From Girardia tigrina (taxonomy: Eukaryota), in assembly GCA_001938485.1 (NCBI GenBank), contig MQRK01237968.1:1-52394 (forward strand): a stretch of 52,394 nucleotides of DNA. Reading direction: 5' to 3'. The notes beneath the pieces are model-generated. The model did not search any database. It saw nothing but the letters and a program-made list of their open reading frames with translations, and was not told where the DNA came from. The translations under genes and the position numbers were made by a program. This document shows positions 1 through 52,394 of this stretch, piece after piece (the stretch's first letter is position 1; the number at the start of each line of letters is the position of its first letter).

Positions 1-69
1 AATTAAATTAAATTAACAGGAAAATTTGTTTTAGAAATGTGAATTGTTATATTAATAAAATTTTGGTGT

Positions 70-467
70 TTAAAAAAATGAATTCGGATATAGACGTTGC
101 AACCACTTCTCACAGGAATCATCTTCTAAATCTTTCTTGCCTCCCTTGAATTTGGCAAACCATCGCTGACATTTGCGCANAGTCAGAGATTTCGGATATA
201 CTTTATTTATGCCATAGGTGGCCTCTGTTGCCTTTAAACCGCGGTCAAATTGAAAAAGTATACAATGACGCAAATGTGACTCATCCAATTTGTCTATTTC
301 ATCAATAAAATAATATGACATTTTATCTAAAAATAGGCACAAATCAAAGTTAATACACTAACTGAAATTAATAAATAAAAATGGTAGAGTCAAAATAATG
401 TAGGCGGCAGTTAAACGATTTAGAAAAATATATCAAAAAAAACGACATAACATTTGGGTATCCCTAA
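70..467 (-). mobile_element. mariner transposon 5' fragment (TIR + HTH region of transposase)
   Basis: ORF 70..342 has a mariner N-terminal HTH (HLRHCILFQFDRGLKATEA...CQRWFAKFKGGKKDLED). TIR-like end TTAGGGATACCCAAATGTTATGTCG on minus at ~441-467, flanked by TA. Confidence 0.85.
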
Positions 468-1427
468 TAAATTATCATTTGAAATTATTTAATTATAAAT
501 GTGATATTACAAATTAAATAATCAAAACTTATTCAACTTAGCAAAAGGTTTATTTAAAGGAAAACTTCAATTAGCAAAAGATATAATTTTGAAAAACAAT
601 ACATTTCGAGAATTTCAGGCGCCCTTTAATATGAACAGAAATAAATGATAAAAAAAGTAATAGATTAAAGACGGAGACAATTTACGTAAAGTTTATAACC
701 CGTACAAAATATCCTATCTTTCAATAAAAATAATTAAATAAGTCATAAAAAATTGCCACAAACATTTGACTGAACATTGTACTTTAATAATTAAATAAAT
801 TCAATTGTATTTGAGAATTTTATAGCTAATATTTATTGTAAAACGTTTGATACATATCGAATCCTCAATGGAATTATTACGAGAATGTCGTTACTGATTT
901 TTTTTGTGTTTATCAACGGAAGGATTTTGGAAATCTTTCTTTCAAATGTCTCCAAATTCGAGACTGAAACAAACTTTGAAAGAATAAAAAACGATAGAAA
1001 TGATACATTTTAACATTTTTTTCAATTGAAAAGTTTTGCTATACACAATAAATTGATCATACATTATTAATGCTATGGATATGCAATACTGGTTTCCATT
1101 GTGCTCCGAGGAAACTCTTCTTACTCTAGTATCAAGTGAAAAAATAATAATATTAAAATATAATTTCCAGTATTTCTGCCTTTTAAAAGTCTTCCGATTC
1201 TGCTTGACCTTCCTAAAATTATTGTGGAATAAGTTAAGTCAGGAGTGACGCAATTTGTAAATATAACTTTGTAACATTTATATTGCAATGAGAAGTGAGA
1301 TCTTCATTACAATGAATGCGAATGTCTTAAAAACTAGATTAATCAAGGAGAATAAAATATAAAATAATATTTAAAATACGATCATTCATTAAACTATTAT
1401 TGCAAATCCAAGTTTTTTATACAACAA

Positions 1428-1665
1428 TAAAGACAAATTTATAAAAATAATTAGTCCTAATGTTCTTGTCTTTCTTAAGCCTTATTAATTATTCACAAGA
1501 ATAATTCTATTACAGAAAAAATAAAATAAATATAAATGATAATATTCAAGACATAAATTTACAAAATTTCAAAGTTGAGTTGATGATTGAGTAAATACAT
1601 TTATATTAATAGATTAAATGCCTTATTTTTAATCTCAAAGAAACAATATTTTCCTAAAACGTCAC
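1428..1665 (+). repeat. ~240-bp diverged direct repeat, copy 1 (copy 2 at ~3849-4065)
   Basis: Shared colinear blocks TAAAGACAAATT, TTAAGCCTTATTAATTATTC, AATAATTCTATTA-AGAAAAAATAA, ATAAATTTACAAAATTT, TTATTTTTAATCTCA. Confidence 0.75.
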
Positions 1666-1684
1666 TAGTATATATATATATATA

Positions 1685-3109
1685 CTTAGGCTGTCCCAAA
1701 AGCCCTCAGGAAGCCTTAAAAACACACTAATATTTTACCAAATTTAACCAAATTTGGACTGAATATTATTCAGACTGTCATAAATACTGTGTTAAAATTT
1801 CAAAGCAAAAAATTTGAAACTTACCAAAAAAATAATATTATTAACCAACAAAAAAAATTAGATGCAGCGAATTTAAAAATTTATTTAAAAAAATATTTTA
1901 AAAATTTCTTAAGCAACAACATATTCACCATTGTTGTCAATAACCAACTGACAATAGTTAAAAAGTTTATCTAGTTGATTTTTTAATGTTTCTGTTGATA
2001 AAGAATTAAAATAGAATTTACAAGCTTCTTCAATTTCTTCATGTGATTTTTAAAACTTTTCTTCATTTTTGAAAACAAGAATCTGTCACACAGATTAAAA
2101 TCTGTACTATAAGGCGATTGATATTTTTATTAATTTTTCTTTTTTCAAAAAGAAGAGTTGTTTCTTTGCTAGAATGAGGTCTTGCATTATCATGCCATCA
2201 CTTAAGTTCCTTTAGCTTGATGCTGTTAGATCTAAGTTTCCGCCAATTTTCACCGGTGTCATGAACAAAGTTCACATACGCCTCGGAATCAATCTTGGTA
2301 CCATATGGCAGTGCTTTTACATTAAAACGTTTGTTGCAGGTAAAGGTTACGAAAACAAGAGATTTTTTATCAGTCACTGGCGATGGTTTTATCACTTTTG
2401 GTGGAACAGCATTAGAAGGAATCCAAACTTTGTGATCTTCTTTCTTTCCTCTTGGAAAAAGACCTATGTCTCATCCTCGATCGCTATGTTGAAATATGCT
2501 TCATCACCCATCTGTGAAATTACATGGCATATATGCTTTGCAGTGTTAATGCGTTGTTGTTTATTAGCATCAGAAAGTTCGTGAGGGACCCAGACAGAGT
2601 AAACTTTTTTTGTAATGAAGTTTTTCAAGCAAAAGTTTGTGGACTGTATTTTTGCCCTAAAGAAAGTTCATTTTCAATATAACGCAAAGACGCATTTGGA
2701 GCTTCAACAATCACTTCTTTGACTGCTTTAATCTTTTCATCGTCTATTAATGACGGCCTGCGACTTCTTGATGAATCGTCGAAGGACGTCCGCTTTTCTT
2801 TCTTAAAATCAGTCAACCATTGTTGAATAGTTTTCAGTGCAGGGTGATTTGCGTCTTCCCATGCCTGCTGAAGTTGCTGAAGAATTTCTGAAGCAGAGAA
2901 TCCTCTTTTACTTTGAGTTAGAACAAAAAAACGTTGGTAACATTTATTTGGTTCCATTGTTAATAACCACTTGATTTGAATTCGCTGCACTTTTAAAATT
3001 TCAATACTTTAATGTAACAAAATTTTACTTTTTTTATACTTTGAAATTTTAACACAGTATTTATGAGAGTCTGAATAATATTCAGTCCAAATTTGGTTAA
3101 ATTTGGTAA
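1685..3109 (-). mobile_element. divergent mariner-like element with long (>=71 bp) inverted repeats; decayed transposase
   Basis: Minus-strand pieces: HTH (2625-2990), VWVPHEL (~2580-2600), IEDETY, HDNARPH (~2175-2195), PYSTDFNLCD. Inverted repeat 1735-1805 / 3039-3109 with 1 mismatch. Confidence 0.85.
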
Positions 3110-3350
3110 TAATTTTTTTAATAAGATAATAATTTTTAATCATTACTAATTCGTAAATCATACTAATTAGTAAAAATTTTAAATATTTACTACAATAAAA
3201 AGAGCAAAATAATTTCATCTAACAAATGAAACTCCAACGTGCTTACTTTTAATATTAAATTTGATTATCTTCATCGAAAGTTTTTAAAATTAATTTTTTT
3301 CTGATATTTTTTCATGGGCCGTTGTGTCGGGTAAAAAATTACTAAATATA

Positions 3351-3459
3351 TATAACGGATATCGCCAAATAGTATCACGAAAAATTTTTTAAATTGGTGA
3401 TATTATTTGGGTCGTGATACTATACAGGTCGGTGATACTAATTGGCGATATCCGTTATA
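3351..3459. mobile_element. ~110-bp MITE with ~28-bp TIR
   Basis: TATAACGGATATCGCCAAATAGTATCAC ... GTGATACTAATTGGCGATATCCGTTATA, with internal GTGATA(C/T)TA repeats, in a TA context. Confidence 0.75.
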
Positions 3460-3848
3460 TTTATATATCATTTATTCTGGAATATTAAGATTAAAAATAT
3501 TTTTAAATTTTCAAATTTTAAAAATTTATGAATACAAGAGAAATTTTCAAATATGAACATTTAGCTTTTCAGTCATACACGGCGGATCCTTTCCTTGTTT
3601 TATTTACGTTTATGTTTTATTTACTTACCTAAATTTTTCATTTAGAAATAAGTATAACAATTTATCCTTGATTGAGTGAAAAATTATTAAAAAAATATTC
3701 TTAATTTGTTTCGACGTGTTCAAGTTTCAAGAATTTAATGTTTTTTATACTAAGTATAAATTTAACTTTTCTGTTTTTAACTATTCTCTAAAAAGTAATA
3801 ATTTCTATATAAAAATGAATATTTTCTTTATAGAAGCGAGTAAAGGTC

Positions 3849-4065
3849 TAAAGACAAATTGATAAAACTAATTGTCTTATTTAAGCCTTATTAATTATTC
3901 CCACAAATAATTCTATTAAAGAAAAAATAATAAATATAAATAATATTATACAAGAAAAATAAATTTACAAAATTTACAAAAGATTGTGTATCGAAATTAG
4001 CATTAATAAATTCAATGTTTTATTTTTAATCTCATAGCAAAAACCATTTGTTTACCAAAGTCTCG
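3849..4065 (+). repeat. ~220-bp diverged direct repeat, copy 2
   Basis: Colinear match to 1428-1665. Confidence 0.75.
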
Positions 4066-5439
4066 TGCAAGTAAAAGGGAATTAAAATCTAAAAGTAAAG
4101 ATAATACGAGAATATTCATTACTTGAAAATGTTTTTTTTGATGATAGTTTTGTTGTAAAAAATATTTTCGAAAAATAGACATGGAAAAAAAGCAGACGAT
4201 CACAATGCATTAAGCATGACATAAACTAAATATAGGAAAATTTACTGAAACAAAGTACGCTATAAAAAATCATCATCCTCATTATGATTCATGTAAACAT
4301 AGAATACAGAAAAGGAAGAATATACTAATAATAAAGAAAGGAAACAATTTTGATTGAAGAAAAATGTAAGAGTTAAATAGAAATAAATCATGAAAACATT
4401 ATCAATCTCTCCCGTGCGACCAATGGATTAGGGAATCATGTTTTCGTTATTTGAGTTGAAGGAGAACAACAAATATTTGATAAAACATTAGAAGAAAATT
4501 TTTATAAATGTAAAAAAAAATATTTCGAGTTAGAATCACGTGTAAAGAAAAAGATGAGTAAAAAGAATAAAAATGGAAAAAAGAAGTCTCCATTTTTGTA
4601 TTTTTTATTAATGTAATTATTAAATAATATTTTATGTTTTAGTATAATTAATTTAACAGACTTTATTTATTTTAATTATTTTTTTTAATTTTAAAATTGT
4701 ATTTATATAATTTAATTTAATTTTATTTCATGTCGTCTACACAATAGAAAAAATATCATTTTGTTGTAAATGTCTTTTTGGTTTTCTTGAATTTTTTTTA
4801 CAATAAATTATATAAATATTAATTTTATATTTTAATGGATAATTTGATTTAGTAAAATTGATTGTGTACTGTGAACAAGGAGTCTGAGTGCTCCATTTTA
4901 ACAATGGTTTTAGACTTCGAATAACATCTTCTTCGAAAATTACATAGTTTATTTCGCAGAATTATGTTTGCAAAATACTCATAGGGTCACTTCTAGGGCC
5001 CCCTGAATCAATAATTAATAAGAATATTTTTCAATTATATTATCTTTTTTGTAAATGTTTAATGTCTCAATTTAAGTATTAAGTTGACTAATTAAAAGAT
5101 TTTTTCTCTTTTATTCTCGGTTTTCACAAATTTGATTTATTTAATATAAATGAATTAAATAATATTAATTAGAATTTACGTGGCTAGACCGTTAATTATA
5201 AGGAAGATGCAACATATTTTTTTGAAAATTTTTAGGGTTAAATTATAATTTATATAGGTGATGAAAATCAAATGTATTTTAATATATTATATTGTGTATG
5301 TTTTACTCACAGTTAATCAATATTTAACTCATTTCGTTCTTTTCTCCAAGGAATCCCATTGAGTACCGTAGAGTAATGAAACTTTTTCTTCTACCGAGAG
5401 ACAGGAAATAAAAATTATTTTCGGAACTCATTGTCTTGC

Positions 5440-6160
5440 AAAACAGCAGTATGCGATTGGATTACTCTATTAAAACGTGCTCGGACTGTCGTTTTGACCC
5501 GGAGATACCAGGAACATCAGTGGAAATTGATCAAGAAACATTCGTGTGGTACTCTCTGTTAGAGAATACAAATATACAGTTGTAATGTTGGTGGAAGTAA
5601 AATGACAGAACACTGATAGATTTTAAATCTTAATATAAATATAAGCTTAAACTCTACCTACCTTTCAAGCAGAAGAGACTTTAACTGAATTTATGAGGAC
5701 AGCCGTAGGTTGGTCTATTTCTTACATTTCTAAGACATTAAAAAAGATATTTATGTCTTTTTACATGTTTAGATAGCAGAGCTTTACATCTTACAGTTTC
5801 TTTTAGACTTAACACCGATTCATTTGCAAGAGTGTTCTATCGATTTATTGTCTGCTGAGCAACTCATAAGTTTATGTCGAATGAATATTTAAGCCTCTAG
5901 GTACTCCGCACTTTGGAGGCTTACAAAGTAATGATCAGAGAAGCAAAAAGATTAATGAAATTGATTGTCGGTGAGGCGGATATCAATCATGAGAAATTTA
6001 TTTCTGTTAAAATCGAGATAGAAAGGCGGTTAAATGGTAGGCTGCTTCTGATGGTAAATTATGATATCAAAGAAAGTGCTAAACTGACTTCAAGTCACTT
6101 TCTGAGAGCTGAATGCGCAGGAGTGGATAAACGGTCTCACATATCGTTTTCCGTGACTAG
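5440..6160 (+). mobile_element. BEL/Pao LTR-retrotransposon integrase remnant
   Basis: Translated motifs ...FTCLDSRALHL, PLGTPHFGG, IEIERRLNGRLL...KLTSSHFL match the BEL/Pao integrase pattern (FTCLxTRAVHLE; PHFGGxWER; EIExxLNSRPL...LTPxHFL). Confidence 0.85.
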
Positions 6161-6179
6161 ATGAAAAAAACGGTGGAGA

Positions 6180-6660
6180 CATATGCACCTCGATAGGGGG
6201 GGGACAAGGGAGGTGCAAATGCCCCCACTCTGGAAAAAATTAAATGTGTAAGAAAAAAAAATTTAAATAGTAAATTAAATTTCACAGTAGATGCTAAATT
6301 TTTGTTTGCATATTGGAACGATAAACCCATAAATGACATTCAAAATCTGATTTTCTTAGATTTCGTCGACCTTCGTCAGTATTTTATCATTCTGTTTCTT
6401 TGGCCTTTACTTTGGCATTGACACTTCCAGCTACTACTTGTACAGTAGAGAGATCAATTTGAATATTTTCTTTTTAATGTTGTTCATTGTGTAAGCTTTG
6501 GTTTAGTAATGTGATTTATGTTTTTATGATTTCGAAATTGATGAGAAGGAAAATAAATAAATAAATAAATTGCTATTTTTAAAAAAATTCTATCCAGTAG
6601 AAGTTTTAAAATTTGACCCCCCATAGAACAAATCTATCTAAGGATGTAAGCATCTTTATG
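6180..6660 (+). mobile_element. non-autonomous hAT deletion derivative
   Basis: G-run/C-run subterminal end (CATATGCACC...GGGGGGGACAAGGGAGGTGCAAATGCCCCC). Internal TLPATTCTVERS (6421-6456) matches the hAT C-terminal dimerisation motif. Confidence 0.65.
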
Positions 6661-6797
6661 ACTGTGGATCCGATCACGATTGCGTAGTCTTATATCTAAA
6701 AACAAAAAGATATTAGACAGCTAGTACGACATGGAAGCCGAAAAAAGAATTGCCTAAAAGCATTTAGAGAGATCTTGTAACTCGTGACCACGAAAAT

Positions 6798-7370
6798 TTG
6801 TCGTCCAAGCTTCAGCGAACCATTGGGGAAGCAGAACCAGAATGGGAAAACACAGTGAAAGTTATTAAAGCACTACTTGAAAAGTACCGGAAGGTCAAAA
6901 GGACATCTCTAAAGGCAAACTGGTTATATAGTCACAGAACTGAACTAAGTCATCTCATAAACGAAAGGAGTCACCACAGAAAGAAATGGATATTGCACCC
7001 TTCCGCAGAAATTCTGCAGTGCTGGAGAGCCGCACGAAGCAAGGTAAACTATTCCATTTGTAAATGGAAGAGAGAAAGATTGATCAATCTGCAATCATTC
7101 TCCACCGTGGAAAATAATAAAAATCTCCAAGATTTAACCGAACTATTTTTGGAAAATGCTGACATAAACAAGAATGATATCGTCGATTTTATTGAATTCG
7201 TTCGATATGTTGAAACTCAAGATGAAATATTAAATCTTGCCTTTTGTGATATCATGGCAGTATTCCACCGTTTTAAAATTTCTATATCAAACGAGGGAAC
7301 AGATAAATTGTTTTGCTGGGTTGATAAAGACTCTGATATCTTAGAAAGGATCTTTCACTACTGAAACCAC
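6798..7370 (+). pseudogene. chimeric ORF: LINE ORF2 linker fragment (~6798-7095) fused in frame to a SCaMC-like EF-hand fragment (~7120-7370)
   Basis: N-half resembles the LINE endonuclease-RT linker (W...L..LI.ER...RKKW...P......WRAARSKV...I..WK). C-half ADINKNDIVDFIEFVRYV...LNLAF...ISIS....KLF..VDKD..DI.ERIFHY*NH follows the N-terminal domain of Ca-binding mitochondrial carriers, with deletions. Confidence 0.55.
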
Positions 7371-8554
7371 GAACAGGATCGCTTTTAGATTAGTATTTAT
7401 AAAAGTACCTGAAAAAATATCAGTGGGATATATTTCTCTGATGTTGATGACGTTCACAGATTCATTGATAACTAGTTTGCTAAGAAAGATTTCACTTTCC
7501 TCATTTAAGTATATGACGGACTGTTAGCACCACGTTAAAGAAAGTTTATATCGGTTGATGGCGGATACATAGAAAAGTGATTAATACATATTCTTAGGTA
7601 CTATAATCATTGTTAGTCCGAGGAATTCGAATGAACTACGTATATTTTTATTTTGTAATATATTTATAAAACTAGTATATTTGTATGTAAAATTAGATTA
7701 TCATTAAACAGATTGATTTTTGTTAATTTTTTTCAATTGTCTTATCTAAACTTATAATTTTCCATAAAAAACACTTTTTTAGTATTTTCCATGAATTAAA
7801 ATCTTTTTGTAAAATTGCAGTAATTATAGAGAAATAAAATTCCAATTAAATTGATTTCCTTATAAACAATTAAAAAATACACTTTTATTAAAATGGAATA
7901 TAAATTAATCATAAAAATATTTTTTTTAAAATTAAAAATAAAAACATTAAAAAAAAATAAAAACTGCACATGGCGTTTAATTTAATTATTTAAATGTGAC
8001 ATAAAAAATTAAATAATAATATATAAGTGAATATTAAGTATTTTATTAAATTCAATTCATTCTAAAATTATCTGACATGACGTGTATTATTTTTTATTTT
8101 TTTTAAAATTTATTAATTATTATGAGAACTTAACATCTTCTACCAATTTAATTAATTTATTTATTAATTTATTAAAAAGGATGTGACTGGAGGTTTGTTT
8201 TAATTTGCGAATCTACTCTCATCATTTATTTTAAATGAAAATTAGCTTAAATAAATAAATTGTAATTAATATGATTAATTAGACAACATTTTAAATAGGG
8301 TCTAAAATCACAATGGCGATTTCTATAGAAACCGTTTTTAATTTTTTATTCTCTCCAAGATGAATAAATAAATTTCCACAATTATTTTTACAAATTGATT
8401 TGTGACAGAAATTTTGGTTTATTACTCTTTTGTTGATTTATTTTTATTAATTAATCTTTCCCTTTGAAATGGAAAACTTTTATCTTTTCATAAAATGTGA
8501 TTAAACTTGATATTTATATTTCTCATTATATATAATTAAAATATTAAAAAAGTT

Positions 8555-8596
8555 ATATTTATATTTATATTTATATTTATATTTATACTTATATTT
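8555..8596. repeat. (ATATTT)n microsatellite
   Basis: Direct reading of the tandem hexamer. Confidence 0.9.
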
Positions 8597-9826
8597 TTCT
8601 TATCCTTTAACAGTCGATAATGAAAGGCCTAAATTTATGACGCCACTCCAGTACGTAGAAAAAGGATAAATAATTAATATATTCAAATTATAATAATTAT
8701 AATTATTTATAAATTAAAATTTAAAAAATATAATGTATAAAAAACGATATTTAAATTAGGATTATCGAAGAATTAAATAATAAGAAATGTATATTTTTTA
8801 CTTTTATTCTCTCCTTGTCATTGTTGGTTTTCAATTTTTTCCTACAAATAAATCATCTCGAGAATCGGTTATTGAACTTTCGCCTTAAAATCCAAAAATT
8901 TGAAGAATCTATTTTTGCAAAATTATTCAAACTCAACCTTTGTTCGTAACATCTGTTGGATCTCGTCCATTTGTTTTTTTTAAATATTAATGTGCTCATG
9001 TGACAACGAAAATATTCAGAGATGGACGGTAAAAATTAGAAAGAAAAATTGAAGGCTGCATTTTACTAAAGAAAAATCAATTCTGGATACAATGAAGGAG
9101 TTGGTAAACTTATGGTGGGGATCATCCAATCCAGAAGAAACATACAAAAAAGCAGAAGGACTTGTGAATATACTAACAAAAGAAAAATTGTATAAAAAAG
9201 AACTACTCAACCTTGCCGGTTTAAATATGGTTGACAGTTATGAAATCAAAAAAGAATTAAAACTGAGGGGAACAACTGAAAAAAATTATATAAAAAGCGT
9301 AGTTACCAATATGTATGAACTACGTAAAATGGAAAGTGCGGAAACAGTGGCAGCATATACGACGGTAAATAAATAAGATAATTGGAACACTGTAACTAGA
9401 CGGAAAAGTGTACACAATGAAAGAACCCCGCATAGACATTACGAACACAACAATAGGAACCAAGGAAATAATGGATTCAAACCGAAAAACAATTATTACA
9501 GAACTGTAAAATGGTATATCTGTCAAGAAGAAGGCCACATAAGAATAGATTACCAAAGTGTGAAGTGTACTCACTGCAACAGAAATGGCCATTATAGAAC
9601 TCAATGTTATCTCATCAAGAATAAATTTAAGGAAAGAGATCAGCACAGTAGAAACAGCGATTGGAAGAAAAAAAATAATGCAGGATACCATAATAGACCT
9701 CAAAATCATCAATACCCAGTTGCGGAAATCGATGAATGCAATGACGACAGCGAATACTAGATTAAATCAAGGAAAGTTAACTAAAAGGGTCTTCCCAGAT
9801 AAGAGACAATGGTATGAAAATAATCA

Positions 9827-9873
9827 GGGAAACGAGGAGGCACGATCGCAAGGAGAGATTATCAATGTGCTTC
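9827..9873 (+). promoter_or_regulatory. candidate -1 ribosomal frameshift signal (gag-pol)
   Basis: Slippery heptamer G GGA AAC 9827-9833 in the gag-end frame. The -1 frame is the protease frame. Downstream stem GAGGCAC (9837-9843) / GTGCTTC (9867-9873). Confidence 0.7.
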
Positions 9874-12800
9874 ATTAAGTGATAAAAATAAGTATAATGG
9901 TTTGTGTGATTGTGTATGTGAATGTGTATGTGATTGTATATGTAATTTTATGACTGGAAATAACCCCCTCGAAGTTTTTAAATTAGATTGTTGAAAAGAA
10001 GAATGTGAAGGAAACTGTTTTAGTAGTAAAATGGAAGAAAAAAGAAGCAAAACGAAGAATGAAGAAATTTTAAAAATAACAAAGCTTAACATTAAATATG
10101 ACAAACTGGATGGTAAACCAAGTATAAATTTTTACATTAAAGAAAGAGAAGTACACTGTCTTTTAGACACCGGTGCTAGAGTAAATGTGATTGAATTAAG
10201 TTTAATTAAAAACATACCAAATATTAGGATTAGAGAATGGCGAAGACGTTTAGCATGCGCAAATGCTTCGGAATTAATAAATTATGGAACAGTACTCTTG
10301 AAGATTAAAATTGAAGGGAACCAAAAGAATATAAAATTCTATGTTGTCAAAGGAATGAACCCAGAAATAATAGCAGGAGTGAACTTTTTGAATAATTTTG
10401 GGATAAAGCTGATTAAGAAATCAATACAAAATAGTGATGTATTTATGATAAGGGATAGCCTATCCGATGAAAACAGATTGAAAAGGATAACGGACCTATA
10501 CGGAGGTAAGGTCGATGATCAGTTAATGAACATTATGAAAAAGTTTAAGTCGATATTCATGGCAGATAAATGGGATATTGGGAAAACATCATTGACAAAA
10601 CACAAAATAGAAACTAATGGTGAACCGGTATTAGTAAAGCCGTATAGACAACCAAGACATTTTGATGAAAAATTAGACGAAGTTATTAAAATTTTGAAGA
10701 AAATGATATAATCGAAAATTGTAGTTCACCATGGAACTTTCCATTGGTATGCGTCTGGAAGAAAGAGAAACAAGAAATACGAGTGTGCATGGATTTTCGA
10801 CAATTAAATAAAGTTACTCTCAGACGAGCATTCCCTATGCCAAATGTGAATGATATGTTGAATACATTGAATGGTACCAAGTATTTCACTACAATTGACT
10901 TGGGAAACGCATACTATCAAGTTGAACTTGATGAAGAATCCGGCAACCTTTCAAGAACTAATGGGGAAAATACTTGGGGAATTGAACTAGAAGGAAGCAG
11001 TCGTATATCTAGACGATATCTTGATATTTTCTAAAGATAAGAACGAACATCTACAAAGAATAAAGAATGTGTTTCAAAAAATCAAAAAATCAGTTTCGAG
11101 GATAAATCCAGAGAAATTTCAATTTCTAGTAGAAAAGACCAAGTTTTGGGGTTATGTAATAAGTAAAGATGGTATAGAAACTGATGAAACAAAGATTGAT
11201 GCGATTAACAAGTTTCAAAACCCATCATATATTAAACATCTAAGGAGTTTCTTGGGTTTGACAAATTATTACAAGAAATTCATAAAAGATTATGCAAGAT
11301 ATTCGAAACTTTTAGAATGCATGTGTGGTAAAAACAAGGATGAGAAAATAATATGGACAAAAGAATGTGACGAAGCTTTTCAGAGATTAAAAGAAAGAAT
11401 GGTTCAAACTCCAATCTTGGCGTATCCAGACTTCGATAAAGAATTTATATTGGACACAGACNNNNNNNNNNNNNNNNNNNNNNNNNNNNNNNNNNNNNNN
11501 NNNNNNNNNNNNNNNNNNNNNNNNNNNNNNNNNTGGTTCTCATAAGATGAATAAACATGAACTTGGTTATTGCATTACCAGAAAAGAATTACTAGCGATA
11601 TATTATTTCACTCAGCATTTTAAGCATTTCTTATATGGGAAAAGATTCTTGTTGCGAACAGACGACAATTATAATTGTTAATTATTTTTATTTTGTATTG
11701 ATTACGAAACAAGTTCACGTAACAATACCTGTTCTGTTAGCTTGTTTCTTGTAGGTAGATACAACAATCTGCAAATTGCTTAATATGTCTTAATATAATA
11801 ATTATTATCGTAACTAAAATTTATTCTGAACTATATCAGAAGGGAAAAAAATATCAAGAGTATTGAGTGTTATATCAAGATAAACAGAAATCAGGTTTGA
11901 TAGGGAAATAAGAATAGTTAGTATATCACTAACTGCTTATGTTCAAAGGCTTCTTCTTTAAGGGTATTGTTGGCGCTAATGGAGTGCAATAAATTCACCT
12001 TGATTTGATGAAAGGGTCTTGAAATTCTTGTTGGAAAGAACTATTCTTGTCGTATTTGATAAAGACTTCGAAGGTAAATAGTAGGAAATATTTGAGTTCT
12101 TCAGAATAGAACTTGAACGTAGCTATAACACTTGGATTAAAGGCTTGACGTTGAAAATCCACGAAATAATAAATAATAATCCACGAAATCTAAGGTAATT
12201 ATTTTAATCAATTTTTTTATTGATTTCTTTATTTATTTTTGCAACCTCAATAGTTTTATCTTCAGATATGTGGGAGATGGACTTCTTAATGTGATATTTA
12301 GAAACAGAATCCTCCTGATTCTTATATTTTTTCCTATCTTGAAAATCTGATTTTAAGTCGTTTTAATCAGAACTGCCTTTATTTTTTTAACTGATTTTGG
12401 ACACTTTTTGGACAAAGCATTCCATTTTTATCACTAATTGATGTAAGGTTTGAACTGCTTCTAACTTGGTCAGAAGACTCTTTATCGGGTTTCCAATCAC
12501 TCGATTTATCTGATTTTGCTTTGATCTTATCTGAATTTGATCCGCGTTTGTCTTATTTTTCTTTCATAGACTGATAATAATTTAATTTAATTTTTTTGAC
12601 TATTTGAAATTTTTATTTCATTTATTTATTCATTTTGTTTTATTTAAATAAAAATTATTTTTATTTTTGTATTGAATTAATTGGTTTTACACAGATGAAC
12701 CTTTTCAGAAGATATATATTGACTTTTGTGGTCCATTCAAGATAAATGTTAATGGATACCAGTATATTTTGGCGATAATTGATCAATTTAGCCGATATAT

Positions 12801-13404
12801 TAGCCTGAATGCAGTTGCTCACCAAGACGAGAAAACGCTACGGAAAATATTGCTGGATAGATGGATATATAAATATGGACCACCTAAAGAAATCCATGTG
12901 GATAGAGGCAAAACATTTGAATCAGAACTATTTAAAGAAACACTGAAGAAGTTTAAGATAGAAGTATTTTATTCAAGCCCGTATCACCACAATGTCAATG
13001 GAATTATAGAACGACAATTTAGAATAATTAGAGATGCTCTTAATATCAGAATAAAGGATGAAACGCATAGAGATTGGACGGAAGTAATGTCAAAAATAGA
13101 AGTTATGATGAAAAGTACCATTCAAGCCACGACACGTATCTCACCAGCAGAAATAATATATGGAAGGAAATTAAGACATTGGTGGAAAAAGAAAGAAGAT
13201 AAAAGAAACCAAATGGGAAAAGAAGAAAAAGCTCCAAAAACGAGAAGAATTTTTAAAGTTAGAGACCAGGAATAAACGACCGATATATTGGCCCTGCATT
13301 GATAATAAGACGGAGACATGAAAGAAGTTACGAATTGCAACTCGACAATGGTAAAATACTAATAAGAAATGTAGAATGACTAAAGCCATTTAAATCGAGA
13401 GGGA

Positions 13405-13845
13405 TGTGAGTGAAAATTTGGAATGTTGTAAGTTTGTTGTTTGTATGCTGTTTAGATTTATGAGTGTCCTACTCAGATGGGATTGATATGTTTATTGATT
13501 GATTATTTAAATCTAATGAAATTAATTTAATGATATTAATTTTAATTAAAGTTTTATAATTATGAATTTGAATAATATTTTTAGTAAACGATTTTAACTT
13601 ATTAAATTTAATATATTTTAAAAATTAATGTTTATTTAAAAATTACTTAATACCTTTTTATCCAATAGAATTATGAGAAATTAAAAGTTAACATTAAAAA
13701 ATTTCCCATTTATGTGTTTTTTTAGATTTGAATATATTAACAAAAAACTATATCAAACAAAGGAAGATGCCCTTTGAGAATTGTTGTGAAGAATCTGTTT
13801 GTGTTGTCAATATATGTTTACGTTCAAATTGTGATGTTGTTAATA
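13405..13845 (+). repeat. 3' LTR, subfamily A (TG...TA termini)
   Basis: Follows the PPT. Homology with the solo LTRs at 16109 and 46003 stops exactly at GTTG(T/C)TAATA. Confidence 0.9.
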
Positions 13846-14539
13846 GTATAATTTTTCCCTCTTCCGTTATGTCTCTGACTTTTTGTTACAATATTTATAT
13901 TTATATTATATTTCTTTCTAGGATTTATTTTATAATAAAAGAATGTGTAAAACGAAATATATTCGAAAATATTTCAAATCAATTATAATTTTAGAGACAT
14001 TATCAAAACAAATTTTAAAAAGATAATGACTTCATTAAGTTTTAAAAGTATCATTTATTATTTTATGCTACTTATCATTATTTATTTTAGATTCATTTTT
14101 CATTATGCATTTTGCTTTGGAATAACTTTATTTTCTTCTAAGTAGGGAATGCAAAAGAGATAATAAAAGTCATTATCTTAATTTCCGAGTTTTAAACATC
14201 AAAGTCGATACAGTAATGTTGAATGCGGTAAAGTTTCTTTAATTATTTTATTACACGTGATTATTTTTTCTCAATATTATTGATAATAAGTGAACCATTT
14301 AATTTAGATTTAGATTTCAACATTATATTATACATTCTGTAGATTTTTTATTTAAGTTTTAAAGTACCGTAGTACCATAATTTGTGTCATGTCAGTACTG
14401 CAAAAGTGCCAAATCATTTTATATTTTTCTTAGATAATTGACGGAAGTGGTTGACTAAGTTTGCTAACTATGACATTCTAGATGAATCGATTTAATCCAA
14501 TTATAACTAATGATATAAAAAAGCAAAAGTCGCTAAATA

Positions 14540-15809
14540 TTAGGTTGTTCCAAAAGGAATGCAGGTTTTTGATTTTTTATTTAGCGCGATGTTATATGAC
14601 TAAAGCATGTATGATGTTATGAATCATTCGAAATCATATGAATCATATATACTCTTTCAGATATATTTATCTAAAACTTATTATAATGTTTCTTTTGTTA
14701 ATAATTTCGATTTTAATTGCAGATATCAAATAGTGATTTTTGCAACATTTACTTCTACGACTTCAAGATGGGGCGTAATGCAGTTCAAACCGCTCGAATA
14801 ATCAAGGAAGTTTGGTGCAAAGGAAATGTCATCGAATGCAAGGTGCAGCGCTGGTATCAAAGGTTTCGCTCTGGAAATACCAGCCTGGAAGATGAGCATC
14901 ACGATAGCCACCCATCGATGATTGACAACGACGAATTGAAGAAGCTGGTGGAAGCCGATCATGTTCGAGCATTCACAGAAGAGTTAAACATTGATATCTC
15001 AACCATCATTTGGTACTTGAAGCAAATTGGAAAGTCGAAAAAGCTCTATAAATGAGTGCCTCCCGAATTGAACAAAAGCCAAACAAAGTGTCGTTTTGAG
15101 GTGTCTTTCGCGCTTCTTCTACGCAACAAGAACGGCCAGATTCTCATTGGGATTGTGACGTGTGATGAGAAGTGAATTCTCTACAACAATCGGCGACGTT
15201 TGGCACAATGATTTGACCGGATGAGGCTCCTCACTACTTTCCGAAACCGAAACTTCACCAAAAGAAGGTTATGGTGACTATTTGGTGGTCTATAGCCAGT
15301 CTCATCCATCAAAGCTTTCTGAATACGAGTGAAACGATCACGGCAGTGAAGTACTGCCAACAAATTGACAAAATGCATCACGAGCTTCGAAATATGTGCC
15401 CGAGCTTGGTCAATATGAAGGGGCCAATTCTCCTCCTGTACAATGCCCGGCCACACACTGCAAAACCGACCCTACAAAAGCTAAACAAATTCGGTTGCAA
15501 AACTCTGCCTCATTCACCCTACTCACCGAACGTCTCGTCCACCGGCTACCATTTTTTCATGCATCTGGACAACTTACTCCAGGAAAAATGCTTCAAAAAA
15601 CAAGACGACGCCAAAGACGCCATTAACGCTTTCATCGCATTCAGAACTCAGATGTTTTACACTAGGGGCATCAATAAACTGGGATCTCGGTGGCAAAAAT
15701 GTATTAGTTCAGATGATTTTTATTTCAATAAATAAAGTTTATTTTGTGCTGAGTTACATTTGTTTAAAGTTTAGGTTCAAAAACATACATTGCTTTTGCA
15801 ACAACCTAA
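14540..15809 (+). mobile_element. full-length decayed mariner (cecropia-like)
   Basis: TIRs TTAGGTTGTTCCAAAAG... / ...CTTTTGCAACAACCTAA with TA flanks. Motifs IVTCDEK, (D>Y)NARPH, YSP. Multiple stops and frameshifts. Confidence 0.95.
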
Positions 15810-16108
15810 TATATTAATGACCAAGATAAAAATAAAAAATACCAAACGAGTGATTCTTTTTTCATTGATAGTCAGGAGCGAGATTTGTTGATTAACTCAT
15901 TCGGATATTCGAAAGAATAATCAGTCTTTAAAAATTGACAAAAAAGTCTAGGAATCGGAAAACTGGATTGTAGATCTTTGATAAGCAGAAAAGTAATGTG
16001 GCAAACAATGAGAATAATCGACGCGAGTGCGGTTGAGTACTGTTCGATCTTTTATTATTCTTTTCTTGATGATAATTATAGTCACTCGCCTAGAACAATA
16101 ATTTGGGT

Positions 16109-16559
16109 TGTGAGGGATAATTTGGAATGTTGTAAGTTTGTTGTTTGAATGCTGTTTAGATTTGTGACTCTCCTACTCAGATGGGATTGATATGTTATTT
16201 GATTAATTATTTGAATCTAATGAAATTAATTTAATGATATTAAATTAAAGTANNNNNNNNNNNNNNNNNNNNNNNNNNNNNNNNNNNNNNNNNNNNNNNN
16301 NNNNNNNNNNNNNNNNNNNNNNNNNATATTTTTCAAAATTAATGTTTATTTTAAAAATTACATAATGTCTTTTTATCCAATAAAAATTATGAGAAATTAA
16401 AATGTAATATTAATATTTCCCCATTCATTAATTTTTTCATATTTGAATATGTAATCAAAAACTATATCAATCAAAGAAAGATGACCTCTGAAAATTGTTG
16501 TGAAGAATCTGTTTGTGTTGTGAAAAAATGTTTGCATTCAAATTGTGATGTTGTTAATA
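16109..16559 (+). repeat. solo LTR, subfamily A, 5-bp TSD TGGGT
   Basis: Homologous to 13405-13845. TGGGT at 16104-16108 and 16560-16564. Contains an N-gap. Confidence 0.92.
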
Positions 16560-17999
16560 TGGGTCATGTCGACGATATTGAATTACAAATTGCTTGTTAA
16601 TTATGGTTATATTGTTAATGAACTATACACAATGAACTGAGTCATAAGGATATATCTAACAATATTCACCATATAAATGGACTATAAATGGAATGTCTTC
16701 TAGTAACTGTAGAATTATTCAAGTTTAGTGAATGAATATAAGTCAAGGATATGGAGTGGTCAGGTTTGCTGGGAAACGGTACCTTTTTGTTAAGGACATA
16801 TTTAGAGTTGAAACAACGGTCTAACATTTCCGATCTGTTTAATGATAAGAATAGAAATATGTTGTAGATAATTGAAAATAGTTGACTGAAGAATGTTTAC
16901 AACAAGAGATGAGTTTGGACTTAATAATCTCCAAGGTAAGTATGTCCTAATTCATATTTTAAAATTGTACTCATTGATTATATGAAATTAACATTTTGAA
17001 TTTAATAAATTTTTATAATTCTATGTATTTATAAATGGATTGCTCTGACCAACCATCTGGAGGTGGCAGATTGTAGCATTGCTCACCAGATGATACTGGT
17101 CCAGGTAAACCAAATCGCATAGAGAGATATTACAATAATTAATATGGTATTTAGTTAATCTTATGCATATATATTACTAGAAAAATGTTAAATTAAAACA
17201 TCATTGATGAAAAATTATATTAAGAGTCTCAAATGGAACAAATATATTTTTAACAAAGTAAGTCAAAATCATGAGTAAAGCTTAGACTATCTTTCGCTGA
17301 AAAGGACACGTAAAGCCCTAAATAATGGTAAGTAGAAACGTTTAGAAATTCATTTTAGAATCCAAATCAACACCGACCAGTATTCTAAAATAGAATTAAC
17401 AATCTGTCAAGAGTAGACTGAATTTCTAAAAAATAATAAGGGTATTCTGAGTCCAAGTAATATTAAAAAACAATAAGATCATAAATTATCAGAAAAAGAA
17501 ATCTGTGACCGGACACTGTACAAATCTCGAGACAAGGCGTATTCGGAGAGGATTCTGTCTCAGGATGTCAGCAAGCAGGGACATCAGTTGACACCGGAAT
17601 TGCATTAAAAACTGAAGTCAAAATTCCACGCAGATCATTCATCATTCTGAAGTAACAAAAGGTTTTCCGAATTATATTATTTTATAAAATAATAAAAAAA
17701 TTATTGGATATCATACGACGTTGCTACTGCATAAGTACCATAGCCGGAGTCGTCGTAGATTAACTATTCGTGAATTATGAATTTTTCGATAAATAGTTTT
17801 TAAATTATTTAGTTTTATTTCTAACAAATTTGGGGGAAAATGAGAAATATCGCTTTGGAAGCAATTCGTTTTGATAATAATTAATATTTTAAGTAGATGA
17901 CTTTCGTAGATTTAATTAATTGTCTAGCAAATATCAAATAATGAATACTTTCAATTTGGCATTCACCTACTCGTTTTCATTTACTGATCATATTAATTT

Positions 18000-19927
18000 A
18001 ATTGGAATTAATTCAAACGCCAAAATTAAGAATGCAGCCTTTTTAACTAAATCAATATTTACAAAAGATTGGATGGGTATTAACGACCCTTTAATTTGAA
18101 GTATAGACCCCCAAAATGAGTGGGGGCACTAATGATCAAGGATCCGAATGAAGATCGGTATTCAAGCGGAATTTTCTTAACTGTGACTCTATTATCTTTT
18201 CGATTCAAGTTGATGTCGACGAAATAAACATAAACAGTTCGATAGCCATTGGGGCAGCATTGGAAGTTAAAGGAAATATTATAGAAGACTCACCGTGGTT
18301 AAGGAAAACTGACGATTCTAGGCACATAAACGTAGCAGAACTAAATTTCTAACTAAGTGTCTAAATTTGTGTACTAAATGGGGACTAACGAATGTTGTAG
18401 TAAAATCAGATAACAAATCAGTTGTTTCTTAGATAACTGAGGCACGATCAGAGCAAAATAAATTACACGCGAAAGTCTCTTCCGAGATATTGATAAAGCT
18501 CCGATTGTCAATGATTAAGGAGTTGTGTCAGGAATACGAAATAACTTTGAAAATTGAGTTTGTTAATAGTGAAGACAACAAGGCTGATGAACTTACAAGA
18601 ATACCAAAACAATTAAAACGAAGAAGTTGCCTTTTGTCTGTAACAGATGACCTATTAAAATTACAGAAACTTCATGACAGATGTCATTTATGTGCAAAGA
18701 TAATGTTATATCTGTGCGATAAGTTGGAAATAAATGTGTCAAATGCGGATATAAAGGATTTCATCTCGAAGTGTCAAAGTTGCCAATCTATTGATCCGGT
18801 GCCAATAAAATGGGAAACTGGAAAATTAGCTGTCAATGAAAACTGGATAAGACTTCCAGTGGAGGTCACAAAATTTGATCAACAAAAATTCTTAAGTATC
18901 ATTGATTGTGGACCCTCTCAATTTACTGTATGGAAAGTAATCAAGGCTGAGGACGTCAAGTCGATTGTTACAGAGTTTTCAAATTTGTTCTGCGAGTGTG
19001 GATCCCCCAAGGAGTTGATTATTGACAAGTATACGACATTTCATTCAGCTGAATTTAGCAAGTTGATGGAGAAGTGGAATGTTCATGTCTTATACCGCGT
19101 TTTTAATCGACCAAATTGCAAAATAGAGAGAAATCATAAGACAATCAAGAGAATCACATCTAGATCGAATATCAGTATCATGGAAGCCTTATGGTGGTAT
19201 AACAATACACCGTCCGACGGAAAGGAGACACCTAGTTCAAAACTTTACAAGTACGTTCCAGTCGGTTTGGAGATATTCGAAAGAATTGAAAATGAGCCGG
19301 TTTACAATAAGGTAAAGACAGACTTCGTAGAGCAACAGTTAGTCTGAGTAAGGCCTGAAAATAATATGCCATGTACAAAGCAATGGACAAGAGGTGTTGT
19401 CGTTAGAAAATTGGATCAAAGAAAGTACTTAATAAATTGTGATGGTTTTTGCGGTCCACGGCATATAACAGATATTCGACCAAGACAACTAGACATGCCT
19501 CGAAACTCTTACTCCGATTACATGTTGGAAAATAACAACGAATCACCTTCGAGTGTTAAGCAAAGTGAACCGGAAATCAGCAACAGACCCCAAAGAGAAA
19601 GACGAAAACCGAAATATCTGAACGAGTATGTAGTAGATATAGATTCTTGTGACGAAGAATCTGGGGGGAATGTTACATGTTAAATTTATTTATTAAATGA
19701 AATATTTAACATGAAAAAAGTATTGATATTTATTTGTTTAAATAAGATCTATTAAAAAGTATTTTGTGTTTAAAAATAAATTTTATAGATTTGTTATTCG
19801 TTGTTACATATATTTTGTCTCTATTTTTGATATGAGTATTTTTGATAAACCTGCTGTCATAGTTCCAAAAGATAGGTATAACGAGCTTTTCCTTTACTTC
19901 TTTTCAACATACATTGAAGGTACAACA
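18000..19927 (+). mobile_element. Gypsy-type retrotransposon 3' half (RNase H-integrase-PPT-LTR), second lineage
   Basis: EDSPWLRK..DSRHINVAEL (RNase H), HHCC zinc finger and integrase core in ORF 18490..19347, PPT GGGGGGAA then TGTTAC at 19671. LTR end uncertain (19909 or 19927). Confidence 0.85.
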
Positions 19928-21261
19928 GATAGAGATAATTATGATGCTGCTCTTCGACAATTTCCTGTAAAAAAATTGCTGTAAATGATTTCAAAATAAA
20001 CTTAATTCATTATATTGCAGTTATCTATGCGTTTTGTGATTATTCAATTGATTTTAGAGGTGTTTTGCTTTTTATAATGTGAAAAAGAGAAATATGAGTA
20101 TATGTATCACTTAGTTGGAACAGTTGAGCAAGAATGTCCACATGTTAAATAATAACTGCGGAACTTGGCTAGTTTGATTTAATCAAACTAATATTTTTAT
20201 CCTTGTAAGATTTTTGTCCACGTGTGATTCTTTCGTGAGGGCTTTTTTTCTGAAGGTCTTTTTATCTGTGGTTTTGTTTTGTGCTTATGTCTAAGAACTA
20301 TAACGGTTTAAGGGAATTTAGGAAATCATTTTTTGAAAAATACGTTTGAAAAATCATTTAAATTAAAAAATAATGAAGCAAATGTTAATGGACCATTACA
20401 TCGACTACCAATTTTATTTGGCTTATATATTATTTAACTAATACTGGCATGAAGATGAAAGAGGATGGCCAACGAAGGATATCAAATTCCAATAACAGAA
20501 TTTCTCATGTTGGAAAATGTTAATCTTTCGTAATATCAGCAAAAATATTATTGAAAAAAATAATTTAAATAAATAAAAAAAATACATATTTTTAGTCATT
20601 GAAATCTTCTAATAAATGTTATTTAAAAATACATAAATTCTTATATTTATTTCATTATCTGAAATATTTTCAATATTTTATTCACAGAAAAATTGATAAA
20701 ATTTAATTATCTATTTTGGATGTTAATACTTTTTAAATCAATAAAAAATCCGTTCAAAATGAGTTAAATTGAATATTTAAAATAATATAAATTTATTTAA
20801 ATAATAATGTTAATTATAGTGTGATTAAAACTTTATAATAAAAAAGTACTAAATTACAACTGTAAAAATACAAAAAATAATCACAATTATTATAATTTAA
20901 AAACTTGACAAAAACAAATGAAAATAGAGATAAATTATTCAACAAGAAGATCACAAAAGAGGACAAGAAAATTGAGAAACCCGTTTTAAGGTCCTAGAAA
21001 CATTGTTAAATGGAGTTTACTGCGTTTCATTATTTTTTTATGAAATAATTTTTGATCAATCTAACATTCTTTCCCTTGATTTAGATGTTAATTTAAATTT
21101 AAAATTTTCGAAAAGTCCTTCTCGCTAAACGATATTGTATAAGTATAAAATAATTGAATGCCTATCAGTGTCTATCAGGATACAATAAGAACATTAATGT
21201 TTCTAGAGAAATTTGAGACCCCCTTATTCATAAAATTTATATTTAATTTAAATTTTATATT

Positions 21262-22895
21262 TATAAAGAACATTAATTGGGTTTTCTTTACATTTATTTA
21301 TATCACAATTTGAATTGTCACTACAACAATTCTCCGTAAAACTTGCGTAGCTCGTCATCGTTCTTGATTGATAATCTTTAATAATATTCTTTAATGTCTT
21401 ATTATTCAAACAAATTTAATTTACAATTTAATTATTATAAAAATAATTTATACTTTAAATTTAAAATAATTTTTATTTATTTTAAGACAATATTATTAAA
21501 ATATTATTTATGGAATATTAGGTTAATTATAAAGTGATTATTTAAATTTTTGTAATTGATTAAACAACCCGATGTTTTAAAATATTTAAAATATCAATCT
21601 TCCATCTGGGTGGGAGAAAAACAATCCTAAAACAACATACCAAACAACACACAATAAACACCATTCAAAAATATTCCTCACATCCCCCTCGATTTAAATG
21701 GCTTTAGCCATTCTACATTCCTTATCAAAATTCCAATTATTGTCTAATTCAAATTCATAACTTCTTTCGTGTCTACGGTTCTTTATTGTTGCCGGACCCA
21801 TATATCGATCTTCTTTTGTTATGTTTTCTCTCTTTATCAACACCTTGTCACCAACTTGAAAAGTTCGATTTGTCTCTACTACATTTTTGCTCTTTTCTTT
21901 CCTAACCTTTTCTTCCTTCGTATTTTTCCACCAATGTCTTAACTTCCTGACAAATATTATTTCCGCTGTTGAGACGCTTATAGTAGCTTGAATTGTGCTA
22001 TTTAACATAAATTCTACCTCTGGTAAAATTTCCGTCCAGTCTTTGTGAGTTTCATCTTTCATTCGTATATTTATGGCATCTCTAATTGTTCTGAATTGTC
22101 ACTCCACGATTCCCTTGATATTGTGGTAGTAGGGGCTGGAATATACTATTTCATTTTTAAATTTATTCATTATGTCTTTAAAAAGTGCTGATTCGAATGT
22201 TTTTCCTCTATCGACATGTATTTCTTTTGGTGGTCCGAATTTCCAAATTCATTTGTCTGGTAATACTTTTCTTACGGTTTTCTCGTCTTGATGGGCAACG
22301 ACATTTAAACTTATGTATCTGCTAAATTGATCGATTATCGCTAGTATGTATTGATATCCATTAATATTTCCTTTAAATGGTCCGCAGAAATCCATGTATA
22401 GTTTTTGGAAGAGTTCATCTGCAAATTGTTTCACGTGCTTTTCTTATGTTTTCCTTGTTAAGGTCTTTCTCTTCTGACAATTTACACAGCTTTTTACCAC
22501 TTCCTTTATCGTTTCTTTCATATCATTCATATCAAAGTCATCTTTTAAATAATTGTAAACTTTCTTGCTACCAGCGTGACATCTTGTGTCACTCCACAAA
22601 TTCAGTTCTTTTGATTCTCGGGATCCATTTTATCCATTGTGGTCACGATGTCATCTTTCAGTACCCATTTCTTTGTTTTCCCAGTTCTAAGATAGTCTCT
22701 GATTTGGTTTATCTCATCATTATCTTTCTGCCATCTGAATTCTTTTGATTCATCGTCAAGGGCTAAGATTCTTGTTTTAATTTTTCTTTTCTTAGCTTCT
22801 TCGTGCGTCGTCTGACATTGTACACACATTTCGCAGGAATTCCTCTACATGACATCGGCGTTAGTATTTTTCGCCTTTTCATTATTCCATTTTCA
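21262..22895 (-). mobile_element. Gypsy 3' part (RH-IN linker, integrase, PPT, 3' LTR 21682-21262), subfamily C
   Basis: MDFCGPF...AIIDQFSR integrase, PPT GAGGGGGA 21683-21690, LTR starts TGTGAGG and ends AATGTTCTTTATA by alignment to subfamily B ends. Confidence 0.9.
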
Positions 22896-24899
22896 TATAA
22901 CCATTTAACATAACTGTACAGAAATGGACTGACAGTAAATCTATCGAAATCCAACGTTTATTGTAAAATAAAATTTTATATTTTCAAATGGTATTGATTT
23001 AAAAATTTATCATTATTTTATCTATTTATAAATAAATTTTCAAATTGATGATAAACATTTCTACAAACGTACCTCTTAAATGTACTGGTCTTTGCTTAAT
23101 TTTAAAAACTTTGACTCATCGAGTTACGAATCAGAGTACCGTAGAGTGACTATCGGTTATTGTAAACTTTCACCTTGGCAACAAAGAGTTTGTAATAACC
23201 TGAAGTAACTGTATATATTTGTGTGCTTGATTGCGCCATGTGTTTTATTAAAAGAGTAATTTTTATTTTTTTTAATTGTTTTCGTTATTTTCAATTGACA
23301 TTTTAATGGATTTTATACATAAAATAAGACAAAACGAAATATATAATAAAAAAGTAAATAACACGAAATTTATGTTTTTTAATTGTCAATATATAAAATA
23401 ATGCAAATATTTGTCTACTTGATCACAAATAATTTATTTATTCGCAATTTTCCCCACAATAATAATATATAAATATAAATTGCGAAATGGATATTGGTTT
23501 TAGAAAGTATAAATTTGAGATCATAGAAACAAATTGAAATATTTCGCGCATCATTTTGTTGGTGGTAATAAAATTTTAATGAGATATCAAATTTGGTTAT
23601 TTTACAATCTAATAAAGATTTTCCGTTGTGACAGACATTTTGATAAATAAGTATCAATAATTTAATAAACGATATTTGTAACCCACGTCTAATAAATAAA
23701 ATTATATTTTTCGTCTCTAAATTGGTCGGATAACAATAACTAATGGATGTAAATTATTCAATTAACCAATCTAATAATAAAAGTAACGGATGATAACAAT
23801 ATTCGGTTTGTTTCAATTCACCATAAAGAATTTTCGTTTATTTATTTTGTTTAAAATGATATTTTTTGTTATATATATATATATATATAATATTTTTGTC
23901 TAAAATGTTAGTTTATCGGTTACGCTATGATCAAAATGCAAAATAGCGGAGGAACCGGAGCCAATCCAAGTAAGGACGTTATCAATCTGGATAGCCAGCA
24001 TCGAAACGGTTCTGTCGGTGCCGCGCCTTCACTGAAAGACAACGAGAAGTCGACGAAATCGACTTACAACCGTGCTGGTCAGCCGACTGTTAAATCAACA
24101 ATCATTTCGAAATAATAAATTATAATATTTACGATTTAAAAATTAAAACAGAAACGTTCAAATATAGCTCCTTCGTCATTCATGATCGGTCTTTTACTCG
24201 TAATAAAATATTAATTTTAATTTACATCATATGCTTATGGCACCCAGAAAGTCTTGAAAAAAAACGTTTTGTGAGCTTTTAAAATTTAAATCTGAAACAG
24301 TGTCACTCTAAGCGTCAATATATGAAATCTACTTTAGTATTAAAAAGTAGACAATAAATAAGCAGTAAATAACCCTATATATTTTTTGGTCCTTATTTTT
24401 CAGCTTTTCCTTTAACAATCTTGAGCCTCAAATATTGATTTCCTGCTCATCTGTAATTGTTTTGTGATCGCTTCCAGTCAATTTAATCTTTCCCGTTCGT
24501 TCTCAGAGTTTCAACTAGTAAAGGAAAACAATATTTTTTTATTTATAGTTTTAACTTTATTTATTTGAGAATAAGAAAAGTACAGTTAGCTTGTCAAAAC
24601 GAGATTTTTTATCTTTATTCAAAAGACAGTAACACTTAATTTATTTTTAACATGATAAAAGTTTCATCGTTTTAAATTTATAATTCCTATTTCTACTTAC
24701 ATGTGTTTTTATTATTGCAGCGTTAAGAAATGAAAGTAAATATAACTAATTTTCGATTCTATAAAGTTGAACTGAAATTTTTTTCTTATTTTATGTCTGT
24801 TTGTTTAATTGTATTTCTACTACATAAATATATTTAATATGCATGTGTTATGCAATTTTAAACGTCTTAAATTGCTCTATCCTATTACAATAATATATT

Positions 24900-25310
24900 G
24901 CAATCTCTAGTCAATTTTATTGAAATTTCTGACCTCAACAGACCTCACGAAACAATTAGAAGTTCGTGTCAATTGGAGATAATGCTTCAATTCAGCGACT
25001 GCAAGAAAGAAGGTGTACCAAGTTGAAATTGACAATGTGGTCTTAGATCCCTTTGATTGACGACGACGCTGACCTCTAAGACAAGTCTTATTCAAGTCAA
25101 CTTTCTACAGTGAATTCTGAAGCAATATGTGAAGTCATGGAAATAATTCCCTCAATGAGCACTTGTAGATTGTCCTTCGAACTCAACATTCATTAAAGAT
25201 CAATTTTGCGGAATCCTGTCGATCTTGGAAAGTCAGTAGAGGTTTCAGAGAAGTGTTTCATAAATTCACCAAAATTCAAGCTGAGCAAAATGTGAAGACA
25301 TGTCCCAAAT
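24900..25310 (+). mobile_element. mariner N-terminal transposase remnant
   Basis: Stop-interrupted frame STVNSEAICEVMEIIPSMSTCRLSFELNIH*RSILRNPVDLGKS resembles the second mariner HTH. Confidence 0.6.
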
Positions 25311-25678
25311 TGATACAAAATCAAGTAAATCAAAAAATGGTAAATTAAGTAAATCAAAAAAATTAAATTTTTTGTATCCATTTTTTATGCAGAACTCTAC
25401 TTTGCAAACAAAGTTTTTAAAATTTAAAACATTTTTTATTAAAAAGCACAATAAAAATTAATATAAAGTACATATAATCTATAAATAGATATCTTGCAAT
25501 TAATAGTGTTCGGGAACTCCGAATTTTCCATTTTTTTCCCATTTCCCATTAAAAAGTTTTTTTCGATCAAATTTTTACATAATCATTTATTGTCATCGAG
25601 AATAAGTAAGTGTGCAAAGATTGAAGATAATCGATTAAGTAAAAAGCCTTCAAAAAGAGGTTTCTAAATTCCATGGAT

Positions 25679-25715
<37 letters not shown>

Positions 25716-25899
25716 NNNNNNNNNNNNNNNNNNNNNNNNNNNNNNNNNNNNNNNNNNNNNNNNNNNNNNNNNNNNNNNNNNNNNNNNNNNNNNNNNNNNN
25801 NNNNNNNNNNNTATATATATATATATAAGCTAATAAAAAGAATGGAAAAACATTAGTGTTTGGATCTGATAAAAATACTGGAACCAGTAGCAAAGGGGA

Positions 25900-26250
25900 T
25901 TGATTCTTAAACAAGACACGTTTGTGCGTCTGTTGGAATTTCGAGGCCTAATTAACTTTGAGCTACTTCCAAATGATTAAAATATCTAAGCCTACCCAAA
26001 TTGCTCCTAAACTGATTATATGTATTTTGCGCTTTGAAGGAAATAATCCTTTTCGTTAATTAAAATTGCGTTCTTCTGTAGCAAGACAACGCAAAACTAC
26101 TTGCCACAATGCAAACCAAGGAAAGTTTAAAAAAATCTTGACGCCATTCAACGTCTTCTACACTTAGCTTATAATCCAGACCTTGTACCATCTAACTGTC
26201 AGATTTTTCGTTTTTAGCGCACTTTCTTTGAGGCCGCATCTTCAACAATA
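25900..26250 (+). mobile_element. mariner catalytic-domain remnant
   Basis: QDNAK... and HLAYNPDLVPSN (degenerate HPPYSPDLAPSD). Confidence 0.7.
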
Positions 26251-26914
26251 TGTACTTAGTTACTTTATTACTGTTCATTTTATGGTATATGTTTACTTCA
26301 AAATAGTTGTTTAAAATTGACTAATCTATAAAATGAGTCATAATTTAAATTTGTTTTTCCAAAATTATTTAAAAAACTTTATTACGTAATTTGTTATATG
26401 ATGCTAGATTTTAAAAAAATTTTATTAGTCAATATACAATGTATAGACCTTCAATTTAACATCAAAATTAGCGAAGGCATACCCTGTGGGACACCCTGTA
26501 TATCGTTAATATTTGTTATTTTATTTTTTATTCAATGTTTGCCTTTCGATACTGTTTAATAACTTATAAAATAAAATATTTAATTCGAATTTAGATTTCG
26601 TATAAGGTTTCTAATAGGTCTACATGCTTTTTTCGTCATAAATGAGGAAATAAAAAAACATGAACATTAATTCTTTTAAGGAAATGACGTATCTTTTGTT
26701 TTATAAAAAATTGCCATTATTTTTTAAATTTATCGGTTATTAAAACACTTTTTATTTCCAATCATCTTTCTCTAGCTGGTAACGAATTAAGAAACTCTAA
26801 ATCTTCCTTGTATTTTGATCCATTCAGGGAGATGAGCACACTCTTACCTAAAATGAGTCAAATTTATCTTTTTATTTAACATATTAGTGAGCCCCAGTGA
26901 TCTTTGAATGTCCT

Positions 26915-27416
26915 TGTGAGGAATATTTTAAATTGTTTGAATGTGTAAATGTAGTGATGCGGTATGTTGATTTAAGTATGTTGAATTTAGAATGGTGATT
27001 CTCGCACCCAGATGGAAATTGGTATTTTTTATTAAGTTTAAAGTGATTGACTATTCGAACATAATTAAAATAATCATTTGATAAGTTCATATTTGTAATT
27101 TCACAATTAAAATTAAGTTTAATAATTTTTAGCAAAATTTAAATTAAATGCATTTTTAATAATTTGATGACATTTTTATTATTTTAAGAATTATTGAGAA
27201 ATGGTAAAACTTATTATTTTTAAATTAATATTTTTAGAGGTTAAATATTTTAAAAAATAATTTAGAAAAACTTGTTCGAATAATCATGATTAACAACAGA
27301 AATAAGAAAACCAATTAGAACGATGGCAAACGATGAAAGACTTTCTGAGAGTCATAATGACTCCAAATGTGATTGTAATAAAGATTCAAACGCGACTTGT
27401 TTAAATGTTCTCAATA
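26915..27416 (+). repeat. solo LTR, subfamily B, TSD GTCCT/ATCCT
   Basis: High similarity (inverted) to LTR 30678-30176. Ends TGTGAGG...GTTCTCAATA. 5-bp flanks differ by one transition. Confidence 0.9.
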
Positions 27417-29139
27417 ATCCTTATAAGCTATTTTTCCGAAAAATATCATAAAAATTAGCGGGGTCTGAAATATAATAATTGTTTTGATATCTTTTGCGTT
27501 TGTCGTACGCATCAAAGCTCGACTTTATCGAAAATATATTTAAAGTAATATGTTTTTTAATTAGTTATTGAAGATATACAGTTTTTATTTTATTATTTTC
27601 CAATCTAAAATATAAATCAAATAAACATAACCATAAGTTATAATAAATAAATAATGGAAAGATTAAAAAATCGAAATCTTCCCTTAAGGTAAAATATAAT
27701 TTAATTTATTTGATTTAATTTCGCTACCATGGAGGATGGAGTGGACTGCTTCAAGGTAAATAGAAATAAAAATATTTGTAAGTTTAACCGACACATGATT
27801 TTAACTGTCCTTACATTTAATAAATTGTTTAAATTAATAAATTATAATAATAAATTAATAAATTGCCAAACATATATATATTTATTAGTAAAATTAAGAT
27901 GCTTCTATAATTATCATTATTATTATTTTTATTATTATTATATACTTATATGTGTAATGCATATATATATATAATAAATATAAATATCCTTAGATTATTG
28001 ACAATCAATTAAATGTTATTAATCAAAATTTTTAAATTATTAAAATTTACTACTTACATAATTATAAGTAGACAAATAAACATAAATAATGCATTTTTAT
28101 AACGTAAATTTAAATAAAAGTGAAAAATATTTCGAGTTTTGTGTTAAAAAAGTGTTTATTTTCAGAAAGAAGTTTTATATTTATTTTAAAATAATTTGAA
28201 AAAAGATTAAAATAATTAAAACTCTACAATTATTTTCTAAAATTTATTTATAAATTAAAAATTTCTTTGTAAAATTAAATGTTGTTTTTGTAAATAATTT
28301 ATTTGAAACCAGAAATTCTGTTTTAATAAATCACAAAAACGCGATTGTGTAAGTAAAATTGAGTGATTAAAACAACTAAAAAACAATTGAAAAAATAAAA
28401 TTGGTAAAAGAAATATTTTTTAAGAGAAAAAGAATTCGATTAATAATTAATTTTATTTTTCAAATGTTTTGTTCAATTATGCATCGAACAAGCAACAAAA
28501 ATATTCAATAAGTCTCTTTATAAATAAATTATTTAAAATAAATAAAAATTATTTTTAATAAATTAGTTTTTAATTTTTTGAGAATAAAACTGAATTAAAA
28601 TTTTTCCATTTTATTAAAGATTTGTTAGTTGTTTATTATTTACATTCTCTGTCCGTTTTTGCCCAACTCAAGGTGCTCGATCCACCCTACGGGAATATTT
28701 CACGGGGAATGAGTCTGAGATTGTCGAAATGGTGCTGACCATGAGTAACTTTGCCAGTTACCATTCGTCCTCCCTAAATATGCTACCGTTTTTCTTCGAG
28801 TATTCGGTCAATTTTGCTAATTGTGATGATGAGGGATAGGCGAGAAGAGTGGCGATGAGATCGCGATCGGTTCAACAAGAGTCCGAATATTAATGTTTAA
28901 AGTGATGTTTAAGTTGCTTACAAGAAGTATCGTTGATTCATCAAAATCTGAATAGAGAAATGAAAATTTTGTTCGAAAATTACGAAAATGTACCAATATT
29001 TCTTAAAGTTTAAACGAAAATTAGCATTAATATGATGCAAAGTCAGTTGATGACGACTCATTCGTTGATTCAGAATGCGTCATACAATTTGAGCATAAAA
29101 TAAAAGCTATTTATTTTTTGAAGCAAAGTGGCGTACTAT

Positions 29140-30170
29140 TAATCTTCAAAGTATTCACCATTAGCATCTATGGTCTTTTGCCATCTTTTTGGCAATAAAA
29201 AAGATGTCTTTGGTGAAAAAGTCTTCATCTTTCGAATCAATGAAGTCATCTATGCACTTCTTGAAATGTTGTCCAGAGAGATAATGTAGGAGAGACGGAA
29301 ATATATGAAAATCTGTTGGAGTCAAGTCCGGTAAATAAGGTAGATGCGGTAGAACCTTCCATCCAAGCGGTAAAATAATATTTTTCGTCACCAACGCAAC
29401 ATCGGGTCTAGCGTTATCATGCAGCAGTATGCCATTGGGTCCACTTTGGCCCACATATTTCCTTAACTCGCTGATTTTTTCGTTCAGCTTAGATAGCTGA
29501 TCACAATAGCGCTATGTGATAACTGTTTGCCCGGGATCCAACAGCTCATAATAAAGAAGGCCGTTCATATCACAACACATACACGGATGGAATTTCCTGC
29601 CATGAATATTAATGGAGTTCCGGGGTCTATCCATTGCCTCTTTCGTTTTGGGTTATCATAACACACTCATTTCTCATCCCCAGTGACGATTTTCCATAAA
29701 AACGATTTTCTTCGATTGCTGGTGAGGTGAGCCATAGCGATATTCATTCTATCGTCCTTGTTTCTGGAAGAGAGAGCATGTGGGACCCATCTTGTTGCTT
29801 TCTATACCTTTCCTAGAACTTACAGACGCCGTAGGACTGTCAACTGGTTATCGTTGACAAACTTGGCCAGTTCAGGGGTTGATTGACAATCATCCTCTCT
29901 TAAGAGAACCAGAAGCCCGTCGTCCTTCATTTCTTTTAGTCTACCATTTTGTGGCTGGTCCTCCAGGTTGAATTCGCTCTTCTTGAACTTGGTATACGAT
30001 TCTTTGATCATTGTAAGGCCAACAGAACCTGTACCATATGCTTGGTAAATTTCATCCTTCGTTTGCGACGCCTTTTTGCCAAGATTAAACATAAATAATA
30101 TACAGTGGTGTATGTGATTTTTATGGGTATCAATTTCCTGAATAATAAAAAAATTAACACGTGGATTTTC
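29140..30170 (-). mobile_element. mariner transposase body; its 5' end is displaced to 33707-33763 by a Gypsy insertion
   Basis: HTH (29820-30092), WVPHAL, IVTGDEK, LHDNARP, PYLPDLTPTD. TIR-like TTAGGTCGATGCATAAGTTTCCGA on minus at 33740-33763. Confidence 0.9.
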
Positions 30171-31808
30171 GGGACTATTAAGAACATTTAGACAAGTCTC
30201 GCTTGAATTTTTATTACAATCACTTTTAGAGTCATTAAGACTCTCAGAAGGTCTTTAATCGTTTGCCATAGTTCTAATTGGTTTTCTTATTTCTATTTTT
30301 AATCATGATTATTCGAACAATTTTTAAGTCATTTTTTAAAATATTTAACTTCTAAAAAATATTAATTAAATAATAATAATTTTTACCATTTCTCAATAAA
30401 TCCCAAAATAATAAAAATGTCATCAAATTATTAAAAATGCATTTAATTTAAATTTTACTTAAAAATATTAAACTTAAATTTAATTGTTAAATTAAAAAAA
30501 TATGAACTTATAAAATGATTATTTTAATTATGTTCGAATAGACAATCACTTTAAATTTAAATAAAAAATACCAATTTCCATCTGGGTGGGAGAATCACCA
30601 TTCTAAATTCAACATACTTAAATCAACATACAACATCACTACATTTACACATTCAAACAATTTAAAATATTCCTCACATCCCCTCGGTTTAAATGGCTTA
30701 AACCATTTTTCATTTCTGATCAAAATCCTGTCGTCATCTAGTTGTATCTTAAACTTCCTTTGTATCTTTGCTTTATAATTTTAGCTGGTTCCATATAGCG
30801 GTCATCATCTTTTGATGGGTTAACTTTCTTTATCAATACTTTATCTCCGACCTGAAATATTCGCTTTGTTTCAATTGTATTTTTATTTTCTTTTTCTCCA
30901 ATTTTTCCTTCAGTTGTGTTCTTCCACCAATGTCTGAGTTTTCTTTCGAAGATTATCTCGGCTGAAGATATTCCTGTAGTTGCTTGAATTGTACCGTTTA
31001 ATATGAATTCTATTTCTACCAACATTTTTTCCTGTAATAGTCTACTGAAAACCTCTCGCATATTTTTTTATGTAAACACTTCGTCATTTCTTTTTGTACA
31101 TTATTTGATGATTTTTTTTGTTTTTTCGTAATTCTTATTATTGCGCCTAGTCTTTTTGTCTATCTTTTTATATATTTTTTTAATTTTTTTATGCAAGTCC
31201 AAAGTTATATAACGACAATATTATTACAATTACGTTTGTCTTGATTTTGTAATTTTTAAAAGAAAGAAAGAAAGAAGAAGAAGGATAAGAAGAAAAAGAG
31301 AAGGAGCAAATTCGTTGTTTCTCCGATCTCGTAAAACCAAAAGCCAGCCATTCATTCATAATATTATTTATTATCTACTTGGGAATACGATTATTAAATT
31401 TCAAGGTTTGAATTTGAATTTAAAAAAATCAATACACAAATTAATTAAATTATATCTAATTGAAAGTAACTTATTATCGCTGATTGTCGACAACTATTCC
31501 GAGAAAACCGAATATATCTGAGAATTATTCTATTTTGTCTGACATTTATTATTTTACTAACTTTGGTGACAACATATGATATCAATTGTGAGTGATTGTT
31601 TAGTGAATAAAAAGAAGTTAATTGTTGTAAACAAGATTCTTACATTATTGTATTTGTTAAAGTTATTCATTTTTTTTACAATTTTAACAAGTCCACCGAA
31701 CAAGCTCTTTGTTCTATTAACTTGGTTAGATTTTTCTTATATACTATAAAAAAAATAAAGTTTCCATTACCAATAAGATAGACCAGCGAATACTTTATTT
31801 TTTTATAG

Positions 31809-32600
31809 TGGTGTCAGAAGGCAAACATAGACTCCCCTCATAACAATCATAGCCATTTTAATACATTAAATCTCACAACAAACAGTAATTTCATAACACA
31901 ACACAACTCAACATAACAACAACAACACGCACTCACAGACAACACATAACACAACATACACAATAACAATTCTTAGATAAAAAAAAATACAAAAAAATAC
32001 AACAAACCAAAAACAAAGCCCTTTCAAAACAAACAATCAAGAATGTTCCCAGTGACAGAACAAATCAAACAATTACGACAGAAATAACAACAGCACTACA
32101 ACACTAAGAATACCAAATGAAGAAACAACTATTAATCATCTTTCAAACATCACGAACAATAACTTAGAACAATCTTAATTCTACAAATCACTCAAAGAAA
32201 AATTAAACAAAATCGAGAAAAACAAAGAATTTACAAAAACATTTTTTCTACGAGCATTACCCGATAACATTAGAATGGCACTCATCACTGCCAATACCAA
32301 ATCAAATGAGGAAATGGTAAAATTAGCAGACAAGCTCTATACCGAGTACAATTACCAAGTGAACAACATTCAATCATACAAAAAAGGCCAAGGAAACAAC
32401 AACACAGATATATTAACTAACATTAACAATCAACTGGAGAAATTCAAATAACAATACCAATCCATAGAAAAAAGACTAAACAACCTTGAAATAATACAAA
32501 ACAAATATACATTCCTCAATAAATCTAGTAAAAACCCAAAACTAATAGAAAACGATAAACAAAGTTCAAGGTGTTGGTATCACGAAAAATATGAATCACG
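31809..32600 (+). mobile_element. CsRN1-like Gypsy 5' fragment: PBS + gag remnant
   Basis: PBS TGGTGTCAGAAG (complement of a tRNA-Leu 3' end). FLRALPDNIRMALIT...MVKLADKLY and CWYHEKY are gag motifs typical of CsRN1-type elements. Strongly A/C-skewed. Confidence 0.7.
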
Positions 32601-33011
32601 AAAAAAATGGCATATCATTCCTCTGCCAAATAAACTCATCTGAATCTTCAGTCAATGCAAGTATTCTAGTTTTAACTTTTCCTTTTTTAGCGTCATCGTG
32701 CATTGTCTGACATTGTACACATAGTTCACATGTATTTCTTGACATTGCGTCTGCATTAGTGTCTTTCGCCTTTGCGGTATTCCATCCTCATTTCTAGTCC
32801 ACTAAGGAAGTTTATCCAAGTTTGAAATTGTGGAGTTATTGGGTTCTTCGTTGTCATCATGAATGTGATGGCCTTATGGTCCGTTCTAAGTAGAAAATTC
32901 TATCCGTATAAGAAATGTTTGAAGTGTCGGGTGAAGTAATAGTTTGCTAATAATTTCTTTTTTTATAATACAATATCCCAGTTCGTGTTTGTTCATCTTG
33001 TGGGATCCATA

Positions 33012-33495
33012 TGCAATTACTCTTTCCCTTCCGTATGCATCCTGTGCAAGTACATATTGTTTATGAATATAAATGTAATGGGTGCGATGTCACATTCATT
33101 GGAGAGACTGCCCGTCATCTCTGTATACGAATTCAAGAAGAAGGTCGAAAAGAGTGTAAGAGTAATATTGCAGAACATAAGAAAAAATGTAAATGTGATG
33201 TTAATTTTGATAATTTCAAAATTCTCTGTAAGCATTTTGACAGTTATTGGGAGAGAGTGTCGTGTGAAGCATTGTTAATTAGGTTACGTTGTCCTAAACT
33301 CAATGTTCAATCGGCAGTCTCAACCAGCTTATTGAGAATTTTTGATTAGCATGATTTCATGCAATCGATTACATAATCATCATTTTTGTATTTATATACA
33401 GGTGCATTGATTATTAATTAGTGACCTGAAGATGACGGTAGATCCGTAGACATATATTGTCTATAAATATATTTTTTAATAGATGAGTGTTGTTT
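33012..33495 (+). mobile_element. Penelope-like element 3' end (GIY-YIG endonuclease + 3' UTR)
   Basis: ORF 33011..33349: IVYEYKCNGCDVTFIGETARHL..R..E...S.IAEH...NFKIL...R..EALLI...P.LN, the PLE GIY-YIG pattern. Confidence 0.9.
33423..33461 (+). ncRNA. degenerate minimal hammerhead ribozyme of the Penelope element
   Basis: GAC-CTGAAGA-T-GACGG-TAGAT-CCGT(A)-GACA(expected GAAA)-TATATT-GTC: core box, stem II and a 3-bp stem I are present, with two substitutions. Confidence 0.6.
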
Positions 33496-33989
33496 TTAAT
33501 TTTAATTGTTAAATTAAAAAAATATGAACTTATAAAATAATTATTTTAATTATGTTCGAATTGTTAATCACTTTAAATTTAAATAAATAAAATACCAATT
33601 TCCATCTGGGTGGGAGAATCACCATTCTAAATTCAACATACTTAAATCAACACACATCATCAATACATTTACACATTCACAATTTTAAAATATTCCTCAC
33701 AGGGACAATTAAAGAAGTAAATCAATTTTTTATCAAAGGTCGGAAACTTATGCATCGACCTAACAGTAGTAAAATTTTGCTTTGTTTAAATGCAAAAAAT
33801 TAAAAATTTTTGTTTGTGAATGGAGTAAATTGTTAAAATTTTTGAAAACTTTGTTTTGAAGACTTGTTGTCACATAATTATGCAAGCAAAAGGGTCGTTG
33901 AAAAAATAGTTTTGGAATAAAATATTTTTCAATTTCTGGACGAACCGATATGCTCTTCGGTGTTATATTGACCAGATTATTATGTTATA

Positions 33990-34240
33990 ATGATCCGGGC
34001 AAAAGGCACGGAGAAAAAAAATACTGGATGACATCGGTCCCAATGGAAGGATTTGAATCGAATGAAATCGCAATCAAAGAAGAAAGAGACGATAAATGCG
34101 AAGTAAAACTCGTGATACACTCAAAGTGAGATAGGGTAGACGATTTTAATTGGATCCAAAAATGCCGGAAAATCCAGAGTACAAAGTCGACAAAGAAAAT
34201 CTGAGAACAATCATCTCGAAAAACCATTAAGCTCCTCCTA
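33990..34240 (+). pseudogene. possible small heat-shock (alpha-crystallin domain) pseudogene fragment
   Basis: YWMTSVPMEGFESNEIAIKE...KLVIHSK*...F then frameshifted MPENPEYKVDKENLRTIISK resembles the HSP20 core strands. Confidence 0.4.
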
Positions 34241-35040
34241 ACCCCCTAGGAACATTCCACAAGCGCTACATTCCACAAGCGCCAGGGTCCTGCACACGCT
34301 CTGTTAATACTTCCACCAAAATATATGTATAGTATCCATCGCATTACTTTACTTTTATTTTATTGTTCTTCTTTTTTAATTTTACTGTACTTTTGTTTCA
34401 TTGCATGCTGATTTTATTTCAAGCATTTTTTACTTTTAAACATGAAATGTGTTTAACGACGAATAAATTCGAAAACAAATGTTATTCAAAACAAAAATAG
34501 ATAAAATTTATAAGTTAACTCGATTTCCCTCAGTCATCAAACGACGTATGAATGATCTCACAAAATTCATATAAGAGGGTCATTGTGTGGCATTCATTGA
34601 AAGGTAAGACTAAAAAGTTGAGAAAGCCTTGAAAATGTTTTACCTTTTCCATTTTGAAAAATTGTAAAAGAGTACATTAAGTGATATAACTATGAAATAA
34701 TTAAAACTAAGAAATAAAAAGTACAAACATTTAAAAAGAATTTATTGAAGATGCTCCTGATAGACTGCAAAAATCTTGTGACTGATACCATAATGAATAT
34801 TATGTTCGTAATGAATTTGCAAAATAAATTATCTATTCGAATAAAAAAGTTTAATTTCAGTTTAAATAAGTAACATACAAAAGAAATACTTTTTTAAGAA
34901 ACTTCTAATAAATTCATTTTAATCTAATGATTTATTGGTAAAATTGTTTTCATTATTATATAGAAAGAAAACAAATCACCAACCCTTCTGCCAAATGTCT
35001 TCAAGATTCCAATCTTTTACCTCATTATAAAAATAATATA

Positions 35041-36334
35041 TTGGGTTGAGGAATAAGTTCCCGCCGTTTTTTGAAAAATTAAAATTTTATTTTTTAACAA
35101 AAAAGTTACTACAAATTAATCACAAATATAATCTCTGCCATTGTTCACGACTTCTTCCCAACGTTCAACGAGTTTTCCAATGCCTCTTTTGTAGAAATCA
35201 CCCGGTCTTGACTCGAAGAATTCAGCCAACCAAACTTGCAGTTCTCTATCATTGTTGAACGAAACACCACGCAAAGCGTTAGAAAGCGAACGGAAAAGAT
35301 AAAAATCAGATGGAGCCAAGTCAGGTGAATACGGAGGGTGCGGTAACACTTCCCAACCAAGCGTTTGAATGGCTTATTTTGTCATTCTGGCAATATGAGG
35401 ACGTGTATTGTCGTGTTGCAAAATAACGCCAAGTTGTCGATCCGGATGTTTTTGTCTTATAGCGGCGTTGAGTCTATGTAGCTGTTTAACATAAAGTTCT
35501 GCGTTCACTGTTTGGTTTCGAGGAAGCAATTCATAATGAATAATCCCTTCCCAACCCCACCAAATGCATAGCATTGTCTTTCGTGGATGAAGATCCTGTT
35601 TTGCTCGCGGTGTCGATTGTTCTTCTCGGCTACCCATTCTTTGCGCTGTTTCATGTTGACGTACAGGCACCATTTTTCATCACCCGTTACAATTCGGTAA
35701 AGAAATTGTTGCTTATGACCGTGAGTAGAGCGATGACGGGCAAGCAAACTCGCCGAAATTGCGGATCGCTGGTTTTTGTTGTTTTCGGTAAAAAGATGTG
35801 GGACTCAAGCTCCCATTTTTTGAACTTTTCCCATTGATTTCAGGTGGTTCCCGACAGTTTGTTGATCACAATCCATTTGTTCCGCCAATTCTCGAGTGGT
35901 TTGACTTGCGTCTTCATGCAAAAGTTTGGTCAAACACTCTTCATCGAATTCATTTGGTTGTCCTGAACGAGGGCATCCTTGAGGTCAAAATTGCCAATTT
36001 TAAATTTTGCGAACCAATCACGAGCGGTTCTATCAGCTATAGCACCTTCTCCGTATACAGCACAAAGCTATTGCCAAGCGTCTGCGGCTTTGGCACCTCG
36101 ATTATACGCAAACAATAGATGGTGTCGGAAATGCTCATTTTTGTCGACTTGACACTCAATTTCAATGGTCTAAAAATCGACAAAAATTAATCTGAATAAG
36201 AAAACAAAACACACCATTATTTAGAGCAAAACAATAGCTTTCAAATAACATATAACATTACATCAAAAAATTTGATTTAAATATTAAATTGATTAAAAAT
36301 TCAAAAAACGGCGGGAACTTTTTCCTCAACCTAA
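35041..36334 (-). mobile_element. full-length mariner (mellifera-like), frameshifted
   Basis: ~35-bp TIRs TT(G/A)GGTTGAGGAA(T/A)AAGTTCCCGCCGTTTTTTGAA with TA flanks. Motifs IVTGDEKW, QHDNTRPH, HPPYSPDLAPSD. Confidence 0.97.
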
Positions 36335-36659
36335 TATAATGAGTATGTTTTCGTTTATCTAATTCAGAGTATAATTTTGACTTATTTGTATCGTAAAATC
36401 AATTGCAATCTTCTCATTAATAAGATGATTAAATGGGTACGTGATACGTTTATTGGATTTTCAAAATATTACAAAATTATTAAAAGATTAAAACGATTAC
36501 ATATGTTTAATAATTTTTGAATAACAATAAAATCACTATAAATTCATATTTACCTTAAATTTAAAAATAATTGACAACAGCCGTCTAGGCAGATACCTCA
36601 CGCTTAGCAAAACATGGACGCATTAAAAACACGTTCATCTATCTCTCAAACCGTGTCAG

Positions 36660-36797
36660 AAATTTCTACGAAAAAATTTATACGAAGGAAATTTATACGA
36701 AGGAAATTTATACGAATGGAAATTTATACAACTAAAAAAGGGAAATTTATACGAATATACGAAATTTATACCACTTAAAAATGTAAATTTATACAAA
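36660..36797 (+). repeat. minisatellite of AAATTTATACGAAGG-like units (about 8 core copies)
   Basis: Direct reading of the repeated AAATTTATAC core. Confidence 0.85.
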
Positions 36798-37139
36798 TAA
36801 AAGTTGTCGAATAAAAATTCATATTGATTTTATAATACAAAAATGTTTTTGATTTTTTTTATGATTTGATTCGAAATGTTTAAAGTATTTTCAATAGCTG
36901 TAATAACCTGTGTTAAAACATAAAAATATAACATTTTACCCAAGGACAATGAAATAAAATATTTACGTGGAGTGACTCAACATTAATTTCTAAATTGCCT
37001 TATTTATTAGTTTTAATCAGATGGATGATTAATATTTTAATTCTTATAATCTGAAACCAATTTTTTCAAGTTTAGATTTAATATTCAAAATTTTAATTTA
37101 TTATTATTATAAATTTTAAATAAAATAATTCGTTTCAAG

Positions 37140-37490
37140 TTAGTTCAGATCATCGTTTGAGCGGTAAATTGTAAAGGCCATGTGAATAAAAAATTTTTGT
37201 CGAGAATCTATAAATTTCAGGAAGGCCATTTTTATGGCATCTTCGGAATGGAATTTTATCCTATCAAAAAGTTGTTTTACATTGAGGAAGAAATAGTACT
37301 GAGTTAGGGCTAGGTCTGGTGAGTAGAGAGGAGGAAGATGAGAGTTGACCTGTTTACCAAACACGGATGTTTTTATTTTGAGTTTCTGCATCATATCTTT
37401 CAATTGGTTGCAGGAGACTTCTGCTGTGATCGACAAACAAGATTTCATGAAGTCATAATGGATTACTCTTAATAAAAAGTTTGGATTCCT
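37140..37490 (-). mobile_element. internally deleted mariner remnant
   Basis: IHYDFMK...SITAEV..NQL..M and PLYSPDLALTQYYFF. Confidence 0.8.
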
Positions 37491-37735
37491 TATAAATGAT
37501 GACTTTAAGTAATATTAGTCTACCTTCAAAAATTTATTCAGAGCAGAGAGGTGCGATTATTCGTAAAACTCGATCAGAAATCATTGCCTAATTAGTTTTT
37601 AGTTCAATATAATGGAGAAAATTGTTATAAAAACTGTAAAATAAGCCTCGTTAGAAAATTTTATTAAATACACTAAATGAATAAATCTTCGCATTTTATT
37701 TCAAGATAAAAATCACAATTGAGAAACTTTACGGT

Positions 37736-37953
37736 CTATTTCTGACATTTATTTAATTTTTTGTCACACGACGAAGCCTTATGTTTAGCTAAATAACTTT
37801 TGAGCGAGAAACACCGACAACATTTTCCACACTGAAAAGGCTTCACGGTCGAGTGGGTCTGAATATGGGCGCGCAGATTTGATTTATCGGCGAACATTTT
37901 GCCACAAATGTTACATTTGAACGGTCGTTCTCCGGTGTGAGTTCTGACGTGGC
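37736..37953 (-). CDS. scrt: Scratch-like C2H2 zinc-finger gene, last exon
   Basis: Acceptor ttttag|GC. Translates (G)HVRTHTGERPFKCNICGKMFADKSNLRAHIQTHSTVKPFQCGKCCRCFSLKSYLAKHKASSCDKKLNKCQK*. FADKSNLRAH and FxLKSYLxKH are Scratch-type fingers. Phase matches the upstream exon. Confidence 0.92.
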
Positions 37954-38410
37954 CTAAAAGGTATGAAATACATTTTATACGATGATTATTAATTTCAGTA
38001 GTATAAATATTTTGAGTTTTATTGCTTGAAATTTGTTTTTTTTTGTTATTTTGTCAATTGAAACCAGAGGAAATAAAGGGAACATTTTTTTTGGAAAAAT
38101 AATTTTTTTAAATATTTATTTTTATTTAATGAAATTTTTAAAGGAATTAAATTTGAAAATTAATTAAAATACAATTTTAATTTAATGAAAATATTAGACG
38201 AAATGGAAGTTTTAGGGGAAATAATTATATTTCTATTTGTTGCAATATATTCCATAATATTTTAAATATATTTGGTGAGTTTATTATCGCCGAATTACGG
38301 ATTAGTTTAAAATATTGTATGAGTTGAGGATTGTGAACAATCTTTTGAACAATCTTTGGGTGCTTAATTTGTATGGTCTCTGATAGACAATAAATTTTGA
38401 TTCAGAACCC

Positions 38411-40773
38411 TGTAACATGTTATAATCCTATAATTATTAATGAAATATTTGTTTTAACAATAAATTTTTGTTAAAAGCGTGATTTGTTTTTTTTGTTACA
38501 TCTCAATTTGTTCAAACTTACAAGCTACTCGGCCAAGATGAAGACATTGATTAAAACTGTTAAACAGTACAATGGAGAAGAGGATATTAGAAAGTGGATA
38601 TGTTGAAAATGATCTGTGGGAATATCAGCGAATGTTTATTAATGATTGTCCTATCAATAAACTCGATTGGGTTTTGGATTGGCTTCAGCTCCGAAGATCA
38701 TGAATAGAATACTAGACTTTATTTTAGAAACTCAGAATGTATTTAAAAAATGGGTATCTTATTATGTGGACGACTTGATTGTAAATGAAAATATAGTTTA
38801 GGTTTCGGAAGTGAGAAATCATTTAGAAAATTATGGACTGATATGTAAAGAACAAGAAAAAATTAGCACGACAACAGTTATTGGGCTTCAGATGTATTTG
38901 AAGCAATACGTATTGATGTGGAAAAGAACGAATAATTTTAATATAGCGGAGGATCAAGTAATGACGAAGGAATGAATTTATTCTATATGTGGTAAATTAA
39001 CTGGACACTATCCTGTATGTGGATGGTTGAGGGTATCGTGTAGCTATTTAAAACGAATGTGTAACGGAATAGATTGGAATCAACCGGTATCACGTATAAC
39101 AGAAGTTTTGATGAATGATTTATTAGACAGAGTAAATAAAGACGATCCTGTGAAGGGCGTATGGAATTCATCAACATCAACGTCAACTAAATGGAAAGTT
39201 TGATGTAACGCAAGTAAGATAGCAACAGGATGTGTTGTTGAGTGTAATGGGAATACGTTAGAGGACGGTAGTTGGCTTAGAAAAGAAGATGATTCGAGTC
39301 ATATAAATGTAGTTGAACTAGAGTCGGTGATCAAAGGATTAAATATGATCTTAAAATGGAACGTGAAAGAGTTTGGCATAATGACAGATTCTCAAGCAGT
39401 GTGTGGTTGGTTAAACTCCGTTGTTGATCAGAATAAAAAAAAATAAAAGTAAGTGGAATAAATGAAATGTTGGTCGAGCGTCGTTTAAAAATGATTGAAG
39501 ATATAATTGGAGAATTTGATCTTCGATGTAAATGTGTGTGGATACATTCAGAGCAGGATATTATAGATCGAATGACTCGAGTAAAACGAAGTTGGCTGGA
39601 TATGGAAAAGCCAAATGTAGCAATGACTGTAAGTGAGTGTAAATCTGCAATATCTGACATCAGAGAACATCCTAATTTGCACCATATGGGTGTTGAAAAG
39701 ACCATTTATTTACTCGAGAGATATGGGATAGCAGCAGACGTTGATGAAGTTAAAATGGTGATAAAAGAGTGTAATAAATGCAACAGTATCAATCCGTCAC
39801 CGAAGAGAGTAACTCATGATTCGTTAAGTATTCAAAGTAATTGGGAACGTTTAGCGTTAGACCATACACATTACAATGGTATTATGTACTTGTCAATGAT
39901 AGACCAAGTAGATTTTCTGTATGGAAACGCGTGAATTCTGAATCGGCTCAGGATGTGATTGCACAATGTCAAATTGTATATTCAGAAAGAGGACCTCCAC
40001 GAGAAATCTGGGTGGATAATGGAACTGCGTTTAGGTCATCAGAATTCGAAATGTTGAGTAACTCATGGGAGTAAATATTATTTATAGATGTGCATATAGG
40101 CCATCGACAAATGGTATTGGGGAGAGATGCCATCGCACAATTAAACAAATTGCGAAGAGGTCTCATATTCCTGTATGGAAAGTAGTATTTTACTACAATG
40201 TAGTATCTTGTGGAAAGGTGCAGACAAGGTAGTTCCAGTAAAGTCTATATACAGATATAACATCAGATTACCAGTAATGCGTGATGTAGCTGAAAAAACG
40301 GTAAAAATGAATGGAAAATCGGTGATAAGATGTTTATTAAACCTCGTCAACATACACGATGCACGGACACATGGACAACGGGTGTCGTAACAAAGGTGGT
40401 TAGTGATAAGTGTGTTGATGTTGATGGAGTACTGAGACACATTCAGGACATACGATAGAGACAAGAAGAGAACATCGGACTGTCGGATATGGAGGTTGAC
40501 GGAAAAAACGAAATACAAGTTGGATATAGCAGTAGTAGTAGTAGTTACGAGGAAGAATCTGACGATCAAGTCAATCAGGACATTTGCATACGACGATCCA
40601 GCAGAACTCGGAAGAGACCTGATTGGTTAAACGATTATGTGAACTAGGGTTCAGGTTTGGATATAATTATTAATGAAATATTGGTTTTAATACTGAGGTT
40701 TTTGTTGTAACAATAAATTTTTGTTAAAAGTGATTTGTTTTTTTTGTTTCATCTCAATTTGTTCAAACTTACA
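38411..40773 (+). mobile_element. internally deleted two-LTR Gypsy-type element (same lineage as 18000-19927) inside the Scratch intron
   Basis: LTRs 38411-38522 and ~40660-40773, both ending CAAACTTACA. Flanks AACCC/AATCT. Gag start MKTLIKTVKQYNGE, RT YYVDDL, RNase H EDGSWLRK..DSSHINVVEL, integrase HH-CC and VDNG. Confidence 0.9.
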
Positions 40774-41094
40774 AATCTACAAGGTCATGTTATGCAAGCT
40801 AAAATTACAGCCAATAAAACATACTATTCTCCAAAGATATGACAAAAAGTGTACCCAATACTCTTATTAGACCGTCAAGTATGAAATTTGTAGATCTAAA
40901 GTTAAAGCCTATTGATAATTTACCAATATAAATATTTACATTTACACACTTTTTTACAGAATTTTCGAATTTGAAGTTTTTTCCTTACAAAAACGATGTT
41001 CAAATTGAGAAAGAAATAGTAGTCAATTGGGTCTTGGTTATTATGGATGATAATTCAGAAGTTCCAACTAGAAGTTCAAGTAGTTTGTCACTGC

Positions 41095-41385
41095 CATAAA
41101 CACAGTATGTGTTTTTGCATAGTCATGGAGCAAGATTTGAGTCGACATGTTTACCAAACGCAACTGTTTTTCTCTCTATGTTTTTACATAATATCTTCCA
41201 ATTAGTTCTAGTAGACATCTGCTGTGATCGAGGAACCAGGTTTAATGAAGTCATCATTAATTAGCATGAGCTTCTCTTTTGTGTATGTTGTACTGTGGAC
41301 TGCGTTTTGGTGCTTCGTGACTCTTGATAATTCAGAAAATAATGACTTGAATAAAATTAATAAGTATGAACTAATTGTCGCGTTA
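41095..41385 (-). mobile_element. internally deleted mariner remnant in the Scratch intron
   Basis: DFIKPGSSITADVY*N*LEDIM...ILLHDYAKTH. Confidence 0.65.
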
Positions 41386-42728
41386 TGTCGAAGAGCTAAA
41401 AGTTTTAATAGTACATACTCTGTAACAAGATCATATAGGAACAAGTTCCTTCGTATAATATGCATAAAAAATTCTTTAAAGAAGATCTGAATGCATAATG
41501 TCTGACATTAATTATTCTTCAGTCCAATAGATTAGAAACTCCTTAAACAAATCTACTCTAATTAAGTTTCTTTTCCATTTTTACACCAAAAAGTGTCTTA
41601 TTTGTTTGGAGAACAGAATCCTTTATCCCCTGAGGGTCTTAATCATTAAATTTAGACTATATTTTTTTCACGTTTGACTTGTAAATATTTTTATATGCAT
41701 ATCTTTCGTATTTTGATCAACCTGTGATCTAAAGAAGATTTCTTAGTTTTCATTCTACTCCTACACCATCGGATTTATTTATTTATTTCTTCACATTCTT
41801 CTCATTTTATTGAAATAATAAACTTTAGTGTCGTCACATTTAAAAAGGATTATGTTTCTTCAAGTTCATAAAAATTATCGATAATAACAAATAATGAAGT
41901 TTGATTTTGTAATAAATTATTAAGTTGAAGTTTGTATTTATTATGAATAAAGAGTTCTTAAGAGTTCCTTGGACTGAAGGTTGTCCAAAGATCCATCTGG
42001 ATTTTGTCTTTATAAGCATGAAATAATGTTTGTGGAAGTAAAAATTTATGATAGAGGAAAGAATTCTTTATTTTAATAACATTTTTAAAAGTACTTTACA
42101 GGAATTTAATTTATATGAATCCTCTGAATATTGTCGGACCTCAGGAAAAAACGGAGAACTTTTTTCTGGGAAAATATCAAATTTTCCAACAGTAAATTAC
42201 AAAATAAATAGGAAATTTTCTATAGTATTTCTGAAAGTTTCAATAAAATTTATAATAAATAATTATAAAGAATTTTGGAAAGAAAAAATAATATTTTTTA
42301 TGCATTTTACAAATTTTTTATTGTTTCTTTTTAAAAACATTTTTTTTATTATTTTTCATCATTATTTACTTCATTATATTTTATTTTACTTTTAGTACAA
42401 TTATTATTCGTTTAATTCTTTATTAATTTTCATTTATTTATCAATAAAGAACATTTTATGCCAAATTTTCAGTAATTATCTATGGAAAAATTGCAAAAAA
42501 ATAATAAAATAAAATTGCTTTTACGTTGTTAATTTATTTAATTTTTCATTAATGTTTCATAAATTAATGAGAATTGAGCTTAAGAAGAGCAATTTATTTT
42601 ATATTTTCGGAAAAATATTTTTTAACAATAAAACTTTTTATTTTATTGGAATTAGTGTAAATAATATTAATAAAATATAGTAATTTTCTATTATTATATT
42701 ATTATTAAATACATAAAAATAAAATCAC

Positions 42729-43158
42729 CTTGCAAAAGCCAGGGTCGAGTGAATGTTTTCCCGCAAAAGTTACAATGGGACGGTTGAGACGAGGGTCTTC
42801 TTTTTTTGATAAAATAATTCAACAACGGATAATAAGATTTAATTTTTTTCGATTTCTCCAAACCAAACATTGATATATTATTGATAATGAAATTATTATT
42901 GTCCCAAAATTTGTTATTCAAAAAATTTTGTATAGCAATCGGATTATTGAGATCTTTTTCATGCTTCTTAAAGGGATCCTTCAGAATTGAATCAATCATA
43001 AATTCGTTAGTCTTTCTGTTGCCAGGAACGTTTTGCTCCAAAGGTTTTCCGATTTCATGGAATCCTTGTTTGAAGATCGACAGCGCCTTTAAATAATATT
43101 TTATTAGTTTATTTATATTACTTAAATTTTTAATATTATAAGAAATAATATTAATCAT
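42729..43158 (-). CDS. scrt: Scratch-like C2H2 zinc-finger gene, upstream exon (5' boundary uncertain)
   Basis: Ends HCNFCGKTFTRPWLLQ G|gtgatt (donor 42728-42727). RPWLLQGH is the Snail/Scratch hallmark. Phase-1 intron 42728-37954 (4775 nt). Alternative acceptor at 43087/43086. Confidence 0.88.
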
Positions 43159-44746
43159 TTTTCCACAATAAAATTATAATAAATATACGGATTTTAGATT
43201 TTCTTTTTTTTATTACTCTATAACATTAAATATTATTATTATAATTATTATTAATTATTATTATATATCTTTTATAAATATTAATTTTATTAATTCTTGA
43301 CATAATATTATAATAATTTATTTATATTATTAAAATTTTTATATAATAACTAGTATTAATTATTTTTCAACAATACAATTATAATAAAAATATAAATTTT
43401 GAATATTCTTTCTTTTATCACTTTATAACATAATATATAAGGATTATTATTATAATTTACCCGACCTACCTCGGTCAAATTGAGTTTGTCCATGATTGAA
43501 CTGCGACTGGGAATGAGCTACGAAAAAGTATCGTTTACAACGAAAAAATGAGGGATAATATTCCAAAAACTTCAAGAGACTAGTCAACAAACACATGTCA
43601 TTATCTGTCAACTATCCATAAGTGTGGTCAAATATTCGGACCGATAATAATGTTCTGGATATAAATTTCCTGAAAAAACCAATCCTGCTGGGATAGGTAA
43701 ATCAGAATCTATGGTAAATTAGCTGCGGTATTACTGACCAACTGATGTTTGGAGGGAAACTTGACAGAGTTGTGATTGCTAGATGAATTAATGATGTCCA
43801 CAACGTTCATTAGTAGATTGTAACTGCCACTCGCAAAGGAATCCAGTGAGAGGACACCAGCAACTGTGTTATTAACAGCAAACAACACCATGATTGTAAA
43901 ATATGACAAAAACAACATCAGTGACAGTGACTGTGTTAAATGGCTTAGTATTTATACCAATTAGTATTTCACCCATTCGACAAGTTGTTCGATGACCCCT
44001 CTAGTGGTCTCTTATTTGAAATTAACAGTTGTTGGTGCGGAAAATTGTCCATTAGCTTGTCAGTTTTTCTTGGCTGTTTCCTATACAATTTTAATGTGAT
44101 GATAATTGAATGGTAGCCCCTTAATTGAAATGAACTTCATCTGTCCGATTTATCAATTTGGTTTCATCGCTATAATTAACGGGTTTTTACTTCGTTTAGT
44201 GGTTGAAAATCAAATGGGAAATTGATGCGTATCTCTCCCAATCGGCAGTGACCAATATCCATTTTCCATGTATAACATTTTTTTTTAAAAAAAAACAAAA
44301 CAGAACTATCGGATTATTCCACTTTAATTATTCGTTACACAATATTTAATTATTTATTTAGAATTTTTTAATTATTTTGTGAATTTGTCATTACCAATTT
44401 ACATAAACAGAGAAAATATTTTATCAAAATTTTATTAAAAAATAAAATTAATAAAAGCTGTAGACGGATTTTCGGTTAAAGTTAAGACACGATTATTTAA
44501 TGGGATTTGTTTGTTTTTAATTAATATTATTAATTTCAATTATAAAACAAGAAGAAGTTTATTATTATAATTATTTATTTTTTTTTGTTTCTTCATTTTT
44601 ATCGAAATAATTTTTCTTTTGTATTTTCGTTGTTGAAATATTTATATTTTGATCTTTAATTTATTTTTATAAATTTGTTTTAAAAAATCCATTAAATTTG
44701 AATAACGAATAGCTCCTAATAGTATCATTAGACCTAATAATATCAC

Positions 44747-45008
44747 TTTTTTTCTGGAACCGTAGCCTTTGGGCCCTGGGTGCACTCAATTATGCATAAG
44801 CCTATGGCTTGGGTTTGCATATATTGAGTGTTTCAGTAGGCGAGGAACCTGGTGGCGCCTATGTCCTCTCCAGGTATGGATAGCCGTTGGCTCCAAGGAG
44901 CGCATCCGCCCTTTGCTAGGTTTTGTTTTTCATCCTGCTAGGTATCCACAAACCTCTTCACCCAGGTTGAGGTTTAGGTGAGGCAGCCGGTTTAGTCGCC
45001 AACTATTC
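44747..45008 (-). mobile_element. ~260-bp GC-rich SINE-like retroposon with A-tail and ~16-bp TSD
   Basis: T-run at 44747-44753. Flanking direct repeats GACCTAATAATATCAC (44731-44746) / GACC-AATAATATTAC (45009-45023). Sharp GC contrast with the flanks. Confidence 0.7.
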
Positions 45009-45299
45009 GACCAATAATATTACTAGTAGTGAAAAAATATAAAAAAACACTTTTATATTAGAAAAGATTTTAGGAATTATTTGTATAATACACATTCGAA
45101 AATATATCTAGTGAAAAAATAATAATATAAAAATTTATAAAAATATACTAGAATAAATAAAACATTTAATAAATAAAAAAGTGTAACTGTCTTTTCAAAA
45201 ACATAAAATAAAAAAATATTTTTTTAAGAATAAAAATAGATATTCAAGAATTAATTTGACACTAGCAATTATTTCAAATATTATATTTGAATCTCCTTT

Positions 45300-46460
45300 A
45301 TTGGAGCTCACGGCACGACACCAGAATTCCATATATTTTTTTACGGCATACCCTTGAACCAGAATCGGCATTCGCCATAGAGTTAAGAAATTCTAATGGT
45401 CACTGTATAGATTCCACTAGGGTCGGTTACACTCCTCAACCTCTGTTGCGCAACAGCCATGAGTAAAATTTCTGTCTTCTCATGTAGTTTTGCACAATTG
45501 CGATTAAGGTTATTTATCCGTTTTAACTGATTTTCATTTACAAGCCGTCCATGAAAACTATTAGCAACATCACAACTTGAGTGTAAACATTTAATAACAA
45601 CACAAACATTTTCCATAGCAATTTCTGTGGGAAGCGTCATTCTTGATTAATGTTTTTGTATATTCTTTCAAATCTTAAAATTAATTAATGGTACAAGTTT
45701 AATATTAACTTTTTATTTCTCAAATTTTATTGGATAAAAATGCATTAAGTAATTTTTAAAATAAACATTAATTTTTAAAATATATTAGATTCAATAACTT
45801 AAAATCGTTTACTAAAAATATTATTAAAATTTATAATTATAAAACTTTTAATTAATTAATATTTAAAAATTAATCTCATTAAATTAATTTCATTAGATTT
45901 AAATAATTAATCAATAACATATCAATCCCATCNGAGTAGGAGAGTCANAAATCTAAACAGCATACAAACAACAAACTTANAACATCCCGAATTTTCCCTC
46001 ACAAAAACCTTGCCTTGTAAACCCTCATATATNTCTCTATGGTGGAGAACAGTTGAACAACCAGGGTTGCTTTTTCCTTGGAGGTGAACGGTCTGACTCC
46101 GCATATAACTCATCAGAACGCCTTAATATNGAATAGNTATTAGTAGAATAGCTACTAGGCTCCNATGACTTCTTACTAACATCTTGTTACACTTATTCTA
46201 GNGTTTTTCTCTAGGATTGCCTGTAATCCATGGAAGGATTTATATAATTCACTCACTTGTCTATTAATTATACCCGACTGGTCGTTNTAATTTTATTGTA
46301 TNTGAAACCGAAGCTCATCTTCTCCATATAGTCTTCTTCCGCCTGAATCATCCTCTATGAAATCCGAAAATACTTANCATTAACACTGACAAGGGTAAGG
46401 TCTTTTGTATGTAAGCTCTGAAAACTGCAATCCTCTAATAATTTTGATGAANCATAATTA
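45300..46460 (-). mobile_element. non-LTR retrotransposon remnant (post-RT region, R4/RLE-like), split by a solo LTR
   Basis: DSGGRRL (GGRGL-like), LQGKVF|HGRL and KLHEKTEILLMAVAQQRL resemble the K.LHG...L..ETE..I.A.Q.Q.L region of such LINEs. Confidence 0.55.
45559..46003 (-). repeat. solo LTR, subfamily A-like, 5-bp TSD GTTTT
   Basis: Homologous to the 13405 and 16109 copies. Plus-strand AAAAC at 45554-45558 and 46004-46008. Ends GTTGCTAATA. Confidence 0.92.
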
Positions 46461-46589
46461 GTGGGACAGATTAAATTTATAACATGCACAAAATAAATAA
46501 AGTNAAAATATAAATGAATATGTTNATAAAAAACAAACTAAATCGTATTCTAATTTTTATGCAATACANGGTTTTCCACTTAATTTAAT

Positions 46590-46925
46590 CCGGTGTGCAA
46601 ATAAATAAATTATTTTANCCTCTATCAATAGATGTTGTTGACACATTCACATTAATATTTGATAATTTAGATTTTAACTTTTTCAATGTTATCGATACAT
46701 CACTTTCAATTTCTTGTCTGATTATGTGTTCAGCTTCATTTGTAATTTTCTNGTCTTTTNNTGTTCTCANCTTTTTAGTTTCAAATGTTCCAGTATTTTT
46801 GTATAACTTTTCTATTGACGTCCATTTCAGCACTGATCTGTGCATGAGTTTTCCATTCTTTGTATTTTTATAATAACACTCCGTTCATCATCAGAAACCT
46901 TGCGTTTAATTTGGATATTTTGCAT
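46590..46925 (-). mobile_element. Tc1/IS630-like transposase N-terminal (HTH) remnant
   Basis: VSDDERSVII...YKNTG...KITNEAEHIIRQEIESDVSITLKKLKSKL...VSTTSIDR. Confidence 0.7.
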
Positions 46926-47829
46926 TTGTAAGGGCTTTTTTAAATAAATTTAAACAAGATATATTTAGGTATTTTGACTAATTTTTCTTATGAAAGACTT
47001 TTGTAGGAATCATCTGAAGGATTTGGACAAGGAATGATGAGAACCATTTCCATTTGAATAGAATATTTTATTCAATTTTCAAAGCCTAGGAAACAATTTT
47101 ATTTTATGTTCTATATATAATACGAACCTCTTTATTCTAACTTCAAACTCTTTGGTAAGATCAACTATTTATTTTCTGATTCTCGACAATTTAACTTATA
47201 AAATTTTAATTTTACTTAACAAAAATACGTGATTATTTTATAAGACCTAATAGAAATAAATTATTAAATATTAAACTATTTTGCATCAGTGTGGATTAGA
47301 AAAGCAAGGGAAATTTATTTTCAAAAAGAAGGAATAATTTAATTGCATCAATTTTTTCGCTTTTAATCCTTTCATACCGACTTTTGTACAAAAAAATTAA
47401 ATTTACTTTCAATTATTTTTGATAAATTTAGAGAAAAGTTTTATAATTTTAATACTTTCGTTTCACTTGTAAAATGTACAAAAGAGTGAAAGGAGAAAGG
47501 ATTTTAAATTCTAAAATAAACAATTTTTGATTATATATTATATTTAATATTTTGTTTATACGTGTTTATACAAAACATTTAATTCTTAACACATTGTCTA
47601 CCGGTCATGAGTTAACTCGAGTTTGCCCGTCACATTAAATAGATTCAGTCAGGCATTATTCTAACGTGTAGTTGAGACAAAAATGTGTAGTTGAGAAAGT
47701 ATTTTGTGCAGTTGAAATCACGATTTCAATATTAGATGTAGCACTTGTCGTGTATTTCGGCATAAAATGTAATTTTCACGTTTGTTTGAAAGGTTTTTGG
47801 TCAGTTTTGTGTATTATAACAGTATTTTA

Positions 47830-48165
47830 AAACTTAATTTTTAAATAGCTCATTAATCTTCTGGAATATTTCTGAGGGAATTTTATCCGCGATTTAAATC
47901 TCTTTAAACTCATTCATTATCTCTAAGATATTTTTCTATTTAAAAATGCATTTCTAATCCCTGTTTCCTAGCTGTATCCTGGTGTTTTATCATATTTGAT
48001 GATTGTGTCTGGTTTCATCAATGTTGTTAGAAATACCGCTGCGCATTCTTTTCTTAAATACCATAATTTTTGCCTATATGTCGAACATTATTAGGAATTC
48101 TTCAAATTTTACTCCTGTCCCGTAGAATTTATCCTGTCCTCTAATAATTAGTGTCACTTATTCAT
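47830..48165 (-). mobile_element. Gypsy gag N-terminal remnant homologous to the gag at 9020
   Basis: IIRGQDKFYGTG..FEEF...KYDKTPGYS*ETGIRNAFLNRKNILEIMNEF.....P.EIFQKINEL aligns with KYSEMDGKN*KEKLKAAFTKEKSILDTMKEL.....PEETYKKAEGL. Confidence 0.6.
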
Positions 48166-48169
48166 TGTG

Positions 48170-48800
48170 AAATCATTGATGGTACTGGGCAAAGATCTGC
48201 TGTTTGATGATGCTACCACCAAACATTTGGTTCAATGAGGACATACAGTTCATCTCATGATGAACTTATGGAAACCGCTTGATCAGAGTCAAGCGCCTTC
48301 TGAAAAGCTGAAACACTCCGAGGATCCAGGAATGATATGGTTTTTCTCAAATGAGAAGAACCAGAAGATAAACCGCCAAAATGATCGGTGGCTGTGTAAA
48401 AGCTTGATGACGTACCTACTATTATCCATACCAAATCTTCAGCATCATTGATGGTTCTCAGTGTTATTAGTAGTAAAAGTGATGTGATGCTTCCCCATGT
48501 TTTACTTCAGGTGCCAGAGCTAATGCAGTTGATTATCCCGAAGTGTTATCCAAAGTTTTCAAGCCTTGAATTGTTACTGTAGAACGTGGGAGATCGTATG
48601 CTTTTTAACAAGACTCATCATGTCAAACAGCCAGAACAAACCAAGAATGGATGATTAAGAATTTTCACGAACATGTCCCACCTTAAGTTCGGCTCCCCAG
48701 TTTACCAGATGTCAATCCACAGTTTTTATGTGTAGGGCGTAGTTGAGAGGGACTTCAATAGTCATCTACACAACATGGTTTCAGCTCTCAATAATTCCGA
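48170..48800 (+). mobile_element. maT (DD37D-type) transposase remnant
   Basis: IWFFSNEKN...QKINRQNDRWL, MVLSVISS.SDVM.P, QDS, PSLPDVNP. Confidence 0.75.
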
Positions 48801-49732
48801 TTTCAAACCGATTTTCCTAATCGGAACGAATTTAAAAATCACTTTATGCAACGTTTTTTGAGGTCTTTCATATGAACAATATTTAAATTTTTACAATCGA
48901 TAAAAAACAAAATATTAGACAATCAAAAATGATTAAAATACTTCATATCACAAACACGTAATTTATTTCAAAAAATCGATTCCCTTTTGATTTTTTATTT
49001 AACTTCAGTTTTGATTGATTTAATAAAATTAACTCATAATTTTTATTCTCCATTATTTGATGACGTTATTATTGATCGAATTTAAATTGAGAATTGTCGG
49101 AGTGATTTTTCATTTACTTAAAGCTATTTAATTATTAAGTGATTGTTTTCGAGTTGAAATATTCTTAAGACTAACTGAACATTTGAAATGATCAATTCAA
49201 AATCATGGCGGATGGTTTGGTTTTGAAAGTCAAAAAATTTTCTTTAACTTCTGATAATCGATTTTGATCAATTTCCGCATTGTTAATTTTCCTTTTCATT
49301 TGATATTTCATTTTTTTCATGTTCGACTAATATTTCGCGCCCACCGAAAAGAAAGAATTGATCTTCCGTTTAACCCCCCCCCCCTTCCGCGGGTGGATCG
49401 AACAAAAATTAACTTTCAAAAACCGCAAAACATTAATAATATTATTTTTTATATTTAAATTTAAAATCAAAACGAAAATTATTGCTTTTATAATCTTAGA
49501 ATTCATAATAATTAAAATTATTAATTAAAATAATTTTCATTTGGAATTTTTGAGTTTAAAAGTTATTGAATTTTATAATAGTTGTTATTTTTCATTAGTT
49601 CGAAATTCTGAGATTTTTATTTTGAACAAATGACACATTACAAAAAAAAAGAAATTCAAAATCGATTTTTATTTTTACTGCATTATAGGTTGTTAAACTT
49701 ATATAGCACAATCTTATTTGTTCACATTATTA

Positions 49733-50009
49733 CGGCAGGGGGCCGAGTAGAAAACCAAAGGATTTTATGAAAACAAAATGTATTTAATTAAACACATGAT
49801 CAAGGCAAACAAATGTATATTTGCATAAATAAAACTACAGCTTCCTAGATTCCACATCTTCGAAAGTGTTGCAACAATGACGGAGGACATTTTGAACATC
49901 TCTGAACACCAAGTTTATTTATGTAAATATAATTGTTTACCTTCATCACGTGTTTAATTAAATACACTTTGGTTTCATAAAATCCTTTGGTGTTCTACTG
50001 GGCACCTTG
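49733..50009. mobile_element. ~280-bp Tc1/mariner-type MITE with ~100-bp TIRs
   Basis: ...AGTAGAAAACCAAAGGATTTTATGAAAACAAAATGTATTTAATTAAACAC... is the reverse complement of ...GTGTTTAATTAAATACACTTTGGTTTCATAAAATCCTTTGGTGTTCTACT. TA at both ends. Confidence 0.85.
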
Positions 50010-50114
50010 TAGATGTATTAAAGTGGAGTGTCAATGAAAAAGCTCATTATTGAAATAAACAGAGAATATTTGATAAAAATTTGATTTAGAAAGATTTATT
50101 CACATCTATGATGA

Positions 50115-50329
50115 TTACAAAAAAGTTAGTTTTTCTTGCATTATGATATTATTTTGAGACAATAGTCGACCGATACCCATTTGAAGATACTTAGCGCCAG
50201 GAGATGAATTTGATTTATAGAAATAATGGAAATGCAGAACAAGAGGGACATGGACAGTACTTTGACTTGAGCACTTGTACTCGATCACAGTGGCTCCATC
50301 CAAATATTTATCGATAATCTCGAAATAAC
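50115..50329 (-). CDS. candidate terminal exon of an unknown gene
   Basis: Acceptor ttttgtacag|GT after AT-rich intron-like DNA. 71 codons (including stop) after a phase-1 junction: (G)YFEIIDKYLDGATVIEYKC...KLTFL*. No recognisable domain. Confidence 0.35.
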
Positions 50330-51318
50330 CTGTACAAAATTTCCAGTATTAAAAATCAAAAAATATAATTTTTTTTCTTATTTCCATTAAATAAAATAAA
50401 AAATTATTAATACTAATTATTTAATTTATTTCCAGAGTAAATTAATTTTTACTAAAAAAACGTAATTTTATTTAAATTTGATGTAATTTCACAATTTAAA
50501 AGTTTTATTTAATTAGTTATTTAAGTATATTAATTAGAAATTATTATAGGAAAATAATGAAATTAATATTTATAAATATAATTTAATAAAAAATGAGGTA
50601 GATAAAGTAAAATTGAAAAATTAATTGCCAATCTCAATTAGCTCATAACGGAAGCAATGTCACCAGTCCACAAATGAATGGTGTTTGTTTTCCACAGATT
50701 CTATGATGCTGGAATCGTGGTAGAGACCAAAATGCAGTAAAATAATCATTTGATTTTGAAAAAAATGTATTTAAAACAATTTTTAAATCAATATTTTAGA
50801 GATGAATATTTGACGATATTTTCAAAGACTTCAGAAACAAATATTTTTTCTATGTTTTTATTTTTTTTTCTATGTCGTATTACGTTTACATTATCATCAG
50901 AAATACTCACATTTTTCTGAACATACTAGTTATTAATTAATAATTAAAAAAATAAATAAAAATATTCAAGCTTTTTCAAAATGAAAGAACAGATTTCATA
51001 AATTTAATCGAAACAAATTGGAGGAGGAAAACATATCCCGCAAATCATTGAATGGAGTTTGGTTCTTTAGTCCTGGGTTGCTTTTGCGGTAGGCACACTA
51101 CTTGATTGTGTGAACATATATATCGATACAAAAAATATATTTAAAATAAATACAAAAAAAGAAACGATACAATAAGATACAATCACAAATGCAATGCAGA
51201 TTTCGAATTTCTTTTAAATTGGGAAGCGTGCTTCTGTTTTCGCTAAAATCGTAATTTATGACCCTTATGAGGGCCGGTTCAATTGTTGCTGTATTTTAAC
51301 AACATTTAATCATGACCC

Positions 51319-51698
51319 CTACAAGGGCCGTTTCTCTTTCTCTTTCATTTTCATATTTTCGGACGCTTGAATAACATCTTTCGAGTGTTGTAAAATGATA
51401 TCGTGCGGATTCAAACTGTCTACCGATATCGTTAATCTACGACTGGATTTTCTGTGGTCGATGTCCACATCGTCCATCGGCGCTCGATATGTTCTTTTCG
51501 AGTCACGTTTCGAGATTCGTGTTAACGATGACATTTTTGCACTTCGGCCAAATGAAATTTTAATAGAGTTCGACAATAGTTTACAGAAAATTCGTAAAGA
51601 TTATTGGGTTCCTTTTTTAGAGTTTTTAACGTAAATTCGACAAGAATTTCTTTAAATTCCTTCGATAAAGATAGAGATTTACAATCAATGTACGTCAT
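51319..51698 (-). pseudogene. PKA type-II regulatory subunit-like N-terminus (RIIa D/D domain + inhibitor site), frameshifted
   Basis: ORF 51698-51522 (58 aa, below the track cutoff): LSKEFKEILVEFTLKTLKKEPNNLYEFSVNYCRTL fits the RIIa docking pattern. An overlapping frame gives RRLTISVDSLNP (cf. RRxSVxAExYNP). No cNMP domains seen. Confidence 0.65.
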
Positions 51699-51924
51699 TT
51701 GAATTAATATATTTATTAAAAAAAATTGTGCGGTGATTACGCTTATTTACAATGTTTAAACACCAGCATTTATTTCATTTTTAGTATAATTAAACTTACA
51801 TAAATATAACAAAATATTTCACAAAATACCACATGTATAAAATTTAACAATTTTTTAAGATATAATATATTAAATTTTAAAACTAATTTAATTTTTTTTA
51901 ATATATATATATATATATATATAC

Positions 51925-52275
51925 GCTTCAAAATGAATTTTTTTATTGAAATAATTAGTGCATCTATATTCTCAGCTTCAACGTCCAAAGTTGCATCTCT
52001 TGTTTCTAACAATAAATTTGTGTACGTACTGCTGTAAGTATAGGGAACCAAATAGAATTCATCAGCAATGTTTCTTAACGCGATGTGAATTTAACAGCGA
52101 CTTGCAGGTATATTTGGCATCTGCAGATTTATTTAGATTCGAATCAACTTCTTTAAGGGCCAAATATATAAGATTCAAAGAAGATACAATTGGTTTTGTT
52201 ACATTAAAACGAGCATTCCATTTGGTTTGTGATACATTCGTCAGCTACTTTTTTGAGTGTTTCTTTAATATAGTC
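51925..52275 (-). mobile_element. hAT transposase remnant
   Basis: SQTKWNARFN...IYLALKE (TRW motif) and WFPIL...NLLLETRDATLDVEAENI. Confidence 0.75.
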
Positions 52276-52280
52276 TAGCA

Positions 52281-52394
52281 CAGTGGTTCTCAACTAATTT
52301 AAAAACGCGGAACACAATTCACATGAATTTTTTTACGCGGAACACTGACAAAAAATTCATTGAAAAATTCTCTATCGAACGTATTATTTCGTTT
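52281..52394 (+). mobile_element. left end of a Buster/Charlie-type hAT element (runs off the window)
   Basis: Starts CAGTGGTTCTCAA. The preceding 8-mer GTCTAGCA fits the nnnTAnnn target. Repeated subterminal ACGCGGAACAC. Confidence 0.75.

What the first reader, a model, noticed from the sequence alone, without database searches (positions are those of the whole stretch)
13767..13845. Phase-conserved Cys-rich reading frame starts inside the LTR and exits its 3' end in all six complete copies
Seen: each complete LTR has an ATG after a similar CAA...GAA context, and its frame runs to the LTR end. The copies are 13767-13845 MPFENCCEESVCVVNICLRSNCDVVN (79 nt); 16481-16559 MTSENCCEESVCVVKKCLHSNCDVVN (79); 45640-45559 MTLPTEIAMENVCVVIKCLHSSCDVAN (82); 21358-21262 MTSYASFTENCCSDNSNCDINKCKENPINVLY (97); 27323-27416 MANDERLSESHNDSKCDCNKDSNATCLNVLN (94); 30269-30176 (94, one GAA>TAA). 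Four different lengths are all 3n+1, and five of six frames are stop-free in very AT-rich DNA across three diverged subfamilies. All end (D/N)V(V/A/L)(N/Y). Inference: the LTR end is protein-coding and is translated across the LTR/PBS junction. It could be a Gag N-terminus (yeast Ty1 gag is known to start in the LTR) or a separate, undescribed accessory or regulatory ORF. The gag remnant near 48165 hints that gag may have its own start, which would favour an extra gene. No intact 5' LTR-internal junction survives in this window.
Basis: partly seen in the sequence, partly recalled or inferred. Interest (0 to 1): 0.85.

Follow-up and report, generated by a model that had tools for sequence, protein, structure and literature searches.

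The report
Gag gene starts inside the LTR
The short Cys-rich reading frame at the end of each long terminal repeat is the first 22-32 codons of the retrotransposon's capsid (gag) gene, which in intact relatives reads across the repeat's last base and the primer binding site into gag; this layout is known from yeast Ty1, and all six copies here are dead duplicates.

Summary
All six LTR copies carry an ATG 79-97 nt before the LTR end, always 3n+1, and five of six frames are stop-free.

All six are 3' or solo LTRs. 5-nt target-site duplications fix the LTR end at the final A of ..AATA.

Intact relatives settle what it is. Eleven distinct full-length Gag clusters from public assemblies begin with a 20-54 aa leader followed by an invariant N-M-A-T. 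Three of these leaders match the window's three LTR subfamilies:
- P0059 to A13/B16: 85-89%
- P0058 to D21: 96%
- P0027 to E27: 90%

DNA of two relatives (L002, L004) shows LTR end, then TGGCGAC (the primer binding site), then gag, in one frame. The last LTR A plus TG forms the Met codon.

So the frame is the 5' end of gag, not an extra gene. Use of the LTR ATG as the start is inferred, not shown. Supporting it: conserved out-of-frame ATGs lie behind it, a purine sits at -3, and the sequence upstream is ATG-free.

The leader also overlaps an AATAAA-type hexamer and T/G-rich U5, which explains the N-K and Cys codons. This is the Ty1-like layout in a Ty3/gypsy-type family.

The parts
13767..13845 (+). 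Copy of the gag leader (26 codons + 1 nt) in LTR A13. This is the finding's interval.
   Evidence: Translation. 85% identical to residues 1-26 of the intact Gag P0059 (tblastn E 4e-8).
13405..13845 (+). LTR A13 (441 nt), the 3' LTR of element A. It starts TGTGAG and ends AATA.
   Evidence: Alignments. Polypurine tract and integrase remnant lie directly upstream.
13397..13404 (+). Polypurine tract of element A
   Evidence: Purine run directly before the LTR start, shared with D21 and F30.
8912..9875 (+). gag remnant of element A (broken). The leader and about the first 52 codons are missing; at least one in-frame stop and one frameshift.
   Evidence: tblastn with P0059 residues 53-376, 77-90% identity. 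CCHC knuckle present.
9959..13403 (+). pol remnant of element A (protease, RT, RNase H, integrase). Broken by at least four frameshifts, one assembly gap of N, and about 1 kb without recognisable coding.
   Evidence: Pfam. tblastn with P0017 and the L004 pol.
16109..16559 (+). Solo LTR B16, flanked by the duplication TGGGT. Its leader copy is at 16481-16559. It contains an N gap.
   Evidence: Leader 89% identical to P0059 residues 1-28.
45559..46003 (-). Solo LTR C45, flanked by GTTTT. Leader copy at 45559-45640, with one 2-nt indel relative to A13/B16 and a non-homologous ATG.
   Evidence: P0059 residues 9-26 match at 78%.
21262..21682 (-). LTR D21 (421 nt), the 3' LTR of element D. Leader copy at 21262-21358; the frame is open further upstream, to 21409.
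   Evidence: P0058 residues 1-48 match 21266-21409 at 96%, E 2e-24.
21673..22871 (-). pol remnant of element D (RNase H end and integrase), broken
   Evidence: tblastn. Inverted repeat I1 with element A.
26915..27416 (+). Solo LTR E27 (502 nt), flanked by GTCCT/ATCCT. Leader copy at 27323-27416.
   Evidence: P0027 residues 1-31 match at 90%, E 2e-12.
30176..30678 (-). LTR F30 (503 nt), the 3' LTR of element F. Leader copy at 30176-30269, with one in-frame stop.
   Evidence: P0027 residues 1-31 match at 77%.
30759..33053 (-). pol remnant of element F (RNase H and integrase pieces), broken and with large deletions
   Evidence: tblastn.
33496..33701 (-). Truncated 5' LTR of element F (first ~205 nt only). 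The part that would hold the leader, the primer binding site and gag are deleted.
   Evidence: blastn. The same 5-nt duplication GTCCC lies at 33702-33706 and 30171-30175.
47825..48166 (-). gag remnant of a further, more distant lineage (broken).
   Evidence: tblastn with P0027 residues 38-148 at 39% and P0058 residues 53-159 at 33%. No convincing LTR upstream.

Best explanation
The frame is the 5' end of the gag gene of a Ty3/gypsy-type LTR retrotransposon family.

In a functional element the genomic RNA starts in the 5' LTR upstream of this ATG. Ribosomes start at the LTR ATG and read 12-32 codons of R/U5. They then pass the last LTR base, which together with the TG of the primer binding site TGGCGAC forms a Met codon, so the junction reads N-M-A-T. 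They continue through the primer binding site into the capsid and zinc-knuckle parts of Gag.

Gag therefore carries a short, probably unstructured, LTR-encoded leader. The same nucleotides also serve as an AATAAA-type poly(A) hexamer (read as N-K), as T/G-rich U5 (read as Cys/Val codons) and as the integrase end of the LTR. This explains the composition and the loose conservation of the residues.

Because LTRs are duplicated, every 3' and solo LTR carries a silent copy of these codons. That is what the window shows six times.

Shown: the LTR boundaries, the continuity of the frame with gag in relatives, and the phase. Inferred: that the transcript starts upstream of the ATG, that this ATG is the start used, and the role of the hexamer.
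For: 1. LTR ends are fixed by target-site duplications: B16, C45, E27 and the F element.
2. Eleven Gag clusters (P0036/P0025, P0026-P0029, P0058-P0063; 356-403 aa) have a 20-54 aa leader followed by an invariant N-M-A-T.
3. Each window subfamily has a matching intact Gag. P0059 matches A13 at 85% and B16 at 89%, and its body matches element A's gag remnant at 77-90%. P0058 matches D21 at 96% over 48 residues. P0027 matches E27 at 90%.
4. DNA of relatives. In L002, a whole LTR homologous to the window's LTRs (104-492) is followed by TGGCGACC and gag in the same frame, with the ATG 67 nt before the LTR end; L001 is the same. In L004 and L006 (Gag only 23% identical), pol end, polypurine tract, a ~600-nt LTR ending CACA, TGGCGAC and gag follow one another, with the ATG 37 nt before the LTR end. 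Both lengths are 3n+1.
5. Chance is unlikely. Shuffle products are 2.5e-4 for the window lineages and 1.5e-5 for five lineages. Homologous blocks between lineages keep the same frame although the stretches between them differ by 27, 30 and 3 nt (reading of the alignments).
6. For the LTR ATG as the start. Out-of-frame ATGs at -32 (5 of 8 LTRs) and -12 (7 of 8) lie between it and the junction ATG and would intercept scanning ribosomes. There is a purine at -3 in 8 of 8 LTRs (A in 7). The stretch before it is free of ATG for 32-247 nt.
7. The protein is a Gag. It has CCHC knuckles. The predicted helical core (residues 43-191, pLDDT 70-83) has dArc1, copia and Ty3 capsids as its best PDB matches. 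The leader, residues 1-36, has pLDDT below 50.
8. Precedent: in yeast Ty1 the primer binding site lies inside the GAG ORF (PMC4974528).
Against: No transcript start, poly(A) site, ribosome or peptide data were available, so use of the LTR ATG is not shown.

Some gene callers started relatives at the junction Met or later (P0046, P0049, P0031). The junction ATG has a good context (A at -3, G at +4) in the AATA-type LTRs.

Residues of the leader are only weakly constrained. Between lineages pN is 0.31-0.44 against pS 0.30-0.82, on 19-30 codons with uncertain alignment. Within the E27/F30 pair the stretch is no better conserved than the rest of the LTR.

Some relatives have further in-frame ATGs upstream (P0039, P0058, P0062), so the exact start may vary.

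Only two outside lineages could be checked at the DNA level. For the three lineages that match the window, the junction is seen only in protein predictions.
Confidence: 0.75

Rival explanations
1. Gag starts at the junction Met (last LTR base + TG of the primer binding site) or later. The LTR frame is kept open and in phase only because any AUG in R/U5 would otherwise create a harmful upstream ORF. At most a minor, N-terminally extended Gag isoform is made, in the manner of the upstream-initiated glyco-Gag of murine leukaemia viruses.
For: The junction ATG is invariant and in a strong context in AATA-type LTRs. Leader residues evolve fast, with pN close to pS in several pairs. Leader length and type vary widely between lineages, 12-54 codons. 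Some predictions start at the junction Met.
Against: The invariance of the junction ATG is forced by the LTR end and the primer binding site, so it is no evidence for a start.

Conserved out-of-frame ATGs at -32 and -12 lie just before it, and the ORF from the -12 ATG overlaps it.

The LTR ATG has a purine at -3 in all 8 LTRs and is the first ATG after an ATG-free stretch.

Short motifs are kept at the protein level in leaders of Gags that are only 31-41% identical to P0059.
Confidence: 0.2
2. The frame is a separate, undescribed accessory or regulatory gene encoded in the LTR, independent of gag.
For: It is short, Cys-rich and present in every LTR copy.
Against: In all eleven intact Gag clusters, and in L001, L002, L004 and L006, it runs into gag without a stop. 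It has no stop of its own inside the LTR. In 3' and solo LTRs it simply runs into unrelated flank.
Confidence: 0.02
3. There is no coding at all. The open frame and Cys codons are a by-product of a T/G-rich poly(A) downstream element in AT-rich DNA.
For: An AATAAA-type hexamer at -37/-40 and T/G-rich sequence after it are present in most copies.
Against: The same phase is stop-free in five diverged lineages, with a shuffle product of 1.5e-5. Between lineages, the stretches separating the shared blocks differ only by multiples of three (27, 30 and 3 nt). The frame is continuous with gag.
Confidence: 0.02

Closest known systems
Ty1 (and Ty2) of Saccharomyces cerevisiae, Pseudoviridae
   Same: GAG begins in the 5' LTR and the primer binding site lies inside the GAG ORF (PMC4974528). 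That the AUG lies in the LTR follows from this and is also my own knowledge. R/U5 and the primer binding site thus have both RNA and coding roles.
   Different: Ty1 belongs to the Ty1/copia lineage and uses initiator tRNA-Met. The family here has the Ty3/gypsy order protease-RT-RNase H-integrase and a primer binding site that starts TGGCGAC, whose tRNA I could not identify. Its leader is Cys/Asn/Asp-rich or, in some lineages, of a different type.
Ty3 and typical Ty3/gypsy (Metaviridae) elements
   Same: Domain order of pol, CCHC Gag, capsid fold resembling Ty3 and dArc1, 5-nt target duplication, polypurine tract.
   Different: In Ty3 the primer binding site adjoins the 5' UTR, so GAG3 starts downstream of it (PMC4974528). 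Here gag starts upstream, in the LTR. Full-text searches found no description of this layout in a Ty3/gypsy element, but the library is incomplete, so this is not proof of absence.
Glyco-Gag of murine leukaemia viruses (own knowledge)
   Same: An in-frame N-terminal extension of Gag encoded by the 5' leader.
   Different: There the upstream start is a non-AUG codon downstream of the primer binding site, outside the LTR, and it yields a second, glycosylated isoform. None of this was tested here.
Genes in retroviral LTRs such as MMTV sag or HIV nef (own knowledge)
   Same: Protein-coding sequence lies inside an LTR.
   Different: Those are separate genes that lie in or run into U3 of the 3' LTR. 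Here the coding part is the 3' end of the LTR (R/U5), is functional in the 5' LTR, and is part of gag.

Membership tests
LTR retrotransposon of Ty3/gypsy type (Metaviridae-like) | Direct long terminal repeats flanked by a short target-site duplication | tested here: met
   The 5-nt duplications are exact for B16, C45 and the F element, and 4 of 5 for E27. LTRs are 421-503 nt.
LTR retrotransposon of Ty3/gypsy type (Metaviridae-like) | LTR termini TG...CA | tested here: inconclusive
   LTRs start TGTGAG, but the window's LTRs end ..AATA or ..TATA, not CA. The distant relative L004 ends ..CTCACA, an inverted copy of its start.
LTR retrotransposon of Ty3/gypsy type (Metaviridae-like) | Polypurine tract before the 3' LTR and a primer binding site starting TGG after the 5' LTR | tested here: met
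   Polypurine tract before A13, D21, F30 and in L004. TGGCGAC directly after the LTR in L001, L002, L004 and L006. The matching tRNA was not found.
LTR retrotransposon of Ty3/gypsy type (Metaviridae-like) | pol order protease - RT - RNase H - integrase | tested here: met
   Pfam on window pieces, P0017 and the L004 pol.
LTR retrotransposon of Ty3/gypsy type (Metaviridae-like) | Gag with a retroelement capsid fold and zinc knuckle(s) | tested here: met
   zf-CCHC. Model core pLDDT 70-83. Best PDB matches are dArc1, copia, Ty3 and PNMA2 capsids, with weak E-values (7e-3 to 7e-2) but probability 0.96-1.00.
Ty1-like layout: gag initiates in the 5' LTR | One open frame from an ATG inside the LTR across the LTR end and the primer binding site into gag | tested here: met
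   DNA of L001, L002, L004 and L006. Eleven Gag clusters with leader + N-M-A-T. Leaders match the window LTR tails.
Ty1-like layout: gag initiates in the 5' LTR | Transcription starts upstream of that ATG | not testable with these tools
   Only indirect signs: an ATG-free stretch of 32-247 nt upstream and an AATAAA-type hexamer downstream of the ATG in most lineages.
Ty1-like layout: gag initiates in the 5' LTR | Gag protein carries the LTR-encoded residues | not testable with these tools
   No proteomic or ribosome-profiling data could be reached. Context arguments only.
Separate LTR-encoded accessory gene | Own stop codon, or a product distinct from gag | tested here: not met
   No stop between the LTR ATG and gag in any intact relative.

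The most novel reading that the evidence does not exclude
The LTR-encoded Gag leader is a functional, exchangeable module rather than a tolerated extension. Some lineages carry a Cys-rich leader, which could be a site for lipid attachment or metal binding. Others (P0026, P0028, P0029) carry a leader that fits the PCNA-interaction (PIP-box) pattern. Change at the LTR end would then directly rewire what Gag binds in the host cell, under the joint constraints of the poly(A) signal, U5, the integration end and the primer binding site.
Probability: 0.15. Interest if true: 0.6.

Novelty: new member of a known kind. Interest (0 to 1): 0.38.

Why it matters
For annotation. In this family gag models that begin after the LTR are truncated at the N-terminus. 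Short Cys-rich ORFs at the ends of solo and 3' LTRs are duplicates of a gene's first codons, not genes.

For biology. This is a clear case outside yeast Ty1, in a Ty3/gypsy-type family, where about 100 nt must serve several roles at once: promoter-proximal RNA, a probable poly(A) signal, U5, the integrase end, the primer binding site and protein-coding sequence. The invariant N-M-A-T at the junction is a direct read-out of nucleic-acid constraints on a protein.

It also gives a simple phase rule that can be used to recognise 5' junctions of this family: the distance from the ATG to the LTR end is 3n+1.

Tried and rejected
**Closed or empty searches**
The contigs of the ENA, Logan and NCBI relatives that match the window's three subfamilies could therefore not be read. 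For them the junction is seen only at the protein level.
- Scans with no useful result: viral contigs with P0017 and with the Gag alignment, genome contigs with P0053 and with the alignment, and the first metagenome scan with P0053.
There was no Rfam family in the window.
- A search for the contig accession prefixes in papers gave nothing, so the host is not identified.
- Full-text searches for a described Ty3/gypsy element with gag starting in the LTR gave nothing usable.

**Analyses that led nowhere or were weak**
- A 5' LTR for element A was looked for by blastn and not found.
- The gag remnant near 48165 was examined as a possible surviving junction. Only a weak likeness to the A13 LTR start appeared, at 48613-48674 (z = 3.1; 2 of 200 shuffles reach it). 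I rejected it as evidence.
- The ATG at -12 was considered as a gag start and rejected. It is out of phase, and in L002 its frame stops after ten codons.
- Nei-Gojobori counts between lineages are too noisy to carry weight (19-30 codons, uncertain alignment).
- L024 has M-A-T-T in a long polyprotein, but without an LTR boundary it says nothing.

Natural copies were compared as they stand.
Scripts printed translations with '*' or stop-to-stop bounds, which show where frames of broken copies are interrupted. In my reasoning I began to recall primer-binding-site and tRNA letters of known elements from memory.

Full report
**Setting.**
The window is AT-rich (24-35% G+C in 2-kb steps) and consists mostly of decayed mobile elements. 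It holds Ty3/gypsy-type pol and gag remnants, a mariner-type transposase piece and other integrase-like frames. No tRNA gene and no Rfam family were found. The host is not identified.

**The repeats.**
Six full LTR copies and one fragment are present. They fall into three diverged groups: A13/B16/C45, D21, and E27/F30.

All start TGTGAG and end ..AATA (D21 ends ..TATA). A13, D21 and F30 are 3' LTRs, each preceded by a polypurine tract and integrase remnants.

B16, C45 and E27 are solo LTRs flanked by 5-nt duplications: TGGGT/TGGGT, GTTTT/GTTTT and GTCCT/ATCCT.

The fragment at 33496-33701 is the truncated 5' LTR of the element that ends with F30, because GTCCC flanks both. These duplications fix the LTR's last base as the final A. 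This matters for the phase argument.

**The observation.**
From the LTR end backwards, the 3n+1 phase is open for 29-68 codons in five copies, and F30 has one in-frame stop. The other two phases have 0-8 stops over the same stretches.

Dinucleotide shuffles give a stop-free 3n+1 phase in 10%, 3.7% and 6.7% of trials for A13, D21 and E27. The product is about 2.5e-4.

One correction. C45 has a 2-nt indel inside the stretch relative to A13/B16, and it uses an ATG that is not homologous to theirs. That is what a decaying solo LTR may show, and it weakens the claim that all six copies are phase-conserved only slightly.

**What it is.**
A phmmer search of 1.84 billion representative proteins with a piece of element A's gag remnant (window 9053-9373) found five full-length Gag proteins. 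A profile search found six more clusters.

All eleven clusters (356-403 aa) begin with a leader of 20-54 residues, followed by an invariant N-M-A-T and then the conserved Gag body.

Three of the leaders are those of the window's LTRs:
- **A13/B16/C45.** P0059 residues 1-26/28 match A13 at 85% and B16 at 89%. Residues 9-26 match C45 at 78%. The body of P0059 matches element A's gag remnant at 77-90%.
- **D21.** P0058 residues 1-48 match at 96%, E 2e-24.
- **E27/F30.** P0027 residues 1-31 match E27 at 90% (E 2e-12) and F30 at 77%.

P0027 and P0036 each stand for many near-identical copies that carry the same leader.

**DNA of the junction.**
One metagenome scan with the Gag alignment nevertheless returned usable contigs.
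- **L002** holds a whole LTR (104-492) that aligns with the window's LTRs at the start, at the conserved box near position 70, and over the last ~100 nt. Its ATG lies 67 nt before the LTR end. The LTR's last A is followed by TGGCGACC, and the frame goes straight on into gag.
- **L001** shows the same.
- **L004 and L006** are a distant lineage, with Gag 23% identical. They show the pol end, a polypurine tract, a ~600-nt LTR ending ..CTCACA, then TGGCGAC and gag. The ATG lies 37 nt before the LTR end.

Both new lengths are again 3n+1. That is what is needed for the LTR's last base plus TG to form the Met codon. With these two lineages added, the shuffle product falls to about 1.5e-5.

**The protein.**
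The family's gag has CCHC knuckles. An AlphaFold model of P0036 has a helical core (residues 43-191, pLDDT 70-83) whose best PDB matches are dArc1, copia, Ty3 and PNMA2 capsids. E-values are weak (7e-3 to 7e-2) and the listed probability is 0.96-1.00. Residues 1-36, that is the leader and the junction, have pLDDT below 50. pol has the order protease, RT, RNase H, integrase.

**Which ATG starts Gag?**
This is inferred, not shown.

For the LTR ATG:
- Out-of-frame ATGs at -32 (5 of 8 LTRs) and -12 (7 of 8) lie between it and the junction ATG. U5 is always in the genomic RNA, so these would be upstream starts if the LTR ATG were not used. In L002 the frame of the -12 ATG overlaps the junction ATG.
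- The LTR ATG has a purine at -3 in 8 of 8 LTRs (A in 7).
- It is the first ATG after an ATG-free stretch of 32-247 nt.

Against:
- The junction ATG is also in a good context.
- Some gene predictions start there.
- The leader's residues are loosely constrained: pN 0.31-0.44 against pS 0.30-0.82 between lineages.

I put the LTR start at about 0.75, and a junction start or a mixture of both at about 0.2.

**Why Cys, Asn and Lys.**
An AATAAA-type hexamer sits 37 nt (A13, C45, D21, L002) or 40 nt (E27, F30) before the LTR end, exactly in codon register. It is read as N-K. N-K stands at the aligned place in 8 of the 11 Gag leaders. T/G-rich sequence follows, read as Cys and Val codons.

This is the usual place of a poly(A) signal and of U5 in an LTR. 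The N of N-M-A-T comes from the LTR's terminal AAT-A. The M-A-T comes from the last A plus TGGCGAC.

**Comparison with known systems.**
In yeast Ty1 the primer binding site lies inside the GAG ORF, whereas in Ty3 it adjoins the 5' UTR (PMC4974528). The family here has Ty3/gypsy-type genes but the Ty1-type layout.

I found no description of this layout for a Ty3/gypsy element in the searchable papers. That library is incomplete, so I rate this as a new member of a known kind.

**State of the copies in the window.**
- Element A: gag has lost its leader and about 52 codons, and has at least one stop and one frameshift. pol has at least four frameshifts, one N gap and about 1 kb without recognisable coding.
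- Elements D and F keep only 3' parts of pol.
- Element F's 5' LTR has lost its 3' half.
- The remnant at 47825-48166 belongs to another lineage and is broken.

**Limits.**
No expression data, no host identity and no primer tRNA were obtained. DNA-level junctions are available for two outside lineages only.

Noticed in passing
Relatives P0026, P0028, P0029 (residues about 3-14); not in the window: Their Gag leaders are not Cys-rich. They share a motif that fits the PCNA-interaction (PIP-box) pattern Q-x-x-I-x-x-[FY]-[FYI]. The fit is full in P0026 and P0028 and partial in P0029. By homology of the N-M-A-T junction these residues should also be LTR-encoded, but no DNA was available.
   Followed up: no
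Gag C-termini of P0026-P0029, P0036, P0058-P0062; window about 9850-9875 (+): Gag ends with ..E-V-I-(N/S)-(V/A)-L-(N/H/Q), which resembles the end of the leader just before the junction Met ((I/L)-(N/D)-V-(V/L)-N). In L001 there is no likeness at the nucleotide level. It could be a shared protease-site-like motif or chance.
   Followed up: partly
L001 about 1297-1380; window about 9900-9990 (+): pol lies in another frame than gag and seems not to overlap it. It opens with a TG-repeat stretch read as Cys/Val/Asp. How pol is expressed (frameshift, readthrough or its own start) is unclear.
   Followed up: no
L004 1860-2520 and L006 1210-1870: Two contigs from different samples show pol end, one LTR and gag in a row. 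This is either tandem elements sharing an LTR or an assembly collapse of the two LTRs. The pol stop codon lies a few codons inside the LTR.
   Followed up: partly
window 48613-48674 (-): A weak likeness to the start of LTR A13 (z = 3.1; 2 of 200 shuffles reach it) lies about 450 nt upstream of the gag remnant at 47825-48166. It could be the start of a very diverged 5' LTR, or chance.
   Followed up: partly
window 70-342 (-), 2625-2990 (-), 14717-15735 (+), 29161-30092 (-), 35374-35673 (-), 37140-37448 (-): Several mariner/Mos1-like transposase fragments. Only 15271-15735 was tested (Pfam Transposase_1); the others are judged by eye from the translations.
   Followed up: partly
window 18490-19683 (+) and 39467-39934 (+): Integrase-like frames of other retroelement lineages. 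There is a weak tblastn match of the L004 pol at 18697-19149 and a sub-threshold Integrase_H2C2 match (E 0.002, 18.6 bits, cut-off 25.5) at 39467-39934.
   Followed up: no
window 42694-43158 (-): An ORF whose end reads like the first C2H2 finger of a Snail/Scratch-type zinc-finger protein. It is possibly a host exon and a sign of an animal host. Judged by eye only.
   Followed up: no
window 25695-25827: The 'perfect' inverted repeats reported here span the N run 25716-25811 and are an artefact of N pairing with N. TA-rich simple repeats flank the gap.
   Followed up: yes
window 45933-46770: About twenty single N bases are scattered through this stretch, including inside LTR C45. They were left as they are.
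   Followed up: no

Follow-up and report, generated by a model that had tools for sequence, protein, structure and literature searches.

LTR retrotransposons that begin with TG and end in TA mark one clade of at least six Gypsy families, which lies inside CA-ended relatives. In retroviral-type integration the terminal CA is regarded as nearly invariant, and the TA end described here is carried by the great majority of the copies of these families. The window, i.e. the whole stretch of 52,394 nucleotides from Girardia tigrina that was analysed, is an AT-rich (29% GC), repeat-filled contig from a genome of 1.43 Gb.

LTRs of the window

The complete LTRs of the window belong to three subfamilies (A, B and C), with 74-81% identity between subfamilies and 87-93% within each (Table 1). 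Upon re-reading, all six start with TGTGAG and end in ATA, as the preliminary description had claimed, and the target site duplications (TSDs) that it listed were recovered as well, with TGGGT, GTTTT and GGGAC being exact and GTCCT/ATCCT carrying one mismatch. GGGAC corresponds to the GTCCC/GTCCC pair that brackets the subfamily B element between the start of its truncated 5' LTR (33701) and the end of its 3' LTR (30176); these two LTRs are 95% identical over 204 aligned bases. Upstream of the subfamily C LTR, a polypurine tract (PPT) and an integrase (IN) remnant reach approximately position 22421, and the broken pol of subfamily A contains the IN loop SPYHHNVNGIIERQFR near position 12982.

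At positions 13391-13410, as in relatives, pol reads through the PPT into the LTR, and in the TA clade the last pol codon and the stop fall on the first five LTR bases. The unrelated element used earlier as a control does end in CA, but its TSD is imperfect and the TGG primer site is absent after its 5' LTR. The window also harbors relics of Tc1/mariner transposases (15217-15735, 29820-30254, 37140-37514 and 2625-3008) and two open reading frames with no Pfam match (18433-19347, 304 codons; 6768-7364, 198 codons).

Table 1. LTRs and associated features of the window.
Feature	Positions	Strand	Remarks
Gag remnant, decayed, subfamily A	8990..9760 (approximate)	+	5' LTR and PBS gone; gag-start motif at 8994
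Broken pol, Gypsy order PR-RT-RH-IN	9995..13275	+	Split by a gap and an unrelated insert
Polypurine tract adjoining 3' LTR	13391..13404	+	
3' LTR, subfamily A	13405..13845	+	TG...TA (TAATA)
Left TSD	16104..16108	+	TGGGT, 5 bp
Solo LTR, subfamily A	16109..16559	+	TGTGAG...TTAATA; 73-N gap at 16253-16325
U5 frame	16481..16559	+	ATG and 25 codons, then terminal A; read from sequence, tested at family level
Right TSD	16560..16564	+	TGGGT
3' LTR, subfamily C	21262..21682	-	TG...TA (TTATA)
Solo LTR, subfamily B	26915..27416	+	TG...TA (CAATA); TSD GTCCT/ATCCT, one mismatch
3' LTR, subfamily B	30176..30678	-	TG...TA (TAATA), then GTCCC
Truncated 5' LTR, same subfamily B element as 30176..30678	33496..33701	-	GTCCC before it
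Unrelated decayed LTR element (earlier control)	38411..40773	+	TG...CA; imperfect TSD AACCC/AATCT
Solo LTR, subfamily A	45559..46003	-	TG...TA (TAATA); TSD GTTTT/GTTTT

Termini and target site duplications of genomic copies

For each of the three subfamilies the best 30 of 40-43 scored matches were taken, and the ends of the resulting 90 copies, among them the three queries from the window and a small number of duplicate contigs, were read after removal of 8 bases from either end of the query. The TA end was present in 87 of these 90 best-matching copies (29/30, 28/30 and 30/30 by subfamily), the other three ended in AG, AA and TT, none of the 90 ended in CA, and 83/90 started with TG. Among 73 solo-like copies (71 distinct flanks), 52 showed an exact 5-bp TSD at the TG/TA boundary and 11 more a TSD with one mismatch; shifted registers gave exact 5-bp TSDs in at most 16/73, and random re-pairing of flanks gave an average of 1.3 and no more than 6. 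This tabulation, proposed in the preliminary description as a check, places the TSD peak at the boundary given there. Shifted boundaries with TSDs of other lengths were rejected, as 4-bp registers restate the 5-bp TSD plus a variable flanking base and the best 6-bp register was found in only 14/73 copies. The target-site profile is symmetric across 51 sites.

Loose contig ends fall at the same positions. In public data (four runs, each from a different study), 134, 29, 26 and 39 contigs broke off at the final A of the LTR, and 277, 56, 37 and 60 at its first T, with no penultimate C among the 40 of 109 rows listed. A search by primer binding site (PBS) only, blind to the LTR end, revealed TA at 34 of 35 readable junctions, and the DNA upstream of the sole CA junction is unrelated. 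In two full elements both LTRs end in TA and the TSDs are exact, namely L246 (TSD ATATG; LTRs 97.1% identical, ungapped) and L248 (TSD CTTGC; LTRs 96.0% identical). In both of them, members of subfamily C, the 5' LTR exceeds the 3' LTR by 28-39 bases.

Young copies with identical LTRs, to which the preliminary description had pointed for a decision, were absent from 20 long regions picked from LTR and IN matches; LTR pairs were present in five of these regions, and the best pairs, 96-97% identical, bear TA at both LTRs. In a sister family with CA ends and of comparable age (LTR pairs 96.8%), 30/30 copies end in CA, and TA is therefore inherited rather than a product of decay. Together with TA at both LTRs of full elements and with the trees below, these counts bear out the heritable, asymmetric end that had been postulated in place of C>T decay. 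Genome-wide, 2793 ATA and 2344 ACA primer junctions were counted against controls of approximately 50 each, part of the ATA junctions being decayed CA families. Of 21 sampled ATA junctions, which come from 20 loci chosen among the first 100 listed, 13 belong to TA families, three match CA-family ends and five are unassigned.

Phylogenetic position of the TA-ended families

Further TA families, E (12/12 TA; approximately 62% IN identity to A) and F, were found in addition to the three subfamilies of the window. An IN tree of 70 rows, with none dropped, placed the 11 TA rows in one group (SH-aLRT 99, quick search). The RT-RH-IN tree (21 rows, LG+G4, no mixture model) united six TA families with 100/100 support, their TA labels being assigned via 91-100% IN identity to end-typed loci and not from the same molecule. 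In both trees, outgroup included, this group is nested among CA-ended families. The phylogenetic check suggested earlier thus yields one clade, for which a single origin of TA would be the simplest reading. A return to CA was seen neither in the 90 copies nor in the six families (IN identity down to approximately 62%).

A search of metagenome contigs retained 58 loci, 15 of which combine the IN motif of the clade with a readable junction of LTR and primer site; 14 of these end in CA and one (L121) in TA. The family of L121 also occurs in this genome (G000), and because both this locus and the metagenome copy of the mirror family described below lie near families of this genome, they provide no clear evidence of TA from a distant host. 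Three more divergent TA junctions (L263, L264 and L270) may represent extra TA families. The order pol-LTR-PBS-gag was observed in metagenome loci L122, L123, L126, L129, L131, L136, L137 and L140, an order to be expected of one-LTR circles, of tandem copies or of loops in the assembly.

The clade displays the pol order of Ty3/gypsy elements (Metaviridae), PR-RT-RH-IN, along with direct LTRs (L246, L248), a tRNA-Arg PBS, a PPT and a TSD of 5 bp, which falls within the 4-6 bp of this group; TG...CA termini, typical but not universal in Metaviridae, are replaced by TA ends. The best match of its intact Pol among solved structures is Ty3 of yeast (E=1.8e-98). Placement among plant-type Copia elements was rejected despite the TG...TA ends, since IN lies after RT-RH and not upstream of RT. 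The termini of Errantivirus/Zam (AGTTA...TAAYT) were not seen in the window or the copy set, nor were the CG...CG ends and 3-bp TSD of Troyka. Close relatives are nearly all unnamed metagenome proteins, and the reference elements CsRN1, Mag and Gmr1 are not among them; Atlas matches comprised generic integrases only, and none of 63 pattern matches in IMG/VR codes for a relative. Microsporidian Gypsy groups (1-3) are described in the accessible text of PMC4202319.

Primer site and U5 reading frame

In TA and CA families alike, the PBS adjoins the last LTR base with a spacer of 0, and it is complementary to tRNA-Arg(ACG), with 7-18 matching bases in 129/133 junctions. The tRNA-Arg(ACG) genes lack an encoded CCA (the strict form of the tRNA-Arg pattern gave 0 matches, a looser form 20 places), and in L314 tRNA-Arg genes stand in tandem at approximately 430-base spacing. 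At L310:350-425 a TA-ended LTR is fused to a whole antisense tRNA-Arg including CCA (73/76 bases). The presence of a whole antisense tRNA with non-genomic CCA on the LTR therefore fixes the priming register. LTR ends fused to 37-42 matching tRNA-Arg bases, CCA included, were observed in L309, L310, L312 and L313; such fusions are likely products of reverse-transcription read-through into the primer.

The last A of the LTR and the TG of the PBS form the ATG that opens gag. In the gag frame, the last 26 codons of U5 are open in 27/29, 28/28 and 29/30 TA copies, and the same stretch is open in 0/28 copies of the CA control. An in-frame ATG lies 22-32 codons upstream in all seven chosen TA representatives despite indels between families, whereas CA representatives have a U5 extension in 14/24 cases, mostly shorter. 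We infer from the sequence that this gag extension is translated; within families, third positions are not consistently enriched in substitutions.

The last LTR codon is AAT in TA families and AAC, TAC or CAC in CA families. The changed T occupies the third base of an Asn/Tyr codon, where C>T is silent and a purine would give another residue or a stop. The overlapping frame to which the unusual end had been linked is real; however, because C>T is silent at this third base, it allows TA and does not select or cause it, and a frame that forces T was rejected. Across deep divergence, the 24 CA representatives all keep the C, so that most of the clade still favours it.

Integrase loop at the DNA end

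Alignment with PFV integrase revealed that the active-site loop of the clade reads SPYHHxxNGxxERQFRT, with His at the position of PFV Pro214 and HIV Pro145. Apart from single-copy changes the motif is identical in 10 TA and 19 CA rows, and the start of helix 4 is likewise identical in TA and CA families. CA sisters have the same loop, and a change in it was therefore rejected as the origin of TA. The relaxed end recognition suggested in the preliminary description has no TA-specific counterpart at this loop; any relaxation would be clade-wide and older than TA. The inspection of IN residues recommended there showed no difference in the end-gripping loop and uncovered 16 columns elsewhere that set the TA clade apart, nearly fixed there and rare in CA families. 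None of them lies in the loop or in the first two turns of helix 4, the nearest being E+9. Any clade would be expected to have such columns; a compensatory role of one of them is conceivable.

The loop His occurs in all 74 readable proteins of the inner clade (defined by RT similarity) and in 27/31 outer ones, and is therefore much older than TA. In an outer group (P0189-P0224, 46-55% RT identity) the loop reads Y[QDC]H; the replacement of Pro by His therefore predates the studied clade.

A mirror family with TA...CA ends

On another branch of the same clade, a family with the opposite arrangement, TA...CA, was detected (L345-L374 in this genome; L129/L140). Of 30 copies, 25 start with TA, four with TA at a one-base shift (three of these duplicates), one with TT and none with TG; 24/30 end in CA and 5/30 in TA (three of these duplicates). 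An exact 5-bp TSD was found in 20/28 solo-like copies. In the RT-RH-IN tree the mirror family and the TG...TA clade occupy separate branches, and a TA-3' reactive end has therefore been fixed twice, once per end; the end change of the mirror family is independent of the TG...TA change. No family with fixed TA...TA ends was seen.

Origin of the TA end

The TA end probably originated as a C>T change in an ancestral 5' LTR, which was copied to both LTRs and tolerated by an integrase without a matching loop change. A single C>T in U5 of the founder's 5' LTR would have been transferred by reverse transcription to the U5 end of both LTRs, as in the model put forward for U3 in TARE1, and the integrase, its loop unchanged, would tolerate TA at one end. 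Because the spacer before the PBS is missing, the U5 end would need little or no 3' trimming, and the C would not be needed as a mark of the cut site, while the U3 end would remain canonical. The reading frame would admit only a pyrimidine as the penultimate base and in this way account for the fixation of TA instead of GA or AA; both ends would be joined by the normal concerted reaction. Exact TSDs and the symmetric target profile fit two-ended integration, not the host-repaired insertions reported for retroviruses with one mutated end (accessible text of PMC7912079). The unprocessed U3 end of foamy virus offers a precedent for the absence of trimming (PMC6784120, PMC3738965, both in the parts available). 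From the comparison of sequences, tolerance of TA is likely; the 16 IN columns outside the loop, the C kept by the 24 CA representatives and the lack of pairs with identical LTRs count against it.

An ancient pre-adaptation of the whole clade, in which the Pro>His replacement loosened the reading of the C:G pair so that any pyrimidine-A end is accepted, is possible but doubtful. It would agree with the age of the His (74/74 inner and 27/31 outer proteins), with the CA>TA change having arisen twice in the clade, independently and at opposite LTR ends, and with the contacts of loop residues to the DNA end, given that Pro214-Gly218 of PFV wedge the DNA end (available part of PMC6784120) and that in RSV the counterpart of Gln215 stacks against the G that faces the terminal C (available part of PMC7955051). 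However, most His-loop families are TG...CA (14/15 metagenome loci; the 2344 ACA junctions here), RSV has Ser at the loop Pro position and uses CA ends nonetheless (PMC7955051, same part), a fixed TA...TA family was not found, and plant Copia elements arrive at TG...TA by a separate route. We regard only as tentative the wider proposal of a His-loop, spacer-less Gypsy clade whose intasome reads pyrimidine-A and skips trimming, a capacity that would have been exploited twice, once per LTR end. If the pyrimidine-A reading is true, these families form a natural series in which the CA rule of retroviral-type integration could be dissected.

It is unlikely that the TA lineage gained integrase changes elsewhere and now prefers TA: the 16 nearly fixed columns and the absence of reversion in 90 copies or six families would suit such co-evolution, but private residues are found in any clade, these are absent from the loop and the first two turns of helix 4, and the same enzyme must also join CA at the U3 end. 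Selection of TA for gag translation, through codon use or start context, appears very improbable; the longer U5 extension of TA families speaks for it, yet AAC>AAT is silent, the mirror family altered the opposite end, and a consistent third-position excess within families was not observed. C>T decay after insertion, or an error in the boundary, can practically be dismissed, for although 3/21 sampled ATA junctions match CA-family ends and 5/30 mirror copies (three duplicates) end in TA, CA was found in 0/90 copies of TA families versus 30/30 in the control, full elements carry the TA end in each LTR, and the boundary is the same by TSD, PBS and loose contig ends. The preferred reading thus remains a tolerated C>T change in U5.

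Comparison with known systems

The full-text literature, with Repbase and most subscription journals outside the scope, yielded neither a non-plant Gypsy clade with TG...TA ends nor the SPYHHxxNGxxERQFRT motif; the available parts of PMC8632968, PMC3738965 and PMC3276498 contain no mention of TA ends. Supplementary Table S2 of LTR_retriever may list TGTA Gypsy elements. The warning that LTR finders would miss such elements applies to strict TGCA settings and was overstated in general, as LTR_retriever includes TGTA among its non-canonical motifs (accessible text of 10.1101/137141). Strict TG...CA settings would lose a large share of the clade, ATA junctions being about as common as ACA. Three end types (TG...CA, TG...TA and TA...CA) coexist in one genome with the same loop, primer and TSD length, and provide a natural comparison by which to judge the importance of the C and the sufficiency of a single canonical end.

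As in Ty3 of yeast, the pol order of the clade is PR-RT-RH-IN and priming uses a tRNA. The ends of Ty3 are TG...CA and its spacer is trimmed off, whereas no spacer precedes the PBS here. Heritable, multi-copy families with the same terminal dinucleotides occur among plant Copia elements, such as onion AcCOPIA1 (cited in the available text of PMC5659011) and the 941 TGTA copies of lotus (available text of PMC9804982), and Copia elements of plants make up 89% of classified non-TGCA elements (PMC5659011, PMC9804982 and 10.1101/137141, in the parts available). In contrast to these mostly plant Copia cases, the elements described here form a clade with Gypsy gene order that comprises at least six families; the genome is AT-rich and not plant-like, and the CA sisters of the clade carry the same integrase loop.

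For TARE1 of tomato, a single-mutation model at the U3 end has been proposed (available part of PMC3701649), which resembles our reading in that one terminal-dinucleotide transition is copied to both LTRs and then amplified. The ends of TARE1 are those of the mirror TA...CA family; it is, as far as the same part describes it, a single species-specific Copia family altered in U3, whereas the window lineage was altered in U5 and later comprised several families. Heritable non-TG...CA ends in animal Metaviridae-type elements are likewise known from the Zam clade of errantiviruses (AGTTA...TAATT/TAACT; Table 3 in the available part of PMC3601003) and from Troyka (CG...CG, 3-bp TSD; available part of PMC12440569), but in both of them, as described there, both ends are altered, whereas here one base at one end is changed and the TSD is 5 bp.
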